A stretch of DNA of 64,000 nucleotides from an uncultured Elusimicrobia bacterium (GTDB lineage: Bacteria > Elusimicrobiota > Elusimicrobia > 2-01-FULL-59-12): positions 71,555 to 135,554 of the forward strand of contig CAYTWA010000007.1 of NCBI GenBank assembly GCA_964441955.1. The letters are read 5' to 3'. The position numbers were made by a program, and so were the translations under genes. The first letter of the stretch is position 1, and every line of letters starts with the position of its first letter. The notes under the pieces were generated by a model. It was not told where the DNA came from and ran no database searches. It saw nothing but the letters and a program-made list of their open reading frames with translations. Shown piece by piece: positions 1 to 64,000 of the stretch.

Positions 1-369
1 CCCTACGGTGTCAAGCTCAACATTCTTCCCAAGATTCAGCCCAACGGAAGCATTGCCATGACTATTGAGGCGGAGGTTAGCGACGTCGACATGCAAAACG
101 CGGTGACTTTTGGCCAAAGCGTCTTGCCGGGCATTCGTATACGAAAAGTGACTTCGGAGTTAACGCTAATGCCGGGAAGCACCCTGACATTAGCGGGGAT
201 GATTCAAACCCAAAAAGAATGGAAACGTCGCGGCGTGCCCTTGCTGATGGATATTCCCGCGCTAGGGTACTTGTTCAGTAAAAAATCGGAAATTCAGCGC
301 CGAACCTCCATTGTTGTGTTCATTACGCCGGTGATCTTGGAAGCGGAGTCGCTCCATGCGCGGTTGTGA
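1..369 (+). CDS. Secretin C-terminal fragment (CpaC/RcpA-like, Tad pilus secretin); 5' end lies outside the window
   Basis: Frame 1 is open from nt 1. The C-terminal 'secretin' motifs (..LTLMPGSTLTLAGMIQ..GVPLLMDIPALGYLFS..IVVFITPVI) are followed by TadE-like, CpaB and CpaF genes. Confidence 0.7.
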   Translation, partial: PYGVKLNILPKIQPNGSIAMTIEAEVSDVDMQNAVTFGQSVLPGIRIRKVTSELTLMPGSTLTLAGMIQTQKEWKRRGVPLLMDIPALGYLFSKKSEIQRRTSIVVFITPVILEAESLHARL

Positions 370-787
370 TCAAAGAGGTCAGTCTCTAGTGGAGGTCGCG
401 CTGGTGATGCCCGTATTCGCTTTTGTGGTCTGGACTCTGGCTCAGTTGGCCTTTTTTTGCATGAACCTCGTGGAACATCAGCGAATGGCTCAGGTGGCGG
501 CCGAGAATTTAACCATCGATAGTTTCATGTCTCGCAGACCGTATCACTGGTTTTATCGCAACCGGGGCACCACTATCCCGGCTTTAGTCAAGACGCGCGT
601 GATGGCTATTCCCGAACAGAAAGACCCTCACGCTTTCGCCGTCATCAAAACCGGTGGGCGGCTTTTTCACGTCCAGGTGACGAGCCAGCTTTTGCCGGGC
701 GCGTTTATGGGTCGGTTTTTGAAATGGGCAAACCAAACGGCGGCGGCGGAGGCCTGGATGGAGCCGGATGCGCCGGAGGGAGATTAA
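356..787 (+). CDS. TadE-like pilus assembly protein
   Basis: N-terminus 'GQSLVEVALVMPVFAFVV' matches the TadE/TadG N-terminal motif. It overlaps the secretin stop and lies in the tad locus. Confidence 0.6.
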   Translation: MRGCDQRGQSLVEVALVMPVFAFVVWTLAQLAFFCMNLVEHQRMAQVAAENLTIDSFMSRRPYHWFYRNRGTTIPALVKTRVMAIPEQKDPHAFAVIKTGGRLFHVQVTSQLLPGAFMGRFLKWANQTAAAEAWMEPDAPEGD

Positions 788-788
788 G

Positions 789-1541
789 ATGGTTTCGAAT
801 CGATCAGAATCCGGTCAATTGAGCTTGCCGATTCTGGCTGTTTTATTTCTTTTTGGAATGTTTATCTGTCTTCATGCCCGCCGATCGTGGGCGACGTATC
901 GGGATATGCGCTTGGATATCACAGCGGATTTGGTGGCCTTAAGCGCATCACGGACGCAAGCGCAAAACCTGAATACGTTGGCTACCATGGAAGATGCTTC
1001 GAACGGGCTGTTTCAAAAACTTCAAATAGGGCCTACGGATGTTGCCCGCATGTCCATGACCTCTTTCGGTAAATTCAATCGATACAAAAAAATGATGAAA
1101 GGTTTAGATCAAAAGTTCATTTGGGACGTCATGAATGCCGCTCGTATAACGGCGAAAGCCAACGGCGCCAAAAATCTCCCTGTTCCGCTTATGAAGGATC
1201 ATCTCGGGCATCTGTTGAAATGGAAGGTTGTCACCATCCAACTCTTTCTGAAGTCGGTGGTCCCAGCGCCCATTCCACCTATTGCCACCGAGGCCTATCT
1301 TGTCCGCACTTGGAAACCGACTGTGACGCAAGCCCAACCGATTCACAAACAAAAGTGGAAGGTCTGCGAAGAGGGTACGTGCAAAACGGGAAAGGCAATT
1401 CTTTGGTTGGATCTGCGATTGATCCCTCTTGGAAATAATGGGGGTTTCCCTCCGTATGATCCGGGTTTCTTGGGGGGCATGGGCGTCCAGTGCATGCTTC
1501 CTCATTTCACATCCAGACAGTTGTCCAAAAATACACGATGA
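789..1541 (+). CDS. Hypothetical Tad-associated membrane protein (TadG-like?); alternative start at 768
   Basis: ORF in the tad operon with a hydrophobic N-terminus 'LSLPILAVLFLFGMFICL'. No firm family assignment. Confidence 0.35.
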   Translation: MVSNRSESGQLSLPILAVLFLFGMFICLHARRSWATYRDMRLDITADLVALSASRTQAQNLNTLATMEDASNGLFQKLQIGPTDVARMSMTSFGKFNRYKKMMKGLDQKFIWDVMNAARITAKANGAKNLPVPLMKDHLGHLLKWKVVTIQLFLKSVVPAPIPPIATEAYLVRTWKPTVTQAQPIHKQKWKVCEEGTCKTGKAILWLDLRLIPLGNNGGFPPYDPGFLGGMGVQCMLPHFTSRQLSKNTR

Positions 1542-1975
1542 ATTCGCGCGGCCAAGCCATGATCGAAGTCGCCGTCTTTATGCTTTTTACCAGCGGTCTG
1601 ATGGTGGGGTTGGTGGTGTTTACGCAGTGGATTCTTCTCCACCAAAAACTTCTACTCACAGCGAAACAGGGAATTCACTTATACAGCTCTGGACGCTTTG
1701 AGAAATCCGATGTGGAGCGGCATATGCGTCGCTACCTTGCCACGAGTCCTCCGTGGATCGATCCATCGCGCGTGCATATTGAAATTAAGCCGCAGGAAGG
1801 TGTTGCAGGATACGTTTACCGTCTGGATCGCGTGTCGGTTCAATACACCCCTTCTCGTGCATGGTTTCACTGGTTGGGCGAACTCGGCACGATTGAAGAA
1901 GTGTGTGTCGTTGCCCATGCCCCCACTTATGCAGCTTCCTATCAGCCTTGGTATGGGCCGGCGGTGCCGTGGTGA
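1538..1975 (+). CDS. TadE-like pilus assembly protein (second copy)
   Basis: Internal Met followed by 'RGQAMIEVAVFMLFTSGLMVGLVVF', a TadE-like N-terminal motif. The track ORF 1490..1975 has a likely spurious 16-aa extension. Confidence 0.55.
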   Translation: MNSRGQAMIEVAVFMLFTSGLMVGLVVFTQWILLHQKLLLTAKQGIHLYSSGRFEKSDVERHMRRYLATSPPWIDPSRVHIEIKPQEGVAGYVYRLDRVSVQYTPSRAWFHWLGELGTIEEVCVVAHAPTYAASYQPWYGPAVPW

Positions 1976-2700
1976 AGAACAAGTCCCTATGGATTCGCGC
2001 CCTCTTGGGCGGCGCCATTCTGGCGGCGTTGATGTGGGTGGAAATTCCTCGTGTTCTGAGTCATGTGCCTATGGGACCTAATGGAGACGTCGCGTTATGG
2101 GTGGCCGACCAGTACATCCCTGCGTATGCCCCTGTGACTCTTAAACATCTTCGAAAGGCTCGCTGGCCACGAGCATACGTTCCGCCGGGGGCACTGCTTG
2201 TCCAAGAATCACTCACCGACAACCTGGAGCGCCCACGGTTCAGCGCAGCGGTGGCGGTGCCCGAAGGACAACCGTTAACGCGAACGCTGCTCTTTGATGC
2301 ACAAAGCGGGGAATCGATTTCCAGCCTGCTCCGGCCGGGCCAAGTCGCCGTGTCGTTTCAAGTGGAGCGGTCTAAAGGGGCGGGAGGCTGGGTGCGCCCG
2401 GGAGATATCGTGGCTGTCTTTTCTGAAACCACTCAGGCCGCCGCAGGCTTACGGCTCATCATGCCCTCCATTACGGTGCTGGCCGTTGACGATAAACGTT
2501 TAAGTCCCGAGCCCGCGAAAGCGACTGTGCATTCCAGTGAGGAGGAAACAATCCCTCAGCCCATCCCTTCTTCTTTGGTGATCACGGTTCGGGCCAATCC
2601 GCTTGAAGCCAGTTCGCTCATCAAAGCGTCCGAACGCGGAAGCGTTCATATTGTCGTGCGTTCTTCGGGAGATGAGTTGCCATGGACCGCGGTCAACTAA
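1972..2700 (+). CDS. cpaB: Flp pilus assembly protein CpaB/RcpC-like (GTG start overlaps the upstream stop)
   Basis: N-terminal TM 'LWIRALLGGAILAALMW' followed by SAF-like/CpaB-like sequence. It lies directly upstream of cpaF. Confidence 0.55.
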   Translation: MKNKSLWIRALLGGAILAALMWVEIPRVLSHVPMGPNGDVALWVADQYIPAYAPVTLKHLRKARWPRAYVPPGALLVQESLTDNLERPRFSAAVAVPEGQPLTRTLLFDAQSGESISSLLRPGQVAVSFQVERSKGAGGWVRPGDIVAVFSETTQAAAGLRLIMPSITVLAVDDKRLSPEPAKATVHSSEEETIPQPIPSSLVITVRANPLEASSLIKASERGSVHIVVRSSGDELPWTAVN

Positions 2701-4499
2701 TTCTTTTTCGCTCGACAGCGCCCCGTGTAGGGCGTGCCTCCTTGATTCGAGAGCTGCGGTGTCAATGGGAACGCCAATCTATTTTCTGCCTTAGCGTCAT
2801 TTTTGAAAAAGAAAACAGCAACGCTTTGGATTTGGCGGAATGGTTAGAGCGGTACCGCCCCTTGTCCCCACTCCTGCAGCGCAATGCACTCCAATCCGCT
2901 CAGTCGTATGGGTTTTTGAAGTTAAAAGAAACAACCCCAGCCGCCCTAAAGGAATGGCTGGGGCTTGCGACGTCTCTTTATCGCTGGGTTCTCGTGTCCG
3001 CCCCTTCCGAGAACTCAGAAAGTTTCGTGACGCTTCTCGATGCCGCAGACCTCCTGGTCACGGTCACCGTTTCGGGCGGACGGCCAGAAGACGATAGCCG
3101 CCTTTTACGGGATTGTCTCGAACGAGAGCGCTTCCCGTTGGCTTTCCATCAATGGGTTATCAATCGAGAGCCAAGAAGCTCAAAGCCATCGCCGATCCAT
3201 CCATTGAGCATTTTGCCGGAAGATCCCTTGCTAGGCATTCGCTGGCGAGAAGCGGTTCGCGGCCTGGCTGAAACCTTCAAACAAAAGCCCGCACTCTTTA
3301 AACCGCAAACGCCCCTTTCGCAAAAAGAGGAAACATCTCGGCAAGTGCTGGAGGATCTCAAAGCCCGAATACAGCCTCAGCTAGTTCAAGCCATGGAGCA
3401 ATCCCCCACTCAAGGAACCGAAAAAGTCCAAGCCGTATTGGCCGCGGCGTTAGTTGATGAAAGCCGTTTGCCGGTTGACCGCCAGCAGCGTGAAGAAGCG
3501 ATGCAACGTGTGCTTGAAGATGTGTTGGGGTTGGGGCCTATAGAGACGTTGCTTAAAGATCCCGAGGTTTCCGAAGTTATGGTTAACGGGCATGGGTGCG
3601 TCTACGTCGAAAAACGCGGAAAGCTGCACCATACGCCAATCCAGCTGGCGTCTGAAGCGCAGCTGCGCACATTGATCGATCGCATTGTGGCGCCGCTGGG
3701 CCGGAGGGTGGATGAATCCATGCCGCTTTGTGATGCGCGCTTAGCCGATGGCTCGCGAGTGAATATCGTATTGCCCCCGTTGGCGCTGGATGGCCCTACG
3801 CTTACCATCCGGAAATTTATGACAAAACGTTTGGCCTTTGATCAATTGGTCGAGTTAGGCTCAATGAGCGCCGCGATGGGAAGATTTTTAAGCGGGGCGG
3901 TGATGTCCCGTAAAAACATTTTGGTGTCGGGGGGGACGGGAAGCGGGAAAACCACGCTGCTCAATGCCCTCTCCTCTGCCATTCCTGACGATGAACGTAT
4001 TGTGACGATTGAAGATGCCGCGGAACTCAGACTTCAAAAACCCCATGTGGTGCGCTTGGAATCCCGTCCGCCTAATGCGGAGGGGCAAGGTGAAATTCCC
4101 ATCCGGCGGTTGGTGATCAATGCGCTCCGTATGCGGCCCGACCGCATTGTGATTGGCGAGTGCCGGGGTGGCGAAGCGCTCGACATGTTGCAGGCCATGA
4201 ACACGGGTCACGATGGGTCGCTGACCACGATTCATGCCAATACACCGCGGGATGCGCTCGGGCGTTTGGAGACCCTCGTGCTCATGGCGGGCATGGACTT
4301 GCCCGTGCGGGTGATCCGTGAACAAATTCGAAGTGCGATTCATCTTATTGTTCAGCAGGCACGTTTGCCTGATGGCTCCAGAAAGGTGACCTCTGTCACC
4401 GAAGTTACGGGGATGGAACAAGAGGTGCTGGTCACACAGGAATTGTTTCGTTTGCGAAACGGCCAGTTTGAAACGACGGGTCTGCGAGCGGCCTCATGA
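2682..4499 (+). CDS. cpaF: Tad pilus ATPase CpaF/TadA with ~200-aa N-terminal extension resembling a degenerate TadZ/CpaE (ParA-like C-terminal half)
   Basis: Walker A '[16 protein letters not shown]' and a T2SSE/VirB11-like core (..[33 protein letters not shown]..). The N-terminal region contains '..[29 protein letters not shown]..'. Confidence 0.85.
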
Positions 4500-5116
4500 T
4501 TATTCTTCTGGCTGTCGCTGGCCTTTCCTTTTTTATTCCCATTCTTTTGAAACGCTACCGCGCTGAAAAGCATCAACAGCTTTTGGCTCGCCAGTTGCGC
4601 GAATCGATAGCGGCGATGTCTCATGCGATGCGCGTGGGCGTTAATTTCCAACAAGCGCTGGCTTATGCCGCCCAAGAAGGAAGCGAGCCCTTGGCTGCCG
4701 AATGGCGACGCGTGCTAAATAACGTTCAAGTGGGCCGGCCTTTGGCCGATGCGTTGGGAGAATTGCCGGCGCGCGTGCCGGTGAGTGCGATGCATTGGTT
4801 TGTGGCGGCGGTTCAAATCACGCAAAGCACTGGGGGTTCGCTGGCGGATGTCTTGGCCACATTGGCCGAGACGCTTCAGGACCGCGAAACGTTGCGCGAT
4901 AAAGTGGCGGCACTCACGGCGCAAGGGAAAGCGTCCGGCATTCTTTTAAGTCTTCTTCCTTTCATTGTGATGGCGGCTCTTTGGGTCATCGTTCCGGATA
5001 TGGCAGGCCCGATGTTTGCCACGATGACCGGGCAGGCGATGTTAGCGGTGGTGATGGTGATGGTGTTTATCGGTGGGCTCATCATCCGCAAAATCGTCAC
5101 GATCGAGGTGGCTTAG
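4496..5116 (+). CDS. tadB: TadB (type II secretion system F-domain membrane protein)
   Basis: T2SSF-like sequence with flanking TM segments. It overlaps the cpaF stop (ATGA). Confidence 0.75.
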   Translation: MIILLAVAGLSFFIPILLKRYRAEKHQQLLARQLRESIAAMSHAMRVGVNFQQALAYAAQEGSEPLAAEWRRVLNNVQVGRPLADALGELPARVPVSAMHWFVAAVQITQSTGGSLADVLATLAETLQDRETLRDKVAALTAQGKASGILLSLLPFIVMAALWVIVPDMAGPMFATMTGQAMLAVVMVMVFIGGLIIRKIVTIEVA

Positions 5117-5117
5117 C

Positions 5118-5633
5118 ATGAGACCGTTATCGTTTTATGTGACCGCGCTTCAAGACTCCCAGAAACGAAAAAAACGATTTGCTCAAATCAGTGCCGCGCT
5201 CCCGGAAGCGCTTGATTTGCTCGTGGTGGTCATGCAGGCTGGGTTGGATTTCCAGGTGGCTTTGGAGGAATATTTAAACCGTGCCCCTAAGGGACCGCTT
5301 TGGGACGAGTTCTCACGTCTTCAGGCAGAAATTCGCACCGGTTCTTCGCGTGTGCAAGCTTTGCGAAGCTTACGGGCACGCGTCCCACTGCCTGCCTTAC
5401 AGGAAACGATGCAAACGCTGATCCAAGGCATGGAATTAGGCTCAAGTCTCACCCCGCTTCTGCGTACGCAAGCCAAGGCTCTGCGCATGCGCCGGTCCTT
5501 AGAAGCAGAAAAGCAAGCCGCGGTGGCGCCGCTAAAGTTAATGTTTCCGTTGTTCGTCTTTATTTTTCCAACGCTCTTTATAGCGCTGCTTGGGCCCGTG
5601 TTTCTGTCCATGTCCAAAGGCGGAATGCCGTGA
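5118..5633 (+). CDS. tadC: TadC (T2SSF-domain membrane protein)
   Basis: T2SSF-like sequence '..LPEALDLLVVVMQAGLDFQVALE..' with a C-terminal TM. Start at the ATG 2 nt after the tadB stop. Confidence 0.7.
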   Translation: MRPLSFYVTALQDSQKRKKRFAQISAALPEALDLLVVVMQAGLDFQVALEEYLNRAPKGPLWDEFSRLQAEIRTGSSRVQALRSLRARVPLPALQETMQTLIQGMELGSSLTPLLRTQAKALRMRRSLEAEKQAAVAPLKLMFPLFVFIFPTLFIALLGPVFLSMSKGGMP

Positions 5634-6553
5634 TGGGGTTGTTTGAAAAACGCGTGGTATTTGGCGCCGCTTTCCTGGCGCTGTCCATTCTTGTCATGGT
5701 CGCAATAGCGCTTCGGCGAACCGGACGCGAAACGCAAGAAGCGCTTCTTTCCCGCTCAATGGGGCCCGTGGTTTCTTTGATTGAAGCCGCGCATCGCGCG
5801 CAAGATGACCCGGCGCTTCAGCGCTTGGTGCATGCCATGGCCGTGTCTCCGGGCATGATCTGGGCCGGGGTTTTGGATGCGAAGGAGAAGCGGTTTGTGG
5901 TGCATAGTGATCCTGTTCAAATCGGCGAGCCTTGGAAGGGTGAATCGGTTTCATGGACAGCGCCCCTAGAAAATGGTGACGCGCTCTGGGGCCATTTGAT
6001 TGTTGGTTTCACTCCAGACGTTTTAGGGCGATTTCAACGACGCCTGTTTCTCTGGGGGGCGGGGGGTGGGGCGGTATTTGTTTTTTTATCGGTCCTCCAA
6101 GCCGGGTATGGGTTTCATCAAAAAAAACGATTTCAGGCAGAAACAAGCGATGCGGCAGCCGTTCAAGATGAGCTGCAAGAAGCGTTGGCGAAGGCTCACC
6201 ATCAAGCACAGGAACGAGACATCGTTTCAAGCCAGTGTCTTCAAAGTGCGTTAGAGCAAATTCCTCGCCCCTGCCTTTTTCTTGACCGGCACCAGCGGGT
6301 GGCCGCTTGCAATTCGATGGCCCCCCTTCTACTGGGCGCAGGGCTTCCCGCCGAATGGATGGGAAGGCCTTGGCAGGACATCCCCATGCTGGCTGACTGC
6401 GGGAAGCCTTTGGCGGAGTCGCTAGAAAACCCTCAGCGGACTTTTCGTGTCACGCTCCTGTCTCGGGGCGTGACCATCGATTGGTGGTCCTTGGCGGCTG
6501 TCTCTGGTATTTCTCCCGGAACATGGGTCACGCTTTATCCGACCTCGACTTGA
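5633..6553 (+). CDS. Hypothetical 2-TM membrane protein, translationally coupled to tadC
   Basis: ATG overlaps the tadC stop (tgATGg). It has two hydrophobic segments. The track ORF 5300..6553 has an implausible upstream extension that overlaps tadC. Confidence 0.4.
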   Translation: MGLFEKRVVFGAAFLALSILVMVAIALRRTGRETQEALLSRSMGPVVSLIEAAHRAQDDPALQRLVHAMAVSPGMIWAGVLDAKEKRFVVHSDPVQIGEPWKGESVSWTAPLENGDALWGHLIVGFTPDVLGRFQRRLFLWGAGGGAVFVFLSVLQAGYGFHQKKRFQAETSDAAAVQDELQEALAKAHHQAQERDIVSSQCLQSALEQIPRPCLFLDRHQRVAACNSMAPLLLGAGLPAEWMGRPWQDIPMLADCGKPLAESLENPQRTFRVTLLSRGVTIDWWSLAAVSGISPGTWVTLYPTST

Positions 6554-6558
6554 TAAAA

Positions 6559-6572
6559 CATACGTACGTATG
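6559..6572. promoter_or_regulatory. Perfect 14-bp palindrome CATACGTACGTATG, 13 bp upstream of the Y-family polymerase start codon (candidate SOS/LexA-type operator)
   Basis: Palindrome read directly in the sequence. Its position relative to a damage-inducible-type gene motivates the call. Confidence 0.4.
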
Positions 6573-6585
6573 ATATCCATGCGGC

Positions 6586-7812
6586 ATGGTTTCCTCCCAT
6601 CAGGTTCGCTGGTTGTTTGTGGATTTCAATGCGTACTTCGCTTCCGTAGAGCAGCAGGAAAATCCGGCGCTTCGCGGAAAGCCGGTAGGGGTGGTGCCGA
6701 TGATGAGCGATTCCACCTGCTGCATCGCCGCCAGTTACGAAGCCAAAGCGTTTGGCATAAAAACCGGGACGAACGTAGCCGAGGCGCGGTCATTGTGCCC
6801 CTCCATCCGCTTCGTCGAGGCGCGACATGGGGTGTATGTGAAATATCACCATGCGTTGGTCGACGCGGTGGATGAATGTATTCCGGTGGAGAGCGTTCTT
6901 TCAATTGATGAAATGGCCTGCCGCCTGACCGGGTCCCAGCAGGAGCTTCCCAACGCTTTGTCCGTAGCGGCTCACATTAAGCAAAACATTCGGCTGCGTG
7001 TCGGGGAATTTCTCAAATGTTCCATCGGGTTAGCCCCGAACCGATATTTGGCCAAAGTGGCCGGTGACATGCGTAAGCCTGACGGCCTCACGGTTATTCG
7101 TCCAGCGGATTTGCCTTTGATTTTGTGGCCGCTTAAACTGCGTGATTTGCCGGGCATAGGACGGCACATGGAAGAGCGGTTGTCCAGACACGGCATCCAC
7201 ACGATGAAAGAATTGTGTTCTCTGGAGTGCGCGCGCCTGCATGAGATATGGGGTGGCGTCGTGGGGGACCGTTTTTATTCCTGGCTCCGTGGAGAGGAAC
7301 CACACGAGCCGGCCACGCAGCGGCGAAGTGTCGGTCACTCCCATGTGCTTGAACCGCAGTGCCGGTCTTTGTCAGGGGCTTACAAGATTGCCCAGCAGCT
7401 CACGGCCAAAGCGGCGGTCCGCCTGCGGCGTATCGGCTGCCGGGCAGACGGCATGTCGGCGGCTATTCAGTTTTTGAAAGGCAATACATGGGCGGCTAAG
7501 ACAAGGCTTGGCGGAACCCAAGATACGCCAACATTCTTGAAAACGCTATCCGCCTTATGGGATGGGACTCCCCCCGGCATTCCCCTGTGGGTCGGCGTGA
7601 CCTTCTTTCCTGTAACCCCGGAGCATCTGCACACCCCTTCCCTATTCGATAACCCCAAGCAAGAACACCTCTGCGAAGTGATGGACCAAATCAACGAACG
7701 GTGGGGGCGCGACATGGCTTATTACGCCGCCTTAAAAGACGCCGAAGGCCGCGCCCCCTCTCGAATTGCCTTCACGCGCATCCCCGACCTTCGGGAATTC
7801 GATGAAGTATAA
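6586..7812 (+). CDS. dinB: Y-family DNA polymerase (DinB/Pol IV-like)
   Basis: 'WLFVDFNAYFASVEQ' and 'SIDEMACRL' match the Y-family palm motifs. The DxD motif reads DFN (second Asp replaced by Asn). Confidence 0.8.
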   Translation: MVSSHQVRWLFVDFNAYFASVEQQENPALRGKPVGVVPMMSDSTCCIAASYEAKAFGIKTGTNVAEARSLCPSIRFVEARHGVYVKYHHALVDAVDECIPVESVLSIDEMACRLTGSQQELPNALSVAAHIKQNIRLRVGEFLKCSIGLAPNRYLAKVAGDMRKPDGLTVIRPADLPLILWPLKLRDLPGIGRHMEERLSRHGIHTMKELCSLECARLHEIWGGVVGDRFYSWLRGEEPHEPATQRRSVGHSHVLEPQCRSLSGAYKIAQQLTAKAAVRLRRIGCRADGMSAAIQFLKGNTWAAKTRLGGTQDTPTFLKTLSALWDGTPPGIPLWVGVTFFPVTPEHLHTPSLFDNPKQEHLCEVMDQINERWGRDMAYYAALKDAEGRAPSRIAFTRIPDLREFDEV

Positions 7813-7823
7813 TTCGCGCATCT

Positions 7824-8288
7824 ATGAGGAGCGTTTTGGCCGCCCTTTCGGCCATTTTCATTTGTGGCACGTTGCATGCCAATCCTGCGCCTGTGGTCGC
7901 TTCAACGTCGCCCATCACCGAGATGCGAAATTCTCAGCTTTATGCGCACAACAAAAATTGGCTGAAAAGTTTTCCTTCCGCTTTCGTGGCGGCCAATATC
8001 CGCGGTGAGAATATGCAGTACGCCGAAAGGCGTTTAGCCGCGTTGGATTTGGTCCGCCAGCAACGAGATTTTGGCGTTGTTTCGGAATTAACTCTGGCGC
8101 TGGAAAAAGGAAGTTTTTTGGATTTTGAGATTCTTAGCATTTTGGAGGACTGGAAAGCCAAACGTGCCGTGCCGCTCCTGGAAAAAATCGCGAAAGACCC
8201 CACGCGTGACAAAACGTTGCGAGACCAAGCTGCGAAATCCGCAAGTTCGATCAGAGGCTTTAAACCGGCACCGCCTCCGAAGTTTTAA
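7824..8288 (+). CDS. Hypothetical secreted protein
   Basis: Signal-peptide-like N-terminus 'MRSVLAALSAIFICGTLHA'. No recognisable domain. Confidence 0.35.
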   Translation: MRSVLAALSAIFICGTLHANPAPVVASTSPITEMRNSQLYAHNKNWLKSFPSAFVAANIRGENMQYAERRLAALDLVRQQRDFGVVSELTLALEKGSFLDFEILSILEDWKAKRAVPLLEKIAKDPTRDKTLRDQAAKSASSIRGFKPAPPPKF

Positions 8289-8303
8289 ATTTGCCCTACT
8301 TTT

Positions 8304-9596
8304 ATGGCTGACGTCAAAATCAAAGCGCTGCAGTGTAAAGAATGCGGGCATCAATTTCCCGCCAAGGCGACGCACGTCTGCGAATTCTGCTTCGGGCCGT
8401 TGGAAGTGGTTTACGATTACGACGCGATCAAAGCCCGCGTCAGCCGCGCCTCGATTGAAAAAGGCCCGCGCAGCCTTTGGCGTTATTGGGATTTCCTGCC
8501 GGTGGAAACGCATGATCCGATCACGATCCAAGAAGGCTACACCCCGTTTTGGCACGCCAAGCATTTGGGCGAGCGCCTTGGCTTAAAAAATCTCTACATC
8601 AAAAACGATTCTGTAAATCCCACGTTCTCGTTTAAAGATCGTGTGGTGTCGACCGCCTTAACGCGTGCCCGAGAACTGGGTTTTGACACGGTGGCGTGCG
8701 CATCGACGGGCAACTTGGCGGGCGCCACCGGTGCTTACGCCGCCCACGCCAAACTGAAATCCTTTGTATTCATCCCCGCCGATCTCGAACCCAGCAAGGT
8801 GGTGGGCGCGGCCATTTACGGTCCCACGATCGTGGGCATCAACGGCAATTACGATCAAGTCAATAAGCTCTGTGCCGAAATCGCCGACATGTTTAAGTGG
8901 GCGTTTGTAAATGTCAACGTTCGTCCCTATTACGCGGAAGGTTCGAAAACGCTCGGCTTTGAAGTGGCCGAACAACTCGGTTGGCGCGCGCCGGATCATT
9001 GCGTTGTCCCCATGGCTAGCGGGTCGCTTTTGACCAAAATTTATAAGGGTCTCCAAGAATTCACCAAGGTGGGTTTGATTGCCGAACATAAGACGCGTAT
9101 GTCGGGGGCCCAAGCCGAAGGGTGCGCTCCGGTGGTGAATGCCTTTAAAGAAAAATCGGACATCATTAAACCGGTCAAACCCAACACGATTGCCAAGTCT
9201 TTGGCCATTGGAAACCCGGCGGATGGTTTTTATGCCCTCGATATCATCCAAAAAACGGGGGGAGCGGCCGAAAGTGTGACCGACCCGCAAATCGTAGATG
9301 GTATTTTCCTTTTGGCTAGCACCGAGGGGGTCTATACGGAGACCGCGGGGGGCGTCACCATTGCAACTTTAAAAAAGCTCGCGGAGTCTGGTAAAATTCG
9401 TCCCGACGAGGTCACGGTGGCCTATATCACAGGGAATGGCTACAAAACTCAGGAAGTCATCGCCGAAAAAGTGAAGAAACCCCTAGTGATCGAACCGTCG
9501 ATCGATCAATTCCGCGAGATTTACGAACAGCTTTCGAAGGAGACATCGCATGGCCATCAAAGTTCGCATTCCAGCCCCGTTACGCAAGCTCACTAA
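8304..9596 (+). CDS. thrC: Threonine synthase-family PLP enzyme with N-terminal Cys4 zinc ribbon
   Basis: PLP-lysine motif 'NPTFSFKDRVVS' of fold-type II PLP enzymes at ThrC length. N-terminal CxxC..CxxC. Confidence 0.8.
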   Translation: MADVKIKALQCKECGHQFPAKATHVCEFCFGPLEVVYDYDAIKARVSRASIEKGPRSLWRYWDFLPVETHDPITIQEGYTPFWHAKHLGERLGLKNLYIKNDSVNPTFSFKDRVVSTALTRARELGFDTVACASTGNLAGATGAYAAHAKLKSFVFIPADLEPSKVVGAAIYGPTIVGINGNYDQVNKLCAEIADMFKWAFVNVNVRPYYAEGSKTLGFEVAEQLGWRAPDHCVVPMASGSLLTKIYKGLQEFTKVGLIAEHKTRMSGAQAEGCAPVVNAFKEKSDIIKPVKPNTIAKSLAIGNPADGFYALDIIQKTGGAAESVTDPQIVDGIFLLASTEGVYTETAGGVTIATLKKLAESGKIRPDEVTVAYITGNGYKTQEVIAEKVKKPLVIEPSIDQFREIYEQLSKETSHGHQSSHSSPVTQAH

Positions 9597-9831
9597 GGAG
9601 CAGCCGGTTGTCGATTGTCAGGGCAAGACGATCGAAGACATTTTGGCCAACCTGGAAAAAAACTACCCGGGCACCAAAGAGCGCATCTGCGATGAAAACG
9701 GCCAAATCCGTCGATTCATCAACGTGTTCGTGAATGGGGAGGACATCCGTTTTAAAGAAGGCGCCAAAACCATAGTGGCGGATGGTGCCGAAATCTCCAT
9801 CATTCCAGCCATCGCGGGTGGCGTGAGTTAG
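9550..9831 (+). CDS. MoaD/ThiS-family small sulfur-carrier-like protein (C-terminus ..IAGGVS)
   Basis: 93 aa with a beta-grasp-like sequence ending in GG plus 2 residues. It overlaps the thrC 3' end. Confidence 0.5.
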   Translation: MAIKVRIPAPLRKLTKEQPVVDCQGKTIEDILANLEKNYPGTKERICDENGQIRRFINVFVNGEDIRFKEGAKTIVADGAEISIIPAIAGGVS

Positions 9832-9834
9832 TTT

Positions 9835-10080
9835 GTGCCAAAAAGACAAGTCGAACTGATTTTTCCGCAAGACCAGATCAAAGAACCGGTCATCTACAAG
9901 ATGGCCAAAGCCATCGATGTCGTTTTCAACATCCGCCGTGCCAAAGTCACCACCCGCACGGGCGAAATCGTCCTAGAGCTCGAAACCAAAGACGACGCCA
10001 CCATGGACAAAGCCATTCAATTCCTCACCACCGCCGGCATCCAAGTCGAACCGATCACCCACTCTACGTTAGAGTCGTAA
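9835..10080 (+). CDS. Small NIL/ACT-like ferredoxin-fold protein (GTG start)
   Basis: 81 aa. The sequence 'VVFNIRRAKVTTRTGEIVLELE' resembles NIL-domain proteins. It is coupled to the MoaD-like gene. Confidence 0.35.
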   Translation: MPKRQVELIFPQDQIKEPVIYKMAKAIDVVFNIRRAKVTTRTGEIVLELETKDDATMDKAIQFLTTAGIQVEPITHSTLES

Positions 10081-10165
10081 GCACGCGAGGGAATCCGGCG
10101 AATCCGGCGGTTCGATACGACACTCACCGGCGGACCCGCCGGCTTCCCTCGCTAATTCACCTCCA
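10081..10165 (+). other. GC-rich nested hairpin (outer stem gcgagggaatccggcg / cgccggcttccctcgc) between the NIL-like gene and recQ
   Basis: Inverted repeat visible in the sequence. There is no T-run, so it is not a canonical intrinsic terminator. Confidence 0.4.
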
Positions 10166-10206
10166 ACGAGGGAATAAAATTGGGCCAAACCACTCTAAGC
10201 CTCACT

Positions 10207-12045
10207 ATGAATAACAACCTATTGAAATCTGTTTTTGGGCATGAGGCTTTTCGACCGGGGCAAGAGCAATTGATTCTGGCTTTGAAAGAGGGGCGAGATC
10301 TTTTGGGGGTGATGGCCACCGGCAGCGGGAAATCGCTTTGTTACCAGTATCCGGCGGTGCAGCGCGGTGGGCGGTGTTTGGTCGTGTCGCCGCTCATCAG
10401 TCTTATGGACGACCAGGTGAATAAGCTAAACCTCTGTGGGGTGGCGGCGGCCACATTGCACAGCCAGGCTTCTTTTTCGCAGCGGCAAGAGGTCTTAAGG
10501 CGCTGGGCGGCTGGGGCGCTCCGGTTTCTTTACGCCGCACCAGAACGGTTTTCAGATGAAGCCTTTATGGCGGCCCTCGAGACGTCCCGTCCGGATTATG
10601 TGGTGGTGGATGAAGCGCACTGCATTTCGCAATGGGGGCATGATTTTCGGCCGGAGTACCGCACGCTAGGCCAGCTCAAAGAACGATTCCGTCTTCCCAT
10701 CGCGGCTTTTACGGCTACCGCCACACCCCAAGTTCAGGAAGAAATCGTCGCCAATCTTAAGCTGGAGCAACCCCTGGTTCGTGTTCACGGGTTTTACCGG
10801 CCCAATCTCGCCTTCTCTGCCGTTATGGAGGCAGGTGCCCGGCAGCGGCTGGAGCGGATCTTGGATGAAACAGATGGGGATGGCGCGGTGATTGTGTATT
10901 GTTCCTCACGTAAACGGGTCGAAGAGTTGGCGGAGGACCTGCACGAGGCCGGCCGCCCCGCCTTTGCTTACCATGCCGGTTTGGATGGAAAGATCCGCGA
11001 AAAGGCGCATCGCCACTTTCGAGACGACGCGCGCGTGGTGCTGGTGGCCACCAATGCCTTTGGAATGGGCGTCGACCGGCCCGATGTGCGCGCGGTGATC
11101 CACGCACAACTTCCGGGGACAATCGAAGCTTATTACCAAGAAGCAGGCCGCGCTGGGCGTGATGGCTTGCCGGCCAAATGCATTCTGATGCACAGCCCAG
11201 GCGATATCGCGATCCACGAATTTTTTAATCGGCAATCGGTGGAGTCGATCCCAGCGGAGCGCCGGGAAGCATGGGAACGGCACAAGCAAGAGCAACTCGA
11301 TCTCATGCGCCGCTACGCCTACAGCGGCAGCTGCCGTCAGCAGGCGATGATGGAATATTTTGGCGATGCGGAAAGGCTCACCCGCGGCTGTGGTCAATGC
11401 GACAACTGCCAAACGCCAGAGGCAGAGCCTGTGGATGATCACACGCAAGAAACGGTACGCGTGTTGTTGTCTGGTGCCGCGCGATTAGAAGGCCGCTTTG
11501 GCAGCGGCCAGTTGACCGATCTTGTCACGGGAAGCGAATCCCAGCAAATCCGTCGTTATGGCCACGAGAAGCTGCCCACCTACGGCCGCTTAAAAGACAT
11601 GAACAAAAAACGCGTCCAAGCGATGATCCAAGCGTTAGTGCGACAGGGCTATATTCGCCAAGAGGGATTGCGCTATCCCGTGCTGGCCATCACCGATACC
11701 GGCCGTGAAGTCATGCACAACCGCACACAAGCGCAGTTGGGAGAATGGGAACCGAAGCCAAAGAAAAAGCGTGGGGACGTAGGGGGTGGGGGAAAGAGGG
11801 CGGGACGTACTTCTTCAAAGGCTGAAAGTCCATTGCGTGAAGCGCTTCGAAATTGGCGACTCATGACCTCGCAGAAATTAGGCGTACCGCCTTACACAAT
11901 CTTTTGGGATCGCACCCTGGACGAACTCTGCGAAAGTCGCCCCACAACTCCGGGCGAATTATTAGCCGTTTGGGGCATGGGCGAACAAAAATGCCGAAAG
12001 TTTGGCGACGAAATACTTAAGCTGGTCGCCTCACAACCGAAATAA
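10207..12045 (+). CDS. recQ: ATP-dependent DNA helicase RecQ
   Basis: '[14 protein letters not shown]', DEAH '[19 protein letters not shown]', RecQ-C zinc cluster '[19 protein letters not shown]', and a C-terminal HRDC. A TTG at 10180 is an alternative start. Confidence 0.9.
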
Positions 12046-12831
12046 TGCGCGAGCGTTCGCAGTGGTGCAATGGGCGATTGTTTCGGTAATAGTGTGTTTA
12101 AGTTCGGCTATTGCGGTGGCGATGGTCCGAATGTGAGAGGGGTCGTTGCGTTGGCCGCGCTGGGTTTGGGGAGGTAAATAGGGGGAGTCGGTTTCCAAGA
12201 CCATGCGTTCCAGCGGCAGGCGGGAGACGTTTTCTTTGAGTTGTTTGGAGTTGGGGTAGGTGACGGGGCCATCGATGCCAAGCATGAAGCCGTGGAGCAG
12301 GTAGGCTTGCGCGTCGGTCCAGCTTCCGGTGAAGCAATGGATGACGCCGTGGGGTTTGGGCAGCGCGTGAGCGCCATTCACGTTGGGGAAGAATTCCAAG
12401 AGGCCTTTTTGAGTGTCTTCGTGGGCCTCTCGGCAGTGAATGACGATCGGTTTGCCGGCTTCCCGTGCCAATTCTAGTTGGCGTTTAAAGAGATAGTCTT
12501 GCTGTTCTTTGGTGTTTTGCATCCGGAAATAATCCAGCCCGAACTCTCCCACCGCCACTACCTTGGGATGCTTCAAGAGTTCTTTTAATCGAGACGAAAC
12601 CGTCGGCCATTCATTGGGGCCGACTTCGTGGGCGTGGTGCGGATGAATGCCTAAGCTCGCATAGACATCGGAATACTTTTCGGCCAACGCGATCGCCGCA
12701 TCCCAAGTTTCGGGAGATTCGGCGATTTCCACAAAGAGGCCAACGCCAGCGCTGCGCGCTTTGGCTAGAACGTCTTCACGATCCGCATCAAATTGGCAGT
12801 CCGCGACGTGGCAGTGGGTATCAACCAGCAT
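12031..12831 (-). CDS. tatD: TatD-family metal-dependent hydrolase/DNase
   Basis: '[36 protein letters not shown]' motifs. The track ORF carries a 68-aa spurious extension. This is the last gene of the tmk-holB-metG-tatD cluster. Confidence 0.85.
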
Positions 12832-14351
12832 TACTTGCGAGGGAAAAGCGGGGCGCCGTGTTGAATGGCTTGGCCGACGGGAATGTCCAGAGCGGAGGGG
12901 TTGTCGAAGAACGCTTTGGCGCGTGTTTGCATATCGTCGGTTTGGCCTAAGCGCTGCCACACGAGCGGAGCGGTTTCGGGGAAGAAGGGAACCATGTAGA
13001 AGACAATCGCTTTTAAGCAAAGCGACACTTCCCAAAGCACTTCTTTAACGGCTTCGGGGGATTCTTTGGCGAGTTTCCATGGCGCTTTGTCTTCAATAAA
13101 TCGATTGACGCGGTCGGCGGCGGCCATCATCGACCCTAACGCGGCGTGAAATTGCAAGTGATCAAGTTGGGTAGCGATTGGTTTTAGATCATCCAGCACC
13201 GCTTGGGCCAACGCTCGGCCTGTTCCCGCAGGAACTTTACCATCGCAGTATTTATCCACCATATTTAGGGCGCGGGAAATGAGATTGCCTAATTTGTTAG
13301 CGAGCGCGGCATTGTAAGTGGTTTTCATCGTCTCTACGGTGAAATCGCCGTCGGCGCCAAATGGAAAAGCGGAAAGAAGCAAAAAGCGAGCGCCGTCGAT
13401 CCCATATTCTTTGATCAATTCCGCTGGGCGTACCACATTGCCCATGCTTTTGGACATTTTCTGGCCATTCACCGTAAAAAAGCCATGGGCGAACACTTTT
13501 TTCGGCATGGGCAAACCCGCGGCGATAAGCACGGCAGGCCAAATGACCGTGTGAAACCATAAGATATCTTTGGCCATTAGATGCAAGTCAGCGGGCCACC
13601 AATGGTCCACGCGCGGTTTGTCATCGGGATAACCGATGGCCGTTAAATAGTTCACCAGTGCGTCGACCCACACGTAGGTGGTTTGTGAGCGGTCCCAAGG
13701 CAGCGGAATTCCCCAGGCCAACGTTGCGCGCGAGATGCTGACATCGTTTACGTCTTGCTTTAATTTCCCGATCACTTCGTTGCGCCTCTCCAATGGATAA
13801 ATTTTGAAGTGATGGGGGTGATCTTCTTGGGTGATCGCGGCCAATAAATCTTCACGAAAATGCGACAACCGGAAAAAGTAATTGTCTTCGGACTGGACTT
13901 CCGGAGGTATCCGGTGGTCTGGGCAAAGTCCGCCAATTAATTCTTCATCCGTATAGAAGCGTTCGCATTGGACGCAATATTTTCCCTGGTAGCGGCCTTG
14001 AAAGATAACGCCCTTATCCCATAGCAGTTTTAAAAGGTGGTGGACCGCTCGCACATGGGCGGGGGAAGTCGTACGAATGAAGGCATCATTGGAAATGGAA
14101 AGGTCTTTCCATGCTTGCTGGAATTGCCCAGAGATATCATCACAATACTCCTGGGGCTCTTTGTTGTGGGCGGCGGCTGCGCGGGCTATTTTAGTGCCGT
14201 GCTCGTCGGTGCCGGTTAAGAAAAAAACTTCGTTTCCCTGCAGGCGGTTCCAACGCGCCAGCACATCGCAGGCCGCGGTAGTGTACGCGTGGCCTATATG
14301 CGGCACGTCGTTCACGTAGTAAATGGGGGTGGTGATGAAAAATTTATTCAT
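12831..14351 (-). CDS. metG: Methionyl-tRNA synthetase (short form)
   Basis: 'PIYYVNDVPHIGHAY' HIGH motif, zinc knuckle 'CVQCERFYTDEELIGGLCPDH' and 'KMSKS'. Real start is MNKFF; the track ORF extension is spurious. Confidence 0.9.
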   Translation of the reverse strand: MNKFFITTPIYYVNDVPHIGHAYTTAACDVLARWNRLQGNEVFFLTGTDEHGTKIARAAAAHNKEPQEYCDDISGQFQQAWKDLSISNDAFIRTTSPAHVRAVHHLLKLLWDKGVIFQGRYQGKYCVQCERFYTDEELIGGLCPDHRIPPEVQSEDNYFFRLSHFREDLLAAITQEDHPHHFKIYPLERRNEVIGKLKQDVNDVSISRATLAWGIPLPWDRSQTTYVWVDALVNYLTAIGYPDDKPRVDHWWPADLHLMAKDILWFHTVIWPAVLIAAGLPMPKKVFAHGFFTVNGQKMSKSMGNVVRPAELIKEYGIDGARFLLLSAFPFGADGDFTVETMKTTYNAALANKLGNLISRALNMVDKYCDGKVPAGTGRALAQAVLDDLKPIATQLDHLQFHAALGSMMAAADRVNRFIEDKAPWKLAKESPEAVKEVLWEVSLCLKAIVFYMVPFFPETAPLVWQRLGQTDDMQTRAKAFFDNPSALDIPVGQAIQHGAPLFPRK

Positions 14352-14362
14352 GATTCCATCCG

Positions 14363-15346
14363 TCATTCCCCGCGGTAGTAAGCGGGGGATCCAAGAGATG
14401 GGCCCCCGATAGTGGCACTCGGGGGTGACGACCTTTCTTTGGACAATTGAAGCAGGAGATTTTCGTACACGAGTGCCGGCTGGACGTTTTGCCGCAGCTG
14501 AGCCAAGGCGGCTTCGATTTGTTGAATGATATGGCGGGAGGCCGCATCCCCGCCGCGGAAAGCTCGGATCGCGGGTGTTAAAAGGTAGCGTAACTTTTGA
14601 TCGATTTCGCAGCGTCCCGGCCGCGAGGCTTTTCCCCGGCCTTCGGTTTTCCCCAGAATTTTCGCTGGGGTCATTCGAGGCACATTTTCCCAAAGGTCTT
14701 CCGCCTCCGCCGCCGCTTGCAGTTCTTCATCACGGCTGATGTGCAAGGCGCGGCCGGGTGATCCCAAGGCCAAGTCGATGAGTCGTGCGCGGTTTTCTTC
14801 GGGCACGCCGCAGCGTTTTAAAACCTCGATCATTTCTTTGTTGTCCAGCGCACCAAAACGAACCGGCTGGCAGCGCGATAAAATCGTCTGAAAAAGTCGG
14901 TCACGGTAGGGCGTTAAAAGGAAAAGTGCCGTATGGTCGGGCGGTTCTTCCAAAATTTTAAGCAGCACGTTGGCCGCATCCGGCGTTAGGCGATGGGCTT
15001 CATCCAAGATCATCACCTTCCATGCGCCTTCCACGGCCGTTTGCAGCAGTCGCCGGCGTTCTTCCAACACAGTTTCAATGCGCAGGCTGATTTGTTTTTC
15101 AATCGGTTCCTTACGGAGTTCGGCTTGGTGCGCCAGGTTGACCACGCGAACATCCGGGTGAATCCCGGCATCGATCTTGCGGCTCTCCTTGTTGAGCACC
15201 TTGGCCATTTCAAGCGCCAGCGTTCGTTTCCCGACACCGTCAGGACCATAAAACAATAATGGATGCGTCGTTTTTTTAGCCAGCCAACGCTGCGCCAGCT
15301 CTACCGCCATGGGTTGGCCGACAATGGTTTCTGCCAACGGACTCAT
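14363..15346 (-). CDS. holB: DNA polymerase III delta-prime subunit (AAA+ clamp-loader)
   Basis: Walker A 'FYGPDGVGKRTLA', 'ILDEAHRLT' and 'SRCQPVRF' sensor motifs. Conserved position between tmk and metG. Confidence 0.8.
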   Translation of the reverse strand: MSPLAETIVGQPMAVELAQRWLAKKTTHPLLFYGPDGVGKRTLALEMAKVLNKESRKIDAGIHPDVRVVNLAHQAELRKEPIEKQISLRIETVLEERRRLLQTAVEGAWKVMILDEAHRLTPDAANVLLKILEEPPDHTALFLLTPYRDRLFQTILSRCQPVRFGALDNKEMIEVLKRCGVPEENRARLIDLALGSPGRALHISRDEELQAAAEAEDLWENVPRMTPAKILGKTEGRGKASRPGRCEIDQKLRYLLTPAIRAFRGGDAASRHIIQQIEAALAQLRQNVQPALVYENLLLQLSKERSSPPSATIGGPSLGSPAYYRGE

Positions 15347-15966
15347 AATTTAAATCGCGCCTTCAAAATAGATTCAATTTGCTCTTGGGCTTTTACGAGG
15401 TGCATGGAAGGGATCATGCGAAATCGTTTGGGGTCTTGTTTGGCTAGAGCTAAATACCCTCGGCGGACTCGTCTATGAAAAGCAATCCCCGCTTTTTCCA
15501 GTCGGTCATGGCCTTTTTTTGCGGAATGAGCCCGCGCTAAGCCTAGCTTTGTCGGAACGTCCAGCAAAATCGTGAGATCGGGTCGAAAACCGTCCGTGGC
15601 GATGTCGTTTAGTATTTGAATCGCCTTGCGGTCCAACCCTCGGCCATAACCCTGGTAGACCAGGGTCGAGTCCGTGTAGCGGTCGCACAGTACGATAGCG
15701 CCCTTCGCTAAAGCGGGGCGAATAATTTGCTCCACATGCTGAGCACGGTCCGCCTCATAAAGGAAGAGTTCGGCCATGGGGGTTAAATCCTTCCCCGTGT
15801 TCAGCAAAATTTGACGAAATTGGCCGGAAAGCGGCGTGCCGCCCGGTTCCCGGGTAATCACTACGCGCCTTTTTGTGCGTTTAAGATAGGCCGCCATCAT
15901 GCGGATGTGCGAACTTTTTCCGCTGCCTTCCGGTCCTTCTAGAGTAATGAAAATTCCTTTTTTCAT
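15343..15966 (-). CDS. tmk: Thymidylate kinase
   Basis: P-loop 'ITLEGPEGSGKSS', 'DRYTDST' and LID region. Confidence 0.9.
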   Translation of the reverse strand: MKKGIFITLEGPEGSGKSSHIRMMAAYLKRTKRRVVITREPGGTPLSGQFRQILLNTGKDLTPMAELFLYEADRAQHVEQIIRPALAKGAIVLCDRYTDSTLVYQGYGRGLDRKAIQILNDIATDGFRPDLTILLDVPTKLGLARAHSAKKGHDRLEKAGIAFHRRVRRGYLALAKQDPKRFRMIPSMHLVKAQEQIESILKARFKL

Positions 15967-17644
15967 GATGGTTCGGCATTATACCTTGGGTTGTTATAAT
16001 CGCCGGGTGAAGCGATTTTTTCTGTTTTTCACCATTTTAGGCATGGTGGGTTGCGCTACCTCCCCCGAAAAAAAACCTAAGCCCGAGGACATTTCTCCCG
16101 CTGCCCACTCCGGCAAGGCGGCGCGGCATATGATCACTTTTGTCCCGCTGACCGATGACGATACGGCGTCTTGGCTATCCCTCTTTAGCCGCTACCCGCG
16201 CCTGCGGATGGTGGTTGCCTTGTCGCCCCGTTTCAAACAGTTTGATAAGCGTCCGGATTTAAAAGCCCGCCTAGACGAGTTGATAAAAGCGGGTCGCCTG
16301 GAACCGGCTTTGCAGTTGCCCAATCCCCCGCTGCTTCCGCTGATGGTGGACCGGTTTCCTGATGATCTTTTGCAGCTGGTGGCCCGTGCGAAAACCGACT
16401 ATTACAAGACCTGGAAAACATTTCCTGCGGGGTTTGTGGTGCCGTATGGCGCCATTTCACCCGCGCTGGTTCGCCAGCTCGAGCGCATGGGATTTTCGTG
16501 GGCCGTGGTTGCGCTGGGCGCTATGGAAACCGATCCCGTGTTTCGTTCCGGACCCTTGACGTTGTGGGATGCGGCGCCCTCGGTGGACCGTGTGGCCACG
16601 TTGGTTCGTGTGTGGGATGACCGCACCATGCCGATGGAAAACAAATTACGTAAAGGGTTGGACGCCTGGGCGCAGGAACTGGAAAAGAAAACCGATATTC
16701 AAGTGATTTTGCCTTCTGATTTCACGGTTCCTGCCGGAGCGTTACCGGACTATGCGGTGTGGAAACAAAAAACATGGGCCGCTTCCGATTGGTCGGCTTG
16801 GGTGGGATCACCGGCCAAAGACGCGGCATGGGCGCAGTTGCGTAAAGCACGTGAAATGTTGGAAAAATTTAAAAATTCCGGTCAAGCCTCCGTCAAACGG
16901 TTGGATATGGCCTATGAGGAATATTTCCAGGCCGCCAATGCCGGTTATTTTTCGGCGATCGGAAATGCGAGTCTGCCTGCAGCGACGTCGGAAGATCGTG
17001 AGCGAGAATTCAAAGCCACACTCGCCTCCATTTACAAAATCATCGGTCAAAACCCGCCCGATAATTTGTTTGAGACGGTGACACCCGTTTCATCTTCTCC
17101 ATCCTCTCTTGCTTCAACCAACGGTATTGTTTTTGAAGATCCCGTGGGCGATGATCGCGGCCATGCCGGCCCGGCGTTTGATCTGAAGCGTCTCGGCGTG
17201 GTCTCTTCTACAAGTTCCCTAACCCTCACCGTTCTTTTCGCGGCGACCGGGGAACCCCGCGTGGATATTTATATCGATTTGAATCAAATGGCGGATGCCG
17301 GTACTACGACGATGCTTCCCGGGGTCGGGTTAGGCGCATCGGGAACTGATGCGTGGGAATTTGCGGTTCGGCTTTCCAGCGCGTCGGCGACGCTGTTTCG
17401 TACCCAGCCGGGCGGAACTTTTGAGCCGGCAGGAATGTTTCCCGTGACAATGAAGGAATCGGCCTTGACCGTTTCGTTGCCTCGTGAGGTGCTCCGTGGA
17501 AGCCCCACACGTTGGGGCTATCAAGTCCTAACGCTTTCTACGGGGGTTGCCGATATGCTGGATCCTCCCGGGATGACGCAAGCCGCTTTCTTCGATACGG
17601 TTGACTCCGGGATTCGAAGTGACGTACCTTTTATACGCCGATGA
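15965..17644 (+). CDS. Lipoprotein of unknown function (possibly glycoside-hydrolase/deacetylase-like); start uncertain (ATG 15965/15968 or GTG 16007)
   Basis: Lipobox-like 'FFLFFTILGMVGC' after a positively charged n-region, followed by a large soluble domain. Confidence 0.4.
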   Translation: MMVRHYTLGCYNRRVKRFFLFFTILGMVGCATSPEKKPKPEDISPAAHSGKAARHMITFVPLTDDDTASWLSLFSRYPRLRMVVALSPRFKQFDKRPDLKARLDELIKAGRLEPALQLPNPPLLPLMVDRFPDDLLQLVARAKTDYYKTWKTFPAGFVVPYGAISPALVRQLERMGFSWAVVALGAMETDPVFRSGPLTLWDAAPSVDRVATLVRVWDDRTMPMENKLRKGLDAWAQELEKKTDIQVILPSDFTVPAGALPDYAVWKQKTWAASDWSAWVGSPAKDAAWAQLRKAREMLEKFKNSGQASVKRLDMAYEEYFQAANAGYFSAIGNASLPAATSEDREREFKATLASIYKIIGQNPPDNLFETVTPVSSSPSSLASTNGIVFEDPVGDDRGHAGPAFDLKRLGVVSSTSSLTLTVLFAATGEPRVDIYIDLNQMADAGTTTMLPGVGLGASGTDAWEFAVRLSSASATLFRTQPGGTFEPAGMFPVTMKESALTVSLPREVLRGSPTRWGYQVLTLSTGVADMLDPPGMTQAAFFDTVDSGIRSDVPFIRR

Positions 17645-19101
17645 AAAGTTGGCCGGTTTTATTTCTTTTGATGCTGGTCTCCTGCAAAGCGCCGGCGGGT
17701 ACCCCGGTGGCCGGGGGTGCGTCGTCCCTTCCCGTTCACCCGGAGGTATTAAACCTCCAAGCCTCCTTTACCAATGTGGCTGAAACGGTGAAGCCGGCGG
17801 TGGTTAGCATTTCGACCGTTCACATCGAGCAAATTCCCGAGGCCCCCATGTTTTTTTTCGGAGACCCGTTTGATTTCTTTTCAGAAGAATATGGAAATCC
17901 TTATCAGAGGCGTGACGCTCCCCGTCAACGGATGCGCCAGTTTCGACAAGAAGGCGTAGGCTCGGGGGTGGTTATTGATGCTGAGGGATTAGTGCTCACC
18001 AATGAGCATGTGGTTCGCGGTGCCGACGAAATTAAAGTTCTTTTCTACGATAAAAACGGTAAAAAAAGCGAATACCCCGGCAAGGTCATTGGGAAAGACG
18101 CGCGGACGGATTTGGCTGTGGTTCGTATTAAAGGCACAACGACGTTTCCCTTTGCCAAGTTGGCCGATTCCGAACAAGTAAAAGTAGGCGACTGGGCTAT
18201 TGCCATCGGCTCCCCCTTTGGTTTGGCGCAAACCGTAACGGCCGGTATCATTTCGGCGGCCCGGCAATCGCTGGCCATTGATGACCGAGAATACCGCAAC
18301 ATGATTCAAACCGATGCGGCCATCAACCGAGGTAATTCGGGCGGGCCTTTGCTCAATATTCGTGGTGAAGTCATCGGCATCAACACAGCCATTTACGCGC
18401 CCTCAGGCGCATTCGCCGGCATCGGGTTTGCCATTCCATCGAATCAAGCCAAACTCATTTTGGATGACCTCGTAATAAAAGGCCGCGTGGTGCGCGGCTG
18501 GTTGGGTGTGGAATTAGGACGCGAAATCACCCCGGCGATGGTCAAAGCTTTTGGTTTGCCGGATGACAAGGGCGCATTGGTGAACAGTGTCATGAAAAAT
18601 TCCCCCGCTGAAAATGCTGGACTAAAGCGCGGGGACGTGGTGCGGCGTTATGAGGGCAAAGAGATCGACGATGCGGCCGCCCTCCAAGCGCTCGTGTCGC
18701 AAACACCGCCGAAAAAGACGGTTTCGCTGGACGTGATTCGTGAACGCAAAATCCTTACGCTCTCCTTGACGTTGGCCGAGCGCCCGGACCAACTTGATGT
18801 GCGCGAGGCGGCGTCCCCTCGCTCCTCAAATGAAGCGAGGGATGATTCCGAAGTGTCCTGGGAAGGGGCACGTTTTGAAGCGGGTGAAGAAGGTGTGACA
18901 GTGACTACAGTAGATCCCAACAGCGCCTCTGCCGCGCTCGGCTTGCTCCCCGGCGATGTGATTCGTGCCGTCAATCAAAGACCTACTCCCGAACCCAAAA
19001 CTTTCGCCAAAGTGGTTAAAAGCGCCAAACTCTCGGATGGCATCGTCTTCGACGTCCTTCGCCAGGGCCGCTCGCTTTATTTAAGTTATACCCGCCCATA
19101 A
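17641..19101 (+). CDS. degP: HtrA/DegP-family periplasmic serine protease with two PDZ domains
   Basis: Signal peptide, catalytic 'TNEHVV', 'DLAVV' and 'GNSGGPL' motifs, and C-terminal PDZ sequences. Confidence 0.9.
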   Translation: MKSWPVLFLLMLVSCKAPAGTPVAGGASSLPVHPEVLNLQASFTNVAETVKPAVVSISTVHIEQIPEAPMFFFGDPFDFFSEEYGNPYQRRDAPRQRMRQFRQEGVGSGVVIDAEGLVLTNEHVVRGADEIKVLFYDKNGKKSEYPGKVIGKDARTDLAVVRIKGTTTFPFAKLADSEQVKVGDWAIAIGSPFGLAQTVTAGIISAARQSLAIDDREYRNMIQTDAAINRGNSGGPLLNIRGEVIGINTAIYAPSGAFAGIGFAIPSNQAKLILDDLVIKGRVVRGWLGVELGREITPAMVKAFGLPDDKGALVNSVMKNSPAENAGLKRGDVVRRYEGKEIDDAAALQALVSQTPPKKTVSLDVIRERKILTLSLTLAERPDQLDVREAASPRSSNEARDDSEVSWEGARFEAGEEGVTVTTVDPNSASAALGLLPGDVIRAVNQRPTPEPKTFAKVVKSAKLSDGIVFDVLRQGRSLYLSYTRP

Positions 19102-19102
19102 A

Positions 19103-20626
19103 TTAAGCGGCTGATCCCAACCTTTCCGGAGGCTTTCGAAGAGAGCCTTCTGGTCCGATGTAGGTTTTGAAATGCATGAAGGCATGTCTAATTTGTTGTC
19201 GAGTAAGATGAAAGTCACCTGTTAATACCGAACGAACCCCAAAAAAAGCATTTTTAGGGTCTCGAAGGTACTTTTCCGCTATGTCCAGTAGGTATGACGC
19301 AAGCTCGGCGTAGTGTTCACCATCCGCAAAACTAAGGAGATCTCGTGCAATTTCCAATGTTTGATCCTCGTTTAGTCCTAGTGAACCCAAATGAGTACCA
19401 AGGTTCACTCTGGCTCCTCGCTGGCCTTGGCGGGTCGGCGCGGTTAAACTCTCACGAATAAACATTTTGGCGGCGAAAAGAATTAGATTTTTGCGCTCCG
19501 GAGTGCACCATTGTTTTTGAATCGCAAAAGCAACAATGCGCTGGTCTAAATAATCTTGGGCTAGGTGTGCTGCGAGAGCGTCGATTTGGTCAATGCGGCC
19601 TGAGAGCTGCGGAAACGATGATTGAGCGACAGAATTTTGTATCGCCGTCTCGAAGGCTAAAACGGCCTCTTCCCCAAAACGAGGAAGAAGAAGTTCCTTA
19701 AATAAGGCTTGTTCTGTGTGAGGGTCGCGACCCGCCGCGATTCTCATCGCCTGAAATAATGCCGCGAAAGCCAAATGCTTATACAAGACATTATTCGGGT
19801 CGAAGAAATCAGAAATCAAATAAATGCCCGAAAGGTTGCCAGTCCCTAAAAAATAAGAGTTTGTTCCTTGAACGGCGCGCGGTGCACCGACCAGCCCGCG
19901 ATTGGGGAAGGATTTTATTTCCAATGAACTTTCTGCCAATAAGTCGACAGCATAATTAAATACGGTAAGTTTGGTTGGCTGAAAAATACCGGATTTGAGG
20001 AAAAACGTCATTAAATATGGATCGATCGTAGAAATGGCCGTTTTGAGTTCATTCGCCATTTGAGGCAAGGTTTGCGCGTGCAGTGAAATCTTCAACGCAG
20101 CGGCCAGCCTCCTTAATATCTGAATTTTGATTAATGTTTGTTCGAGAATGGCTTCCGCGCGGTCTTTAATAATCTGTTGCTCTTCTAGAGAGATCCCCTT
20201 GGAGAAACTCTCACGAGCGGCCTGTGGGGATTCCAGCCATCCCAAGGGGGCGGCTGCCAAAACCACGCTCTTAGCCGCAACCCAGGGAGCGATTGCCAGT
20301 CCTTTCGCCAGCCAAAAATATCCAAAGGCTCCAAGCCCACTGGCTGACAGAATCAGGACTGGAATCACGACTTCTCCCCATTTAAAGAAATCGGAGGTCT
20401 GAGTGTTCAGATTTAAAAAGGCCCATTTCATCAAAGACGCCGCCTTAGGGTCTTTGGGAGGGTGAAAACCAGCGCCGGGTCGCGGTGGAAGGGTCTGAAG
20501 GTTAAAGAAAGAGGGACCAGCGCTCGCTAAGTCGACATTAGGAATAATCGAAATAAAATCTGCAAAATTAGGACCTATGGCTACACAGGTCGCCAAGTAC
20601 AAAAAGCTTATGCGACGCAAAAGCAT
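19103..20626 (-). CDS. Hypothetical membrane/secreted protein (lower-GC gene)
   Basis: 507-aa ORF with a signal/TM N-terminus. The base composition is visibly more AT-rich than its neighbours. No domain recognised. Confidence 0.4.
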   Translation of the reverse strand: MLLRRISFLYLATCVAIGPNFADFISIIPNVDLASAGPSFFNLQTLPPRPGAGFHPPKDPKAASLMKWAFLNLNTQTSDFFKWGEVVIPVLILSASGLGAFGYFWLAKGLAIAPWVAAKSVVLAAAPLGWLESPQAARESFSKGISLEEQQIIKDRAEAILEQTLIKIQILRRLAAALKISLHAQTLPQMANELKTAISTIDPYLMTFFLKSGIFQPTKLTVFNYAVDLLAESSLEIKSFPNRGLVGAPRAVQGTNSYFLGTGNLSGIYLISDFFDPNNVLYKHLAFAALFQAMRIAAGRDPHTEQALFKELLLPRFGEEAVLAFETAIQNSVAQSSFPQLSGRIDQIDALAAHLAQDYLDQRIVAFAIQKQWCTPERKNLILFAAKMFIRESLTAPTRQGQRGARVNLGTHLGSLGLNEDQTLEIARDLLSFADGEHYAELASYLLDIAEKYLRDPKNAFFGVRSVLTGDFHLTRQQIRHAFMHFKTYIGPEGSLRKPPERLGSAA

Positions 20627-20718
20627 AGATAGACTCTCTCAAATGACTGTTACGAATAGATTAATCATAAGGCCTATTTTTGCATAAGCGTATTGGCGTC
20701 AACGAATGGGCCTTAAGA

Positions 20719-22206
20719 TCAGGCGGCGGCTTGCTGTTGGGTGGGGGGCCAGATGCGGAAGATGTCGCCTTTTTCGTTTTGCTCGAGGCCTTTGGGAATC
20801 CAAAAAGTAAAGGTAGAGCCTTCACCGACTTTGGAGCGGACGGAAATTTCGCCGTGATGAGCTTCTACGATGTTTTTGCAATTGGCTAGCCCAAGCCCTG
20901 TGCCGCCGCGCGTCCCCCGGACTTGCTCGAAACGTTTAAACATCCGGTCCATGAATTCTGGCGGAATGCCGGGACCCGTATCGATCACCTGGCACTGAAT
21001 CCGGTCTTTAAGTTCCACAAATTTGACCGTCACAAAACCGCTGTCCGGCGTAAATTTGATGGCGTTGGAAATCAAATTGACAATCACCCGCTCAATCAAT
21101 GAAGGGTCCAGCTTCATGGCGGCCACCTCTTCAGGCATGTCGAGCGTTAAAGTGATGTGCTTCTTAGCCGCTTCCGTATGGAGAATTTCTACAGTGGGGG
21201 GCACCACTTGGCGCATATCCACCTCCGCCAAGGCCAACTTCAGTTTGCCCGCGGAAATTTTGGCGGAGTCCAAAAGGTTTGAGATGATGTGCAAAAGTTT
21301 TGTGGAGGCGTTCTCCATGATATGGATCATCTTCTTCTGCTCGGGCGTGATGGGGCCGGCCATTTCTTCGCCGAGGACCTGAAGGTAGCCGCGTATGGCG
21401 GTCATCGGGCTTCGCAAGTCATGGGTTAGAGACTGCAGGAAGTCATCTTTGAGCGCTTCCAATTCTTTCTCGGCGGTAATGTTTCGCAGGGAAAGGACGA
21501 TCCAATAAGCGGTTTCGCTACCCTCCGGGGCATTGACCAACGTAACCGAAAGGCCGTAAAAACGACGAATGGTTTCTTGCGACAAATCGATCATGCGCGC
21601 GCTCTTCGGGCGGTCGCCTTCAATGGATTCTCGAAGCGATACGCCGAGACGATCGTCTTTCACAAACCCCCAGATGGGCCGGCCCGCCAGCGCCTCTTTG
21701 TTTTCTTCCTCCAAGCCTAAAATGGATAGCGCCTTGGGATTAATGAGCTGAACCTGGCCTTCTGGGTCGGTCAAAATAATGCCATCTTCGCTGGAATAAA
21801 TAACGCCTTCGATTTTGGCTTTCTCGGTCACCACTTCATCCACGCGTACTTCGCTGTAGCGACGCATATCTTCGCACATCCGGTTAAACGCACCGGCCAA
21901 GTCTTGAAGTTCATCATGCGTGTGAATGTCCACCAGGGTGGAAAAATCCCCTTTGCCGATGCGCTGCACGCCGTGCATGAGGGCGCCAAGGGGTTTGGCG
22001 ATATGCCGTGCTAAAAGAAACGCACAACCTAATGAAAGGGTTGTGACGGCCATCAGCCCAAGCAAGCTAAACCAGAAATGCTCTTCGTAAAAGCGAAAGA
22101 CCAGGCTGGTCATAAACGCGACCGGTAATAAGGAAGATATTCCACACAACAGCAATAACTTGGCGTTAATCGTCATGCGGAACAGACGTTCGGAAAACCG
22201 TTTCAT
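20719..22206 (-). CDS. Sensor histidine kinase (TM-HAMP-PAS-HisKA-HATPase)
   Basis: H-box 'LTHDLRSPMTAI', N/G boxes 'NLISNAIKFT' and 'DTGPGIP..GGTGLGL'. Real start is MKRFSERL; the track's 108-aa extension overlaps znuB and is spurious. Confidence 0.8.
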   Translation of the reverse strand: MKRFSERLFRMTINAKLLLLCGISSLLPVAFMTSLVFRFYEEHFWFSLLGLMAVTTLSLGCAFLLARHIAKPLGALMHGVQRIGKGDFSTLVDIHTHDELQDLAGAFNRMCEDMRRYSEVRVDEVVTEKAKIEGVIYSSEDGIILTDPEGQVQLINPKALSILGLEEENKEALAGRPIWGFVKDDRLGVSLRESIEGDRPKSARMIDLSQETIRRFYGLSVTLVNAPEGSETAYWIVLSLRNITAEKELEALKDDFLQSLTHDLRSPMTAIRGYLQVLGEEMAGPITPEQKKMIHIMENASTKLLHIISNLLDSAKISAGKLKLALAEVDMRQVVPPTVEILHTEAAKKHITLTLDMPEEVAAMKLDPSLIERVIVNLISNAIKFTPDSGFVTVKFVELKDRIQCQVIDTGPGIPPEFMDRMFKRFEQVRGTRGGTGLGLANCKNIVEAHHGEISVRSKVGEGSTFTFWIPKGLEQNEKGDIFRIWPPTQQQAAA

Positions 22207-22229
22207 CGACGAAGGGTAGCCCTCGAACG

Positions 22230-23099
22230 TTAGGACTTCAAGAAGATTCTTTTTGTTAAAACGCAGATTCCTAGAAGGGTGACCGTGGCCAAAATAGCCG
22301 TTGGGCCCAGGGGGGTATCGTAGTGATACGACGCGTAAAATCCAGCAAATCCGCCTACCCCCCCTAGGCAAGAAGAAAGCCAAAAGAAGGTCCCCATTCG
22401 CCGGCAAAACCGGCGAGCCGCTAAGGGGGGAATAATTAAAAATGCAAACGTCGGCATTGGCCCTACGATTAAAACGCCCACGGATAACGCTATTCCGATG
22501 ATGAGGTAAAGGAGCGTATCCCAAACCCAAACGTTTTCACCCATCACACGCGCCGTTTCGCGGTCAAACGACACAAATAGAAAATGCCGGTTAAAAATCA
22601 AGAGAAGAAACGAGAGCACGCTGAATACCCCGAGCAGCAAATGAAGATCCTGAGGGCTCACGGATACAATTTCCCCATGAAGCATGTTTAAGACTTCAAT
22701 TTTTCCAGTTGGATTGGCGAAGACGAGCATAATTGCCAAGGCGTAAGCGCCTGCCCACACGGCCCCGATGCGGCTTTCTGCGCTCCCCGTTCCACGACGT
22801 TCAAAAATGGCCAAAACCATAATGGCGGCCAACGTACAAACGGCGGAACCAGCCAACGCGAGCGCACGGTCGTGCGCTTCGCCGGGGTGCAGGGACCATG
22901 TAATCCCCAGTCCCTCCAAGAAAAAGACAAAAGAAATCCCGGCCGCAGATACTTGCGGCAAAGCCGCCCCCAGCAGCACCATCCGCCGCAAAAGAAAGTA
23001 TGTTCCGATCAGAGGGCAAAAAAAGCCTACCGCTAAACTTCCCAAAAGGGCATTTTGCAGCAAGAAACCATGACGAAATAAATCCCAGAAATCGTTCAT
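22230..23099 (-). CDS. znuB: Metal (Zn/Mn) ABC transporter permease, ZnuB-like
   Basis: Multi-TM ABC-3 permease-like sequence adjacent to znuC and znuA. Confidence 0.8.
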   Translation of the reverse strand: MNDFWDLFRHGFLLQNALLGSLAVGFFCPLIGTYFLLRRMVLLGAALPQVSAAGISFVFFLEGLGITWSLHPGEAHDRALALAGSAVCTLAAIMVLAIFERRGTGSAESRIGAVWAGAYALAIMLVFANPTGKIEVLNMLHGEIVSVSPQDLHLLLGVFSVLSFLLLIFNRHFLFVSFDRETARVMGENVWVWDTLLYLIIGIALSVGVLIVGPMPTFAFLIIPPLAARRFCRRMGTFFWLSSCLGGVGGFAGFYASYHYDTPLGPTAILATVTLLGICVLTKRIFLKS

Positions 23100-23758
23100 C
23101 GCAGCAACTCTTGGGCGACGGTGCCATTTTCCACACGCAGGGTTTGTTTGACGCGTTTTTTTAGGACGTCAATTCTGTGTGTCACCATTAATATGGCCAA
23201 TCGATCCTCACTGTTTAGTTCGGATAACAACGTCAAAATGCTTTCTTCTGCGATAGGGTCCACGCCGGCGGTTGGTTCATCCAGAATAAGGAGCCGGGGT
23301 TTGGCGGCCAAGGCGCGGGCCATCAAAATACGCTGGCGCTGGCCTCCGGAGAGTTCAGCAAAAAGGCGCGACGCGTGGCTCTCCATGCCCACACGCTCAA
23401 GACAAGCTTTAACGCGAAGATGATCGGCTTTTTGAGGTCGGCGATACCACGGCAAAAGCCCGGTCAAACCCATAGCCGCTACGTCGTAGGCGGTGAGAGG
23501 ATAAATGGGGTCTAAGGTGTCGCGCTGGGGCACATATCCGATACGGTTTGTTAAGGAGGGGGCGCGCTGCGCCTCGCCTTGGAGGGCGGGCAATAGCCCT
23601 AAGAGGCCACGAAACATCGTGGTTTTCCCGGCCCCATTTGGACCAACGATGGCCCAAAAACTCCCTTCATGAACGGAAAAATTCACCCTTTCTAAAACGG
23701 GTTTCCCGCAGTACCCAAACGAAACGTTTTTAAGTTCAATCAACGCATCGCTGGGCAT
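23096..23758 (-). CDS. znuC: Metal ABC transporter ATP-binding protein, ZnuC-like
   Basis: Walker A 'GPNGAGKTT', signature 'LSGGQRQR' and Walker B 'LILDEP'. Confidence 0.85.
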   Translation of the reverse strand: MPSDALIELKNVSFGYCGKPVLERVNFSVHEGSFWAIVGPNGAGKTTMFRGLLGLLPALQGEAQRAPSLTNRIGYVPQRDTLDPIYPLTAYDVAAMGLTGLLPWYRRPQKADHLRVKACLERVGMESHASRLFAELSGGQRQRILMARALAAKPRLLILDEPTAGVDPIAEESILTLLSELNSEDRLAILMVTHRIDVLKKRVKQTLRVENGTVAQELLR

Positions 23759-23770
23759 AGACCAGGAGGG

Positions 23771-23983
23771 TTAATTGGTATGGCGTAGGTAGTGGTGGCG
23801 GTCGTGAATCAAAGCGTGACGGTCGACTTCAAACGCCACCTCGTTTACGCGGTCGCGAAACCACAAAAATTGTTCGGGAGTTAAGGAAAGGTCGTGGTCG
23901 GCCGTCCGCACATGCACGCAGTGGCAATTGTCGCAGGCAAAAATGTCCATCTTTGGTTCATGGTTATGTTTTTTTCGTTTCAT
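23771..23983 (-). CDS. Small His/Cys-rich protein (70 aa) embedded in the znu operon
   Basis: 'HNHEPK..CDNCHCVHV..HALIHDRHHYLRH' contains many metal-ligand residues. It sits between znuA and znuC. Confidence 0.35.
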   Translation of the reverse strand: MKRKKHNHEPKMDIFACDNCHCVHVRTADHDLSLTPEQFLWFRDRVNEVAFEVDRHALIHDRHHYLRHTN

Positions 23984-24022
23984 GGAAGGTCCTCTCTCAA
24001 GGAAAGATTGAACGGGCCTATT

Positions 24023-24919
24023 TTAACCCTTTATGGCATCTAGTATCGAGCGAATGTTGTGATCGATAAAGCCAAAGTAATCTTGGGTGCCTGGAAAGGC
24101 GCCCCCCATCGTGGCAATTTCGGCGATGTGGGCGCCGGTTTGTTGCGCGATCCACTCCGCTGTTTTGGGGCCGTATTGAATTTCTCGAACCAAAACGTTC
24201 ACGTTTTCCACTCTCATGGTATGGATTAAACGCTCCAGGTACGCAGGGGTTGGCGGAATGCCGGGCTTGGGTTCCACCGTTCCCATAGACTGCAGCCCCA
24301 AAAAGTCTGAGAGATAAACCAAATCGGGGTGATGCGTCACCACTTTAAGTCCCCGGAGAGGTTTCGATGCTTCACGCCATGCCAGCAGCTTAAGGGTGAG
24401 TTCATTTTTAAAGGCGTTTCGATTTTTTTCGAACTCCGCTCGGTGTGTTGAGTCCAGGCGTGATAACCCCTCCATAATGGTGTCGGCGATCGTAAACCCT
24501 TGGCGCGGGTCCATCGTGTAATGGGGATTCCCGAAGGGGTGTAATTCCCCTTGGGCGCGAGAAAGGTCCTCTGGGACTTCGAGCGGCTTGATCCCCTTGC
24601 TGCAGTCGATGTGTCCGTCGCGGCCTTTTAAGAGTTTAGGGTTTTGCGCGGTTTCTAAGAGCGCCGGCAAAAAAGCGTGTTCCAATTCCAGTCCGACTAA
24701 AACCACGGCGTCGGCTCGGTTTAGTTTCGGAATGAAACTTGGGCGTTGAGGGACGTTATGAATGTCTTCCCTCCCGCGCGCCAGGCTTTCGACCTGAACG
24801 TGCTCGCCGCCGATGCGGCGTGTGATGTCGGCCAGTTCCGGAACGGTCGTGACGACGCGAAGAGATGCGGCTTGCGTGAACGAGACGAGTCCTAATAGCA
24901 AAATAAGCAAACGTTTCAT
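24023..24919 (-). CDS. znuA: Periplasmic metal-binding protein, ZnuA/TroA-like
   Basis: Signal peptide and a cluster-9 SBP-like sequence with a His-rich stretch. It is adjacent to znuCB. Confidence 0.8.
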   Translation of the reverse strand: MKRLLILLLGLVSFTQAASLRVVTTVPELADITRRIGGEHVQVESLARGREDIHNVPQRPSFIPKLNRADAVVLVGLELEHAFLPALLETAQNPKLLKGRDGHIDCSKGIKPLEVPEDLSRAQGELHPFGNPHYTMDPRQGFTIADTIMEGLSRLDSTHRAEFEKNRNAFKNELTLKLLAWREASKPLRGLKVVTHHPDLVYLSDFLGLQSMGTVEPKPGIPPTPAYLERLIHTMRVENVNVLVREIQYGPKTAEWIAQQTGAHIAEIATMGGAFPGTQDYFGFIDHNIRSILDAIKG

Positions 24920-24927
24920 ATTCCTCC

Positions 24928-26139
24928 CTAGCGATCCTTAAATAAATGGACGTGTGTCCCGATCGAGCCAAACCATTGCAAAAACACTTGGTGGTCGGCT
25001 TTGGTGCCATCGTTTATTTTTACTTTGGAGACCTGTAAGCGAATCCGCTGAAATTCCGATGGCAGGAAGTTCAGGGTTATCCCATAGGTGTGGGTGGTTT
25101 GGCGTCGGTTATTGAGGTCGTTGGCGATATCCACAAAACCACCCGTGCTCCAACGGGGCGCAAAACGCCAGTCCACATAGGAGTACCCACCGAGAGCCTG
25201 TTTACGCTCGAACGTATCCGTGTCACCGGCGCCATCGCCATCGGTATCAAGGGCCGACTCCTGACGGCGTCGTTCGTCATTGCGGAATACTTCGGTTCCC
25301 CAAAGGAACTTTCCCACTTGATGGGCGCCCGTGGGTTCATAGCGGAAAGTGAGATCAAAAGCATTCAGCCAGCGGGGAGTAGCCAAGGCATCGTTTCGTA
25401 CACCCCCGATATAAAACTGACGCGGGGTTAAGGCATTGCTGATTCCTACATCGACCCCTGAAATATCCCCTAACGGAATATAGGTAAACAAGCGCTGAAG
25501 ATACGTCATGGCCTCTGCCCCTCTGCCTTTGGAATGTCCATCCGCCTCGGAGGGAACGGTTTGTTTAAGCCGTGTGTTTTCAGCTCCGATTTTCTTGTAG
25601 GCCCCCAGCGTGCCTTGCAGAAAGAAGGGGGTTTTAAATAGATGGATCACTTCCGCTCCTTCCGCTTGCCCTTCGCCACCCACAAAATTTTCCAAGGATG
25701 CCGTTCGGTTGACAAACGGCAATTCGTGGTCGTGCCAGTGGGGGAGGCGTCCAAAGTTGACAAAAAAGCGCCCCCCGCGAACGGTTAAATTCCATGGCAG
25801 CGAAGTGGTCACAAAGGCGGCTTCTTCCACTTCGATTTCATCCGGCGTGCCGTTGATGATGGCGTAGAGGTTGGCAAACGGATCTACCGCGGCGGTCATA
25901 TTCAATTCAGCCGAACGAAATCGAAAGTCCGAACGCTCGTTTCGTGTGGATTGAAAGGCGGTGTCCAACACTAACCCCAAGGCTGGGTTAAATGCGCTTA
26001 GGTTGGATGGAACGCTCGAGACATCAAGCGGATTGATGGTTGTGGGGCGTATCCCGCTAGCTTCCGCAGCCAAGAGCGTGCCGGTCGTAAAAAGTGCCAA
26101 TCCAGCAAGAATGGCACGTAGGGCGTACACGTGTTTCAT
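24928..26139 (-). CDS. Outer-membrane beta-barrel protein, putatively metal-regulated
   Basis: Signal peptide 'MKHVYALRAILAGLALFTTGTLLA', alternating beta-strand pattern and a C-terminal aromatic residue. Real start is MKHV. Confidence 0.5.
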   Translation of the reverse strand: MKHVYALRAILAGLALFTTGTLLAAEASGIRPTTINPLDVSSVPSNLSAFNPALGLVLDTAFQSTRNERSDFRFRSAELNMTAAVDPFANLYAIINGTPDEIEVEEAAFVTTSLPWNLTVRGGRFFVNFGRLPHWHDHELPFVNRTASLENFVGGEGQAEGAEVIHLFKTPFFLQGTLGAYKKIGAENTRLKQTVPSEADGHSKGRGAEAMTYLQRLFTYIPLGDISGVDVGISNALTPRQFYIGGVRNDALATPRWLNAFDLTFRYEPTGAHQVGKFLWGTEVFRNDERRRQESALDTDGDGAGDTDTFERKQALGGYSYVDWRFAPRWSTGGFVDIANDLNNRRQTTHTYGITLNFLPSEFQRIRLQVSKVKINDGTKADHQVFLQWFGSIGTHVHLFKDR

Positions 26140-26245
26140 GGTGTCCTCCATAAAGTGAGATATAAACAAAGCGTTAATAGGCTTTAAAAACACTAACGGA
26201 CCCAGCCGCTAGGGTAACATCAGAACAACGGATCAGAACAGATGA

Positions 26246-26542
26246 TTAGAGGGCTGCTGGAGGTGAAAGGCCGTGCGAGGTTGAAGCGAAAACGTGGTAT
26301 TGCGCTGGCGAAAAATCAACGGTGGACCCTAAAACGCTGAAATGAATTACAAAAACGGAATCCGCAGGAGTTAAGGCGGGTGTTTGATGGGCGATTTTGC
26401 AAACGGAGCAATCCGTTGCCCGGGTGGCCCCCAGTTCTTTATGCGCATGGGCCCATTCCGCGGCCGTAAAGCCCAGGAATCCCGCCAAAACAACCAAGCC
26501 GATGAAGCGTCTGAATAACATCATACGCAGTAGAAGTATCAA
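26246..26542 (-). CDS. Small secreted hypothetical protein
   Basis: Hydrophobic N-terminus. It contains 'CSVCKIAHQ'. Confidence 0.3.
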   Translation of the reverse strand: MILLLRMMLFRRFIGLVVLAGFLGFTAAEWAHAHKELGATRATDCSVCKIAHQTPALTPADSVFVIHFSVLGSTVDFSPAQYHVFASTSHGLSPPAAL

Positions 26543-26569
26543 AACCGACAGATAGGAGTCAAATGATTT

Positions 26570-28204
26570 TCAGTAGCCGCTGTAAAGAATAAGCGAACAA
26601 ATGATGAACACTAAAATGGCAAACGTCCAATGAATACCGCGGGTCATGGCATCGCGTTTAAGGGTTTCCACCTGAAGGTCGCGAAGTTCCAGGTAGGGGG
26701 TTTTCTTCCCGCGGAGCCACCCGTGAACGACGGCGTCTTTGTCGTTGAGCTTTGCCAGGTTTGAGACGCCGAAAAGCCCCGCGGCCAAATTCCACCCGGA
26801 GTGGCGATCCAACGGGAGAGCTTTTTCATCAACCCGTAAATGCCACACCATCGAGGCTTTTTCTTTAGCGCCGACGAGTCGCCCTTTAAACTCCTGCAGC
26901 GATCTTTTGGAATAGAGCACCTCGATTTTAGGCATACGCGCTAAGGACCAAGTCCAAACCATCCAAGTGGCGGCATAAAACCATTCGAATTCGTAGGCGG
27001 TCAGCCAATGAAGGAGGAGTGCCCCAACGGGCAGCACGGTAGGTAAAACAAGCAGGGCTCGCTGCTTAAACGGTCGTTTGGGAAGCGATTCCACCATTTG
27101 AGGCAACGCGGGTTTGGGAGGCTCCTGAGGTTTTGGCGTGGGTGTGACTATGGGGGGCGGCACCGGTTTTGGCGCTGGCACTGGTTTTGGTGTTTCGACA
27201 GGCTTAGGAAGTTCCGCGGGGTTAGGTGTTTTTTTCTTGTCGTCATCCCCGCGGATGGGTAGCGGGGATTCAGTGTCTTTAGGCGACGTCTTCGCCGTCG
27301 GTTGGGCGGTTTTTTTAGGTCCGGAAAACAATTGGCTGAAAAAGCCTGGCTTCTTTTGAGCCGTGGAAACAAAAGGTTTGGCTTTGGGTGGCTCAACGGG
27401 CTTTACCGGTGTGGGTGGTGGAGCAGGAATCTCCACGGGTTTTTCAGTTTCAAGCGGTTTAGCGGGCTCGGCTGGAGGAGCGGTTTCTGGTTTGGCTAAT
27501 TCCGCGGGCTTTACAGGTACGGGTGTCGGGTCTGGGATCGGTGTCGATATCGGGAGCGGCGTTGGTTCAGGTGCAGACATCGGCAAAGGCTCCACACTTT
27601 TAACCACCGGCTCTTCTTTTATCTTCGGCTCAATTTTCTTGGGCGTGTCTGAGGGTTTCTTTTCTTCTTTACTGACTCGCTTAACCGCTTTCTCGCTTTC
27701 TTTGGCCGGGGGCATGTTCGCGCCCAAACGGTCCGCGGTTTTTTCGAGCGACTTGGCCATGGACTTCAAAGCTTTGGCCAAGGGATTGGGTTTTATGGGT
27801 TCTACTTCTAAGGTTTCCATGCGCGGTTTGGCCTCATGCGCCGCCAATTCCACTTGTTCGCGAAGGGAACGTTCCAGCGCGCGGTCAAAAACGGCCAAGG
27901 TGCGAAAATCAATCCAAACCCCGCGGTCTGAGGGGCAAAACGTGAAAATGAGCCCGGCCGTTTTCGAGCGGCCTTGCTGCAGCTTGCCGTTGCATTTCGG
28001 GCACGAACGGGCCGTGGCCAACTTGTAGTCGTATGCTTCCTCGAAAGCGGTTTTAAAACGGGCATGGTCATCACTAAAGCCGTCCAGCGTGCTTTGGTCG
28101 GACCAAAGGAAGGCGCAAGACGGGCACTGGTACACCGTGCCATGCGTGGTTTTGCGCGCCTGCAACTCCATCCCATCACAAGTCGGGCATTTCATTGGGG
28201 ACAA
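26570..28204 (-). CDS. Membrane protein with two N-terminal zinc ribbons and a long Pro/Lys/Glu-rich low-complexity linker
   Basis: 'CPTCDG..CPSC' and 'CPKCNG..C' ribbons. About 200 aa of PxxP/PKP repeats, then TM segments and a C-terminal domain. Confidence 0.6.
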   Translation of the reverse strand: MSPMKCPTCDGMELQARKTTHGTVYQCPSCAFLWSDQSTLDGFSDDHARFKTAFEEAYDYKLATARSCPKCNGKLQQGRSKTAGLIFTFCPSDRGVWIDFRTLAVFDRALERSLREQVELAAHEAKPRMETLEVEPIKPNPLAKALKSMAKSLEKTADRLGANMPPAKESEKAVKRVSKEEKKPSDTPKKIEPKIKEEPVVKSVEPLPMSAPEPTPLPISTPIPDPTPVPVKPAELAKPETAPPAEPAKPLETEKPVEIPAPPPTPVKPVEPPKAKPFVSTAQKKPGFFSQLFSGPKKTAQPTAKTSPKDTESPLPIRGDDDKKKTPNPAELPKPVETPKPVPAPKPVPPPIVTPTPKPQEPPKPALPQMVESLPKRPFKQRALLVLPTVLPVGALLLHWLTAYEFEWFYAATWMVWTWSLARMPKIEVLYSKRSLQEFKGRLVGAKEKASMVWHLRVDEKALPLDRHSGWNLAAGLFGVSNLAKLNDKDAVVHGWLRGKKTPYLELRDLQVETLKRDAMTRGIHWTFAILVFIICSLILYSGY

Positions 28205-28209
28205 GGATA

Positions 28210-28608
28210 TCAGGTCCAGTCGGCCATTTTAAGGTGGGGAATGCGTGAGAATTCCCTGGTGTTGTGTGTGATGAGGGTTGAATTCAAGCTTAAGGCATGT
28301 GAAGCAATGAGGAGGTCGTAGGCGCCGATAGGCACACCGCGACGTTCCAGGTCCACGCGCAGGCGCCCGAAATGATCGGCGCAAGAGGTGTCCAGAGGAA
28401 GAACCGGAATGGCGGCCGTCAGTTCGTGAATGGTGCTTAAGTTTGTTGCCACGCGTTGGCTTTTTCGGGCGCCGTAAATTAACTCCAGATAAGTGACGAC
28501 CGACATCCCCGTTTCTCCGGCAGGCAGTTTTTCAAATCGAGCCAGGAGAGCGGGTGAACTTTTTTTGGCGATGTAAATGCAGATATTGGTGTCGAGAAGG
28601 TAGCGCAT
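28210..28608 (-). CDS. vapC: VapC PIN-domain toxin
   Basis: 'MRYLLDTNICIY' plus conserved acidic residues of the PIN fold. Confidence 0.85.
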   Translation of the reverse strand: MRYLLDTNICIYIAKKSSPALLARFEKLPAGETGMSVVTYLELIYGARKSQRVATNLSTIHELTAAIPVLPLDTSCADHFGRLRVDLERRGVPIGAYDLLIASHALSLNSTLITHNTREFSRIPHLKMADWT

Positions 28609-28838
28609 TACAAGCGGGCACGTTTTTGAGGCTTGGGTTGCTGGCGCCCCTCTGCGAAGAAGTCACTCGAAAGGCGAGTTAAAAGCGCATAGGCATGAGC
28701 AAGCGAGTGGGGTTTTTCGCGGATCACCAGATCAGCCCCCTTCCTGAAAATTTCCACTCGTTTACAGGTCAAGTGAAACTTTCGAGGAATGCGAACCGCT
28801 TGAGAGTTTCCACTTCGAAACACTTTGGTTGTCGCCAT
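28608..28838 (-). CDS. vapB: VapB antitoxin (AbrB/SpoVT-like)
   Basis: 'VFRSGNSQAVRIPRKF' swapped-hairpin motif immediately upstream of vapC. The track ORF has an 11-aa extension. Confidence 0.7.
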   Translation of the reverse strand: MATTKVFRSGNSQAVRIPRKFHLTCKRVEIFRKGADLVIREKPHSLAHAYALLTRLSSDFFAEGRQQPKPQKRARL

Positions 28839-28877
28839 GCGTGAAGTATACACGCCATGTATATACGTCACAAGGGC

Positions 28878-29549
28878 TTATTTTAGATTGGAGATGTGGT
28901 ACGTGGCCGAAGGGTCGAAAGGGCCGCCGTCGCGTTTGAGGCGGCCTTGGGTTTGAAGCTGGGTTAGCAGGCGTGCCATGCTGCGGCGGGGGATGGCCAG
29001 CGCCTCGGACAAGGCTTTGGGGGTTTGCGGGCCGTTGGCGCGGACGTATGAAACGATTTGCTCTTCTTCCGAAGCGTCAGAAGGGGGTAAGCCCGCGGCG
29101 CTGGGGGAGCCACCCGTCACCGCCTGGCGTGCCCGCGGTGTCCGGCGAAACTGGCGAAGCGCATAGGCGCCGAAGAAGACGCTGATCACTTTAATGGTGG
29201 TTTCTTTAAGTTCCGGCGGCATCGGGCGAGTGGGGTCGGCAATCCGCCAAACCCCCGCTGCCAACAACAGCAACACCCAAACCGTGATGATCGGCCCGCC
29301 TTTTCTAATCTTCTCCGGCCAGCCCCCCGCGTCTTCGGGTTCCGTGTCTTTCATCCAGCGCTTGATCTCGGGGGCCCCCGCATACGCCACCAAGAAGACC
29401 ATATAAATATCGCTCCACGAATCCGGCGAGTAAAACGCCCCCCGGGTCCACAAATAGAGCGCATTCAAGGTTATGAGAAACGCCGTGCCCCCCAAGGCAA
29501 AAGGTCTCATAAACAAGCTGCCATCCTTCGTTTGCGGTAACTCTGCCAA
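28878..29549 (-). CDS. Membrane-anchored winged-helix (MarR/ArsR-like) protein, paralog 1
   Basis: 3-4 N-terminal TM helices and a C-terminal '..EEQIVSYVRANGPQTPKALSEALAIPRRSMARLLTQLQTQGRL' wHTH. About 45% identity to the ORF at 50052..50726. Confidence 0.55.
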   Translation of the reverse strand: MAELPQTKDGSLFMRPFALGGTAFLITLNALYLWTRGAFYSPDSWSDIYMVFLVAYAGAPEIKRWMKDTEPEDAGGWPEKIRKGGPIITVWVLLLLAAGVWRIADPTRPMPPELKETTIKVISVFFGAYALRQFRRTPRARQAVTGGSPSAAGLPPSDASEEEQIVSYVRANGPQTPKALSEALAIPRRSMARLLTQLQTQGRLKRDGGPFDPSATYHISNLK

Positions 29550-29570
29550 AGTAATGGAATTATAGTGATT

Positions 29571-29671
29571 TTGGCATGGTTCCTGGCAGGGTTCTGCTTG
29601 CGACAGTAATTTAGTGCCAAAATCTCATTTGGCAGGGTTATTAAGACTATTTGGCATGGTTTGGCAGGGTT
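29571..29671 (+). repeat. Array of five direct repeats TGGCA(T/G)GGTT (starts 29572, 29584, 29630, 29652, 29662), plus two inverted TGCCAAA half-sites at 29541 and 29614, in the divergent promoter region
   Basis: Read directly in the sequence. The last two copies are tandem at a 10-bp period. Confidence 0.6.
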
Positions 29672-29707
29672 GCGCCGTGGCGTCTTTTTGGATATTATGA
29701 AGCCACC

Positions 29708-30481
29708 ATGTCAGCCTTAGTCTTATCCAACATTTCTAAAATTTACCGCCGGTCTCACCTGGGCCGGACGAAAGAAACCGCGGCCATTCAGAGTTTGTCC
29801 CTCGAGGTGCGCGCGGGGGAAGTGTTTGGGCTGCTCGGCTTAAACGGGTCTGGGAAAACCACGACCATCAAAATGCTTTTGGGGCTTTTGCGGCCTACCC
29901 AGGGAACGATCCAGGTTCTTGGCCGCGCCATGCCCGACCGCCAGGTGCTCGCGCGTGTGGGGTATCTTCCCGAAGCGGCGTATTTATGCAAATGGATGAC
30001 TGGCCGCGAAGCGGTAACGCTTTTTGCCACGCTTTCTGGGATCCCGGCGTCTTCTCGAAAAAAGGCCGTTACCGATATTCTGGAACGTGTGGGAATGACC
30101 GTGGCGGCCGACCGCAAAATTGGCGAATATTCCAAAGGGATGCTGCAGCGTATCGGCATGGCACAAGCACTCGTCCATGACCCCGAACTGTTGATTTTTG
30201 ATGAACCCATCACCGGACTAGATCCTTTGGCGGTCAAGGATATGCGCCAGTTGGTGGCGTGGCTCAAAGCCAAAGGCAAAACCGTTTTCTTTTCCTCGCA
30301 CGATATGTCGGAAGTCGAAAAACTTTGTGACCGCGTCGGCATTTTAGCGGGCGGGCACCTGGCGCTCACCGCCGAACAAAAAGACTGGCGCGACCGCCCC
30401 GGACATTTAGAAGAGCTTTTTACCGCCACCGTTAAACGATCCGATGCGATCGGAATGCTTCAATTCAATGAAGGAGAATAA
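29708..30481 (+). CDS. ABC transporter ATP-binding protein (ABC-2 exporter type)
   Basis: Walker A 'GLNGSGKTT', signature 'YSKGMLQR' and Walker B 'LIFDEP'. Confidence 0.85.
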   Translation: MSALVLSNISKIYRRSHLGRTKETAAIQSLSLEVRAGEVFGLLGLNGSGKTTTIKMLLGLLRPTQGTIQVLGRAMPDRQVLARVGYLPEAAYLCKWMTGREAVTLFATLSGIPASSRKKAVTDILERVGMTVAADRKIGEYSKGMLQRIGMAQALVHDPELLIFDEPITGLDPLAVKDMRQLVAWLKAKGKTVFFSSHDMSEVEKLCDRVGILAGGHLALTAEQKDWRDRPGHLEELFTATVKRSDAIGMLQFNEGE

Positions 30482-30488
30482 GTTGGGG

Positions 30489-30555
30489 CAGAGGGAGTGG
30501 GAGTCGAGGTTGTTTTTATTGAAAGGGCCCTTAACCTCGACTCCCACTCCCTCTG
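30489..30555 (+). other. Perfect 23-bp-stem hairpin (cagagggagtgggagtcgaggtt / aacctcgactcccactccctctg, 21-nt loop) between the ABC ATPase and permease genes
   Basis: Exact reverse complement verified by eye. Confidence 0.7.
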
Positions 30556-30571
30556 TCGTTGCTTCTACCTA

Positions 30572-31336
30572 ATGGACCGTCTTTTCAGCATCATCCGCTA
30601 CACTTTTCAAGAGCATTGGCGCAACCGCGTTTATTTGACGGTGATTCTCTTTGGCGCCATCTTGCTGGGCGGGGCCTTGGTGGTTTCTAGTTTGGCGGTG
30701 GATGCACGCCTGCGCATGCTGAGCGATTTGGGTTTGGCGGCCATTGAATTTATTTCGCTCATCGCTGTGGTATTTGTGACGGTCAATTTAATTCTCCAAG
30801 AAGTAGAAAGCCGAACCATTTACTTGCTGCTGTCGCATCCCTTGCCGCGCTGGCAATATTTGCTGGGGCGCTATGCGGGCACCCTCTTGGCCATAGGGGT
30901 CGGCATGCTGGCGATGGCGGCGCTCCATGCAGGGCTTTTAGGTTTATTTGGATTTACGGCTTTTAAAACGTATGCCGTTTCGCTATTGTGCGCGGTCGCC
31001 AAAGTGCAAGTGGTGGGAGCGGCAGCCTTGTTCTTATCTCTGTTGGCCACCTCGGCGCCCACGGCGATGACGTTTACGTTATTTCTTTGGATGGCCGGTC
31101 ACTTTTCCAGCGAAATGAAATTTTTAGCCGAACGGTCGGCTAACCCGCTGATCAAAGTCGGGGTCTCATTTTTTTATTACGTAGCGCCTAACTTTAGCTA
31201 CTTCAACTATCGCGACTTTGCCGATGCAGTGGCTCCCTCCTATGCCTGGTTTGGTTGGTTGGCCGGTTACACCGCCGCCTATACCGTTGTGTGTTTGGCC
31301 CTTTCTCATGTCCTTTTTGCGAAGCGCGAATTCTAA
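30572..31336 (+). CDS. ABC-2 family transporter permease
   Basis: Six hydrophobic segments downstream of the ATPase. Start is at MDRLFSII. Confidence 0.6.
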   Translation: MDRLFSIIRYTFQEHWRNRVYLTVILFGAILLGGALVVSSLAVDARLRMLSDLGLAAIEFISLIAVVFVTVNLILQEVESRTIYLLLSHPLPRWQYLLGRYAGTLLAIGVGMLAMAALHAGLLGLFGFTAFKTYAVSLLCAVAKVQVVGAAALFLSLLATSAPTAMTFTLFLWMAGHFSSEMKFLAERSANPLIKVGVSFFYYVAPNFSYFNYRDFADAVAPSYAWFGWLAGYTAAYTVVCLALSHVLFAKREF

Positions 31337-32051
31337 AGTTCTTTTCGGGGCGCTTCTCCTAGGGGGCATCAGCCTTCGGGGGTTGCATCATGCTTACGCG
31401 CTGCCTTGGCCTCCCCTTTCGACGTTTTCGGCTGGCCCCGAAGCACTTCAAGATATGTCGTTGGTGGTAGGCGGGTTTCGTCGTTTAGCGGCGGATATGG
31501 CCTGGGTGCAAATGCTGCAGTATATGGGCACCTCGTGGGCGCGCACGCAAGCTGATGAACACGGTCATGAAGGCCATCATCACGATTTGTACGACATCAC
31601 GGAAAAACAAGAAGGCGCCTATGGTCGGCTTAAAGAATTAGCGCTTCGTATCGGGTGGTTGGATCCGTATTTTAAAGAAGCCTACTTGTATGCCGCAGGA
31701 ATTTTGGCCTGGTCCCCCATGGTTGACCGGCCCGAAGAAGCGGTATACGTCCTTCAAGAGGGTCAGCGCGCCAGCCCCGACTATTGGCCCTTTAAAACCT
31801 ATATGGCGGCCATTCTCTACAAAAAGCAGGCTCGCGCCTCGGAAATGACGCATTTATTAGAAGACTCCATCCGCCAACCCGGCTGCCCGACGATGGTCAA
31901 ATCGATCTTAGCCAATTACTACAAATCCCAGAAACGCTACGCCGACGCATTGCGAGTGTGGCAACGGGTCCTAGAAAACCCATCCGATGCCGTCTACCAT
32001 GACACCGCCCGCCGGCAAATGGACCAGCTCATCCCCATGCTTGGGAAATAA
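31308..32051 (+). CDS. Hypothetical secreted protein with His-rich segment (HEGHHHD)
   Basis: Signal-like N-terminus. It overlaps the permease 3' end. Confidence 0.35.
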   Translation: MSFLRSANSKVLFGALLLGGISLRGLHHAYALPWPPLSTFSAGPEALQDMSLVVGGFRRLAADMAWVQMLQYMGTSWARTQADEHGHEGHHHDLYDITEKQEGAYGRLKELALRIGWLDPYFKEAYLYAAGILAWSPMVDRPEEAVYVLQEGQRASPDYWPFKTYMAAILYKKQARASEMTHLLEDSIRQPGCPTMVKSILANYYKSQKRYADALRVWQRVLENPSDAVYHDTARRQMDQLIPMLGK

Positions 32052-32072
32052 GTCCAAAAAAACCGGTAACGT

Positions 32073-32089
32073 TAAATTAACGTTTACGC
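32073..32089. promoter_or_regulatory. 17-bp palindrome AACGTTAAaTTAACGTT
   Basis: Perfect 8-bp arms around a single central base, in the convergent intergenic region. Confidence 0.4.
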
Positions 32090-32292
32090 CACGAGGTTGT
32101 AACACGATATTGTTACTCTCGTTTCATGACGATCAGACAAATCCTTTTGGGTGTGGCGGCCGCGGGGGCGACAGCGGCGCTCATGGTGCACCGGCTGCCT
32201 GAACACAAACCGGCGAAGCCGCTTAGAATCGTCAAGGGAAGTTTTGACTTCAAAGAAGTTTCAAGTCCTACCCCGCGAAAACAAAAACCCTC

Positions 32293-34302
32293 TCAGCCGT
32301 TTAAAACCGCACGCGCCTGAGCGCGCTCTTGGGCGTCACCCATAATGACCAGGATGTCGTTAGCCAAAAGAACGGTGTCGGCTTTTGGGTTGGCCAGCAG
32401 TTTTCCTCGCCGATAAATGCCCACCACCGTAGCGCCCGTTTTTTCACGCAGGCCAACCGCTCGTAAATGGCGTTCCACGACAGGGCTTTCGGGTTCCAAA
32501 TAAATTTTTTCCATCAGTTCGTCTTCTGAGGTGATTTCATTTTCGTGCCGAGTGAGTGCGGCCAAACGCAACGGTTCGCTGGTGGTTAACCCCACAAGAT
32601 GGTCCAGAAAGCCTTCCAAAACCACATACCCTTTTCGGTAGAGGCCTCGCAGAAGATAGGTCATCGCGGGCAGAATCACAAGCGTCGCCGCCCACAAACG
32701 AGGGTCGGCAAAATCACTTCGTGCCCGTAAAAACCAAGCCAGTGTGAGTAGCCCCATCAACAGTGTTTCCGTCGCCGTGTAGGCCTTGTGAATGGGGAGG
32801 ACGCTCAGGAGGCGCGTGGCGCGCAAACGCACAATGCTTTCCGTGAGTGCCAGAAGCAAGAAGTGGTTGATGTAATATACGACCGCTAAAAATAGCGGCA
32901 CCAAAAGCAAATACGCAGCGCTCCATAAAAGAGCGGGAATAAAGCGTTCTTGATGAAGTACGCCCGCCGCCCGACCCGTAAGCAAATAAACAGCCATCCA
33001 AAGGGCGATATAAAGTCCCAGCCGAAACATATACCGCGACAATATCGTGCCTGTTGGAGAGGGGGCGCGGTTTCTAAACCGCTCTATGCGTGCCAGGTAG
33101 CCGTCTTGAAGATGTTGCAATGGTTTCGGAGTAAGCCGGATGACGATGGCTGAAAGGGCTTCGGCGTGGCGAATAAAAAAGGGTGTGGTAAACGCCGTCA
33201 CGGAAGCCACGGCCACGGCCAAAGGATAAAGAAAATCGCCCGCTTTGGGGCTTGCGAGTGCCAGCGATCCAAAGACAAACGAAAATTCCCCGATTTGGCT
33301 GAGGGTAAACCCCGTTTGGAGCGCCGTCGATACCGAATGCCCAGCCAAAAATGTTCCAGAAGAGACGAACAGGATTTTCCCCGTTATGGTGACGAGTGTG
33401 ACAAGCACGATGGGCCCGGCATACGCGTAGAGCATTTGAGGGTCGAGCAGCATGCCGGCCGAAACAAAAAAGATTGCGGTGAAAAGGTCACGCACAGGCT
33501 GAAACCATGTTTCAATCGGGCCGCATTCTGGGGTGACCCCGACGATCGTGCCGATCAAAAAAGCGCCCAGAGCCACCGAGTAACCCGCCTCGGAGGCGGC
33601 GAGCGCGCCGAGCAAACAAAGGCCTAAACTAAGAACCCCTAACGTTTCCATCGATTTGGTGCGCGCCGCCCACTGGGTCAAGCGCGGGACAAGCGCCAAC
33701 CCTACCACGCCGAACAAAATGACGAAAAAACTCACGCGCAGAAGTGAAGCAATCAAGGTGCTGCCCCCCACGCCCAGGCCACTGATTAAGCCGCTGACCA
33801 CCGTGAGCAGCAAAACGGCGGCCACATCTTCGAGAATTAAAATTCCAAGGGCCGTATCGGAACCGCCGCTGCGGAACAATTTGAGATCCGTTAATACTTT
33901 CACGATCACCGAAGTGCTGCTGATGCACATGATGGCGCCTAGGATGACGCTTTCGGTACCGTTCCATCCAAAGAAGCGGCCTAAAAAATACCCTACGAGC
34001 GCCATGGCCGGAACTTCCAAAAGGGTAGTGATGGCGGCGGATGGCCCTACCCGCCGCAGCCGTGGGAGGCTAAATTCAAACCCCAATGAAAACAGTAAAA
34101 ACACAATGCCGAGGCTTGCCATGGTGTGAATGCTGTGTAAGTCTTTGACAAAGGCAAACGGCGGGGTGTGCGGGCCGATGAGCAAGCCCGCCAGCAGGTA
34201 GCCTAATACCGCGGGTTGGTTCAGTTTTCGAAACAACAAGGTGACGGCGGCGGCGGCCGCCATGACCACTGAAAAGTCTCGTAAAAAAACCGTTTCGGTC
34301 AT
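32293..34302 (-). CDS. Monovalent cation:proton antiporter (CPA2/Kef-type) with C-terminal RCK_C/TrkA-C domain
   Basis: About 12 TM segments and a C-terminal '..HLRAVGLREKTGATVVGIYRRGKLLANPKADTVLLANDILVIMG' RCK_C-like sequence. Real start is MTETVFL. Confidence 0.75.
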   Translation of the reverse strand: MTETVFLRDFSVVMAAAAAVTLLFRKLNQPAVLGYLLAGLLIGPHTPPFAFVKDLHSIHTMASLGIVFLLFSLGFEFSLPRLRRVGPSAAITTLLEVPAMALVGYFLGRFFGWNGTESVILGAIMCISSTSVIVKVLTDLKLFRSGGSDTALGILILEDVAAVLLLTVVSGLISGLGVGGSTLIASLLRVSFFVILFGVVGLALVPRLTQWAARTKSMETLGVLSLGLCLLGALAASEAGYSVALGAFLIGTIVGVTPECGPIETWFQPVRDLFTAIFFVSAGMLLDPQMLYAYAGPIVLVTLVTITGKILFVSSGTFLAGHSVSTALQTGFTLSQIGEFSFVFGSLALASPKAGDFLYPLAVAVASVTAFTTPFFIRHAEALSAIVIRLTPKPLQHLQDGYLARIERFRNRAPSPTGTILSRYMFRLGLYIALWMAVYLLTGRAAGVLHQERFIPALLWSAAYLLLVPLFLAVVYYINHFLLLALTESIVRLRATRLLSVLPIHKAYTATETLLMGLLTLAWFLRARSDFADPRLWAATLVILPAMTYLLRGLYRKGYVVLEGFLDHLVGLTTSEPLRLAALTRHENEITSEDELMEKIYLEPESPVVERHLRAVGLREKTGATVVGIYRRGKLLANPKADTVLLANDILVIMGDAQERAQARAVLNG

Positions 34303-36143
34303 TGGAACCCTAGGAGACGGCCCCCTTGAAACACCGCAAACGATGCCAGGTACGCATAGGCGTTCATATAAAGGAACATCACAAGGGGCACTTTCCATCC
34401 CCCCGTTTCCCTTCGTATGACCGCGAGCGTTGACGAACATTGCATGGCGAAGACAAAAAACACCATCAGCGACACAGCCGCTAAGGGTGAAAGGTCGCTG
34501 CGGATGGCTTGTTGAAGGCTGGCTGTATCGGCGCTTGCCGACACGTGATAAATCGTGGCCAATGAGCTTACCATCACCTCGCGCGCCACTTGAGCGGAGA
34601 GCAAGCCCACGCCGATTTTCCAATTAAAACCCAGCGGTTGGAGGAGCGGTTCCAAGAGATGGCCGATTTTGCCGGCGAAGGAATGCTCGATCCCCTCCGC
34701 GCCGGGATGCTGCGGGAAGGTCGCCAGAAACCACAGCACGATGCTGGCGCCCAGAATGATGGTCCCGGCGCGGCGCAAGAAAACTTTTGCCCTATCCCAC
34801 ATAATAAGGAAAACCGTTTTCGCCATCGGTAAGCGATAGGGGGGAATTTCCAAAAAAAACGGGGTGCGGTCGGATTTTAAAATGGAGCTTTTTAAGATCC
34901 AGGCGGTCATCATGGCCGCGAGAAAACCCATGACATAGAGCCCCAGAAGCGTGGCGGCCCGCAAACCCAAAATGCCGGGGATCACCGGAATGTTCGGGAC
35001 GAAGGCGCTAATGAGCAAGGTGTACACCGGCAGACGCGCGCTGCAGGTCATAAAGGGAGCGATCAATATGGTCGCCAGGCGCTCGCGTTTGTTTTCGATG
35101 GTCCGTGTGGCCATGATGCCAGGGACCGCGCAGGCGTAGGATGAAATGAGCGGAAGAAAAGATTTGCCTTGCAAGCCCACGGAGGACAGGGCGCGGTCCA
35201 TCACCAGCGCGGCGCGCGTTAGATACCCCGATTGTTCGAGCGCGGCGATGAAAAAAAAGACGATGAGAATTTGCGGTAGAAAAATGACAACAGACCCCAC
35301 TCCGGGAACGATGCCCTCGGTAATAAGGCGCGCCCAGAGCGTCGGGGGAAGTATGGACTGCAAGGCTCCAGATGCCCATCCAAAAAACCCATCGATGCCA
35401 TCCATAAGCGGCTGTGCCCATGTAAAAATGGATTGGAACACGACTAAAACCACGGCGGCAAACATGAACGGCCCCCCGATGCGGTGCATTAGGATGTTGT
35501 CTAAACGGTCGGACAAGACAGGCGAGGTTAAATCATTCTTAAGGACTGATCGGGTGATTTGTTTCGCTTGGATCCGGCGTTTAAGAATGTCCGCTTCGGT
35601 GGGCAAGAGAAGCTTTCCCGGACTGTCGTGCTGCGTTTTCTTCCCGTGCCACGCGTCGAGGGTTTCATAGAGAACGTTAAGCCCTGTTCCCTTCGTGGCC
35701 GAAATAGCAATCACCGGCGCATTCAACAGCTTCGATAACAAGCCCCCGTCAATGGCGGAGCCACGCAAAGCCAGCTCATCGGTCATGTTGAGTAAGACAA
35801 CGCAAGGGATGCCCGTTTCTAAAATTTGCAGGGTGAGAAACAAACTTTTTTCCAAACTGGTGCTGTCGATAATGCTTAAGACGCCGTTTGGAATCGGCGT
35901 TTGCGGTTGAAGCCCCAGCAGGACTTGGGCCGCCACGCGTTCCTCTTCGGAATTAGGAGAAAGGCTGTACGTGCCCGGTAAATCAATCAACTGGATGTCG
36001 CGGCCCTTTATTCGGAACACCCCTGTTTTTTGTTCTACGGTAACGCCCGCATAGTTCGCCACTTTTTGGCGAAGTCCCGTAAGGCGGTTAAAGAGCGTTG
36101 TTTTCCCGGAATTAGGGTTGCCAGCCACGGCCAGCGTTATCAT
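34299..36143 (-). CDS. feoB: Ferrous iron transporter FeoB
   Basis: G-domain 'GNPNSGKTTLFNRLTG..DLPGTYSL' and a gate/membrane domain. Confidence 0.9.
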   Translation of the reverse strand: MITLAVAGNPNSGKTTLFNRLTGLRQKVANYAGVTVEQKTGVFRIKGRDIQLIDLPGTYSLSPNSEEERVAAQVLLGLQPQTPIPNGVLSIIDSTSLEKSLFLTLQILETGIPCVVLLNMTDELALRGSAIDGGLLSKLLNAPVIAISATKGTGLNVLYETLDAWHGKKTQHDSPGKLLLPTEADILKRRIQAKQITRSVLKNDLTSPVLSDRLDNILMHRIGGPFMFAAVVLVVFQSIFTWAQPLMDGIDGFFGWASGALQSILPPTLWARLITEGIVPGVGSVVIFLPQILIVFFFIAALEQSGYLTRAALVMDRALSSVGLQGKSFLPLISSYACAVPGIMATRTIENKRERLATILIAPFMTCSARLPVYTLLISAFVPNIPVIPGILGLRAATLLGLYVMGFLAAMMTAWILKSSILKSDRTPFFLEIPPYRLPMAKTVFLIMWDRAKVFLRRAGTIILGASIVLWFLATFPQHPGAEGIEHSFAGKIGHLLEPLLQPLGFNWKIGVGLLSAQVAREVMVSSLATIYHVSASADTASLQQAIRSDLSPLAAVSLMVFFVFAMQCSSTLAVIRRETGGWKVPLVMFLYMNAYAYLASFAVFQGGRLLGFQ

Positions 36144-36373
36144 CGAAGGTGAACGTGCTCGGCATCCGACCGCCGGATCGCCAAACAATACCCCATGACC
36201 TCAATAGCCATAGGTCCGCCCAAGGGGGCTAAGCGCAGCACCTTAACCGGTTCGCCCGGACATAGCCCCAGCTGCATCAGCCGATAAGCGGTTTCCGGAT
36301 GAGACGACAAACGTTCAATGATGCCGGTTTGCCCGGGTTTAAGATGCGTGAGGCGATGAGGCGGTGTAGTCAT
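36140..36373 (-). CDS. feoA: FeoA
   Basis: 77-aa SH3-like FeoA sequence 'LKPGQTGIIERL..GEPVKVLRLAPLGGPMAIEV'. Overlaps the feoB start. Confidence 0.7.
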   Translation of the reverse strand: MTTPPHRLTHLKPGQTGIIERLSSHPETAYRLMQLGLCPGEPVKVLRLAPLGGPMAIEVMGYCLAIRRSDAEHVHLR

Positions 36374-37176
36374 GGTCGATGAATGGTGCCAATGCCTGTG
36401 TGCCGGGCGGTGTTTTGCGGCCACAGGGGAGACATCCAAATGTGAGGGCGTTGGTTTGCCCATTCGACAAAAAAAGCTTCAAGTTGGGGAAATTTAGCTA
36501 CTCGGCGCAGCCCTTCTTCTGGACCCAATACAAAAAGCGCCGTGGACCAGGCGTCGGCTTGTGCTGCGCTTGGCGCGATGACCGTGACGCTTCGCCTGGC
36601 GTTCATGGGTTTGAGGGTTCGAGGGTCTAGAATGTGGCCTCCTTTCTCGAAAGGGGCGCTCGTGCTGATGGACCCGCGGCGTTTCATCCAAAATTCAGGA
36701 AGCTCGTCACGTCCCCAGCCGGGAATCTCGATGACGACAATTTCACTGACGTGGTCCTCCCGGTCCCAAAACAAAAGCTGCCCGCCAAAATCCATTCGAA
36801 ACGAAAAAATATCGGAAAACGCGACGAGGCGCATTTGTGCTTGGTCCAATGCAAAACCCTTCCCAAACGCGCCCAAATCCCATTGTCCCTGAAGTTGGGG
36901 GTTAAACGCACCTTGGGTTTCATCGTGATAATGCCGGGCAAGCTTCAGGGCTTCGCGTGTCGAAGAAGAAAGGTCGGCCTCGGCAAGGAGGCCTTGGTTA
37001 AGTCTATACAAGTCGCTTTCTCCACGAAAAACCGAAAGCCGTTCTTCCCATTGTTGAATCGTATCGAGCGCCACTTCTTTCGCTTTTTCAACGCTTTCCT
37101 GGCAGGTGCCTTGGACCGACATTTGCAGCAAGGTCCCCATGACATATCGAATCCCTTCCGCAACAAAAAAACGCAA
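36370..37176 (-). CDS. apbE: ApbE-family FAD:protein FMN transferase (no signal peptide)
   Basis: 'MGTLLQMSV' ApbE hallmark and overall similarity. Confidence 0.65.
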   Translation of the reverse strand: MRFFVAEGIRYVMGTLLQMSVQGTCQESVEKAKEVALDTIQQWEERLSVFRGESDLYRLNQGLLAEADLSSSTREALKLARHYHDETQGAFNPQLQGQWDLGAFGKGFALDQAQMRLVAFSDIFSFRMDFGGQLLFWDREDHVSEIVVIEIPGWGRDELPEFWMKRRGSISTSAPFEKGGHILDPRTLKPMNARRSVTVIAPSAAQADAWSTALFVLGPEEGLRRVAKFPQLEAFFVEWANQRPHIWMSPLWPQNTARHTGIGTIHRP

Positions 37177-37177
37177 C

Positions 37178-37684
37178 TTAGGCCCGTCCCCGTGACCCTT
37201 TCTGGGCAGGGGCCGGCCGCTGCAAATACATCACGAGGGCTGTAAGCAAAAACCCAATCATTCCTTGGAGGGTTAAAAATGAAAGAATTTTCAAAACCGC
37301 GAACCCTGGATGTGCAAACCGCACCAACCACCCTGCGGCTTCTAACAAAAGAGCTGACCCAAAAGACGTGCTTATAAAGAAGGCTTTAAACGCGTTTGAA
37401 AAGGGGGCAAAAATCAGTAAATGGGTCAGCAGCAGCATGACTAAAGCCATCATCGGCAGGTGCATATGGGTGACTTCTAGCATGGCGTGTGCGGAGCGGG
37501 GCGGAAGGAATCTTGCCTCAGAGCCGTTGTAATAGTCCACAACACTTTGAGCGGTAAGGCCCATTTTCGAAAAATAAAAATAGAAGTTGGTGATCCAAAA
37601 ACCGGCCAACAGCAGGCATGTCCACATCAGCGTCAAGCGCATCATGGGGTGGTTTTGAAACCCGCCTTTTTCCAGGTATTTCAT
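37178..37684 (-). CDS. 4-TM membrane protein of unknown function
   Basis: Hydrophobicity pattern. Coupled to its neighbours with overlaps of 0-4 nt. Confidence 0.45.
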   Translation of the reverse strand: MKYLEKGGFQNHPMMRLTLMWTCLLLAGFWITNFYFYFSKMGLTAQSVVDYYNGSEARFLPPRSAHAMLEVTHMHLPMMALVMLLLTHLLIFAPFSNAFKAFFISTSFGSALLLEAAGWLVRFAHPGFAVLKILSFLTLQGMIGFLLTALVMYLQRPAPAQKGSRGRA

Positions 37685-38229
37685 TTCGTTTTTATAATCT
37701 CCTGATGCAGGGCCAACGTTTGCCTCAGCCCATCTGCCACGGCCTGACAGGTTAGTGTTGCGCCCGTCACATTTGGGATGTCGCGGCGCAAACGGACCGG
37801 TTCGGTGTGTTTGCGCCCGGTCAGTAAATCAAACCAGGTGCGTCGGGGCAAATAATCCTCAGGCTCAAAAAACGAGAGTACCTCGACGCGGGACACCGTT
37901 CCATCCGGGCGAACGACAATCATGAGGGTCATCGGCATGGTCCGCACTAGACGGGTTTCAAAAAAAGCGGTGCCTAGAATTTTTCCGTCGCGCGTTCCGA
38001 TGTAATACGAATAGACAAGTGATTCCAGGCGAGTTTTAGATTTCGATTGAATTGATTCCGCCTGGTCGGGGGTCAGAAACGCGGTTCGGCGGTCAATGGA
38101 GGCTCCGGCCTCAAATACTTTGGCCAGAGCCTCCTCTTGGCTCATGAAAAGCCTGGCGTGAGCTCCCTGCGTGGCGGGCACGACGAGCGCAGGAACGCTT
38201 AGAAGCCATGTCAATCGCTCCCATCCCAT
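37681..38229 (-). CDS. Secreted FMN-binding domain protein (FMN_bind; flavinylation motif TGATLT)
   Basis: Signal peptide. 'DIPNVTGATLTCQAV' matches the [ST]GAT[ST] covalent FMN attachment motif of NqrC/RnfG-type domains. Confidence 0.6.
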   Translation of the reverse strand: MGWERLTWLLSVPALVVPATQGAHARLFMSQEEALAKVFEAGASIDRRTAFLTPDQAESIQSKSKTRLESLVYSYYIGTRDGKILGTAFFETRLVRTMPMTLMIVVRPDGTVSRVEVLSFFEPEDYLPRRTWFDLLTGRKHTEPVRLRRDIPNVTGATLTCQAVADGLRQTLALHQEIIKTK

Positions 38230-39561
38230 TTAGAAGATATACCCCAGCGCGAAGTTGACTTGATTGACCCCGGTTTCGGCCTGATTGTCGAGGTCTTGCC
38301 ATTCGCCTTTTACGACCACTTGGGGGATGGGCTTATAGGTCAAACCAACGGTGTACTCCGTACGGCTGTTGGCGGCACTTTTCGTATAGCCCCCGGGAAC
38401 GCGCTGCTGCGTATCGTAGCGTTCATAACGAAAGAAGGGCGCGAGGTAATGATTGGTATTCATGAGGGAAAACACATTGTAAGCGACCTGGGCATAGCCC
38501 CCGAAAAGGCGTTCGCCGACCGAGCAGGTGCCGCTCGTGCAAGGGGTTGCCATGCCCCGGTTGATGAGCGCGGCGTCACCGATGGTTCCTTGAGCATAAA
38601 GACCGCGCAGTTCAACTCCGCTTCGTTCCAAGGACGCATGCGCCTCCCAAAGCGTGATGGGCGCATCGACTTCTTGGTTGTTGACCGTGGCATTCTGCCC
38701 GGCTTGGCCTGTATATAAGGAAGCGCCTATCTGGGTGTTGGGTAAACCGACATAGTCAAGCCGTCCCACCCAGGCCACATCTTCTGCAAAACTACGAGCG
38801 CCTTTGGAGCGGCCGTTTCGAATACCGGAAGAAGCCGAGAAACCGCTGACGCCAGTTCCGTTAGTTGCCTGGAGGCCGGCCAGCACGTACGACCGGTAAC
38901 TAAAAGGCCCCACATCGCCAAATACGCCAACGCCGTTTTCGCGCCAGGTGGAGGGAATAATGGATTGTTCCACAGAGGGCCGCACAGCGCCGTGGTAGGC
39001 GGTCGGCTCATGGAGCTCATTGGTAAACCCCATAGGGACTAGCATCATGCCGGCGCGCAGCGCGGCGGGTTTAGTCAATATAAAATCAAGATAGGCAAAT
39101 TCTATGCTGACTTCTCCACGCGGCGTCTGGGAGGTGCTGGCGTTGTCCGTGGAGGCATGTTCATATTCAATTTCCGAATTGAAAAGAATTTTGTCGTTGA
39201 ATTTAAAGCCCGCATAAAGAACGGCGCGTAGAAAGTCCAAATCCCTTCGCGATCCCGAGGCGGTTCCGTTGTCGCGCTCATTGTCGAATTCGCGCAGCAC
39301 CATTTCGCCGTAACCGCCAAGCGACACGCCGCGGTTCACATGGTAAACCTTCGAGGCGGCGGGCGAAAGCCCAAATTTGGGCTCATAAACGGCCGGTGTC
39401 TTTTCGGAAGCGGCGCCCAGCTTTGATTTTTCAAGTTCCTGGGTTAAGGCATCCACCTTTCGTTCCATTTCGATTTTCCACTGCGCGTCGGCCGTAGGTT
39501 CCTCCGCATGGGCCCATCCCAAAACCCCCGTCAACATCCCCAGCCTCATCCATCGTTTCAC
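38230..39561 (-). CDS. Outer-membrane porin (OprP/OprO-like beta-barrel)
   Basis: Signal peptide 'MKRWMRLGMLTGVLGWAHA', coiled N-terminal segment, beta-strand pattern and C-terminal 'ALGYIF'. Confidence 0.55.
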   Translation of the reverse strand: MKRWMRLGMLTGVLGWAHAEEPTADAQWKIEMERKVDALTQELEKSKLGAASEKTPAVYEPKFGLSPAASKVYHVNRGVSLGGYGEMVLREFDNERDNGTASGSRRDLDFLRAVLYAGFKFNDKILFNSEIEYEHASTDNASTSQTPRGEVSIEFAYLDFILTKPAALRAGMMLVPMGFTNELHEPTAYHGAVRPSVEQSIIPSTWRENGVGVFGDVGPFSYRSYVLAGLQATNGTGVSGFSASSGIRNGRSKGARSFAEDVAWVGRLDYVGLPNTQIGASLYTGQAGQNATVNNQEVDAPITLWEAHASLERSGVELRGLYAQGTIGDAALINRGMATPCTSGTCSVGERLFGGYAQVAYNVFSLMNTNHYLAPFFRYERYDTQQRVPGGYTKSAANSRTEYTVGLTYKPIPQVVVKGEWQDLDNQAETGVNQVNFALGYIF

Positions 39562-39962
39562 GGTTTGACTCCTTGGTAGTAAAGTGGCATCTCATGTGCT
39601 CTTGGCCTTGCTAAGCTTAAGCATAATAGTTATATTGAAACCATGTTTCAATAGAAACAGATCGCAAGACGCCATTCTCGACGTAGTCAGGGTCATTTAT
39701 TAACAATAATGTCTATTTAGAAAAGTTTGAATCGGCTTCTGATATTCGCTGCGGATGCGATCGGCTTCTAGCTCGCCGTGTGACGGAAGGCTATGAACTT
39801 AAATGCAGCCGTTGCAAGGCCGTCTGGTTTTTACCGGGAGATTTGGCTGAACGGCCCCTACTGCTGCAAAGCGCCCCTAAAAAGACATCGTGAGGAGAAC
39901 GAATCCGGCGCGGCGCCCCGGAGTTGCCTTAATACCCCCCCGAGGCGCCGCTGGCGTCTTGA

Positions 39963-40262
39963 TTATTTCGTTACTTTCTTTTCCATCATTTTGTCGAACT
40001 TAACCATTTGTTCCGGCGTTAAAAGCGCGCGTATTTGGTCCCGCGCCTCTTTTTCGGCCGCGTCGATCTTTTCATACTTTTGGGCTTTAATAGAATGGAC
40101 TTGGGTTTTTTGATCGGGCGTTAATTTTAAGTCAGCCGCGAACCTATCAAGTTTTTTACCGCGTTCCTCCGCCGTCATGGTGTCTTCATAAGCGTGGGTG
40201 AGATGCGGAACAGCGGCGCCCAGCAGCATTGCGGCCGCAAGGCCTGTGGTGAAGTTTTTCAT
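39963..40262 (-). CDS. Periplasmic LTXXQ-motif protein (Spy/CpxP/ZraP family)
   Basis: Signal peptide and two LTxxQ motifs ('LKLTPDQK', 'LLTPEQM'). Confidence 0.6.
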   Translation of the reverse strand: MKNFTTGLAAAMLLGAAVPHLTHAYEDTMTAEERGKKLDRFAADLKLTPDQKTQVHSIKAQKYEKIDAAEKEARDQIRALLTPEQMVKFDKMMEKKVTK

Positions 40263-40362
40263 GGTGTCCTCCGTGAATTTTAAGCGTCTGGGTAATTAGA
40301 CAGACACTTTACTTTGCGGTTACAACTGGTTTTCAAGAGGCCGTTTCAGTATAAACACGCCT

Positions 40363-40716
40363 ATGGCCGCTTTAGAAAAAGGAAAACAGGCTCCGAACTG
40401 GAAATTTAAAGACCAGGAGGGGAAAACCCACGCGCTTTGGGATTTTAGGCAAAAGCATCACACCATCCTTATCTACGAGCCCAAAACGACGGTTGAAAAG
40501 GCGAGGCAATGGCAGCAGGCTATTCACGCCGACCGCCAGCAATGGGACTGGCTTAATGTCCGTTTCTTTATTTTGAAAAAAGCGCCTGCGGAGCTTTTGC
40601 CCGGCGCTTATGTGATCGACCGATATGGGCGTCTTTGGAATTATTTCTCATCGGACCATTGGAGTTTCGCCGACCTGGAAAAAGATTTGATTTATTATGA
40701 AGCGAGGCATTGCTAA
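40363..40716 (+). CDS. Thioredoxin/peroxiredoxin-fold-like small protein lacking catalytic Cys, immediately upstream of top6B
   Basis: 'KGKQAPNWKFKDQEGKTHALWDFRQKHHTILIY' resembles a peroxiredoxin N-terminus, but there is no CxxC or peroxidatic Cys. Confidence 0.35.
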   Translation: MAALEKGKQAPNWKFKDQEGKTHALWDFRQKHHTILIYEPKTTVEKARQWQQAIHADRQQWDWLNVRFFILKKAPAELLPGAYVIDRYGRLWNYFSSDHWSFADLEKDLIYYEARHC

Positions 40717-40719
40717 GGA

Positions 40720-42336
40720 ATGGCCTTAAAAAAGAAACTCCCTGTCCAAAAAGAAGCCCCGGCGCTAAAGCCCCTTAAAAAAGAAGCCGCGACCGAAGCC
40801 GACCGCCAAGCCGCTAAGCAGCGGGATATCTCTGTCTCCGAATTTTTTCTAAAAAATCGTCATCTGTTGGGGTTTGATAACGCCAAAAAAGCGCTGCTCA
40901 CGACAATTAAGGAAGCGGTGGATAACAGTTTGGATGCCTGCGAAGAAGCCAAAATCCTTCCGGAAATTTATGTCGAGGTCAAAGGACTGGACCAGGCGGA
41001 TCGTTTTGTCGTGATCGTGGAAGACAATGGCCCCGGCATTGTAAAGGAACAAATCCCCAGCATCTTTGCCAAACTGCTCTACGGGTCTAAATTTCATGCC
41101 ATGAAGCAGGCGCGCGGCCAACAGGGGATCGGCATTTCAGCGGCTGGCATGTATGGCCAACTGACTACAGGCGTGCCGACTCGCATCACCTCTCGCATCT
41201 CGGCCAAGAAGCCGGCGCATTATTTTGAACTCCAAATTGATACGGCTAAAAACAAGCCCACGATCGTCAAAGACGAAGTGATTCACTGGAAAAAACCGCA
41301 TGGCACGAAGGTGCAAATCGAACTAGAAGCAAAATACCAAAAGGGCCCGCGCTCGGTGGATGATTACATCCGCCAAACGGCGCTCGCCAACCCGCACGCG
41401 ACGATTCACTTTAAAAGCCCCGAAGGCGACAAGGCGGACTACAAGGCGGCGACTAAAAAGTTGCCTGTTGCGTCGAAAGAAATCAAGCCGCATCCGCATG
41501 GGGTGGAGCTTGGCATCTTAATGAAAATGCTCAAATCCACCAACGCCCGAAAAGTGGGAGCATTTTTATCGAAAGATTTTGCCCGAGTTTCGCCGCGTGT
41601 GGCGCATGCGATCTTAAAAGCGGCGGGGATTGAGGCGGATGCCAAACCAGCCGAGATCGCCCATCAAGAAGCCGACAAACTTCACCGCGCCATAAGCGCC
41701 ACGAAATTGATGAACCCCCCGACCAATTGCCTCTCTCCTATCGGTGAAGCGGCGATGCTTGCTGGGATTAAGGAAAACGTCGAAGCCGACTTTTACACCG
41801 CTTTGACGCGGCCGCCTTCGGTGTACCGCGGCAACCCGTTTCAAATTGAAGTGGCCCTTGCTTATGGCGGTAAGATGCCGCCCGAGGAACTGGCCCAGCT
41901 GCTGCGGTTTGCCAACCGCGTGCCGCTTCTCTATCAGCAAAGTGCGTGCGCCACCACCAAAAGCGTTTTGCAGATGGGTTGGAAAAACTATGGCGTCAAC
42001 CAATCGAAAGGGGCGCTGCCTACGGCCCCGCTTATGATAGCGGTTCACATGGCGAGCGTTTGGGTGCCCTTTACCTCGGAATCCAAGGAAGCGATCGCTT
42101 CCTACGAGGAAATCATTAAAGAAATCAAATTGGCGCTTCAAGAATGCGGACGCCGGCTGGATGCCTATTTGCGCCGCGGCGCGCGCGAAGCGGAGGCGAA
42201 GCGCAAACGCGACTACATTAAGTCCTACCTGCCGCACATCGGCATCGGCTTGCGTGAGATATTAGGCTTCAAGGAAAAAGAGCAGAAGAAGGTTTTGAAT
42301 TTGCTCATCGACATCCTGGAAAAGGAGCGCGCCTAA
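40720..42336 (+). CDS. top6B: DNA topoisomerase VI subunit B (GHKL/Bergerat ATPase)
   Basis: N-box 'EAVDNSLDA', G-boxes 'DNGPGI' and 'GQQGIGISAA', H2TH and transducer regions. Confidence 0.85.
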   Translation: MALKKKLPVQKEAPALKPLKKEAATEADRQAAKQRDISVSEFFLKNRHLLGFDNAKKALLTTIKEAVDNSLDACEEAKILPEIYVEVKGLDQADRFVVIVEDNGPGIVKEQIPSIFAKLLYGSKFHAMKQARGQQGIGISAAGMYGQLTTGVPTRITSRISAKKPAHYFELQIDTAKNKPTIVKDEVIHWKKPHGTKVQIELEAKYQKGPRSVDDYIRQTALANPHATIHFKSPEGDKADYKAATKKLPVASKEIKPHPHGVELGILMKMLKSTNARKVGAFLSKDFARVSPRVAHAILKAAGIEADAKPAEIAHQEADKLHRAISATKLMNPPTNCLSPIGEAAMLAGIKENVEADFYTALTRPPSVYRGNPFQIEVALAYGGKMPPEELAQLLRFANRVPLLYQQSACATTKSVLQMGWKNYGVNQSKGALPTAPLMIAVHMASVWVPFTSESKEAIASYEEIIKEIKLALQECGRRLDAYLRRGAREAEAKRKRDYIKSYLPHIGIGLREILGFKEKEQKKVLNLLIDILEKERA

Positions 42337-43427
42337 TGGACCGATCCACCGAAAAGTTAATTCACCAGGACGCCGAAAAGCTGTACCAGGAAATTTTGAA
42401 GAAAAAAATACCGATGCTGGACTTCCCCATGCGCAGCCTTGAGAACGTCACCTACGACAAGAAGAAGGGCTATTTTGAAATCGGGGATCGCGTGGTGGAA
42501 CGCACGCTGTCCTACAACACGATTAAAACCTTCGCGCAAACGGTTCGCATGATGGCGCTCTCGCATGAGATCGTCAAAAAAGACGATATGGCCACCAAAC
42601 GGGAGGCGTATTACGTCTCTAAAAATTGGGGCGAAGCGCGTTTTACCGAACAGCCGGAGTCCGACACGATCATGGACGACATCGAAGCTCATTTTCGTTT
42701 GAACCGGGAGAAGCTGGGTTTTATTCCGGAGGAAAAAGGCGGCGACATCGTGGGGAAACTCACCGTCATCGACAAAGACCCCAACACCGGCAAAGAGATC
42801 CGCATCGACTGTACGGGTTTTGGCTCCGGCGCTTATTCCATTCCAACCGATTGCGAGGGGCTTAAGTTTGAAACCAAAGCCAAATACATTTTGGCCATCG
42901 AAACGGCCGGCATGTTTCAGCGGCTTGTGAAGCATAACTTCTACACCACGGATAACTGCATTTTAATTTCCATGGGCGGAGTGCCGACGCGTGCATGCCG
43001 CCGGTTTATTCGCCGCTTAGCCGATGAACACAAGCTTCCGGTGTACGCCTTCGTGGACGGCGATCCGTACGGCATGACGAACATTTACCGAACGCTGAAG
43101 GTGGGGTCGGGCAATAACGCGCATTTAAACACCTTCTTTTGCGTTCCACAGGCGAGTTACCTAGGCGTAACCCCACAGGACATCATCGACTTTAAACTAA
43201 AAGACGCCACACACCCTCTCGCCGAAGTCGACATCAAGCGCGCCAAAGACGCCTTAAAAAGCGATCCCTTCATCAAGGCGCACAAACCGTGGCGAGACGC
43301 CATCGAACAGATGCTCGAAATGGGTGTGCGCGTCGAACAGCAGGCCTTCGCCAAACACGGCCTTAACCACGTGATCGAAAAATATCTGCCCATCAAACTG
43401 AAAAAGCCCTCCAAATTTTTGCCCTGA
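42336..43427 (+). CDS. top6A: DNA topoisomerase VI subunit A (Spo11-like; WHD + Toprim)
   Basis: 'KREAYYVSKNW' carries the catalytic Tyr. Toprim 'LAIETAGMF..FVDGDPYG'. Start overlaps the top6B stop. Confidence 0.85.
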   Translation: MDRSTEKLIHQDAEKLYQEILKKKIPMLDFPMRSLENVTYDKKKGYFEIGDRVVERTLSYNTIKTFAQTVRMMALSHEIVKKDDMATKREAYYVSKNWGEARFTEQPESDTIMDDIEAHFRLNREKLGFIPEEKGGDIVGKLTVIDKDPNTGKEIRIDCTGFGSGAYSIPTDCEGLKFETKAKYILAIETAGMFQRLVKHNFYTTDNCILISMGGVPTRACRRFIRRLADEHKLPVYAFVDGDPYGMTNIYRTLKVGSGNNAHLNTFFCVPQASYLGVTPQDIIDFKLKDATHPLAEVDIKRAKDALKSDPFIKAHKPWRDAIEQMLEMGVRVEQQAFAKHGLNHVIEKYLPIKLKKPSKFLP

Positions 43428-43500
43428 CTTTCTGTAACCTCTCCGTTCGAAATCTGTCTTAACAGACAGTTCTCAAAACGTTTTAATTCCGGAGGGTCCA

Positions 43501-44070
43501 ATGTCTATGTTAAACCTTAAGTCTAAGACCGATGCGATTTCGATGCTGATGGAGGATCACGAAAAAGTCAAAGGCCTCTTTGATCAGTTTGAAAAAGCAG
43601 ACAACCACTCGCAAAAAATGAAGTGCGTTGAAAAAGCCATCGAAGAATTAAAGGTACACGCCGCCATCGAAGAAGAAATTTTTTACCCAGCCGTGCGCCA
43701 GAAATTAGACGACCCTGAAGGCATCATGGAAGAGGCTGATGAAGAGCACCATGTCGCCAAAGTGCTCATCGCCGAACTCGACATGATGACCGGCAAAGAA
43801 GAACACTGGGAAGCAAAGTTCACCGTTTTAGCGGAAAATATCCGCCACCATATTAAGGAGGAAGAAGGCGAGATGCTGCCCGAGGCACGGAAAACGCCGA
43901 TTGATTTCGAAGCCTTAGGCGCTCAAATGATGGCGCGGAAAAAAGAACTTCAGGAAAAGGGCGTCCCGCCGGATGCCGAAGCCAAAATGGTGAAAAAAAG
44001 CGGCTTACGCGGAGACAGCCCTGCAAAACACGCGCAGAAAAAAGTGACTGTGCCCCTTCAGTCCAACTAA
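43501..44070 (+). CDS. Hemerythrin HHE cation-binding domain protein
   Basis: 'MEDHEKV..LKVHAAIEEEIFYP..EEHHVAK..HHIKEEEGEM' His/Glu ligand pattern. Confidence 0.75.
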   Translation: MSMLNLKSKTDAISMLMEDHEKVKGLFDQFEKADNHSQKMKCVEKAIEELKVHAAIEEEIFYPAVRQKLDDPEGIMEEADEEHHVAKVLIAELDMMTGKEEHWEAKFTVLAENIRHHIKEEEGEMLPEARKTPIDFEALGAQMMARKKELQEKGVPPDAEAKMVKKSGLRGDSPAKHAQKKVTVPLQSN

Positions 44071-44198
44071 CCCATACGGCGGCGCATAGACTCGTGCAGC
44101 CGCGCCCTTTCCGCCCGTAGGGTGCGTCTTATGAGGATGGGTCAGCGTGACGTTTGCCTTTTGGCATACCCGCCAGCCATACTATGATCCGTTTTGTG

Positions 44199-44228
44199 AA
44201 ACGGATATTTTGTTTTGGGTTGATGCTT
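44199..44228 (+). terminator. Rho-independent terminator candidate (ccgttt-tgtg-aaacgg + T-rich tail)
   Basis: Hairpin plus 'atattttgtttt', downstream of the hemerythrin gene. Confidence 0.45.
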
Positions 44229-44623
44229 TTATTTCTTCCTTTGGATCTTTTTGCCCGTGGGATGGCCTTGGCAGACCCGTTTTTCCCCTGCGCTGTTCAC
44301 CAATGCCGCTGCTCGAATCGTCTAAAGTGCCTAACGCGCTGCTGTTGTTTCCCAGGCAACAAAAAGGAACGCCGCGACGCGCGCCCCAAAATGAAAAGTT
44401 GCGGCGGGTTTGACGAACAAGCCGATGCGTCTTCGCTTCGTATTGTCGTCACACCCTCGCCGTGGATGCTGCGTTTGCAAGCTGTTCACCACGTCGAAGA
44501 CCTTCCTTTGACCTGCCAGACGCTTGTTTTTGATATCCCCACGCCGCCACCCAACTTCGCCGCCTCCTAAGCCGTTCATTATTTATCGGTTATTGGTTTC
44601 TAAAACCTTCATAGGAGGCTTTT

Positions 44624-45595
44624 ATGATTTTGGCATTTCTCTTGTTGTTTTTTTCCGCCGGAGCTTGGGCGAGCTGCGGCTGCGTCGCCGGTTGCCCGTT
44701 GGACATCCGCAGTGCTCAGGAATGGCGTGCAAAAGAAGTGCGAGTGGGGTATGAGTTCGAATTCATGGATCAAAACCAACCGCGCATCGGTACGCACAAG
44801 GCCGCGGTGGGTGAAAGGAGGGGGCATCACGATGAAGAGCGAAGCATCAATCGCATCCATCGCCTCACGGTGTCAGCCGCCGTCACCAATCGCTGGAGCG
44901 TGGACTTAGCCCTTCCTTACATCAGCCGAAGCCACCGGCACATCCACAACCACGACGATGGCGACACCATGGCCCAAGGGTGGGATTTTGGCGGTATCGG
45001 GGATCTTTCCGTGCGCACACGCTACACCATTTGGAAGCCCAGTGAAAAGCACCAGCCTACCCTGTCGCTGATCGCTGGGCTTGAGGCGCCGACGGGTAAA
45101 ACCCATGTCGACAATCACGATGGGAGCCATGCCGAGCCGTCCATAACCCCCGGGTCGGACTCGTGGGATTTTCTGGCGGGGTTTTCGACTCTTCAGCAGT
45201 ACCGTGCCCCCATGGTGTCTGGAGGTGATGGGCTGCTGCCGGTGTTCTTTAGCCTCACCCATCAGTGGAACGGCCAAGGCCATGAGGATTACCGTTTAGG
45301 ACGGGTGCTCACGCTTTCCGCGGGCACTGTCTATCCGGTGCTCACGCAATGGGGGGTGGTGACGCAGTTAAACGTCGTCCATAAAGGAAAAGAGGATGCC
45401 GGATCGACCAACGAAGAAGTAGGGAAGACAGGCGGCGAGTTCCTTTATGTGACTCCCGGCCTTCAGTGGCGTCCGACGACCGCCTTGGATATTTCGGCCT
45501 TGGTTCAGCTGCCTGTGCATCAACGTGTAAACGAAATCCAACTCACATCCCAGTACAACGTGCTCGTGAGCGTAGGGTATCGCTTCCAGCTGTAA
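44624..45595 (+). CDS. Outer-membrane beta-barrel protein (MetA-pathway/transporter-like OMP) with Cys cluster after the signal peptide and a His-rich loop
   Basis: Signal peptide, 'CGCVAGC', 'HRHIHNHDDGD' and C-terminal 'VSVGYRFQL'. Confidence 0.5.
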   Translation: MILAFLLLFFSAGAWASCGCVAGCPLDIRSAQEWRAKEVRVGYEFEFMDQNQPRIGTHKAAVGERRGHHDEERSINRIHRLTVSAAVTNRWSVDLALPYISRSHRHIHNHDDGDTMAQGWDFGGIGDLSVRTRYTIWKPSEKHQPTLSLIAGLEAPTGKTHVDNHDGSHAEPSITPGSDSWDFLAGFSTLQQYRAPMVSGGDGLLPVFFSLTHQWNGQGHEDYRLGRVLTLSAGTVYPVLTQWGVVTQLNVVHKGKEDAGSTNEEVGKTGGEFLYVTPGLQWRPTTALDISALVQLPVHQRVNEIQLTSQYNVLVSVGYRFQL

Positions 45596-45667
45596 ACGTA
45601 TCGACGCGCTCTGCTGCCGTTTGAATTGGACGTCATGAAAGCGGCACAGACCGCCTCAGCTTAAATT

Positions 45668-45725
45668 GGGGACGGAGCCAAAGATCGTACACATTGCTCT
45701 TTTAGGTCCGTCCCCCTTTTCTATT
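45668..45725 (+). terminator. Rho-independent terminator (GGGGACGGA...TCCGTCCCC + TTTTTCTATTTT)
   Basis: 9-bp GC stem followed by a T-run, immediately after the OMP gene. Confidence 0.6.
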
Positions 45726-45743
45726 TTCCGGATTCGGCGCGAT

Positions 45744-46526
45744 CTAAAAATGGCGCTGGGTAATCGAGGAAGGATCGAAGAGGAAACTTGGGGATTGAGG
45801 ATCCTCGTCTAATTTAAAAAGAATGTCCACAAGCCGGCAGACGCTCGCTGAAAAATCCAGCGACCAATGGTCGTCGTAAATCTCTCCTCGGTCGCCCATG
45901 CGTCGCACGCGATAGCCCCCGTTCTCACGTTTAAATGTGATATCGGCCATAAAGTGCTCAAAGGCGAAATCGTTGTTGTCTTTGATCAGACCGTCTAGAG
46001 CGTTCACCCATTGATCACGCGGAGGCATTATTAATAGTGGCATAAGTCTGGGTTTTTGGGTTTGCGTCAGAGAGCGAACCATCAAGTCTTGCACCAATTC
46101 GTGAGTCATGACGACATGCCGGGGTTCGGTGCGGCCGAGGAAGCCAGGTTTATTGGCGAGGGTAAAGAAACAGTGGCCCAGCCTGTCCAAAAACTTGTGC
46201 ACTAACAAATAGGCAACGTTGACGTTATCGGCAAAGTTATATCGGTTCACAATTTTTGTGCCCTCGCGCGTTATTTCGCTGATTCGACGAGACGTCAGAG
46301 GGGGTTGCCCGGCTTTGATGAGACGATATCCTTCCAGATGGCGGTCCTCGATCGTTGTCAGAACCGTTTCCATGTCCCTGATTTCCAGCGAATCAGGTGT
46401 GGGCGCATGCAAAATGGCTGATTGATCTAGGCGGGGGTAAGACGTAATTTGCCATTGGAAAGCGTCTCTTAAATCTTTCGGCGTGACGACGATCGGGTCT
46501 AGACGGTTCCAAATTTCAATCTTCAT
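45744..46526 (-). CDS. Hypothetical protein (260 aa)
   Basis: Intact ORF with normal codon usage. No recognisable motif. Confidence 0.4.
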   Translation of the reverse strand: MKIEIWNRLDPIVVTPKDLRDAFQWQITSYPRLDQSAILHAPTPDSLEIRDMETVLTTIEDRHLEGYRLIKAGQPPLTSRRISEITREGTKIVNRYNFADNVNVAYLLVHKFLDRLGHCFFTLANKPGFLGRTEPRHVVMTHELVQDLMVRSLTQTQKPRLMPLLIMPPRDQWVNALDGLIKDNNDFAFEHFMADITFKRENGGYRVRRMGDRGEIYDDHWSLDFSASVCRLVDILFKLDEDPQSPSFLFDPSSITQRHF

Positions 46527-46721
46527 GGGCTAAATTTTAGCATCCCACCCTGCGAGTCATCGCCCAAATCCTCCGGTAATTCTTATGACTCGACAGTGAT
46601 TTTGAAAAACGCTTCACCAGAATGGTGAAAAATCTCTGCCGTCATCCCGGCAAGCCGTCCCTCTTACAACTGAGGGACTGTCCCTTCCGATAGATTCAAA
46701 GGAATGGGACGTAAGCCGGGA

Positions 46722-46741
46722 CCTGCCTGCCGGCAGGCAGG
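46722..46741. promoter_or_regulatory. Perfect 20-bp palindrome CCTGCCTGCCGGCAGGCAGG in the divergent intergenic region
   Basis: Verified self-reverse-complementary. Confidence 0.5.
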
Positions 46742-46910
46742 ATCCAGTGGCGTTGACGTCGAAGACGCTGGACCCCGTACCCGAACAGGGCACGTACCCA
46801 TCCTTTGAGCAAGAAAGGAAAGGGTACGGCTAACAATCCGCCGGGGTGACGACATAAAAATCGATCCTTGTCGGAGGATTTGGGTATAGAGGTTTCTTTC
46901 CCATTTTCCC

Positions 46911-46926
46911 AGATATGACGCGCGTC
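46911..46926. promoter_or_regulatory. Perfect 16-bp palindrome TATGACGCGCGTCATA, ~38 bp upstream of the yceI-like start
   Basis: Verified. A nearby inverted repeat TTCACCA-gaa-TGGTGAA lies at 46613..46629. Confidence 0.5.
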
Positions 46927-46963
46927 ATAGTGCGCGCATGCGTCTCCTGTTACCCTAAACCCC

Positions 46964-47593
46964 GTGAAAAACTTTTTTCTACTTTTAACGGGATTGGTCT
47001 TAACAGGGGTGTCCTCGGCCGTGGCCGCCGACACGCTGTTTTACACGTTGGGGCTTCGGCCGGATAGCCGTCTTTACTTAACCGGAGACTCCACTCTTCA
47101 TCCGTACGGCAGTACGTCGACCCTCACCCAGGTGACGGCGGTTTTAAGTTCGGTGTCGACATCAACCGCCTTAATGGATGTGGCGCGGCAGGCTCCGTTT
47201 CAAAAATTTGAAGTCACGGTCCCCGTTCAGGGCCTTAAATCCGGCGATTCGGGGTTAGATAAAAACTTATACAAAGCCATGAAGGTTACGCAATATCCAG
47301 AGATCTATTTTGTCTTAGACCATTATGAAAAACAGCCGGAAATTCCCGATAGTCCCCTGTCATTTAAAGCCTCCGGCCGCCTCACCATAGCGGGGGTTCA
47401 CAAAGACATCGTCTTAACTGGCAAAGCGCAGCCCCATAACGGCGTTCTCCTCGTGGAAGGCCAGTATGACCTGCGCATGTCGGACTACGGTATTAAGCCG
47501 CCGACTTTACTGCTCGGTGCCATTCGTGTCGCAGACCCCGTGGTTATCCATTTCCATTTACTTTTCGAACTCATTAAAGGAGCGACAGAATGA
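46964..47593 (+). CDS. YceI-family periplasmic (polyisoprenoid-binding) protein
   Basis: Signal peptide and a YceI-like beta-barrel sequence '..VTQYPEIYF..GRLTIAGVHKDIVL..'. Confidence 0.7.
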   Translation: MKNFFLLLTGLVLTGVSSAVAADTLFYTLGLRPDSRLYLTGDSTLHPYGSTSTLTQVTAVLSSVSTSTALMDVARQAPFQKFEVTVPVQGLKSGDSGLDKNLYKAMKVTQYPEIYFVLDHYEKQPEIPDSPLSFKASGRLTIAGVHKDIVLTGKAQPHNGVLLVEGQYDLRMSDYGIKPPTLLLGAIRVADPVVIHFHLLFELIKGATE

Positions 47594-48915
47594 AAAGAAT
47601 ACCGTCGTACCTCATCCTCGGTGCACTGTTGGGGGGCTTGGCGTCTTCTGGCTTTTCGATGGGCATCGACGTCGTCAACAACGACAAGTTAAGCCTCGTC
47701 ATCGGGGGCCGCATTCAAGTCGTCGGTTATGGGCAGCAGGTTAAAGACCCCGCGCTGGCCGACTCGCGGATATTTCTCTTCATGAAGCAGGCGCGCTTAA
47801 ATGTCCATGGGCAGGTCGAAGGCATTAAGTACAACACCGAATGGGTGGGAGCCGCCGAAGACGTCAACGGGTCGAATGCGGGGCTGACGCTGCTGGACTA
47901 TATGTTTGATGTTCCGGTTTACCGGACCGAGTCCACGTGGTTTCGTATCGGGCAATTTAAAGTTCCTTACGGCCGCGAAAACATTGCCGATGAAGCCCAA
48001 TTCCAATTCGTCGATAACTCACTTCTTTTCAAGGGGTTCAACCTAGGAAGGGATTTGGGTGCTGTCATCCACACGTACAAAGGGACCTTCGCGGGTGCCT
48101 TCGGCGCTTTTACAGGGGGTTCGCGCGACGTTCCTCTGCGCTTCTTGCCTGAACAGCTGGGCGTTCCCATGCTGGTGGCGCGAGTGGGATACAACGATGG
48201 TTTGGATAAAGACATTTTTACGGTGGCTCAGAATGACTTAAGCCCCACGCGGACAACCAAGGCGACGTACTTAAACGCCATGTACTTTAAAGACACGCTG
48301 ATTGGACACTCCACCGTCTTAGCGGCGCGAACATCCGAAAAGTCGTGGCTGTTAAACCCCAATTGGAACCCCTACATTGTGCGTGGGGCGCCGGTCGCCG
48401 GCACGCCCGCGACCGCAAGCCGCTTAGACCGCGGGCAATTCTTCCAGATGGGTTGGGATGCCGCGGCGCGCGGCACGTTGGAGGGTGGATGGGTTTGGTC
48501 GTCTGAAGCGCAAATCGACCATGGTCAATACGCAAACGACTACGGGAAAATTGACTTAACCGGCGCTCGGGTCCAAGCCGGTTTGCTTAAAAACAAGACC
48601 GAAGTTGCTTTGCGCTATTCGATTGTGCTGCCGGACGACACGTTTGCGGCCACCTACGGAGGACGGCGCACGACGGGTTCCTCTCCCATTCATGAAGTGG
48701 TGCCGGCGGTGACCTATTATGTGCGTGGGCATGATTTCAAAGTAGTGCTGGATGCGCCCGTCTTAATCGACGTGCCGGTTTTTGTTGAAAACCGCGTGGG
48801 CAGTTACGTGTCGACCGAACAGCCTGACCAATCTACGCTCAATACGGGGGTTAAAGGGTATATGGAGCGGCAAACGGTTCCCGAAGTGCGTGTGATGTTT
48901 CAACTCGCCTTCTAA
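47590..48915 (+). CDS. Outer-membrane porin (phosphate-selective porin O/P-like)
   Basis: Signal peptide, beta-strand periodicity and C-terminal 'VMFQLAF'. Overlaps the yceI stop. Confidence 0.55.
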   Translation: MKRIPSYLILGALLGGLASSGFSMGIDVVNNDKLSLVIGGRIQVVGYGQQVKDPALADSRIFLFMKQARLNVHGQVEGIKYNTEWVGAAEDVNGSNAGLTLLDYMFDVPVYRTESTWFRIGQFKVPYGRENIADEAQFQFVDNSLLFKGFNLGRDLGAVIHTYKGTFAGAFGAFTGGSRDVPLRFLPEQLGVPMLVARVGYNDGLDKDIFTVAQNDLSPTRTTKATYLNAMYFKDTLIGHSTVLAARTSEKSWLLNPNWNPYIVRGAPVAGTPATASRLDRGQFFQMGWDAAARGTLEGGWVWSSEAQIDHGQYANDYGKIDLTGARVQAGLLKNKTEVALRYSIVLPDDTFAATYGGRRTTGSSPIHEVVPAVTYYVRGHDFKVVLDAPVLIDVPVFVENRVGSYVSTEQPDQSTLNTGVKGYMERQTVPEVRVMFQLAF

Positions 48916-48940
48916 ATTAAAACTCGTGCGTCGTTGGGTC

Positions 48941-49519
48941 ATGATGGCGCGGCCGGCCCTGGTGGTGCTCCTGTCTTTTTCTAGAGCCGCCAGGGCCGCA
49001 GACGTTTATCTGACCTTAAATGCGCAGGGTCAGGGGACCTACGTGGTCGAGGCGCGCTTTTGGACCGCAAGCGACCTACCGGGGGTGTGGGGGGTGCTCA
49101 CCGATTATACCCGCCTTCCCACATTTATCCCCTCGCTAAAAGAAAGCGAGCTTCAGCACAAAACCACGGACTTTCTTGTCCTTAAACAAGAGGCCGTGGG
49201 GCGCGCTTTGGGGGTTTTTAACCGGCACCTGCACGTGCGGCTTCACATCACGGAAAAAGAGAACAGGGAAATTACCTTCAAGGACACGGCGCGCCGAGAT
49301 TTTGTCTCATATTATGGGTCTTGGCAGATAGACCCCGCCTTAGAGGGGGGCACCTGGGTGACCTATCACCTCATCGCGCAGCCCGCCTTTTATGCGCCGT
49401 CTTTTATCGCCCGAAAATCCTTTCGAACCAATGCCAAAGAGCTTCTGATGTCCGTAGAAGCCGAAATCGCCCGCCGGGAACATCTCAAGAGTAAACTTCT
49501 ATGCTGTTCCAAAGATTAG
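48941..49519 (+). CDS. Secreted SRPBCC (START/polyketide-cyclase-like) lipid-binding protein; alternative GTG start at 48926
   Basis: Signal peptide and SRPBCC-like length and pattern. Confidence 0.4.
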   Translation: MMARPALVVLLSFSRAARAADVYLTLNAQGQGTYVVEARFWTASDLPGVWGVLTDYTRLPTFIPSLKESELQHKTTDFLVLKQEAVGRALGVFNRHLHVRLHITEKENREITFKDTARRDFVSYYGSWQIDPALEGGTWVTYHLIAQPAFYAPSFIARKSFRTNAKELLMSVEAEIARREHLKSKLLCCSKD

Positions 49520-50055
49520 CTGCCGCGGTCTTTTTGATGGTATTTCTGCCGCTCTTTGGCTGGGCCGCTCAAAACGCGGAAAGGGCGCGACAGTTTATCG
49601 TCATGGGTTATCAAGGCTTGGTCCAAGAAGTCGCTGAAAACCGGCGAGGGGCGTATCTCAACACGCTAATCGATTTGTTGAAGATTCCATCCGATCAACA
49701 ACCCCAGGCCATCGAGAAAATTGAAGTAGCCGCCAAAGCCTATCCGAACATCATGGATTTTGCGGATCATGTGCTGGCGCAGGAGCCTCTGCTTGGAGTC
49801 TTGAACTCCACGGCAGCTGTTTCAGCAGCCATCCCCGCTCTCCCGGCTAGTGCCACCTTTTATACGGGACCCGGTCTCGAAAACGCCCTTAAGCATTTGG
49901 CTAAAGGAATGAGCGTCACGGTGTATACGAAGTCCGATGAAACTGTAAAAGGAAAAGTGGCTGACTACGATTCCCGCCGTTTATGGCTTAGAACACCGGC
50001 CATGAAATCCTTCAGGCTTCAAGACATCCAAGCCCTTGAGGCTCCGGACCTTTAA
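49501..50055 (+). CDS. Hypothetical secreted protein
   Basis: Signal peptide 'AAVFLMVFLPLFGWAAQ'. Overlaps the upstream gene. Confidence 0.35.
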   Translation: MLFQRLAAAVFLMVFLPLFGWAAQNAERARQFIVMGYQGLVQEVAENRRGAYLNTLIDLLKIPSDQQPQAIEKIEVAAKAYPNIMDFADHVLAQEPLLGVLNSTAAVSAAIPALPASATFYTGPGLENALKHLAKGMSVTVYTKSDETVKGKVADYDSRRLWLRTPAMKSFRLQDIQALEAPDL

Positions 50056-50726
50056 GGGTGTGGCGACGCGGCATAGGTTGGGTTTGGGTCGCGCGGGGAT
50101 GTGGCCTTTCGCGTGATGCGGTTCTGGTTTAATAATTCAGTTAGTGAGCGGGCCAGCGTACTGCGGGTGAGGTTTAAATCCACGCGCAAGGTTTTAGGGG
50201 TGGAAGGGCCGCGTGTGGTGAGATAGTCCATCACCTGCGCGTTGGTGTCTGCGACCTCTTCACTTGGGTTTAAATCCTCTTGCACTTGGCCGCGGCGCAC
50301 AGAGCGGCGGCGGATTTGGCGCAGAGCGTAGGTCCCAAAGAAAAGCCCCATCACCTGAAGTAAAATCGTCTTTAGCTCGGGCGGCATGGGCACGGTGGAG
50401 TCATGAATGCGCCACAGCACCGCCGCCGCCCAGAGCAAAAACCACAGCGTCACCAGGGGCCCGCCTTTTCGAATTCGTTCGTTCCACCCCTGGGGGTCTT
50501 GGTCTTGCCCTTGAGACCAGCGCTTAATTTCCGGTCCACCCGCGTAGGTCGCCAGAACAAAAAAATACACATCCGCCACCGCATCGGGAGAGTGAAAAGC
50601 CCCGCGAGTCACCATATAAAGCCCTATATACCCCGCCAAATAAGCCGTCATCCCAATTGCAAACGGCCGCATATAGAGGCTGCCATCGGAGGAGGGCTGA
50701 AGGGGGGTGTTTTCCAACTGACTCAT
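50052..50726 (-). CDS. Membrane-anchored winged-helix protein, paralog 2
   Basis: Same architecture as 28878..29549 and ~45% identity to it ('SDGSLYMRPFA..RGAF.SPD..YAG.PEIKRW..RIRKGGP..PMPPELK..'). Confidence 0.55.
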   Translation of the reverse strand: MSQLENTPLQPSSDGSLYMRPFAIGMTAYLAGYIGLYMVTRGAFHSPDAVADVYFFVLATYAGGPEIKRWSQGQDQDPQGWNERIRKGGPLVTLWFLLWAAAVLWRIHDSTVPMPPELKTILLQVMGLFFGTYALRQIRRRSVRRGQVQEDLNPSEEVADTNAQVMDYLTTRGPSTPKTLRVDLNLTRSTLARSLTELLNQNRITRKATSPRDPNPTYAASPHP

Positions 50727-50747
50727 GTGCCCAAGTATAGGTAATAA

Positions 50748-50837
50748 ATGAGGCAGTCATGAGGCAGTTAGTTCCTAAGAGGGAAAACGCCGGTTTTCTG
50801 AAAATATGAGGCAGTTATGAGGCAGTTGTGAGGCAGT
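50748..50837 (+). repeat. Five direct repeats (A/G)TGAGGCAGT at 11-bp period (50748, 50759, 50806, 50817, 50828) upstream of paralog 2
   Basis: Read directly in the sequence. Confidence 0.65.
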
Positions 50838-50969
50838 AATAATCTGCTTTGGTTATGAAAACTGACACACCCCCCTAAAAACACTCAAAGGCCCACCGTA
50901 TCATTGACATTCGACCGGTAAGCCCATAGACTTCTAATCGATGCCAAACCCGCAGCGGCGAAAGCGTTC

Positions 50970-51713
50970 ATGATGTCTTTTGGCTCTATTGAAGGGTCTG
51001 TGGCTTTGCTCATTGGGGGGCCTGCTCTCTTGGGCTGGGGGCTGCGCACCTTTCAAAAAATGCGTTTTCTTCAAAACGTGCCTCGTTCAAAAGTACGCTC
51101 GGCCGCGATGGGAATTGTGGAATTACACGGCCAAGCGCGTATCGCCCAACCCCTGGTGTCCCCTGTGTCTAATCGGCCGTGCTGTTGGTGGCGCTGCCAA
51201 GAACAGGAATACCAAGTGCATGGCAAGCAATCCCGGTGGGTGACGCTCTCCGATACAAACAGCTTGAATTCTTTTTTTCTTGAAGATGAAACGGGACGCG
51301 TTCGAATAGACCCGGCCGATGCCGAGTTGCACATACCCAGCACGACGACCCCTTCCGGTTTCAATCGCCGTCATATCGAACAAATCATTTTTGAGTATTC
51401 CCCGTTATACGTCATAGGGTTTAGACGCTCGGCCCCTGGGCAGGGGGAAGACCGGATCGTCATTGGTTCGGCGCCGGGCAGCTTATATATTTTATCGACG
51501 TACGATGAAAAAAACCTTATCCTGCGTTGGAAGTGGGCCGTGCCCTCCGCCATTGGGGGAGGAATGGGCTTAACAGTTTTTGGCCTTTATCTTTCCCAGA
51601 AGGCCGATTTCCCCATTTGGCTTGCGGCCGGTGCGCTGGCTGTCGGCGCGATCGTCGCGCTAATTACAGATGCGAAAGGAGCCTTTCAATGGCGCTTATC
51701 CCGTTGGTCGTAA
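50970..51713 (+). CDS. Hypothetical membrane protein (N- and C-terminal TM), upstream partner of LemA
   Basis: ORF with TM segments at both ends. Overlaps the lemA start. Confidence 0.35.
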   Translation: MMSFGSIEGSVALLIGGPALLGWGLRTFQKMRFLQNVPRSKVRSAAMGIVELHGQARIAQPLVSPVSNRPCCWWRCQEQEYQVHGKQSRWVTLSDTNSLNSFFLEDETGRVRIDPADAELHIPSTTTPSGFNRRHIEQIIFEYSPLYVIGFRRSAPGQGEDRIVIGSAPGSLYILSTYDEKNLILRWKWAVPSAIGGGMGLTVFGLYLSQKADFPIWLAAGALAVGAIVALITDAKGAFQWRLSRWS

Positions 51714-52246
51714 TGGTGCTGGTCGTGTTGGTGGTTGGGGTTTATATCACCAGTCTTTATAACGGTTTGGTGATGCTTAAAAACAACATCGAAAAAGCCT
51801 GGTCCAATATCGACGTGCTTTTAAAACAACGCCATGATGAATTGCCCAAGCTCGTCGAAGTCTGCAAAGGGTATATGGCGCATGAAAGCGGCGCGTTGGA
51901 GAAAGTGATGAACGCTCGGCAAGGTCTTATAAGCGCCCAAGGCCCCACGGCCAAAGGCGAGGCGGAAGGTCAGCTGCAGGGCGCGCTGCGGCAGCTTTTT
52001 GCTTTGGCGGAGAGTTATCCCGATTTGAAGGCGCAGGCGTCGTTCGCGCAGCTCCAAACGCGGATTTCATCTTTGGAATCGGAAATCGCCGACCGAAGGG
52101 AGTTCTATAACGAGTCGGTGAACACCTACAATATCCGCATCGAATCGATCCCTGACACCTTTTTAGCCAAATTCCTCACCTACACTAAGAAAGAAATGTT
52201 TAAGGTCGACGTTCACGAGCGAAACGACGTGAAGATCCGCTTTTAA
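51689..52246 (+). CDS. lemA: LemA-family protein
   Basis: N-terminal TM and LemA-like sequence 'YNGLVMLKNNIEKAWSNIDVLLKQRHDELP..ESYPDLKA'. Confidence 0.75.
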   Translation: MALIPLVVMVLVVLVVGVYITSLYNGLVMLKNNIEKAWSNIDVLLKQRHDELPKLVEVCKGYMAHESGALEKVMNARQGLISAQGPTAKGEAEGQLQGALRQLFALAESYPDLKAQASFAQLQTRISSLESEIADRREFYNESVNTYNIRIESIPDTFLAKFLTYTKKEMFKVDVHERNDVKIRF

Positions 52247-52306
52247 CGGCGTTTGATGCCGAGGCAAGTAGGAATGCTATCATCCTGCTAGCATAAGGAG
52301 GATGGC

Positions 52307-52543
52307 ATGCCTAACATCTTGATTCGCAACGTTCCTCAAAAAACCATTCGATATGCCAAGCGGTTGGCGCGCCAACACCGAACCTCTCTTCAGGAAGAAA
52401 TTAGAACTTTAGTGGTTCAGGCATTGGATACTCGGATGGGGTCGTGGTCTGCCGCGGCCGATCGTATTCGGCGCCGATTTGAAAAAGAAGGAAAGCATTT
52501 TTCAAATTCAGTTGATCTGATTCGTGAAGACAGGATGCGGTAA
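52307..52543 (+). CDS. Ribbon-helix-helix antitoxin (FitA/StbC-like)
   Basis: 'MPNILIRNVPQKTIRYAKRLARQHRTSLQEEIRTLV' RHH-like. Immediately upstream of a PIN gene. Confidence 0.55.
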   Translation: MPNILIRNVPQKTIRYAKRLARQHRTSLQEEIRTLVVQALDTRMGSWSAAADRIRRRFEKEGKHFSNSVDLIREDRMR

Positions 52544-52551
52544 GGCAGCAC

Positions 52552-52998
52552 GTGCAATTGGTTTTGGACGCTTCTGTGGCGATTAAGTGGTATCTGCCAG
52601 AAGAGAACACAAAAGACGCTATCGAATTGAAAGAATGGGTCCAGCGGGGGTCGCACACATTTGTCGCGCCTTCTCTGTTTTATTCTGAATTGACTAATAT
52701 CTTGTGGAAACGTGTTGTTTTGAGACATGAAATGGATCGTCAGCGAGGGCGAGAAATTATTCATAAGGTGCTTCAAATGCCGCTTCAGGTGGTCCCTTCT
52801 CAGGACCTCATCTCTGATGCGTTTGAGATCGCCGCTCAGCACGGATGTTCCGCTTATGACGCACTTTATTTAGCCGTTTTGGCGCCGCAAGAATCCCGCT
52901 ATGTGACGGCCGATGTGGCTTTGATTCGACGAATGTCGAAAACGGGTTTGGCTTCACGCATCGTCTCGTTGGTCGAGTGGAAAAAGAGGTTATCTTAA
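52552..52998 (+). CDS. PIN-domain toxin (VapC-like), GTG start
   Basis: 'LVLDASVAIKWY' plus conserved acidic residues. Confidence 0.75.
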   Translation: MQLVLDASVAIKWYLPEENTKDAIELKEWVQRGSHTFVAPSLFYSELTNILWKRVVLRHEMDRQRGREIIHKVLQMPLQVVPSQDLISDAFEIAAQHGCSAYDALYLAVLAPQESRYVTADVALIRRMSKTGLASRIVSLVEWKKRLS

Positions 52999-53979
52999 AT
53001 GTGGATTGTGACCGGCGGGGCCGGGTTTATTGGTAGTGCAATGCTTTGGAAGCTGAATCAGGAAGGGATCGATAACATTTTGGTTGTCGACCGCCTCGAT
53101 TCTACGGATAAGTGGAAAAACCTGATCGGCAAGCGCTTCGCTGATTACTTGGAGGCCGATGATTTCGTAGCCGCCCTGGAAGCGGGGAAGCTAAGAAGTG
53201 CCAAGGGGATCATCCATTTCGGCGCTTGCTCTTCCACCACCGAGACGAACGCCTCTTTCCTCATAAAGAACAATTACGAGTACACCAAACGCTTGGCTAT
53301 TTGGGCGCTCGCCCATAAAAAGCCTTTTCTCTATGCTTCGAGCGCCGCCACGTATGGGGATGGAGCTCTGGGGTACACCACGGACGATGCCACCACAGAG
53401 AAACTACGGCCTCTCAACATGTACGGCTACTCCAAGCATCTTTTTGATTTGTGGGCCCTGCGCGAAGGGGTCGCCAAAAAACTGACGGGCATCAAGTTTT
53501 TCAACGTGTTTGGGCCGAACGAATATCACAAAGGCGATATGCGCTCCGTGGTCTGCAAAGCCTACGAGCAGATAAAAAAAGATGGAAAGATTCGTCTCTT
53601 TAAGTCCTACCGTTCGGATTATCGCGACGGCGAGCAGCAGCGCGACTTTTTCTACGTCAAAGACGCCGTCCAGGTGGTATGGGAATTGATGAAAAATAAA
53701 AACCCGCCGGCCGGCAAGCAGGGACCGGGTGGGCTTTACAATTTTGGGGCTGGCCTTGCTCGTAGCTGGAACGATTTAGCCCATGCCATCTTTCGCGCAT
53801 TAGGCAAAACCCCGAACATTGAATACATCGATATGCCCGAGACATTAAGACCGAAGTATCAGTACCATACCAAAGCGGATATGAGTTGGCGGAAATCCGG
53901 CAAGCCATTGATGAGCTTGGAAGAGGGCGTTGCCGACTACGTCCAAAACTATTTAGCGAAAGAAAACCCGTACCTATGA
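52999..53979 (+). CDS. hldD: ADP-L-glycero-D-manno-heptose 6-epimerase
   Basis: 'IVTGGAGFIGS' Rossmann motif, 'YGYSK' catalytic motif and HldD-like length. Confidence 0.85.
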   Translation: MWIVTGGAGFIGSAMLWKLNQEGIDNILVVDRLDSTDKWKNLIGKRFADYLEADDFVAALEAGKLRSAKGIIHFGACSSTTETNASFLIKNNYEYTKRLAIWALAHKKPFLYASSAATYGDGALGYTTDDATTEKLRPLNMYGYSKHLFDLWALREGVAKKLTGIKFFNVFGPNEYHKGDMRSVVCKAYEQIKKDGKIRLFKSYRSDYRDGEQQRDFFYVKDAVQVVWELMKNKNPPAGKQGPGGLYNFGAGLARSWNDLAHAIFRALGKTPNIEYIDMPETLRPKYQYHTKADMSWRKSGKPLMSLEEGVADYVQNYLAKENPYL

Positions 53980-54566
53980 AAAAACGAATGGCACGCATCA
54001 TGCGCGAAACCCGCGAGACGCAAATTGACCTCCAATTAAACTTGGATGGCACGGGGGCGTCGCGCATTTCCACGGGTGTCCGCTTTCTCGACCACATGCT
54101 GGAAGCGTTTGCCAAGCATGGACACTTTGACCTCGTTTTAAATGCCAAAGGCGACGGTATCGATGATGACCATCACTTGGTCGAAGATATTGGAATATGC
54201 CTGGGCGAAGCTATTGCCAAAGCGGTGGGGGATAAAAAGGGGACCCATCGCTACGGCAACTTTTACCTGCCGATGGACGAGAGCTTAAGTTATGTGGCCA
54301 TCGACCTCTGCAACCGCGCGTACTTCGTTTGGAAGGTGAAATGGATGAAGTCGACCATCGGCTCGTTTGACGGCGATCTTTTGGAGCATTTCTTTGAGTC
54401 TGTCGCGCAAAATGCCCGCATGAACCTGCATATGGCCTTAAAATACGGCAAGCAGCCGCATCACATCGCCGAAAGCCTATTCAAGGGTTTTGCCCGCGCC
54501 CTAGCCCAAGCCGTCTCCTACAACCCCCGCGTCAAAGGTATCCCCTCAACTAAAGGCAAGCTGTAG
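53976..54566 (+). CDS. hisB: Imidazoleglycerol-phosphate dehydratase
   Basis: 'RETRETQI..LDHML..HGHFDL..DDHH..EDIGI' IGPD motifs. Start overlaps the hldD stop. Confidence 0.85.
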   Translation: MKKRMARIMRETRETQIDLQLNLDGTGASRISTGVRFLDHMLEAFAKHGHFDLVLNAKGDGIDDDHHLVEDIGICLGEAIAKAVGDKKGTHRYGNFYLPMDESLSYVAIDLCNRAYFVWKVKWMKSTIGSFDGDLLEHFFESVAQNARMNLHMALKYGKQPHHIAESLFKGFARALAQAVSYNPRVKGIPSTKGKL

Positions 54567-54593
54567 TCTAGAGAAATCTCAAATTGTGATAGC

Positions 54594-54720
54594 CACCCGT
54601 CCGGTCGGGGGGAGGGATCGTATAAGCGCAGGCCGAACCCACTCCGTCTTTAACTTCTATTAGGAAAGGAGTGGGATGGGGCAGGCCGGAGCGTTACGAT
54701 CCCTCCCCCGACCGGCTGGT
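54594..54720 (+). other. Large imperfect palindrome/extended hairpin (ccggtcggggggagggatcgta ... tacgatccctcccccgaccgg) between hisB and sulP
   Basis: 22-nt near-perfect outer arms with partially complementary inner segments. Confidence 0.5.
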
Positions 54721-54779
54721 GACGGAGTAGGACGTGGAGTTACATGGGTTCTTTGCCTATGAACTAGAATAAAAGACCG

Positions 54780-56000
54780 ATGTTCATTCCAAAACTGATT
54801 GTTTGTTTTCGTGAAGGCTATTCCTTCAAGCAATGGCTTCAAGACCTTCAAGCGGGGTTTGTGGTGGGGCTGGTGGCATTGCCATTGGCGATGGCCTTTG
54901 CCATTGCCAGCGGCTTGCCGCCGGAACGCGGACTCTATACCGCGATTGTGGCCGGGTTTTTAATTTCAGCGCTCGGGGGAAGCCGTGTGCAAATCGGCGG
55001 CCCCACCGGCGCATTCGTTTCGGTGGTTGCCGGTATCGTCGCGCAGCATGGCTATGAGGGGCTAGCGATCGCCACCTTCATGGGCGGCGTTATCTTAATT
55101 GTGATGGGCTTAAGCCGTTTGGGCACGTGGGTAAAATACATTCCGAACCCAGTCATCACAGGGTTTACCTCGGGTATTGCCGTCGTCATTTTTCGTGGCC
55201 AACTATCCGAAATAATCGGGCGACACCATGCGCCATGGAACCCTTGGGCATTGGCGCTATCCACGAGTACCGCTCTTGGAATATTTCTGTGGCCGAAATC
55301 CTGGAAAAAGTTTCCCGCGCCTGTGGCCGCCCTTTTGGGCATGACCGCGATCGCCGCTTTGGCCCATCTCCCCGTGGAAACCATTCAAAGTCGCTTCGGC
55401 GCCGTTGCGCAAACGCTCCCGGCGCCCTCCTGGCCAGACCTGTCGCTTGCGCACATTGGCCAGCTGCTTCCCGCGGCCATCACCATCGCACTGTTGGGTG
55501 CCATTGAATCCTTATTATCGGCTATGGTGGCCGACCGTATGATGAGTGGACGTCACAAATCTAATCTAGAGTTGGTCTCTCAAGGAATCGCCAACATGGT
55601 CTCCCCGATTTTTGGCGGGATCCCGGCGACCGGCGCCATTGCGCGCACCGCCACCAACATTCAAAATGGCGGGCGAACGCCGGTTGCCGGGATGACGCAC
55701 GCCTTGGTTTTGTTGGGAATCATTGGGGTAGCCGGTGCCTGGGTGGCCTACATTCCCATGGCGGTCCTCAGCGGAATATTGATTGTCGTGTGCTTCCATA
55801 TGTTTGATGGGCGAAGGTTCCGCTCGCATCTTAAAGACCCTGTGCATGAGCGCGTGGTGCTGCTGGCGACATTCCTTTTAACCGTGACGGTTAACTTGAC
55901 GGTCGCCGTAAGCGCAGGCTTAGCATTGGCGGCCGTTTTTGAGGTGATTAAGCGACGAGGTTCTCCGGCTTGCCCGCCAAAAACACCTGGATGTTGCTGA
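54780..56000 (+). CDS. SulP-family anion transporter membrane domain lacking a C-terminal STAS domain
   Basis: SulP TM-core similarity. The ORF ends at 406 aa and overlaps a convergent gene. Confidence 0.7.
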   Translation: MFIPKLIVCFREGYSFKQWLQDLQAGFVVGLVALPLAMAFAIASGLPPERGLYTAIVAGFLISALGGSRVQIGGPTGAFVSVVAGIVAQHGYEGLAIATFMGGVILIVMGLSRLGTWVKYIPNPVITGFTSGIAVVIFRGQLSEIIGRHHAPWNPWALALSTSTALGIFLWPKSWKKFPAPVAALLGMTAIAALAHLPVETIQSRFGAVAQTLPAPSWPDLSLAHIGQLLPAAITIALLGAIESLLSAMVADRMMSGRHKSNLELVSQGIANMVSPIFGGIPATGAIARTATNIQNGGRTPVAGMTHALVLLGIIGVAGAWVAYIPMAVLSGILIVVCFHMFDGRRFRSHLKDPVHERVVLLATFLLTVTVNLTVAVSAGLALAAVFEVIKRRGSPACPPKTPGCC

Positions 56001-56952
56001 CGGTCGTATCCAAGATGCGCTGCAAGGCTTCTTTGGAATCGAAGGCGATGTGGGGCGTGATAATGACGTTGTCGCGGTTTAGGAGGATATGGTTTTGAAG
56101 CAGCGTTTTCATTTGGTCTCCGGAGAAATCCTTCGCCAGAATTTGGCGTTCTTCCTTAATTAGGTCTTCGCCTTCCAATACGTCCAGCCCGGCGCCCGCC
56201 AAAATTCCCTGATCCAGCGCCAAAGCCAGCGCTTCAGTCTCGACTAAGCCGCCCCGTGCGGTGTTGATCAAAAGCGCGCCCTTCTTCAATTTGTTGATAT
56301 TGCCTTTGTTGATTAAGTGATGGGTGTGCTTGTTATAGGGGGCATGGAGGCTGATAATGTCGGCCCTGGCGAGCAGTTGATCGAGGGACACATAGGCAAA
56401 TCCCAACGTGTCGGCCAGAAACTCGCTTTTTTTTGGATCAAAAGCCACAACGTTCATGCCAAACCCTTTGGCGATGCGAATGGCATGAATTCCAATGTGT
56501 CCCGTTCCCACGATCCCAATGGTTTTGCCTTTCAGATCAAATCCTTGAAGACCTTTAAACGAGAAATTTCCGCGAATCGTCCGAAGATAGCCTTCGTGCG
56601 TTTTGCGGGAAAGGGCCAAAATCAATGCAAAGGTATGCTCCGCCACAGTATTTTCACCGTAGAAGGGCACATTGGCTACGGCGATGCGCCGCTTTTTACA
56701 AGCGGCAAGATCAATGTGGTCGTACCCAGTCGACCGTGTGGCAATCAATTTGAGCCGCGGCATTTGACGCAGTGTTTGAGCCGTGACACGAGAATAGATG
56801 AAAACGGACAAGACCTCCAACGACCGCAAGGCCGGCCCTTTCACATCCGAGGGCTTATCTTCAAAGAAATGCAGGGCGTGGCGTGAGAGCCCGCATTTCT
56901 TCAAATAGGCGGTTTCGTCAGGGGCGGATTCGAAAAAAGCGATAGAGGCCAT
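55948..56952 (-). CDS. D-isomer-specific 2-hydroxyacid dehydrogenase (D-lactate dehydrogenase-like)
   Basis: NAD-binding 'GIVGTGHIGIHAIRIAKGFGMNV', catalytic-region similarity and '..ITPHIAF'. Confidence 0.8.
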   Translation of the reverse strand: MASIAFFESAPDETAYLKKCGLSRHALHFFEDKPSDVKGPALRSLEVLSVFIYSRVTAQTLRQMPRLKLIATRSTGYDHIDLAACKKRRIAVANVPFYGENTVAEHTFALILALSRKTHEGYLRTIRGNFSFKGLQGFDLKGKTIGIVGTGHIGIHAIRIAKGFGMNVVAFDPKKSEFLADTLGFAYVSLDQLLARADIISLHAPYNKHTHHLINKGNINKLKKGALLINTARGGLVETEALALALDQGILAGAGLDVLEGEDLIKEERQILAKDFSGDQMKTLLQNHILLNRDNVIITPHIAFDSKEALQRILDTTVSNIQVFLAGKPENLVA

Positions 56953-56966
56953 GAGGGGCTCCTATC

Positions 56967-57787
56967 TTATGAATTTTTGGGTGCCGGCTTGAGGGGAGGG
57001 GCCGAGACGCTGCTTTTGAAAACGATGGTTTTGTTCTTTCCCGCCGCCTTGGCGTTGTACAAGGCTTGGTCGGAAGCATTCAAGAAACTGTCCTTATCGA
57101 AAATGCCCGCGGCCGTGTCCGGATAGGTGGCCAAGCCAATACTCAGTGTTACTTTGGCGGACATTTGTTGAAAGGTAAATAGCGTCGATTCCACAGCTTT
57201 TCGAATCCGTTCGCCAATCACCTCCGCCACGTCCGCTTCGGCATGCGGCATCAACACCATGAATTCTTCACCGCCATAACGACCCACGATGTCGATGCGC
57301 CGCACTTGGTCGCGAATGATTTGCGCGATTTGGGCGAGCACATGGTCGCCAAAGGGATGGCCGTGGGTGTCGTTAACGGTTTTAAAGTTGTCGATATCCA
57401 GCATGAGACAACTTAAAGGGGTTTTGTAGCGTTCCACACGTTCGACTTCCTGTGCGAGCATTTCTTGAATATGGCGGTGGTTGTAGACGCCGGTCAATCC
57501 GTCGGTAATGGCTAGGAGATTTAGCGTGGAAACGGTCCCTTGCGCTTTTTCGTTTTCGTCTTTTAAGACATCATTGTTGCGTCCCAAAAAAAAGCCGAAC
57601 AAAGCAAAGGCCGTCACTGTGCCAAGCGTCATATACAAATAAAACCCGCCCACACTGGCCCACTCGCTTTGAAACCATGCCCAAAGCCCCGTATGGTACG
57701 TGGCCACAAATCGCCAAACCAAAGCGCCTGCGGGCGCCCCTAGACCTAAAACAGCCCCTAACAAGGCAAATCGTTCTTCATTGCGCA
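56967..57787 (-). CDS. Membrane-anchored GGDEF diguanylate cyclase
   Basis: 'RYGGEEF' active-site motif and N-terminal TM helices. GAGGTG SD precedes the chosen start; the track start at 57851 is an alternative. Confidence 0.8.
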
Positions 57788-57901
57788 TGAAGCGCCACCT
57801 CTTACTATTAAGATACCGCGATAGTGCAGCCTTGTTTATGACGGCGGTCATACGCGTATTTTTTGATGGATGAGGATGGAAAGCCGGTTGCGGCGAAGTC
57901 G

Positions 57902-58582
57902 TTAGCAGCGCATCAAAGCCACTTCTTTTTGAAGCGCATCGAGGTTCTTAAGCGTGATGGCCCCACGGATAGACGAGACCCAGCCTTTTTTAGTGAAGGA
58001 GGAGAGAGTCCGAATGGCGGTTTCCACGGTCGTTCCCGAAAGTTCACCCACTTCGCGCTTGGTCATCGGTATCTTGGCTCCGTGTTGTTTGTACAAGCGA
58101 AGCAAAGTCATGGCGATGCGTTTTTCGACCGGCTCTTGCCCCTGGCAGCTAAGGTCGCGTACGTTGTTTAGCCGTTCGCTGCACAGGGAACAAACCCCTT
58201 TCATCATGGCGGGGGAATGGTTGTAAGCCTGCAGGAAGGCTTGGTCGGCAATTTGAATGACCGTGGTGGGGGTCGCTGCCACGGCCGTGCATGGGTAGCT
58301 TCGGCTGTTACCCCCCATACGGCAAAGCGTACCGAAAAGTTCCTTAGGTCCCAGGCTTTCGATAGCAAACGAGTGGCCAGTCGATGTGAATTTAAAGATT
58401 TGAATTCGACCGTCCTGCAAAACCCAGACGCTATCCGCCGCGTCCCCTTCCGCATAAAGGGTTTCCCCCTTTTTATAAGAGCGCTGTCGGGCGCCTTTTT
58501 CCAGGCGAGCTAATTCGTCCGCGGGAAGGGACCGGAATGGGTCGGCTTGGGAGAGGAACGTATGGATAGAGGAGATCCCCAT
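57902..58582 (-). CDS. Crp/Fnr-family transcriptional regulator
   Basis: cNMP-binding-like N-terminal domain and C-terminal HTH '..REVGELSGTTVETAIRTLSSF..'. Confidence 0.75.
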   Translation of the reverse strand: MGISSIHTFLSQADPFRSLPADELARLEKGARQRSYKKGETLYAEGDAADSVWVLQDGRIQIFKFTSTGHSFAIESLGPKELFGTLCRMGGNSRSYPCTAVAATPTTVIQIADQAFLQAYNHSPAMMKGVCSLCSERLNNVRDLSCQGQEPVEKRIAMTLLRLYKQHGAKIPMTKREVGELSGTTVETAIRTLSSFTKKGWVSSIRGAITLKNLDALQKEVALMRC

Positions 58583-58602
58583 GGGAGTGGGGACATCTTA
58601 TC

Positions 58603-59067
58603 TCACCCGCGTTTGCGCGCCAAGCGGGAAAAACCCTCCTGGCCGCGATGGAACTCCGTGAGGTAGGGGCCGAAGGTCTTACCGATAGCGCCATGCAGCT
58701 GACGTTTAATCAGCAGCCAGGCCGAGGTGTCGGCATCCAAACAAAAATCGTTGAACAAATGCGCCTCGATGTCGGTGTAAAAACCAACGACGCCCTTCTT
58801 CAATTTAAACTGACGTGCGCCGTCGTGTTCGCACGTGCGGCGTTCGTGGACCCATTTGCGAAAATGAGTCCGCAAGGTTTTGGAAATGTCCGATGGCTTG
58901 ACGGGGGCCACCCCGACGGCCCGGTACTGCGCCAAGAGGCGGGCCACCCGCCCGCCTAATTCCTTCAAAATATCCTGGACGTTTTCCCCTGGCGGTAAGC
59001 GAAATTGAAGCGTTTGCACCCGCATAAGGTAGCGGGGAATTTCACAAGAGACTATGACGGCCCTCAT
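58603..59067 (-). CDS. Hypothetical protein, translationally coupled to the upstream phosphoesterase gene
   Basis: ORF overlapping the stop of 59064..61337 by 4 nt. No recognisable motif. Confidence 0.3.
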   Translation of the reverse strand: MRAVIVSCEIPRYLMRVQTLQFRLPPGENVQDILKELGGRVARLLAQYRAVGVAPVKPSDISKTLRTHFRKWVHERRTCEHDGARQFKLKKGVVGFYTDIEAHLFNDFCLDADTSAWLLIKRQLHGAIGKTFGPYLTEFHRGQEGFSRLARKRG

Positions 59068-61337
59068 AGAAGCGTTTTCTGAAATGCCACATCCACGACT
59101 ACAGGTAAATGGTCTGAGGCAATCTTTTCAAGCTCCGTATCCGGAATATCTACTCCGGTTACGGTTAAATCTTCCGAAACGAAAACGTGGTCGATGCATC
59201 CTACCGGAAAGCGGCCAAACCAGGTTTTCTTCGAAGGATATCCGGCGTGCCGCAGCTGGGCGTCGTGCAGGCGTTTTTGGAAAAGGCGCCAGGTGGGCGA
59301 CCCTGGCCATGCGTTCATGTCTCCTAGAACGATGACCGGGTAGCGGCAGTCGGGGTGGCCCACCCAGTCCGTGCCCATTAACGCTTCGGCTTGCCGCCGC
59401 GATTGGGGCGCCCAAATGCTTAAGTGTGTGTTGACGATTTGCACCTCTCGGCCGTGGAGATGGACAGTGGCCCAAAGTGCTCCACGCCGCTCGGAATCAC
59501 TGAAAGTGGGTTCACCGGGCAGGCGGCCTTGTCGCACCAAACGCATCGGATGACGGCTTAAAATCGCATCGCCGAATTGCTCGTGCTCCTCCTGAACAGC
59601 GGGAAAAAAGAATTGGTGCATGCCTAAAAGATGAGCCAGTGTGCCGGCTTGGTCCGTCTGGCCGGATCTTTTCCGGCCGACGTCTAGTTCTTGAAGCGCC
59701 ACGACGTCGGGGTGGTGTGTTGCGATCACGCGCGCCACGCGCTCGATCGAAAGTCGGCCATCCATGCCGCGGCAGCCATGCACGTTATACGTCATCACCC
59801 GAAAGTGTCCAGGAGCTCGCATGCGGACGACCCGCGTGGGGGCTTGTTCCGTATCTTTCCCTAAAATGTGAAGCGCGGCCTGACGCAAATCCCAAGGTCT
59901 TAGAAATGCTCGGTGTCCCGAGGGGAGGGCTGTGTCGGATGGAAGCAGCGCAAACGCTTGCGTTTCATGTGAACCGGGACCCCCATGAGATCCGTTTACG
60001 GCTTCCCACGTCACGGATTTTTTTCCCGGTTGCCATCCGAGGAGAACCAAGTCCCCAGCATCGGGGTGGTGGGCGAGCGACACCAAATCGCCCGCGAGTT
60101 CGCCATGGAACGGATGGTTTTGGCCAAGCAGGCGATCCGCTTGACCCGGAAGACCAAGCTGGCCTTCTTGCGTCCATGCGTGGGCCAAGCCAGGATGCCC
60201 GGCGCTCAAAATACAAGGAATCGGTCTTTCGGCGATCAGCTGCGAAGCCAACGCAGACCGTTCAGCGGCCGTTGGGCGAGATGCCAGGTAGATATGGCCC
60301 ACCGGCCCCATGGTGGCCGTTGCGGCAACCCTCAGGTGCTGCTTCGAGGCGGCGCGACTGGCCGTGACGGCGAGCGATTCACCGCTTAAGTCTCGGTAGG
60401 CGATGGCCTCTTCCTGCCCATGGTCGGAATACACCCAGACGTCATAGAGACGATGGGAGGAGCGGTGGGCGGCTTTCCAAATGTCTTGCACCACGCGGTC
60501 GATGCCTTTAAGCGCCCAGGCGGCGAATGCTGATGAAGGCCCGCGGCGGTGTGCGTATTCGTCATAGCCCACCAGATTGAGATGAATCACCGGCAGGCCC
60601 CGGACAATGTCGATGATCGCCGCGGCGGCAATAAATTCACGCAAGAGTCCGCAAACAGTCAAACGTGAAACAATAAATCCAAGCTCTTTTGCGATGTTTT
60701 GGCCTTTCAGAATGCCGGAAATCGCCATCGTTACGGCCAATGTGGATTCCATGATGAAATAAAGGAGTCCGCGAGGGGAAAGACCTACGCGTAGCAACAG
60801 AAGAACCGTGGCAAAGAGTCGCCTCGCCTGTAGGCCGTGCCCCCATCCTACGGACGCCATGCAGAAATGGGCTTCTTTGGCGCCCCCGGTAAAAATGTCC
60901 GAATAAGCAGACCCCCCTTCTAAAAGCGGAAGGCCTTGCTGCGCCAGTTTTTTTTCTAAACGTGCCGCCGTGTCCGGTTCAAAAAAATTCACCAGGCGAC
61001 TCAGGCCGCGGTCGAAATACTGGAAGGCCGGCACAGCGCCGCGCACACCGTAAAAAAGTTCACCCTGAATGGCTGGTGTCGATGCTGGCAAGCCGGTGTA
61101 AAGGGGATGTAGCGCGTAGCGCTCGCCGCGGATCAGCCGGCGGATGAACGGAAGCCGCCCTTCCGCCACGGCGCTTTCCAAACAGCGCAGCGAAAGGCCA
61201 TCGATTTGAATCATGACCAAACCCCGGCCCAGGTCCTTCGGCGATGCAGAAGGAAGCCGCCACACCCAGGCAATCCACTGAGCGGGGTTCAAAAACCGGC
61301 CCAACCGCCGCACAACGGTTTCTATCCAGCCAATCAT
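59064..61337 (-). CDS. Two-domain phosphoesterase: N-terminal alkaline-phosphatase-superfamily (NPP/type I phosphodiesterase-like, with embedded hydrophobic segments) + C-terminal endonuclease/exonuclease/phosphatase (EEP) domain
   Basis: 'MIQIDGLSL..YTGLPASTPAIQGELFYG..LVGYDEYAHRRG..VYSDHGQ' are AP-superfamily metal-site motifs. 'MTYNVHGCRG..VVALQELD..IVNTHLS..GDMNA..IDHVFVS' are EEP motifs. Confidence 0.6.
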   Translation of the reverse strand: MIGWIETVVRRLGRFLNPAQWIAWVWRLPSASPKDLGRGLVMIQIDGLSLRCLESAVAEGRLPFIRRLIRGERYALHPLYTGLPASTPAIQGELFYGVRGAVPAFQYFDRGLSRLVNFFEPDTAARLEKKLAQQGLPLLEGGSAYSDIFTGGAKEAHFCMASVGWGHGLQARRLFATVLLLLRVGLSPRGLLYFIMESTLAVTMAISGILKGQNIAKELGFIVSRLTVCGLLREFIAAAAIIDIVRGLPVIHLNLVGYDEYAHRRGPSSAFAAWALKGIDRVVQDIWKAAHRSSHRLYDVWVYSDHGQEEAIAYRDLSGESLAVTASRAASKQHLRVAATATMGPVGHIYLASRPTAAERSALASQLIAERPIPCILSAGHPGLAHAWTQEGQLGLPGQADRLLGQNHPFHGELAGDLVSLAHHPDAGDLVLLGWQPGKKSVTWEAVNGSHGGPGSHETQAFALLPSDTALPSGHRAFLRPWDLRQAALHILGKDTEQAPTRVVRMRAPGHFRVMTYNVHGCRGMDGRLSIERVARVIATHHPDVVALQELDVGRKRSGQTDQAGTLAHLLGMHQFFFPAVQEEHEQFGDAILSRHPMRLVRQGRLPGEPTFSDSERRGALWATVHLHGREVQIVNTHLSIWAPQSRRQAEALMGTDWVGHPDCRYPVIVLGDMNAWPGSPTWRLFQKRLHDAQLRHAGYPSKKTWFGRFPVGCIDHVFVSEDLTVTGVDIPDTELEKIASDHLPVVVDVAFQKTLL

Positions 61338-61441
61338 CCGAAGACATCCTATCGACCCTTCCCGTTGCCGACTATGACGGTCGTCATGGACCTGCCCGGA
61401 CGAAAGGTTTACGCTAGAGGCGAAACGGACGGGCAGGGGGT

Positions 61442-62398
61442 GTGGTCATGGTCAACAAACTTCCGTCGGCAGTGCGTAGCCTTCATCTTAATACAGCCCA
61501 GTGTTTGGACGATGTCGCCAATAAGGCGGCTTTGCTGGCTTGGGACGGGCTGCTCCGAGAAAACCATTCCACCGCGTATGACCCCCACTGTTTCCCTACG
61601 CTGGCGAAAACCATCCATCGTATCCTTCAGCGCCGCATCGACACCTGTCCCCTTTGTGAAGACCCCCGACAATGCGACCCCTGGGCGCGGACGGGTGGTG
61701 TTCCGCTTCATTCCACAGTCTCTACGGTGTCGTGCATGGGGCATCGCGCGCGAGTTGAAAAGGAGACGAGCGATTCCTTGGAACAGCTTCGCAGGGAACT
61801 TGAAAACGAAGCCACCTTGTTTTTAACTGGGGGCCATCAGCCTCGCGCCACACCATCTCCGTTGTTGACGGAGATGGTGCATCGTGCGATGGAAAACACC
61901 GTGTCGTATCTCAAAGAAAACGTTGCCTGTTCCCGCTGCGAAAACGTGCGTAACGTCCGAATCCAAAAAGAAATCAAGGCGTCGAAGGGGGGAGCCATGC
62001 TGAAAGCAGAGCTAGGGCAGGAATTGGTTCTCGAAGTGCTTAACGATATCGGCGTGTTGGCGGAAATCACCCAGGTGGTCTCGGACAAAGGCATCAGCCT
62101 TCGTGCGGTGTCTAGCTGGGTGAAAGGGGCCGACGGCCTCATTCACCTGGTGACAGATGATAACCTGAGAGCAGGGGATGCGCTGCGCAAGAAAAAATTC
62201 AAAGTCCGAGAGGAAAAGGTCATCCTAGCCGAGCTGCCGAACAAGCCCGGTATGCTTAAACGGTTGACGGAACGACTCGAGGCCGAGCAAATCGACATCC
62301 ACCACCTCTATGCTACCGCTGATGGAATCGACAAATGTCTGGTTGTTTTTTCCTCATCCGACAACGACCGGGCGATGGTGGAGATCAACCGAGCATAA
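61442..62398 (+). CDS. Tandem ACT-domain protein with Cys-containing N-terminal domain
   Basis: C-terminal '..ELVLEVLNDIGVLAEITQVVSDKGISLR..' and '..VILAELPNKPGMLKRLTERLEAEQIDIHHL' are ACT-like. N-terminal 'CPLCEDPRQC' and 'CSRCENV'. Confidence 0.5.
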   Translation: MVMVNKLPSAVRSLHLNTAQCLDDVANKAALLAWDGLLRENHSTAYDPHCFPTLAKTIHRILQRRIDTCPLCEDPRQCDPWARTGGVPLHSTVSTVSCMGHRARVEKETSDSLEQLRRELENEATLFLTGGHQPRATPSPLLTEMVHRAMENTVSYLKENVACSRCENVRNVRIQKEIKASKGGAMLKAELGQELVLEVLNDIGVLAEITQVVSDKGISLRAVSSWVKGADGLIHLVTDDNLRAGDALRKKKFKVREEKVILAELPNKPGMLKRLTERLEAEQIDIHHLYATADGIDKCLVVFSSSDNDRAMVEINRA

Positions 62399-62415
62399 AC
62401 TGGGTCCGCTTCTGA

Positions 62416-62715
62416 TCACGAGGCGTCGCAGGTGCCTTCTCGAAAAAAGGGCTGCCCCAGAATACGGCCGGTGAATCGATACCCGTACACCCCTGATTTT
62501 GGAAAGGTAATGCTTCCTTTGAGGAGATGGCCCTCGCGGTGTTCTTCTAAAGTCAGCTCGAGGCGCTGGTAAAACCCATCCGCATGAAACTCGGCCGCGG
62601 CGCCGTCACTGACCCCGCAACAGGAGGGGATGTGGGCGGCCAATTGGATTTCCACGTCATAGGCCAGCGGCGTGGTGTTGGGAATAAAACGGACGTTTTG
62701 TATGGGTTCGGTCAT
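62416..62715 (-). CDS. Hypothetical small protein
   Basis: 99-aa ORF. No motif recognised. Confidence 0.3.
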   Translation of the reverse strand: MTEPIQNVRFIPNTTPLAYDVEIQLAAHIPSCCGVSDGAAAEFHADGFYQRLELTLEEHREGHLLKGSITFPKSGVYGYRFTGRILGQPFFREGTCDAS

Positions 62716-62814
62716 GGTGCTCTCCGCTGAGGTAGCGTAGCGTATTGTTTTTTGAATTGGATATGACCGGCATCATAGTGCTTTACCCTCAGAGGCCCTA
62801 CATTATTCCCGCAC

Positions 62815-63606
62815 ATGACCACTACAACGGAATTCGAGAATAGATTTTACGAGCTCTTCTTGGCGTTCTTTCACCGCGCGGAAGCGCATCGCCGGTGGAA
62901 TCTGCAAGGGGATATTCCCTGGAAAGAAGCCAACCCGTCTATTTCTGATAACGTCGCACTTATTGCGGAATCGTTTATGGCAGTGGAGCTTTATTTGCCG
63001 GATTACACCCGGCGCATCATGGAGCTCGTGCGCCAAAGCCGCGGCCGGGCGTGGTTCCAGGCCAATTGGGGCTACGAAGAATGCAAACACTCGCTAGGTT
63101 TGGAAATGTGGCTGGTGGCTTCCGGCAAGCGAAAAACAAAAGAAATTAGGGAGTTTAGTTCCACGGTGCTCGAGCGCGTGTGGGATCTTCCCTTTGAGAC
63201 GCCCCGGCAGATGATGATTTACACCACCTTTCAAGAGTTGGCCACAGGCCTTAATTACCGACGCCTGCGTGAGCACGCGATTCAGCAAAACGACCCAGCC
63301 CTTACGAAACTCTTAAGTCTCATCGCGGCCGATGAGTCGGCGCACTACCAGTTTTTTCAAGATGGCGTAAAACTCTACCTGGAAACCGATCGCGACAAAA
63401 CATTGGAAGACATTCAGCGCGTCTTAACCCTTTTTCGCATGCCCGCACAAGATTTGATTCCCGATTGGGAACACCGAGGGAAGGTGATTGTGGGTGAAAA
63501 AGTGTTCAGCGACCGTATCTTCCTAAAAGACATTGTTTTCCCTGTCCTTAAAGTGTTGGGAACGAGCCGTGAGGAGCTGAAAGCGCTTACGGCTGTCCCT
63601 GCGTGA
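62815..63606 (+). CDS. Acyl-ACP desaturase-like ferritin-fold diiron protein
   Basis: Two E..EExxH-type motifs ('GYEECKHS', 'AADESAHY') spaced as in soluble acyl-ACP desaturases. Confidence 0.55.
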   Translation: MTTTTEFENRFYELFLAFFHRAEAHRRWNLQGDIPWKEANPSISDNVALIAESFMAVELYLPDYTRRIMELVRQSRGRAWFQANWGYEECKHSLGLEMWLVASGKRKTKEIREFSSTVLERVWDLPFETPRQMMIYTTFQELATGLNYRRLREHAIQQNDPALTKLLSLIAADESAHYQFFQDGVKLYLETDRDKTLEDIQRVLTLFRMPAQDLIPDWEHRGKVIVGEKVFSDRIFLKDIVFPVLKVLGTSREELKALTAVPA

Positions 63607-63638
63607 TATCCTCCCGAAGATTTGGTGTGAGGGGGGGC

Positions 63639-64000
63639 ATGGATCGGTCTCGATATCTTCTTTTCTGGGTGTTGACTTGGGCCTCGCAGGCCGTCGCGGT
63701 GGAGCCGCAGGGCTTGGATCGCCTGGTGGACGCGGCTTTGGCCGGCAGTGCTCAAATAAAAGGAGTCAGCGCGCGAGCGGCTGAAGCTCAAGCGGATGTG
63801 CAGGAGGCGCGGCGGCGACGGCTTCCAACGCTGTCTGCGCGCAGTTCCTGGACTCGCGGCGACCAACCGGTGTATGTCTTTGGTTCACTTTTGGAACAGG
63901 GGCGTTTTGGCCCTGGCCACTTTGCCATCCCTTCACTGAACAATCCCCATGATCTCACCAACATTAAAAGCGGTTTGGATGTGGAGGTCCCACTCTTCAC
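63639..64000 (+). CDS. TolC-family outer-membrane efflux protein (N-terminal fragment; continues beyond the window)
   Basis: Signal peptide followed by 'LDRLVDAALAGSAQIKGVSARAAEAQADVQEARRRRLPTLSA', typical of OEP N-termini. Confidence 0.55.
   Translation, partial: MDRSRYLLFWVLTWASQAVAVEPQGLDRLVDAALAGSAQIKGVSARAAEAQADVQEARRRRLPTLSARSSWTRGDQPVYVFGSLLEQGRFGPGHFAIPSLNNPHDLTNIKSGLDVEVPLF

Follow-up and report, generated by a model that had tools for sequence, protein, structure and literature searches.

The 64-kb stretch of DNA analysed here, which we refer to as the window, carries on its minus strand two related regulator genes, each of them with an array of short repeats upstream. The features at the first of these genes (paralog 1) and at the genes divergent from it are the following.

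28878..29549, minus strand: paralog 1, a transmembrane transcription regulator gene taken from the ORF list, 223 amino acids, with a TTG start at 29549.
29142..29522, minus strand: four-helix membrane domain (residues 10-136), delimited from AF2 helices, hydropathy, invariant columns and positive-inside counts.
29085..29141, minus strand: flexible linker (residues 137-155), pLDDT 55-60, varying in length and sequence in the alignment.
28893..29084, minus strand: C-terminal minimal winged helix-turn-helix (wHTH) domain (residues 156-219), recognition helix 188-200 (RRSMARLLTQLQT).
29539..29549, minus strand: inverted copy of the repeated box, TTGGCAGAGTT, whose first base is that of the start codon; 10 of its 11 positions agree with the inverted array consensus TTGGCAGGGTT.
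29559..29564, minus strand: -10 hexamer TATAAT, 9 nt upstream of the TTG, without a -35 hexamer.
29571..29593, minus strand: proximal box pair, AACCATGCCAA at offset -32 and AACCCTGCCAg at -44.
29615..29621, minus strand: isolated inverted half-site, TTTGGCA in gene orientation, in the 46-bp gap between the clusters.
29629..29671, minus strand: distal box cluster, with 11-mers at 29629-29639 (offset -90), 29651-29661 (-112) and 29661-29671 (-122).
29693-29698, plus strand: putative -10 hexamer TATTAT of the ABC genes, 9 nt before their ATG.
29708..31336, plus strand: divergent genes for an ABC ATPase and an ABC-2 permease, assigned by Pfam; neighbours only.

In the public annotation (P0001) paralog 1 starts at Met14 and is 210 amino acids long. 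The true start is probably the TTG at 29549 and not Met14, which would be a correction to that annotation. The motif DGSxFMRPF, located N-terminal to Met14, is kept in the family alignment (A1), the -10 hexamer is found 9 nt in front of the TTG, and the inverted box starts at the TTG itself.

A preliminary description of this DNA had given the protein three to four transmembrane helices and a C-terminal wHTH, and this was borne out by the AF2 model and by hydropathy, the number of helices being four. The membrane domain is the best-conserved part of the family in alignment A1, and the invariant residues in paralog 1 are D43, Y49, Y56, E61, K83, G84, P86 and W91, together with R102, P111, E113, L114, F125, G127, R132 and R135. 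No match to the domain was found in Pfam, NCBIfam or PDB, and comparison with Pfam, NCBIfam and PADLOC gave nothing convincing, the sole match being a weak one between paralog 2 and Brp/Blh (E = 0.005). The linker is poorly conserved within the family, and the wHTH that follows it in the AF2 model consists of only three helices and a wing. Averaged over 29 sequences, the number of lysines plus arginines is 5.3 in loop 2 and 5.2 after TM4, and 1.3 in each of loops 1 and 3, from which the wHTH is predicted to face the cytoplasm, as the preliminary description had demanded of its own model.

The wHTH had also been called MarR/ArsR-like, which stands at the level of the fold and fails as a family assignment. 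MarR_2 scored 17.9 bits against a Pfam cut-off of 27, below the gathering threshold for MarR (PF01047/PF12802), HTH_20 scored 13.3 bits against 27, below that for ArsR/SmtB (PF01022, PF12840), and HTH_5 gave no Pfam match for paralog 1; altogether Pfam, NCBIfam and PADLOC returned sub-threshold wHTH matches only. Unlike MarR, ArsR and IclR proteins, the regulator has no dimerisation helices flanking the wHTH on its N- or C-terminal side, and the putative operators are direct repeats and not palindromes. It does combine a DNA-binding domain, predicted to lie on the cytoplasmic side, with at least one transmembrane segment, which is how transmembrane transcription regulators are defined in PMC10269533. 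Since 50,302 such regulators are known from 9,673 genomes, 27% of them with more than two transmembrane segments (PMC10269533), the earlier judgement that the architecture is unusual was overstated: the unusual features are the family itself and the way in which its operators are laid out.

The repeats upstream of paralog 1 were confirmed as they had been described, both the five direct copies of TGGCAKGGTT and the two inverted TGCCAAA half-sites (29544-29550 and 29615-29621). The direct copies are the only ones in the window; all are on the plus strand (29572, 29584, 29630, 29652 and 29662) and fall within 100 bp, and none of 100 shuffled sequences reached five copies (mean 0.33, maximum 2). 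Tandem Repeats Finder (TRF) independently reported repeat pairs at 29572-29594 (period 12) and 29650-29671 (period 10). The TGCCAAA 7-mer is not enriched window-wide (22 found, 17 expected). Read in gene orientation, the box of paralog 1 is the 11-bp AACCMTGCCAA. The proximal pair occupies the place where a -35 element would be, and a consensus scan found no full sigma-70 promoter for the regulator. The half-site at 29615..29621 lies at about -72, some relatives having an inverted copy at about -77 to -80, and its meaning is uncertain. TRF also reported a repeat at 54874-54909 (TGGCATTGCCAT), which was considered as a related array and rejected, being part of the coding sequence of a transporter.

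The second regulator gene of the window (tblastn E = 6e-55) is preceded by a five-copy array of its own, which differs in sequence (ACTGCCTCA) and has the same layout as that of paralog 1:

50052..50726, minus strand: paralog 2 regulator gene (P0022), 224 amino acids, 48% identical to paralog 1.
50716..50838, minus strand: paralog 2 operator set, with the box AACTGCCTCAT.
50716-50726, minus strand: inverted copy ATGAGTCAGTT on the start codon.
50734-50739, minus strand: -10 hexamer TATACT.
50748-50769, minus strand: proximal direct copies at offsets -32 and -43.
50806-50838, minus strand: distal direct copies at offsets -90, -101 and -112.

The boxes of the two paralogs differ at no fewer than 5 of 11 positions.

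The family has 29 close members among 5.8 billion clusters. A profile search returned 362 representatives at E <= 1e-3 and 88 at E <= 1e-10; among the 150 matches listed, many are full-length proteins of about 200-270 amino acids and others match the generic wHTH only. Three of the contigs with family members are Elusimicrobiota MAG contigs, and it is from these alone that the phylum is inferred. We examined 18 family loci, namely the two paralogs of the window, L001-L006 and L008-L017 (L007 being the same gene as L006). A box array is present upstream of the regulator gene in all 18, with at least eight different box sequences, and the box differs with the protein.

The geometry of the arrays was counted in the 17 closer relatives, and it is clear that the offsets from the start codon are nearly invariant: the inverted copy lies at 0, the proximal direct copies at -32/-33 and -44/-45, and two to four distal copies at -90 to -92, -101 to -103, -112/-113 and -122 to -125. 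In 10 of these loci the two clusters are 46-48 bp apart (46 bp in paralog 1), and neighbouring copies are spaced by 10-13 bp in 35 of 54 cases. Taken together the arrays follow a lattice with a period of about 11-11.5 bp (11.2-11.5), of which positions 0, 3, 4, 8, 9, 10 and 11 are occupied. The geometry is thus not simply one of placing all sites on one face of the DNA, since a period of about 11.2-11.5 bp will bring the clusters out of phase on B-DNA of 10.5 bp per turn. No second box cluster was found in the 64-kb window or in the approximately 10-kb loci of the relatives, where isolated exact matches occur at chance level, and no boxes were found downstream of the regulator gene.

Two readings of the repeats can be dealt with at this point, namely that they are sigma-54 promoter elements, TGGCA being part of a -24 box, or chance repeats of low complexity. 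TGGCAT and TGGCAG do resemble the -24 element TGGCAC, a resemblance and nothing further, but the GG-GC spacing of TGGCAC-N5-TTGC is not found in 29650-29676, where TGGCATGGTTTGGCA puts the GC one base too near and TGGCAGGGTTGC far too near, and relatives carry unrelated boxes (ACTGCCTCA, TTAGACA, TGCCGGCCAA) at the same positions. Chance is ruled out by the shuffled sequences, and with the comparative data and the spacing both refuting this reading we give it practically no credence.

In 14 of 17 loci the best inverted match starts exactly where the start codon does, and this start-site copy matches the box of its own locus at a mean of 8.8 of 11 positions, compared with 6.9 for the boxes of other loci and 5.6-5.8 for control regions; the observed total was reached by none of 20000 permutations. 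The match is poor in L013 and L014 (6/11 and 7/11), and in L016 and L004 the inverted copy is found upstream of the start codon and not on it. A TAnnnT hexamer resembling a -10 element, read by eye, precedes the start codon by 4-10 nt in 15 of 17 loci. With the hexamer this close and no -35 element seen, the regulator mRNA is probably leaderless, and we propose that the inverted copy at 29539..29549 is an autorepression site at about +1 of such a transcript. In this arrangement the operator constrains the coding sequence, the first three to four codons (MAQ, MAE, MSQ and similar) being dictated by the box.

The box also follows the DNA-binding domain of the protein. Recognition helix signatures sort with the box, PRRx with ..GCCA(A/T), xRS(T/S) with ..C(C/G)TCA and (N/S)RRxLGR with ..GACA, and helix positions 191-192 co-vary with the 5' half of the box. 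Since the box and helix classes are also clades, this co-variation is partly confounded by common descent; despite the shared descent at least five to six independent box changes are visible. The suggestion that the repeats are the regulator's own operators thereby gains comparative support, with an array in front of every relative and a box that co-varies with the protein and its recognition helix.

The match between box and start site might instead arise at the level of RNA. Read as their reverse complement, the direct boxes agree with the first 11 coding nucleotides (8.8 of 11 on average), so that any transcript containing both could pair them; boxes in read-through transcripts would then sequester the start region, only the leaderless transcript would be translated, and base pairing, not a shared binding protein, would account for the co-variation between box and start site. 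We consider this very unlikely. It leaves unexplained both the link between recognition helix and box class and the presence of five to eight copies at one-turn spacing in fixed positions over the -35 region. Furthermore, the distal boxes in L009 and L010 are oriented like the start-site copy and hence are not complementary to it, the inverted copy of L016 and L004 lies off the start codon, and the window has no match to an Rfam family.

The array had further been assigned to control of the divergent ABC-2 exporter, and this was not supported. The genes up- and downstream of the regulator differ in nearly every family locus, a conserved partner gene was sought across the family loci and none was found, and the regulator gene is therefore the only constant partner of the array. 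Moreover, the distal cluster keeps about the same distance from the regulator start codon in most loci, whatever the upstream gene is. If the regulator were dedicated to the exporter, its membrane domain would sense the substrate or state of the exporter, and the two divergent units would share the arrays as their operator. BcrR, a membrane-bound one-component regulator of ABC transporters, is a precedent, and in the window 37 bp separate the boxes at 29651-29671 from the ABC start codon, the boxes directly adjoining the -35 region of the TATTAT promoter, so that local co-regulation of the ABC genes in the window is possible. In L011, orthologues of the ABC, ABC-2 and TPR genes of the window (80, 68 and 49% identity) are found near a family member, the ABC genes within 3.5 kb of it; they do not adjoin its array, however, the operon being separated from it by an 853-aa gene and oriented toward it. 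Of the 18 loci just one is flanked by ABC-2 genes, different genes surround the closest relatives P0003 (68% identity) and P0002 (64%), and the gene divergent to paralog 2 has a promoter of its own (TTGACA-17-TAGACT) more than 60 bp away from the boxes. Since the flanking genes are not conserved, control of the ABC-2 operon lacks support beyond the locus of paralog 1, and a dedicated exporter regulator appears unlikely to us.

The varying neighbourhoods, with toxin-antitoxin genes as immediate neighbours in 8 of 17 distinct loci, could also fit a replicon of the iteron type or a mobile cassette, with the repeats acting as iterons of an origin or as arm sites for a recombinase. The direct repeats are indeed iteron-like, and plasmid Rep systems combine iterons with an inverted copy at the promoter of the Rep gene itself. 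Yet searches of 72,556 plasmids, 50,697 phages and IMG/VR yielded no homologue, the genes lie on contigs of 141 kb and 216 kb, some of them beside housekeeping genes (a hemE-like ORF next to the L015 gene), no integrase, transposase or Rep gene is found nearby and no downstream boxes mark the ends of an element. The regulator itself has a single wHTH of 65 aa, and not the tandem winged-helix fold of Rep initiators. We regard this reading as highly improbable.

A third role for the array is that of a centromere-like or membrane-tethering complex, in which the split arrays would nucleate a multi-copy wHTH assembly as in TubR-tubC and ParR-parC. The main job would then be to anchor the locus to the membrane, for purposes such as co-transcriptional insertion or the organisation of the chromosome, and repression of the promoter would be a by-product. 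Short direct-repeat arrays in split blocks immediately upstream of the gene of the binder are common to these systems and the present family, which has five to eight iteron-like boxes in two blocks; such a layout is described for tubC, where the promoter is repressed and the DNA untwisted when TubR binds (PMC6009700). A period of 11-11.5 bp, above 10.5, would suit a complex in which the DNA is wrapped or untwisted, the AF2 model makes the protein membrane-integral, no other targets were found in the 64-kb window, and the centromere-binding wHTH protein AspA is among the structural matches, although at low rank. On the other hand, no partner NTPase of the ParA, ParM or TubZ type is found among the called neighbours of any locus, there are no relatives on plasmid, phage or viral contigs, the genes being chromosomal and present in two to three copies per genome, and the boxes keep fixed distances from the -10 hexamer and the start codon, which points to control of transcription. 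The family further differs from TubR and ParR in being membrane-integral and in having the shorter arrays. As the main job of the protein tethering is doubtful; it overlaps and is compatible with the explanation that we prefer.

That explanation, which we hold to be probable, is that the regulator is an autoregulated transmembrane one-component transcription regulator of an uncharacterised family, most likely serving as a membrane sensor that controls its own gene and not as a switch dedicated to the ABC exporter next to it. The four-helix membrane domain would be the sensor, with the flexible linker, about 20 residues long, connecting it to a minimal winged helix in the cytoplasm, and each 11-bp box (AACCMTGCCAA for paralog 1) would be bound by a single such winged helix. 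Two clusters of head-to-tail boxes, spaced by about one helical turn, would be bound in front of the regulator's own -10-only promoter, as would a further inverted copy covering the start of transcription and translation of the probably leaderless mRNA, and the occupancy of the sites would set the level of the regulator. We favour dual control, with activation via the proximal pair and repression via the copy at +1. Located at -22 to -44, the position of a pho box, the proximal pair may stand in for the absent -35 element, while the slightly degenerate inverted copy would shut the promoter at high occupancy; the distal cluster may add cooperativity and keep the locus at the membrane. The membrane domain would respond to a signal, and the regulator may have other targets in the genome. 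The 64 kb searched held no other target, and a regulator controlling itself alone would be odd, which speaks against our reading. Because the membrane domain is better conserved than the DNA-binding domain, its own activity may be the main function.

Several known systems have parts of this layout. ToxR has an N-terminal OmpR-type domain, one transmembrane segment and a periplasmic sensor domain, whereas the regulator has its DNA-binding domain at the C-terminus, after a compact four-helix domain with short loops. There is no sequence relationship with ToxR, CadC or TcpP, Trans_reg_C (PF00486), which marks the ToxR/OmpR-type wHTH, giving no match at E <= 0.1. The regulator is nevertheless like these proteins in being a one-component, membrane-resident regulator predicted to bind DNA via a cytoplasmic winged helix, and the site layout leads us to propose a binding mode like that of ToxR, where several monomers of the membrane-tethered wHTH bind in tandem about one helical turn (10 bp) apart as well as in an inverted mode, drawing promoter DNA to the membrane (PMC10629549). 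Unlike the degenerate ToxR sites, the boxes of the regulator are sharply defined 11-mers in a fixed lattice at its own gene.

The promoter itself looks like those controlled by PhoB and OmpR, with two head-to-tail repeats of about 11 bp at -22 to -44, a -10 element without a -35 element and, as proposed here, one wHTH monomer per repeat; that pho-box repeats occupy the -35 region is well established. The regulator has another type of wHTH, without a receiver domain or phosphorylation, and its locus adds the distal cluster and the inverted +1 copy, activation being our suggestion from the layout. Restriction-modification C proteins activate at low operator occupancy and repress at high occupancy, and autogenous control of a leaderless transcript via adjacent operators is what we propose for the regulator as well, although C proteins are soluble Xre-type HTH dimers which bind palindromic C-boxes and have no membrane domain.

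A more speculative version, to which we give a small chance, makes the family a self-contained device coupling membrane and DNA, in place of a conventional switch between a signal and a regulon. Here the lattice would nucleate an untwisted, TubR-like assembly of membrane-embedded subunits that holds the leaderless gene encoding them at the membrane, the start codon embedded in the operator would couple transcription, translation and insertion to occupancy, and the four-helix domain would carry the real membrane function.

No description of the family was found when the literature was searched for the architecture and the operator layout. The family is unnamed and uncharacterised, and each member is preceded by rigidly spaced repeats matched to the protein. 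Collectively, the 17 natural protein-operator pairs, whose geometry is fixed, offer ready data on the reading of DNA by a minimal winged helix, and the same pairs inform on how paralogs within one genome stay apart. They are also a test case for how a regulator confined to the membrane engages promoter DNA, to which the layout suggests an answer in its tandem boxes at a spacing of about one turn, in the splitting of the array and in the site that overlaps the start codon.

The preliminary description had reported five direct copies of TGGCAKGGTT upstream of a membrane wHTH gene, two of them in tandem at a period of 10 bp, together with two inverted TGCCAAA half-sites. This observation is confirmed. 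The motif occurs five times in the 64-kb window, always on the plus strand (29572, 29584, 29630, 29652 and 29662), against a mean of 0.33 and a maximum of 2 in dinucleotide-preserving shuffles, and Tandem Repeats Finder independently returned the pairs 29572-29594 (period 12) and 29650-29671 (period 10). The half-sites are found at 29544-29550 and 29615-29621. Scoring with the locus's own 11-mer repeat unit (the box) gave the following layout.

Features of the paralog 1 locus
28878-29549, minus strand: regulator gene (paralog 1), TTG start, 223 aa
29539-29549: inverted box on the start codon
29571-29581 and 29583-29593: proximal direct boxes
29629-29639, 29651-29661 and 29661-29671: distal direct boxes
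29708-30481: ABC ATPase, back to back with paralog 1
30497-31336: ABC-2 permease, on the same side as the ATPase and divergent from paralog 1

Downstream of paralog 1, on the same strand, lie a VapB/MazE-like gene and then a PIN (VapC) gene, and no second cluster of the boxes was found in the 64 kb searched. At 26570-28204 (minus strand) the window also encodes a 544-aa protein of unusual architecture, with two N-terminal TFIIB-type zinc ribbons (Pfam Zn_ribbon_TFIIB), a long Pro/Lys-rich low-complexity middle and C-terminal hydrophobic segments.

The proposed plan of three to four TM helices followed by a C-terminal wHTH is borne out for paralog 1, where hydropathy gives two strong and two weaker hydrophobic segments and an AlphaFold2 model (mean pLDDT 86.8) computed from the alignment of 29 family sequences contains four long helices (10-34, 45-67, 85-104 and 114-136), a low-confidence linker (about 137-155) and a compact domain of three helices and a beta wing (156-219). 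The wHTH had been required to be cytoplasmic; on average over the 29 sequences, loop 2 carries 5.3 K+R and the stretch just after TM4 carries 5.2, whereas loops 1 and 3 carry 1.3 each, and from this positive-inside bias both termini, and hence the wHTH, are predicted to be inside. The membrane domain is better conserved than the remainder in the family alignment (invariant residues D43, Y49, Y56, E61, K83, G84, P86, W91, R102, P111, E113, L114, F125, G127, R132 and R135) and had no match in the PDB, and Pfam, NCBIfam and PADLOC gave only wHTH matches below threshold. A word-indexed search of 5.8 billion clusters returned only 29 relatives, all nameless, of 185-240 aa and with the same architecture. 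When a profile was run exhaustively against 1.84 billion representatives, 362 matched at E <= 1e-3 and, under the stricter limit of E <= 1e-10, 88; among the matches listed many are full-length (200-270 aa) with the four-TM-plus-wHTH plan, and others share a generic wHTH only. Four profile matches (P0052, P0061, P0075 and P0095) are long proteins with 4-11 tandem winged-helix domains (Pfam HTH_11 and HTH_24 arrays), probably matched through generic wHTH similarity; such arrays would suit the binding of tandem direct repeats. Genome collections yielded only three paralogs, all in one Elusimicrobiota MAG, from which the window probably derives from that phylum as well. No relatives were found on plasmids, phages or IMG/VR contigs.

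Sixteen further loci were fetched (L007 being the same gene as L006), and in every one an array of 3-8 boxes lies upstream of the regulator, with a box sequence that differs between clades.

Boxes of the arrays, in gene orientation
AACCMTGCCAA: window paralog 1, L005, L015
AAGCATGCCAA: L008
AACTGTGCCAA: L009
AGCTCTGCCAA: L012
ATGCCGGCCAA: L017
AACTGAGCCAW: L001, L002, L006, L011
AACTGCCTCAT: window paralog 2, L003
AACTGCGTCAT: L014
GAAGTGACTCA: L013
ACTTAGACA: L010, L004
AGCTTGGACAA: L016

When each locus was scored with its own 11-mer, the layout relative to the start codon proved near-constant, with an inverted copy at 0, direct copies at -32/-33 and -44/-45, and distal direct copies at -90 to -92, -101 to -103, -112/-113 and -122 to -125. 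The gap between the clusters is 46-48 bp in 10 loci, and 35 of 54 spacings between adjacent copies measure 10, 11, 12 or 13 bp. Distal boxes are inverted in L009 and L010, and the distant L004 (36% identity) carries, ahead of its -10 hexamer, three direct boxes and then a single inverted box. Taken as a whole, the lattice has a period of about 11.2-11.5 bp, which exceeds the B-DNA repeat, and the two clusters would be in phase only if the DNA were untwisted. TubR has been reported to untwist DNA on the split tubC array (PMC6009700). The strongest competitor of the autoregulation proposed below, and one that partly overlaps with it, is a tethering complex of the TubR/ParR kind, but neither a partner NTPase nor a plasmid or phage context accompanies the regulator.

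The inverted copy lies on the coding sequence itself, since the reverse complement of a locus's own box matches the sequence whose first nucleotide is that of the start codon.

Start-site sequences and array boxes
L009: start site TTGGCACAGTT, array box AACTGTGCCAA
L017: start site ATGGCCGGCAT, array box ATGCCGGCCAA
L012: start site ATGGCAGAGCT, array box AGCTCTGCCAA
Paralog 2: start site ATGAGTCAGTT, array box AACTGCCTCAT
Paralog 1: start site TTGGCAGAGTT, array box AACCCTGCCAA

Out of 11 positions the start-site match averages 8.8 for the own box, 6.9 for boxes of other loci and 5.6-5.8 for control regions, and none of 20000 box-to-locus permutations, a test that ignores shared descent, reached the observed match total. 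For 14 of the 17 loci the start codon is precisely where the best inverted match begins, and the start-site copy follows no fewer than five or six independent changes of the box. It appears from this comparison that the operator fixes the opening three or four codons (MAQ, MAE, MAG, MSQ, MTQ, MSN); the residues after codons 3-4 vary freely up to a conserved DGSxFMRPF motif. The public paralog 1 protein (P0001) has 210 aa and starts at Met14 (29510). Three features together argue that TTG 29549 is the true start (223 aa): DGSxFMRPF is encoded ahead of Met14, and both the -10 hexamer and the start-site box are placed for the TTG. Similar start-calling errors seem to affect several relatives, with P0003, P0010 and P0024 annotated too short and P0027 (L014) too long. 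The start-site copy departs consistently from the array consensus, reading ATGGCGCAG where the inverse of CTGAGCCAT is ATGGCTCAG, at the start codons of four loci (L001, L002, L006 and L011); window 50716-50726 was also recorded under this departure. The change is synonymous, GCG and GCT both encoding Ala, and the departure suggests a deliberately weaker site at +1.

A TAnnnT hexamer stands 4-10 nt before the start codon in 15 of 17 loci as judged by eye (TATAAT at 29559-29564 in paralog 1, TATACT at 50734-50739 in paralog 2). No Shine-Dalgarno sequence is evident at the regulator genes, and a consensus scan of 29480-29760 found no complete -35/-10 promoter. The simplest reading would be a leaderless mRNA from a -10-only promoter, with the proximal box pair over the -35 region and the inverted copy at about +1 to +11. 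In the pho box of PhoB, two head-to-tail repeats of about 11 bp take the place of the -35, and the proximal pair shares this geometry. At 29693-29710 the divergent ABC ATPase gene likewise shows a -10-like hexamer, TATTAT, 9 nt ahead of the ATG, and lacks a Shine-Dalgarno sequence; transcripts with no leader, or almost none, may be frequent in this organism.

We propose that monomeric wHTH domains, each tethered to its membrane-embedded four-helix domain by the flexible linker of about 20 residues, would bind the head-to-tail boxes about one helical turn apart, so that neighbouring subunits would reach the DNA from the same side, the membrane side. A precedent is the membrane-tethered wHTH of ToxR, which binds tandems exactly 10 bp apart as well as in an inverted mode and draws DNA to the membrane (PMC10629549). 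The proximal pair would stand in for the -35 and give positive feedback, the inverted start-site copy would block initiation at high occupancy, and the distal cluster would add cooperativity and tethering. We regard such an autoregulated membrane regulator as probable; pure repression by all box sites, in place of dual control, would be nearly as likely.

Sorting the loci by box revealed three recognition-helix signatures. Among loci of the GCCA class, the residues at positions 191-192 of the helix change together with the box's 5' half.

Recognition helix and box
(I/L)PRR(S/T)x: boxes ending GCCA(A/T)
x(T/A/S/P)RS(T/S)x: boxes ending C(C/G)TCA
(N/S)RRxLGR: boxes ending GACA
191-192 VA or MA: CCMT or GCAT
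191-192 VT: CTGA
191-192 LL: CTGT
191-192 LS: CTCT
191-192 LG: GCCG

R188, R193 and R206 are invariant in the family alignment. Such a pattern is expected if the recognition helix reads the DNA directly, but since the box classes are also clades it is supportive, not conclusive, of a wHTH that would read its own boxes. The idea that the repeats are the protein's own operators holds at this level, with arrays in all relatives examined and covariation at both start site and helix. An RNA-pairing account of the box/start complementarity does not stand up to the number of copies, their spacing, the variants in orientation or the recognition-helix link; an iteron-replicon or mobile-element reading fails on distribution and context, and a sigma-54 promoter on spacing and comparative data.

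A paralog with 48% identity was found in the window by tblastn with the paralog 1 protein.

Features of the paralog 2 locus
50052-50726, minus strand: regulator gene (paralog 2)
50904-50932: sigma-70-like promoter TTGACA-17-TAGACT of the divergent gene, more than 60 bp from the boxes
50970-52246, plus strand: 247-aa membrane protein without family match, then a LemA/MamQ-like protein (NCBIfam MamQ 82.9 bits, under its cut-off)

Upstream of it are five direct copies of another box at an 11-bp period (ATGAGGCAGT on the plus strand, ACTGCCTCAT in gene orientation), differing from that of paralog 1 at no fewer than 5 of 11 positions. The 247-aa and LemA/MamQ-like genes are not kept beside the paralog-2-type relative L003. 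Unlike the two window paralogs, the L001 (3130-3260) and L002 (5840-5975) paralogs of one Elusimicrobiota MAG, which have the common box AACTGAGCCAW and recognition helices that begin identically (LPRRTVTRLLAVL), should cross-regulate.

The preliminary description also had the repeats jointly controlling the divergent ABC-2 exporter, and this link is not supported. The genes flanking the regulator differ in nearly every locus, and the closest relatives of paralog 1, P0003 (68%) and P0002 (64%), have no adjoining ABC-2 genes. L011 carries orthologues of the window ABC, ABC-2 and TPR-like genes (80, 68 and 49% identity), with these genes pointing towards the array and separated from it by an 853-aa gene; its positions 1-1921 correspond to window 29708-32051 with gene order and orientation rearranged and the 853-aa gene inserted. 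The L011 family member has a different box (CTGAGCCAA) and is again adjoined by a VapBC pair; the regulator here may be a replacement or the product of rapid divergence. Because the flanks differ, the L011 operon stands apart and the divergent promoter at paralog 2 is separate, we take the exporter as a neighbour and not a conserved partner. The distal boxes in the window abut the -35 region of the ABC promoter, and a local influence on it is possible.

Toxin-antitoxin (TA) genes (VapBC, MazE-PIN, PIN_3, HipBA, AbiEi/AbiEii, DUF6036) immediately adjoin the regulator in 8 of 17 distinct loci, which by raw count looks like more than chance.

TA neighbours
Window 28210-28871
L005 1379-1783
L006 1720-3174
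L010 5730-7320
L011 5594-6156
L012 3217-3717
L016 497-1967
L017 1929-2611

AAA_14/DUF4143 ATPase genes adjoin it in L009 and in L010, the latter also among the eight. In L013 a Bax inhibitor-1 family membrane protein gene (5696-6277) shares 4 nt with the 3' end of the regulator gene and probably lies on one transcript with it, the only likely operon partner seen.

By the operational definition of Demey et al. the regulator is a transmembrane transcription regulator, a common class with 50,302 members in 9,673 genomes, 27% of them with more than two TM segments (PMC10269533). The architecture, earlier called unusual, is thus not so as a class; this family and the layout of its operators are. 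Judged by the features that define them, the ToxR/OmpR, MarR and ArsR families do not include the regulator, and no description of the family or its operator layout was found in the literature searched. Overall, the architecture, topology and self-operator parts of the earlier interpretation stand and the exporter part does not. The regulator joins a new membrane domain to a minimal wHTH at its C-terminus, and its operator lattice, directed at its own gene and taking in the start codon, is of unusual rigidity. It belongs to an established class, and no phenotype has been linked to it; its comparative signal is exceptionally clean and open to direct test, and would serve as a naturally occurring series for the specificity of a minimal winged helix.

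Follow-up and report, generated by a model that had tools for sequence, protein, structure and literature searches.

A flavinylation-linked four-gene module joined to FeoAB in an uncultured Elusimicrobia bacterium: a candidate front end for iron acquisition

Analysis of a 64,000-nucleotide stretch of DNA from an uncultured Elusimicrobia bacterium (hereinafter, the window) suggests that a seven-gene operon at positions 32293-39561 combines a conserved unit of four genes, coding for an outer-membrane porin, an exported FMN_bind flavoprotein, a four-transmembrane (4-TM) protein and an ApbE-family FMN transferase, with the ferrous-iron importer FeoAB. The products of the four conserved genes most likely act together in supplying reduced iron across the cell envelope. 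The more specific interpretation of the operon as an iron-acquisition "front end" attached to an importer, taken jointly with the full mechanism outlined below (ApbE, 4-TM dimer, porin, permease and repression), is in our estimate evenly poised. The seven open reading frames are all minus-strand genes, and the families given for them in the preliminary description of this DNA were upheld:

38230..39561, minus strand: outer-membrane porin, 443 aa, with a signal peptide ending in AHA before EE, an N-terminal helix at about residues 24-47 and a predicted 16-strand barrel
37681..38229, minus strand: secreted FMN_bind protein, 182 aa, with a signal peptide at residues 1-24 (…TQGAHA, followed by RLF)
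37178..37684, minus strand: 4-TM inner-membrane protein, 168 aa, family PF27139 (Aq_1264_TM), both termini predicted to be cytoplasmic
36370..37176, minus strand: ApbE-family FAD:protein FMN transferase, 268 aa, TTG start, without signal peptide or lipobox
36140..36373, minus strand: FeoA, 77 aa (PF04023, 73.8 bits), its start set by the ATGA overlap and an independent gene call
34299..36143, minus strand: FeoB, a transporter of ferrous iron, 614 aa (TIGR00437, 481 bits; cutoff, 315.65)
32293..34302, minus strand: CPA2 cation:proton antiporter ending in an RCK_C (TrkA_C) domain, 669 aa (Na_H_Exchanger, 167.5 bits; TrkA_C, 51.6 bits)

Under the mechanism that we propose, ApbE would attach FMN to T158 of the flavoprotein. 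The 4-TM protein would form a dimer that brings H73 of one protomer together with H75 and H88 of the other, and would serve as the membrane partner of the flavoprotein, drawing electrons from the quinol pool via a bound heme b or a quinol site. The reduced flavoprotein would then reduce Fe(III) entering through a cation-selective porin, or keep periplasmic iron ferrous, and the Fe(II) would be imported by the permease attached in the given lineage, FeoAB here and FTR1 in Acidobacteriota.

As read from the sequence, the porin and FMN_bind genes abut (TAAATG, 0 nt gap), the FMN_bind and 4-TM genes share a 4 nt ATGA overlap, the 4-TM and ApbE genes are separated by 1 nt (TAAgTTG), and ATGA recurs at the ApbE/FeoA, FeoA/FeoB and FeoB/CPA2 junctions. 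Independent gene calling on a short ENA contig from this organism placed the starts identically for all genes from 4-TM to CPA2, where the contig ends. The four-base overlap is the commonest type of junction in compact operons, and these overlaps show a layout of the seven genes as a single predicted transcription unit. The abutting and overlapping arrangement given in the preliminary description stands, whereas the translational coupling read from it is something that we only infer.

Across 56 species-representative loci with adequate flanks, which span Elusimicrobiota, Acidobacteriota, Eisenbacteria, Bacteroidota/Ignavibacteria and one Deltaproteobacteria metagenome-assembled genome, the porin and FMN_bind genes are each found in 55, the ApbE gene in 49, and both of these genes together with the porin and 4-TM genes in 47. 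As judged from these predicted gene neighborhoods, the conserved unit is porin, FMN_bind, 4-TM and ApbE. The seven-gene Feo-linked system originally envisaged is therefore not the conserved entity: apbE and FMN_bind are co-conserved, whereas FeoB is found in only 7/56, and the CPA2/RCK gene occurs in 1/56. In FeoB itself, the Gate domain is present along with both FeoB_N and FeoB_C. As a passenger restricted to this lineage, the CPA2/RCK gene is a loose neighbor even within the clade of the window, being found near feoB only in the window (adjacent), in locus L093 (one gene off) and in L003 (two genes off), and absent in L094; the charge- or pH-balancing role tentatively suggested for it finds no support. 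More specific identities considered for its product scored far below the respective equivalog cutoffs (KefB, 113.7 vs. 804; KefC, 100.6 vs. 752; YbaL, 132.7 vs. 700; MagA, 132.4 vs. 700), and "CPA2 transporter carrying RCK_C" is as precise a name as the domain matches support.

The exported flavoprotein and its predicted membrane partner

The FMN_bind protein, which scores 28.9 bits for PF04205 (cutoff, 22), consists of one domain, lacks a lipobox and is predicted to be Sec-exported and extracytosolic. Its secretion, as originally described, is borne out by the orthologs, in which, by inspection, the signal peptide and the cleavage context (AxA followed by [KR]LFM) are kept. The TGATLT motif reported earlier was likewise recovered, at residues 155-160, and includes the predicted site of modification:

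37756..37767, minus strand: codons of the predicted flavinylation motif T155-G156-A157-T158 (sequence reading), T158 being the predicted FMN-bearing residue

The T155-G-A-T158 segment aligns, with the Thr present, to the site at which RnfG is flavinylated (TGST, 9eri_G), in what is a very weak match (E = 0.15, PDB sequences), and 69 of the 73 full-length orthologs carry a [STA]G[AS][ST] motif, in agreement with the proposal that this protein is the predicted substrate of ApbE. As in NqrC and RnfG, members of the FMN_bind fold family in which ApbE flavinylates the Thr of [ST]GA[ST], the corresponding Thr of the window protein is predicted to carry the flavin; unlike these subunits, the window protein has a cleavable signal peptide instead of an N-terminal membrane anchor, and no other Nqr or Rnf subunits are present. 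The canonical motif is Dxx[ST]GA[ST]; its Asp, which lies six positions ahead of the Thr that is modified, is replaced by Pro in the window protein. A D-to-A change in the flavinylation motif has only minor effects, according to a review (PMC12052999).

The gene for the FMN_bind protein ends within the start of the 4-TM gene, with a 4 nt overlap, in 52 of 72 loci. The two genes still form a pair at 27% identity (L088), and adjoin each other even with no apbE nearby, in Chitinophagales and several Eisenbacteria loci; a distant branch (L085) retains the order porin, FMN_bind and 4-TM::ApbE fusion. The 4-TM protein is assigned to PF27139 by a precomputed Pfam match on an identical protein (P0001), and all 120 homologs listed have the same match; a literature search found no publication on Aq_1264. 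AF2 folds the protein into a bundle of four helices (pLDDT 85), E70, W119 and R122 are invariant, and H73, H75 and H88 are near-invariant. No similarity to known cytochrome or quinol-binding families was detectable, and 60 members of the family compared with Pfam gave scattered chance-level matches only.

The 4-TM domain occurs fused to PilZ, to a DtxR-like domain (along with a FeoA-like domain) and, via a signal anchor, to ApbE (P0253, P0255, P0270 and P0299), and these fusions indicate that its C-terminus is cytoplasmic. The natural fusions with anchored ApbE point to a tie between the 4-TM protein and flavinylation and help fix the predicted topology. Moreover, in twelve tandem 4-TM proteins, H73 is kept only in repeat 1, and H75 and H88 only in repeat 2, a complementary loss that points to a site at the dimer interface. 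Taken together, the fusions and the tandem proteins point to the 4-TM protein as a putative dimeric membrane partner of the flavoprotein. The complementary retention of the His residues in the tandem repeats is suggestive of heme ligation of the b-type cytochrome kind; against this possibility, three conserved His differ from the four-His, two-heme pattern of the MsrQ, PepSY and DUF4405 proteins.

Instead of an electron carrier, the 4-TM protein might be a small dimeric channel, permease or sensor of metal ions, in which Fe2+ would be bound by the ExxHxH signature at the periplasmic end of TM2 and by the mid-membrane His, transport would run through the porin and the 4-TM protein, and the flavoprotein would merely set the redox state of the metal with electrons from another source. 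We regard this option as credible but unlikely. E70, H73, H75 and H88, along with nearby Met, are typical metal ligands, the fusions with DtxR-type metal-binding and FeoA-like domains and with PilZ suggest signaling or metal sensing, and, given that many loci have no nearby FeoB or FTR1, the module might import the metal itself. However, H75 and H88 lie 13 positions apart in a single helix, too distant for them to share an ion, the dedicated Fe2+ permeases (FeoAB and FTR1) repeatedly joined to the module would be redundant, and the flavoprotein would be left without an electron source. The 4-TM gene is most tightly coupled to the flavoprotein gene, through the frequent overlap, and to ApbE, through the fusions, and a redox partnership fits this pattern better.

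Iron-related gene neighborhoods and the porin

The iron-related neighbors of the module differ between phyla. Of the 28 Acidobacteriota loci, 14 encode Fur and 13 encode FTR1. Among the 9 Eisenbacteria loci, 5 have DtxR-type repressors, and FeoB is found in 6 of the 13 Bacteroidota loci, with FeoAB also present in the clade of the window; TonB receptors are additional iron-related neighbors. In L020, the genes are ordered Fur, ApbE, porin, FMN_bind, 4-TM and a cytochrome c–FTR1 fusion, with FTR1 overlapping the 4-TM gene, and independent gene calls with precomputed Pfam annotation place FTR1 divergently from a Fur-ApbE-porin-FMN_bind-4TM array. The independent attachment of different iron genes (Fur, DtxR, FTR1 and FeoAB) in different phyla supports a role in iron assimilation, and the link to iron drawn in the preliminary description is thereby strengthened. 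A CusF-domain protein is encoded near the module in L003.

The porin, 50-80% identical across phyla, matches Porin_O_P (PF07396) marginally, at 23.9 bits against a cutoff of 20.9 and over residues 100-179 only. Its AF2 model (pLDDT 83.6) has 16 long strands in a general-porin fold, with OmpU, OmpC, OmpF and OmpM1 as the top Foldseek matches. The invariant residues include N128, E130, E132, E134 and E154 and, in a loop, N181, E182, H184, E185, R194, E198, W206 and R207; those on the lumen side are mostly acidic or His (E130, E132, E134, E154, E182, H184 and E185). The predicted pore lining and constriction loop carry invariant Glu and His. For a phosphate-selective porin of the OprO/OprP kind, to which the partial PF07396 match might point, a full-length match and an Arg/Lys anion-binding ladder would be expected. 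An acid-lined pore would favor free cations such as Fe2+, which weakens the need for a reductase and counts against the mechanism proposed here.

The same neighborhoods bear on the possibility that the module is a general periplasmic redox device with no specificity for iron, serving, for example, to reduce Cu(II), to maintain the redox state of thiols or peroxides, or to transfer electrons in respiration or to the cell exterior, and that its adjacency to feoAB in the window is opportunistic. A recognizable iron gene lies within ~10 kb of the module in 37 of 81 loci, and the other 44 have none in reach; at the loci of Elusimicrobia, DsbA-, TlpA- or SCO1-like thioredoxins are commoner than iron genes; and cupredoxins recur in some loci, so that copper or thiol redox chemistry, with which the CusF-domain protein would also be compatible, is a conceivable function. 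We nonetheless find this interpretation rather improbable. Iron genes of these families are expected in only ~1% of random 20-kb windows, as estimated from typical copy numbers, whereas Fur, DtxR, FTR1 and FeoAB have each been recruited beside the module in different phyla, often within the same operon, with Fur as the first gene, FTR1 overlapping 4-TM (L020) or FeoA overlapping ApbE (the window). Furthermore, sheathing a redox protein in the manner of MtrB would take a larger barrel than the 16 strands of a general porin, and FTR1/P19 iron systems are themselves known to be accompanied by cupredoxins and thioredoxin-like proteins (PMC8238504).

ApbE and the relation to known systems

The ApbE protein (PF02424, 119.9 bits against a cutoff of 25.6) matches the Ftp/ApbE structures 4xdt and 4xgw (E = 3.5e-13) and, in the alignment, keeps the DLGAxGKG, TS, H-I-x-DP and DAxST motifs, with DLGAFGKG, STSAP, GHILDP and ADAWSTA aligned to the corresponding segments of Ftp and E. 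coli ApbE. As judged from this alignment, the catalytic, Mg2+-binding and FAD-binding motifs are all kept, among them H-I-x-DP with its putative general-base His. The lack of a signal peptide noted in the preliminary description is upheld: the N-terminus, MRFFVAEGIRYVMGT, contains no hydrophobic segment, and the frame above it, with 18 start-less codons followed by a stop, holds no hidden upstream start. ApbE is also signal-less in L003, L004, L005, L093 and L094, whereas the orthologs in other lineages mostly have Sec or Tat signals; an N-terminal signal peptide or lipobox is usual in ApbE proteins that act outside the cytosol, but it is not a defining trait of the family. Judging from these predicted proteins, the signal-less form is real and specific to the clade of the window, and it is presumably cytoplasmic, which makes flavinylation of an exported FMN_bind protein hard to account for and speaks against our proposal.

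Small dimeric 4-TM transporters exist, for example in the SMR family, and the 4-TM protein could be imagined to export FAD or another flavin to the periplasm for ApbE, the module then being a maturation kit plus its flavoprotein, in parallel with the FmnA/RibU-type transporters of Listeria and the MATE exporters of Proteobacteria. This is quite improbable, because, even though the 4-TM–anchor–ApbE fusions would fit and FAD delivery to periplasmic ApbE is unresolved according to the ApbE review (PMC12052999), the ApbE of the window's clade presumably resides in the cytoplasm, where FAD is abundant, and yet the 4-TM protein keeps every invariant residue, and the 4-TM gene adjoins FMN_bind in apbE-less loci.

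Flavinylation-linked iron reduction as a class has already been proposed (Méheust et al., 2021; PMC8238504), for systems with VIT1 (PepSY-like, MsrQ-like, DsbD/DUF3570 and NQR/RNF-like) as well as for P19–FTR1 clusters that include FMN_bind, and Fur control has been reported for some of these clusters. Like them, the operon in the window combines apbE, an exported FMN_bind protein (here predicted to be flavinylated) and a ferrous-iron transporter, with extracytosolic reduction of Fe(III) as the proposed function. In contrast, the membrane partner is here PF27139, outside their five transmembrane classes, the core includes a dedicated, highly conserved porin, and FeoAB is attached, whereas FeoAB figures in that paper only within a cited reference (PMC8238504). 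None of the seven operon proteins matches the NapH-like, MsrQ-like, PepSY-like, DsbD, NQR/RNF-like or DUF4405 families; the word "porin" is absent from the text of the paper, and the Pfam accessions of FeoB_N, FeoA and Porin_O_P are absent from those of its supplementary files that were searched (PMC8238504). Flavinylation-linked assimilatory iron reduction has been published as a concept, although the membrane partners and the transporters (VIT1, P19/FTR1) differ from those in the window, and the earlier statement that this is not a described system fails for the concept but holds for the particular four-gene set, of which no description was found in the searchable literature. Neither the PF27139 membrane partner nor the dedicated acid-lined porin is mentioned in that literature.

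The membrane cytochromes associated with flavinylation include DUF4405, PepSY-like and MsrQ-like proteins and FezC of ferrosomes, which has been proposed to form heme sites by homodimerization (Huang et al., 2024; PMC11334425). Similarly to these, the 4-TM protein is a small multi-pass protein encoded beside apbE, in which transmembrane His are most conserved, with a putative dimer-interface site as in FezC; it differs in showing no detectable sequence or fold similarity to them and in having four helices and three conserved His, instead of six helices and four central His, and its heme is putative. These membrane cytochromes, FezC included, and the iron transporter-linked flavinylation clusters together provide a precedent for the proposed mechanism (PMC11334425, PMC8238504).

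The extracellular electron transfer (EET) locus of Listeria monocytogenes also combines an ApbE-type transferase (FmnB/ApbE), an exported FMN_bind flavoprotein and small membrane proteins of obscure mechanism, with Fe(III) as a possible acceptor. However, of the parts of this locus, with which the preliminary description drew a parallel, only ApbE and the FMN_bind protein are present; Ndh2, EetA/EetB, DmkA/B and a two-domain PplA lipoprotein are missing among the seven operon proteins and ten flanking proteins scanned. Moreover, the envelope here is diderm, with its own porin, and the neighboring genes (Fur, Feo, FTR1) speak of assimilation and not of respiration.

FsrB of Bradyrhizobium japonicum is a heme protein. 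This ferric reductase resides in the inner membrane and works with FeoAB (PMC10760861), and in E. coli the OmpC–Feo ferrous route uses a porin as the outer-membrane path for Fe2+ (PMC7315122). The operon in the window would follow the same logic, with iron passing the outer membrane, being reduced or kept reduced in the periplasm, and then entering through FeoAB. In contrast to FsrB, an unrelated reductase, the predicted agent here is a covalent flavoprotein encoded with a dedicated porin; OmpC, by comparison, is a general porin whose gene is not part of a feo locus.

Candidate regulatory sites

Two features upstream of the porin gene could mediate repression of the operon, which in the proposed mechanism would probably act via a palindrome overlapping the promoter:

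39623..39651, minus strand: promoter-like site, -35 TTGAAA, 17 nt spacer, -10 TATTAT, ~60 nt upstream of the porin start
39634..39652, no strand: perfect palindrome ATTGAAAC-CAT-GTTTCAAT, overlapping the -35 hexamer; candidate repressor operator

The promoter-like site is the top minus-strand match (10/12) of a consensus scan, a candidate defined by that match alone, and the block is kept upstream of the porin gene in a 79%-identical relative (L003). The arms of the palindrome lengthen to 12 nt at 39630-39656, and the exact palindrome is single-copy in the 64 kb. TATTGAAAC-N3-GTTTCAATA is found again in non-coding DNA directly upstream of the module, at 7998 in L003 and at 6703 in L014, and L004 has a copy with a single mismatch at 638.

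The operon and the conserved four-gene module

All seven minus-strand reading frames that the preliminary description placed at 32293–39561 were recovered, and their family assignments fit. In order of transcription, they are:

38230–39561, minus strand: porin, 443 aa, marginal match to Porin_O_P
37681–38229, minus strand: secreted FMN_bind flavoprotein, 182 aa, 28.9 bits against a cutoff of 22
37178–37684, minus strand: four-transmembrane (4-TM) protein, 168 aa, no match in a Pfam scan
36370–37176, minus strand: ApbE, 268 aa, 119.9 bits
36140–36373, minus strand: FeoA
34299–36143, minus strand: FeoB, 481 bits to TIGR00437
32293–34302, minus strand: CPA2 antiporter with a TrkA_C domain

With biologically sensible starts chosen, the successive junctions from the porin gene to the CPA2 gene read TAAATG, ATGA, TAAgTTG, ATGA, ATGA and ATGA, and a separate gene call, made on a short ENA contig from this organism, places the starts of the genes from 4-TM to CPA2 identically. 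Because 4-base overlaps are common in operons, these genes may, rather than must, be translationally coupled. The gene downstream of the operon is convergent, and a GC-rich hairpin (39910–39951) separates the operon from the gene directly upstream, which encodes an LTXXQ/Metal_resist (Spy/CpxP/ZraP-like) periplasmic protein (39963–40262, minus strand).

A one-genome-per-species scan with the 4-TM protein was used to collect relatives, of which the best 80 of 137 were kept, and the translated reading frames of their loci were searched with the seven window proteins. Neighbors were defined by a self-trained codon-usage gene call; naive clustering of reading frames was dropped as it was polluted by antisense frames in high-GC loci. 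The carriers among these best 80 of 137 relatives belong to Elusimicrobiota, Acidobacteriota, Eisenbacteria and Bacteroidota/Ignavibacteria, with one Deltaproteobacteria metagenome-assembled genome (MAG). In the 56 of these loci with enough flanking DNA, the porin and FMN_bind genes are each present in 55, apbE in 49 and all four module genes in 47, whereas FeoB is encoded in only 7 and CPA2 in a single one. Thus, the seven genes are not a unit but a four-gene module, consisting of the porin, the flavoprotein, the 4-TM protein and ApbE, with lineage-specific additions. The role in balancing charge or pH that had been suggested for the Kef-type antiporter, here CPA2, is not supported. A MagA-like iron transporter function of CPA2 is not supported either, the score being far under the cutoff.

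The predominant gene order is ApbE, porin, FMN_bind, 4-TM, and in the window it is porin, FMN_bind, 4-TM, ApbE. The 4-nt overlap between the FMN_bind stop and the 4-TM start recurs in 52 of 72 loci, and the pair is still adjacent at 27% identity (locus L088; L numbers denote loci with a relative of the 4-TM gene and P numbers database proteins). At L085 the whole order is kept, with the 4-TM protein and ApbE forming one polypeptide; at L087 the 4-TM gene stands alone; and in P0487 a single 712-aa call joins ApbE and the porin. A metagenome scan with the window ApbE returned a single irrelevant fragment. Beyond the CPA2 gene, a Zn_ribbon_TFIIB-domain protein and an ABC ATPase are encoded both in the window (26570–28204, minus strand; 29651–30481, plus strand) and in L093 (15948–18133), and therefore the wider neighborhood is syntenic within the window's clade (the window, L003, L004, L005, L093 and L094).

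Components of the module

The proposed flavinylation of the FMN_bind protein by ApbE is supported by the sequences: T155-G-A-T158, with T158 as the predicted FMN-bearing residue, aligns to the TGST flavinylation site of RnfG (9eri_G), and the window ApbE keeps the catalytic motifs of solved structures. Of 73 orthologues, 69 have an equivalent motif. In the window flavoprotein, another residue takes the place of the canonical Asp six positions ahead of the modified Thr, and loss of this Asp is reported to be tolerated (PMC12052999). Since the signal peptide and its AxA|[KR]LFM cleavage context are conserved among orthologues, the database start at M29 (P0121, 154 aa), which removes the signal peptide, is probably a mis-call that truncates the protein. 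A further TGAT occurs in CPA2, at residues 622–625 (EKTGATVVG) of the cytoplasmic RCK_C domain; it formally fits [ST]GA[ST] in an operon-mate of the signal-less ApbE and probably reflects merely the RCK_C sequence pattern.

The porin is 50–80% identical among relatives, an unusual degree of conservation for a β-barrel protein, and its 16-strand model, which includes an N-terminal helix, resembles the general porins OmpU, OmpC, OmpF and OmpM1. Strand 3 carries N128, E130, E132 and E134 in alternation with hydrophobic residues, so that these polar side chains should point into the lumen. Along with E150, E154 and an invariant loop (N181, E182, H184, E185, H190, R194, E198), they suggest a pore selective for cations or metals, and not an anion pore like that of OprP. 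An MtrB-like sheath round the flavoprotein is unlikely, since the model shows the 16 strands and constriction loop of an ordinary porin.

The 4-TM protein belongs to Pfam family PF27139 (Aq_1264_TM), with homologues 57–79% identical across phyla. It is modeled as a four-helix bundle (pLDDT 85), for which a structural search gave no informative neighbor, and a permissive Pfam scan of 60 family members gave no consistent family. Both termini are predicted to be cytoplasmic, on the strength of the positive-inside rule and natural C-terminal fusions. The domain that follows the 4-TM domain is PilZ in P0246, and in P0249 a metal-binding domain of DtxR type is joined to it together with a FeoA-like domain. 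In P0253, P0255, P0270 and P0299, ApbE comes after the 4-TM domain, beyond a charged linker and a hydrophobic signal-anchor; in these four proteins ApbE is therefore periplasmic and the two components are functionally tied.

Residues E70, H73, H75, H88, W119, R122 and K132 are near-invariant across the family. In the 12 tandem-repeat proteins, among them P0289 and P0306, H73 is retained in every first repeat, where H75 and H88 are lost; every second repeat retains H75 and H88, and most lack H73. Given this complementary loss, the simplest reading is that the single-domain protein would form a dimer with two equivalent interface sites, each pairing H73 from one protomer with H75/H88 from its partner; the tandem forms would keep just one such site. 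An interface site of this kind would resemble the haem sites of FezC, which are proposed to form by dimerization (PMC11334425). This likeness is no proof of haem binding by the 4-TM protein, and both a metal transporter or sensor and an exporter of flavin for ApbE remain rival assignments.

Iron partners and the operon promoter

Pfam annotation of recurrent neighbors, combined with profile searches, supports the suggested connection with iron. The partners near the module (Fur, FTR1, DtxR, FeoB) differ by phylum.

Iron-related genes near the module, by lineage
Acidobacteriota (28 loci): Fur 14, FTR1 13, TonB-dependent receptors 9
Eisenbacteria (9 loci): DtxR-type repressors 5
Bacteroidota/Ignavibacteria (13 loci): FeoB 6, FTR1 3, Fur 3
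Window, L003 and L093: FeoAB directly after ApbE

At least one iron-partner gene lies within about 10 kb in 37 of 81 loci, where the chance level for each such gene, estimated from typical copy numbers, is roughly 1% of random windows of the same size. The iron genes often share the operon of the module: in L020, a 751-aa cytochrome c–FTR1 fusion (10479–12734, plus strand) overlaps the end of the 4-TM gene in an operon that begins with Fur, and in L089 and L091 Fur is the first gene, followed by ApbE, with FTR1 divergent (independent gene calls with precomputed Pfam annotation). Thioredoxin-like (DsbA, TlpA, SCO1) and cupredoxin-like neighbors also recur, above all in Elusimicrobia, and keep alive a copper or thiol-redox role for the module; such proteins are also known companions of FTR1/P19 systems (PMC8238504). 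No Fur, DtxR, FTR1, TonB receptor or second ApbE was found elsewhere in the 64-kb window. A topoisomerase VI B/A gene pair (40720–42336 and 42336–43427, plus strand), for a mostly archaeal and eukaryotic enzyme, lies in surroundings that are otherwise bacterial, with Elusimicrobia as the best match, and is followed by a hemerythrin gene (43501–44070).

The operon appears to have its own promoter-like site (39651–39623), overlapped at the -35 hexamer by a perfect palindrome, ATTGAAAC-CAT-GTTTCAAT, with TATTGAAAC-N3-GTTTCAATA as the candidate operator. The palindrome and promoter block is conserved in L003. Upstream of the module, L014 also has a non-coding copy of the palindrome, and L004 has one with a single mismatch; among the loci scanned, non-coding copies are confined to these three and the window. 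The palindrome is plausibly an operator for a metal-responsive repressor; by eye it has no likeness to the Fur box of E. coli, and the window was found to hold no gene for a regulator. As a general signature of the module it was rejected: most loose matches in Elusimicrobia lie in the first codons of apbE, where the coding DNA (TTGAAAnnnAATCTCAA) of signal peptides starting MK(L/F)NLNKK mimics it (L012 7326, L067 7332, L076 7320, L020 6972 and others). A 17/19 copy with the same CAT spacer, GCTGAAACCATGTTTCAAT, lies within the CPA2 gene (33498–33516, plus strand), with no equivalent found in L003, and could be a chance occurrence or an internal regulatory site.

Proposed uptake route and the signal-less ApbE

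From gene context, motifs, fusions and models, we propose a mechanism to which we would give about an even chance of being correct: the flavoprotein, flavinylated by ApbE and supplied with electrons by a 4-TM dimer, would reduce iron that has entered through the porin, or keep it ferrous, for uptake by FeoAB here and by FTR1 in Acidobacteriota. A bolder reading seems to us rather improbable. In it, the acid-ladder porin, the periplasmic protein with its covalent flavin and a dimer of the PF27139 4-TM protein would form a self-contained, TonB-independent route of reductive iron uptake across the envelope. The 4-TM protein would then be a minimal redox protein of the membrane, of a class not seen before, with a haem b or quinol site at the dimer interface, and, in the window's clade, the signal-less ApbE would attach flavin in the cytoplasm to a short linear motif of the unfolded precursor, which would then be exported through Sec already bearing FMN.

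The preliminary description took the system to be undescribed, but the principle is not entirely new: assimilatory iron reduction by ApbE-flavinylated proteins was already proposed by Méheust et al., with PepSY-like, MsrQ-like, DsbD/DUF3570 and NQR/RNF-like systems with VIT1 as examples, along with P19–FTR1 clusters with FMN_bind (PMC8238504); Huang et al. added DUF4405 and FezC cytochromes (PMC11334425). Furthermore, periplasmic reduction feeds FeoAB in the case of B. japonicum FsrB (PMC10760861), and in E. coli iron is known to reach Feo by way of the porin OmpC (PMC7315122). Literature searches (Aq_1264; ApbE with FeoB and FMN-binding; Feo-linked porin or flavoprotein) returned no description of the module in the searchable papers, none of which combines a membrane partner from PF27139 with a conserved porin of its own and with Feo and FTR1 as interchangeable back ends. 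Except in a few proteobacterial models, it is poorly understood how iron crosses the outer membrane of diderms and is kept ferrous for uptake by FeoB or FTR1, and the module is widespread in major phyla known largely from MAGs (Acidobacteriota, Elusimicrobiota, Eisenbacteria, Bacteroidota/Ignavibacteria). If the main mechanism is correct, it would assign a function to the conserved uncharacterized family PF27139, single out a family of porins with a possible specialization for a metal cation, add a sixth kind of membrane partner for ApbE-flavinylated electron transfer and yield a metagenomic marker for reductive iron uptake.

At most loci ApbE carries a Sec signal peptide or, in Bacteroidota/Ignavibacteria, a Tat-like signal (RRxFLR). 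The lack of a signal peptide noted for the window ApbE is real and extends to L003, L004, L005, L093 and L094, with neither a hydrophobic segment nor an alternative start; throughout this clade, apbE comes right after the 4-TM gene, and no more than a few residues precede the conserved MGT motif of the protein. A hidden signal peptide or frameshift fusion was rejected, given that the frame upstream consists of 18 start-less codons and then a stop, and fusion to the 4-TM C-terminus would still leave ApbE cytoplasmic, the fifth helix being absent. This loss of the export signal beside exported substrates poses a testable question of where and when flavinylation happens. An ApbE encoded elsewhere in the genome may supply the activity (the 64-kb window holds no further copy), or the signal-less enzyme may use an unrecognized export route. 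Alternatively, flavinylation of a linear motif in the cytoplasm before Sec export may explain its location, by analogy with the cytosolic ApbEs that exist (PMC12052999). Attachment of FMN before export is suggested by the acceptance of a 7-residue tag by ApbE (PMC12052999), together with the absence of a signal from both ApbEs of L094. The second of these belongs to a flavinylation cluster of an already described type (PMC8238504), DUF4266–DUF3570–ApbE–thioredoxin-like, about 3 kb from the module (12885–15738, minus strand), and since both enzymes are affected, the loss looks like a lineage trait and not an annotation error. L094 also encodes a ZIP transporter (1205–1954).

Follow-up and report, generated by a model that had tools for sequence, protein, structure and literature searches.

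The window, that is, the whole 64,000-nucleotide stretch of DNA analyzed here, contains three consecutive genes that encode a small thioredoxin/peroxiredoxin-fold protein and the two subunits of topoisomerase VI (topo VI) (Table 1). The three open reading frames, the end of the small gene 3 nt before top6B and the overlap between top6B and top6A had been described in an earlier note on this DNA, and all of these coordinates proved exact. The stop codon of the small gene (TAA, 40714-40716) is followed by GGA and then by the top6B ATG at 40720; AGGA is found directly before this start codon. The top6B stop and the top6A start share 1 nt in the sequence TAATG, with AAGGAG located 8 nt upstream.

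Table 1. Features at the top6BA locus (positions in the window).
Feature	Position	Strand	Remark
Spy/LTXXQ-like gene	39963-40262	-	divergent from the small gene
Intergenic region, 100 bp	40263-40362		between the Spy/LTXXQ-like gene and the small gene
Small thioredoxin/peroxiredoxin-fold gene	40363-40716	+	117 aa ORF
top6B, topoisomerase VI subunit B	40720-42336	+	538 aa ORF
top6A, topoisomerase VI subunit A	42336-43427	+	363 aa ORF

Consensus scans of the window revealed neither a promoter-sized gap nor a terminator-like site on the forward strand between the three genes. The intergenic region upstream of the small gene presumably holds the promoter for all three, and it contains no match to the sigma-70 consensus and no terminator-like site; in these scans, promoter and terminator matches were about as frequent as in shuffled background. 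The small gene is probably co-transcribed with top6BA in the Elusimicrobiota source genome, possibly with translational coupling, because of the 3-nt spacing and the AGGA before the top6B start codon. Scans of the window for tRNAs and Rfam families gave no matches.

Top6B is full-length and every catalytic motif is present. It matches the NCBIfam equivalog NF003218 with 702 bits (cutoff 274) over residues 27-531, and the near full-length extent of this match points to the presence of the H2TH region. Pfam models recognize HATPase_c (9e-10) and the transducer domain (Topo-VIb_trans, 1.1e-60, whole model, 1-159 of 159). Against Methanosarcina mazei Top6B (2q2e_B) the protein scores 534 bits, aligning to residues 6-494 of 621. 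Its GHKL/Bergerat motifs, EAVDNSLDA (65-73), EDNGPG (101-106) and GQQGIGIS (133-140), align with those of M. mazei, and the transducer motif TSESK (452-456) belongs to a VPFTSESK stretch that is identical in the archaeal protein. The Lys of the TSESK loop is presumably the 'switch lysine'. The N-terminus carries a Lys-rich tail of 26 residues, and the protein has no Ig-like C-terminal domain.

Top6A is likewise full-length with every catalytic motif in place. Three Pfam domains score above their thresholds: TP6A_N (2e-15), Topo_VI_alpha (2.7e-16) and TOP6A-Spo11_Toprim (2e-55). All six NCBIfam Top6A sub-models match below their curated cutoffs (best 459.7 vs 675). The protein aligns with M. 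jannaschii Top6A (1d3y) at 357 bits and 54.5% identity over 303 columns. R89 and Y93 of the winged-helix/CAP domain lie in KREAYY (88-93), aligned to LREAYY in M. jannaschii, while the acidic Toprim residues are E189 in AIETAG and D241 and D243 in VDGDPYG. R89, Y92, Y93, E189, D241 and D243 are invariant in a 30-sequence alignment. The intact domains and motifs bear out the earlier reading of the pair as topo VI, with a Bergerat-fold Top6B and a Top6A that combines a winged-helix domain, a catalytic Tyr and a Toprim domain.

Instead of a housekeeping topoisomerase, the pair could be a Top6-derived element of another kind, such as a Wadjet/Mks-type defense nuclease, topo VIII or a mini-A element, and the Toprim region of Top6A does match JetD models weakly (31 bits, E 3e-8). 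There is next to no chance that top6BA is such an element. The JetD match is limited to the shared Toprim region, Top6B and its neighbors match no defense model among those of PADLOC, and no JetABC or Mks genes are present; a JetD/MksG-type nuclease of a Wadjet system was therefore rejected. Top6B gives a full-length match at equivalog level that includes the transducer domain, and the A and B subunits are separate polypeptides, not a B-A fusion as in topo VIII. The context is chromosomal, and the Top6A sequences in a phylogenetic tree mostly group by phylum.

The tree in question is a rough neighbor-joining tree of Top6A, built without support values, and it also bears on the origin of the contig. 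Topo VI is typical of archaea, the window's Top6A is more than half identical to the M. jannaschii enzyme, and some of its relatives at 67-70% identity are labeled as Woesearchaeota or Methanosarcinales metagenome-assembled genomes (MAGs), all of which could suggest a contaminating or mis-binned archaeal contig. However, methionyl-tRNA synthetase (MetRS), a housekeeping enzyme also encoded in the window, shares 74% identity with a protein that is named from an Elusimicrobiota MAG; further named matches at about 50-57% come from Elusimicrobiota, Endomicrobiales and a few Chloroflexota. The flanking genes are of bacterial type, encoding a RecQ with HRDC domain, a DegP-like protease, a Spy/LTXXQ-like protein, a T2SSE ATPase and a HAMP-HisKA histidine kinase, and GC content stays uniform along the window. 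The nearest Top6A relatives are found in Elusimicrobiota MAGs (94, 86 and 85% identity). In the phylogeny, one of the checks proposed in the earlier note, the window's Top6A falls into a clade of Elusimicrobiota; this clade is nested within a large clade of bacterial topo VI, at whose base sequences labeled DPANN branch off. An archaeal origin of the contig is thus effectively refuted: the contig is bacterial, as the taxonomy of MetRS, the flanks and the Top6A relatives agrees in showing, and the enzyme comes from an Elusimicrobiota bacterium. The large bacterial clade has already been described, together with a two-cluster picture of horizontal gene transfer (Allen & Maxwell 2024, PMC11302465), which the placement of the window's Top6A matches.

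Close relatives were found in at least 582 species-representative genomes across many phyla in one scan. The description of topo VI as sporadic in bacteria, which the earlier note had taken up, follows the wording of the literature but contrasts with this number. In most of the 69 loci compared, top6B lies immediately 5′ of top6A. What precedes top6B differs from one relative to the next, for instance an ExoIII-like gene (L011), small toxin-antitoxin-like ORFs (L012), a PAP2 gene (L090-93) or an acyltransferase/hydrolase (L123). Around bacterial top6BA there is no third gene that is conserved; the largest flanking gene cluster upstream covers 6 of 55 loci, and the largest downstream 4 of 64. 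The six-locus cluster, whose ORFs abut top6B, was considered as a possible partner and dismissed. It includes a KH-domain (aDim2-like) gene in L047, L077, L085 and L089, and since these four loci are all among the six archaeon-labeled MAGs, it represents local archaeal synteny. Gene clusters with IHF-histone, IHF-like and topo VI-like genes are known from Elusimicrobiota and Omnitrophota (PMC11390915); this type of cluster was discarded as well, as the genes flanking top6BA here include neither a histone-fold nor an IHF-like one. The top6BA pair is a tightly coupled two-gene cassette with a different neighborhood in each relative examined.

By analogy with the archaeal enzymes, two Top6B and two Top6A subunits would form an A2B2 enzyme. 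ATP binding would dimerize the GHKL domains of Top6B, capturing one DNA duplex, and Tyr93 of Top6A, with Mg2+ held by the Toprim residues E189, D241 and D243, would transiently cut a second duplex. Passage of the captured duplex through this break would leave the DNA unlinked or relaxed. In the cell, literature precedent suggests that topo VI most likely acts as a dedicated decatenase beside gyrase, in place of topo IV, because bacteria with topo VI that belong to neither Pseudomonadota nor Terrabacteria are reported to show this pattern. In the 2024 survey, GyrA and GyrB occur in all 17 bacterial families with topo VI, and topo IV is missing from the families outside Pseudomonadota and Terrabacteria (PMC11302465). 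The enzyme could alternatively be a redundant third type II topoisomerase beside gyrase and topo IV, not the main decatenase; this is unlikely, as Elusimicrobiota fall outside Pseudomonadota and Terrabacteria, where the surveyed topo VI bacteria would lead one to expect no topo IV (PMC11302465). The earlier statement that gyrase and topo IV genes are missing from the window was confirmed: each ORF of at least 580 aa has a different family assignment (T2SSE ATPase, RecQ, MetRS, histidine kinase, Na/H exchanger, FeoB, phosphodiesterase or glucodextranase-like).

The small protein upstream of top6B belongs to a family of 28 protein clusters. Its AF2 model has a pLDDT of 93.7, and Foldseek matches to Bcp/Bcp1, PrxQ and Prx1 (E 1e-5, TM 0.6-0.74) support a predicted thioredoxin-type fold with peroxiredoxin topology. 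In sequence, the match to Pfam AhpC-TSA stays below the gathering score (16.5 bits, threshold 26), and weak N-terminal AhpC-TSA similarity is seen in 17 of the 28 family members (best E 1e-4). The family has its own motifs, WDFRQKxH, DRYG and a near-invariant C-terminal YYEARHC, and the window copy keeps every family-conserved residue. The peroxidatic Cys (PxxxT/SxxC, at the start of helix 2) is absent, residues 40-47 reading PKTTVEKA, and no Cys is conserved at this position across the 28 members. The protein had been called a Cys-less peroxiredoxin-like protein; the fold and the missing peroxidatic Cys hold, but it does possess one Cys, C117, the last residue, within YYEARHC.

At 31 of 36 other loci, the homolog of the small gene lies directly 3′ of a gene for a GAF-PAS sensor, and neither top6A nor top6B is near them in any of the 36. 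Conversely, tblastn (E ≤ 1e-3) detected the small gene at 0 of 80 genome top6 loci, and searches at E ≤ 10 gave only noise in the closest metagenomic relatives (Top6A identity from about 85% to at least 90%). This upstream comparison covers the closest relatives whose upstream sequence is usable; among genomes, the nearest relative (L010, from the MAG holding JAYWEN010000007.1, Top6A 94%) is a 1.9-kb contig that ends before any sequence upstream of top6B. The window's own version of the small protein occurs solely beside top6, in the window itself and in one Logan contig of identical sequence. Among the usual neighbors of the small gene, those encoding NTP-transferase, TyrRS, M23 peptidase, GBBH-like, TPR, GAF, BON and radical SAM proteins and an unknown protein of about 247 aa, none occurs in the window. 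A weak GAF-like match in the window lies inside an unrelated histidine kinase.

The arrangement at the locus had led to the idea that the small protein is an accessory subunit of topo VI. Such a lineage-specific accessory or regulatory subunit, for instance one using the C-terminal His-Cys as a redox sensor in a role like that of RHL1/BIN4, would fit a gene on the same strand and in the same reading frame as top6B, separated from it by 3 nt with no promoter-like or terminator-like site in between, and encoding a real, well-folded and conserved protein. The 3-nt spacing also leaves room for a species-specific functional link despite the comparative data. Nonetheless, an accessory or regulatory subunit is very unlikely. 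Co-occurrence with bacterial top6 operons, another check put forward in the earlier note, is not seen at the 80 genome loci or in the closest metagenomic relatives with usable upstream sequence; the homologs retain their GAF-PAS partner instead. The retention of all family-conserved residues gives no sign of a new function, and the literature reports no accessory proteins of bacterial topo VI (PMC11302465). The small gene is very probably a chance neighbor of top6BA and not a new subunit, because it normally sits elsewhere, beside the sensor gene. A rearrangement in the source genome probably placed the small gene, whose usual partner is a GAF-PAS gene, directly before top6B; its product belongs to an unrelated, lineage-conserved thioredoxin-fold family. 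It is a long shot that the small protein, once moved before top6B in one Elusimicrobiota species, has been recruited to modulate topo VI in response to redox state; in that case, topo VI would have gained an accessory factor very recently and in this species alone, and the locus would show it shortly after operon fusion.

Taken together, with a probability of roughly 0.88, the locus of this Elusimicrobiota bacterium encodes a canonical bacterial topo VI, and the small upstream gene has been rearranged into place and is not a topo VI subunit. Elusimicrobiota thereby join the bacterial phyla that have a canonical topo VI, which is of little importance beyond bookkeeping. More broadly, the count of species-level genomes given above indicates that topo VI is far more widespread among uncultured bacterial lineages than the 2024 survey, with its 17 cultured families, would suggest. 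The lack of a conserved third gene with bacterial top6BA is a useful negative that fits the reported restriction of RHL1/BIN4-type partners to eukaryotes. Should an Elusimicrobiota genome turn out to have no topo IV, the biochemistry of a bacterial type IIB decatenase could reasonably be studied on its topo VI.

Plant RHL1 and BIN4, which are reported to be absent from bacteria and archaea (PMC11302465), have only the notion of an additional small partner in common with the small protein. Unlike them, the small protein has a thioredoxin fold, no conserved linkage to top6 and no evident DNA-binding character. With the AhpC/TSA peroxiredoxins (Bcp/PrxQ, Prx1) it has the thioredoxin/peroxiredoxin-like fold in common, but it is about 35 residues shorter, does not contain PxxxTxxC, and differs in its conserved motifs and in having a GAF-PAS gene as a conserved neighbor. 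For topo VI itself, the catalytic and ATP-binding motifs all align with those of the archaeal enzymes from M. mazei (2q2e), S. shibatae (2zbk) and M. jannaschii (1d3y). M. mazei Top6B (621 aa) has a C-terminal Ig-like domain that the window's Top6B (538 aa) does not, and the host is a bacterium, presumably with gyrase too, in contrast to the archaeal hosts of topo VI. The surveyed bacterial topo VI enzymes (PMC11302465) are the closest parallel: in both, adjacent but separate genes encode a B subunit with GHKL and transducer domains and no Ig-like domain, and an A subunit with a winged-helix domain and Toprim; both fall within or beside archaeal sequences, close to those labeled DPANN, and have no RHL1/BIN4-type partners. 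The short Lys-rich N-terminal tail of Top6B sets the window apart from the surveyed enzymes, and the 17 families that the main text of that survey names do not include Elusimicrobiota (PMC11302465). The window's topo VI is thus a known kind of enzyme, found in a phylum outside that main text.

On sequence grounds, the two large genes encode a canonical bacterial topo VI of an Elusimicrobiota bacterium. The earlier note had described separate, overlapping B and A genes, which is borne out by a full-length Top6B match, the Pfam domains of Top6A and intact catalytic motifs; its coordinates for these ORFs and for the small ORF upstream, all on the + strand, were exact. Residues 27-531 of Top6B score 702 bits against NF003218, an NCBIfam equivalog model with a cutoff of 274, and both Pfam domains HATPase_c and Topo-VIb_trans (1e-60) are found in the protein. 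For ATP binding it has the motifs EAVDNSLDA (65-73), EDNGPG (101-106) and GQQGIGIS (133-140); in the transducer, TSESK occupies residues 452-456. The alignment to Methanosarcina mazei Top6B (2q2e_B; 534 bits) covers residues 6-494 of 621 in that structure, thus the window Top6B, unlike the M. mazei protein, has no Ig-like C-terminal domain. Top6A passes for all three Pfam domains, TP6A_N, Topo_VI_alpha and TOP6A-Spo11_Toprim (2e-55), and is 54.5% identical to Methanocaldococcus jannaschii Top6A (1d3y) over 303 columns. In a 30-sequence alignment of relatives, R89 and Y93 of the catalytic KREAYY context do not vary, nor do the acidic Toprim residues E189, D241 and D243. Against the six NCBIfam Top6A sub-models, which are narrow equivalogs, Top6A stays under every curated cutoff (best 459.7 vs 675). 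By analogy with archaeal enzymology, an A2B2 enzyme would carry out ATP-driven strand passage, with DNA cleaved by Tyr93 of Top6A and Mg2+ held at E189/D241/D243.

Two other identities were rejected. In topo VIII the B and A parts are fused, whereas here they are separate genes. Likeness to JetD, the Wadjet-type defence nuclease, is limited to the Toprim region (31 bits), and PADLOC models gave no match in the rest of the locus.

Bacterial Top6B proteins, including that of L090, carry a variable Lys/Arg-rich N-terminal tail upstream of an S[VI][SA]EFF motif, which is unalignable to archaeal structures and may be a built-in DNA-binding extension. Tails at DPANN-labelled loci are short (25-28 aa) and non-basic; all tail lengths start at the first ATG and are possibly over-extended.

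Features of the window and of compared loci (L numbers: top6 or small-gene loci)
Feature	Locus	Position	Strand	Length	Detail
Spy/LTXXQ-like periplasmic protein gene	window		-		directly upstream of small gene
Small gene	window	40363-40716	+	117 aa
Small gene-top6B junction	window	40714-40722	+		stop TAA 40714-40716, GGA, ATG at 40720
top6B	window	40720-42336	+	538 aa
Top6B tail	window	40720-40830	+	37 aa	residues 1-37; K+R = 10
top6A	window	42336-43427	+	363 aa
Hemerythrin-domain protein gene	window	43501-44070	+		73 nt downstream of top6A
Top6B tail	L123			66 aa	K+R = 21
Top6B tail	L087			67 aa	K+R = 22
Top6B tail	L066 (Latescibacterota)			178 aa	K+R = 52
Upstream of top6B	L011 (86% Top6A identity)				ExoIII-like gene
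Upstream of top6B	L012 (85% Top6A identity)				small TA-like ORFs
Upstream of top6B	L090-L093 (four contigs, 91% Top6A identity)				PAP2 gene
Upstream of top6B	L123 (in 90% Top6A cluster)				acyltransferase/hydrolase gene
Small gene	L001-L008, L095-L122	~8001-8348 or 6001-6351 in most
Downstream of small gene	L005	3397-7175			AmmeMemoRadiSam radical SAM enzyme and Memo/AMMECR1 fusion
Downstream of small gene	L003	8001-10563	opposite		PA0069-family radical SAM gene
top6A, no top6B in flanks	L052, L056, L058, L067, L082	~10001-11060
top6A, no top6B in flanks	L054	7954-9024
KH-domain (aDim2/Pno1-like) ORF abutting top6B upstream	L047	ends ~9470-9480		~170-180 aa
The same	L077, L085, L089			~170-180 aa

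Base composition is even across the whole window. Flanking genes encode a T2SSE ATPase, RecQ with RQC/HRDC, a HAMP-HisKA histidine kinase, FeoB, a Na/H exchanger, a DinB-type polymerase, a DegP-like protease with PDZ domains and MetRS. The last was chosen as a host marker independent of the top6 genes, which are prone to horizontal transfer. At 74% identity it matches a protein whose record names an Elusimicrobiota MAG; other named matches, at ~50-57% identity, are mostly from Elusimicrobiota and Endomicrobiales, with a few from Chloroflexota. A contaminating archaeal contig, raised as an alternative in the earlier note, is therefore rejected after this check of the flanking genes and MetRS. 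No gyrase or topo IV gene lies within the window, as had been claimed, every ORF of at least 580 aa belonging to other families; this absence concerns the 64-kb window only.

No promoter-like or terminator-like site was found between the small gene, top6B and top6A, and co-transcription of the three is therefore likely. The top6B stop and top6A start have one base in common (TAATG), with AAGGAG 8 nt upstream. The small gene and top6B share a frame with only TAA GGA between them, which would occur by accident with a chance of 1/3. No terminator-like site was found between top6A and the hemerythrin-domain gene; in the relatives examined, no such gene was seen downstream of top6A. Its product also gives a partial match, under the cutoff, to the PA2171 ribosome-binding persister family.

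The small protein is the product of a real gene, and its family comprises 28 protein clusters, none of them named, at 35-67% identity. With the family alignment as input, AlphaFold gives a confident model (pLDDT 93.7, pTM 0.86), which has its best PDB matches in Bcp/PrxQ, Prx1 and a thiol-disulfide oxidoreductase (E ~1e-5, TM 0.6-0.74, 10-18% identity), and 17 of the 28 members have weak Pfam AhpC-TSA matches, always below threshold. Together these support the predicted peroxiredoxin-like thioredoxin fold, and the family looks like an offshoot of AhpC/TSA not yet catalogued. The protein had been called Cys-less and lacking any catalytic Cys; a peroxidatic Cys motif was indeed absent, but a Cys is present as the very last residue of a near-invariant C-terminal YYEARHC. 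This invariant Cys speaks for a genuine stop codon and against a readthrough fusion with top6B. The window copy keeps every conserved motif, including WDFRQKxH (residues 26-33), W63-L64, G81 and DRYG (86-89).

The proposal that this protein is a topo VI accessory subunit is not supported. None of 80 genome top6 loci (flanks up to 10 kb, tblastn E ≤ 1e-3) carries a homologue, and neither top6A nor top6B occurs in the 36 other small-gene loci; the small gene is thus absent from all other bacterial top6 loci examined. The assessment of flanking genes took in 55 top6 loci whose sequence reaches at least 600 nt upstream of top6B, among them the window and three closest-relative contigs. The upstream gene differs in each close relative; L010, the 94% relative, is too short to display it. 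Searches for the small gene in L011, L012, L090-L093 and L123 at E ≤ 10 gave only noise matches. When all ORFs lying within 2 kb, either upstream of top6B or downstream of top6A, were clustered, no conserved third gene emerged: upstream, no family occurred in more than 6 of 55 loci, downstream in more than 4 of 64, and these clusters follow single lineages. The pair top6BA acts as a compact cassette of two genes whose neighbourhood varies.

In 31 of the 36 other small-gene loci, the small gene lies directly 3' of a GAF-PAS gene, which runs up to, or often over, its start codon. The conserved order is NTP-transferase, TyrRS, M23 peptidase, GBBH-like, TPR, an unknown gene, GAF-PAS, the small gene and a ~230-aa unknown; none of the small gene's neighbours in this block is present in the window. 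Context downstream varies between loci, as in L005 and L003. The order small gene then top6B was found only in the window and in one Logan contig of identical sequence. JGI sample 3300015615 is the source of both L001, a 943-kb contig on which the small gene follows GAF-PAS as usual, and L123, a 49-kb contig whose top6A is at least 90% identical to that of the window; if both derive from one organism, it has the small gene and top6 unlinked.

Judged by this distribution, the small gene, although probably co-transcribed with top6BA, is not a conserved partner of topo VI; a rearrangement probably put it beside the cassette. Where it normally sits, the protein most plausibly works with the GAF-PAS sensor through its C-terminal His-Cys, in a thiol or metal relay. 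Its species-specific co-option by topo VI is highly improbable.

Relatives of Top6A are widespread, with at least 8000 candidates at E<1e-30 and at least 582 genomes in a scan of one genome per GTDB species. Among the matches listed, named proteins at ~70-83% identity come from Verrucomicrobia, Elusimicrobia, Scalindua, Deltaproteobacteria and Krumholzibacteria. The best three genome matches listed are Elusimicrobiota MAGs (94, 86 and 85% identity), and those at 66-72% include Acidobacteriota, Planctomycetota, Eisenbacteria, Gemmatimonadota, Myxococcota, Latescibacterota, Fibrobacterota and others, with a few MAGs labelled Woesearchaeota or Methanosarcinales. For Top6A, the phylogeny proposed in the earlier note took the form of an approximate neighbour-joining tree that has M. 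jannaschii as its root and bears no support values. It places the window within a coherent Elusimicrobiota clade nested in a bacterial clade, where sequences group mostly by phylum and DPANN-labelled ones branch at the base.

Six Planctomycetota loci (Anaerohalosphaeraceae, Pirellulales and others) have top6A without top6B in flanks of up to 10 kb each side, less at contig ends, unlike most other top6 loci; with L035 (flanks of only ~2 kb) they form one clade in the tree. At four loci labelled archaeon, Woesearchaeota or Methanosarcinales, the KH-domain ORF beside top6B supports a truly archaeal origin of the MAGs, despite 67-70% identity of their Top6A to the bacterial clade.

The topo VI reading holds, and the literature already describes it well. 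The tree placement agrees with the two bacterial clusters, one near Methanococcales and the other near DPANN and Euryarchaeota, that were horizontally transferred from archaea (Allen & Maxwell 2024; PMC11302465). The main text of that survey does not mention Elusimicrobiota; some Elusimicrobia MAG proteins already carry the name topoisomerase VI in NCBI records. Bacterial Top6B is without the Ig-like C-terminal domain, and the plant accessory factors RHL1 and BIN4 do not occur in bacteria (PMC11302465). Gyrase is present in all 17 bacterial families with topo VI in that survey, and topo IV is absent from those outside Pseudomonadota and Terrabacteria (PMC11302465). By analogy with these families, the window's enzyme would most likely serve as a dedicated decatenase beside gyrase, replacing topo IV.
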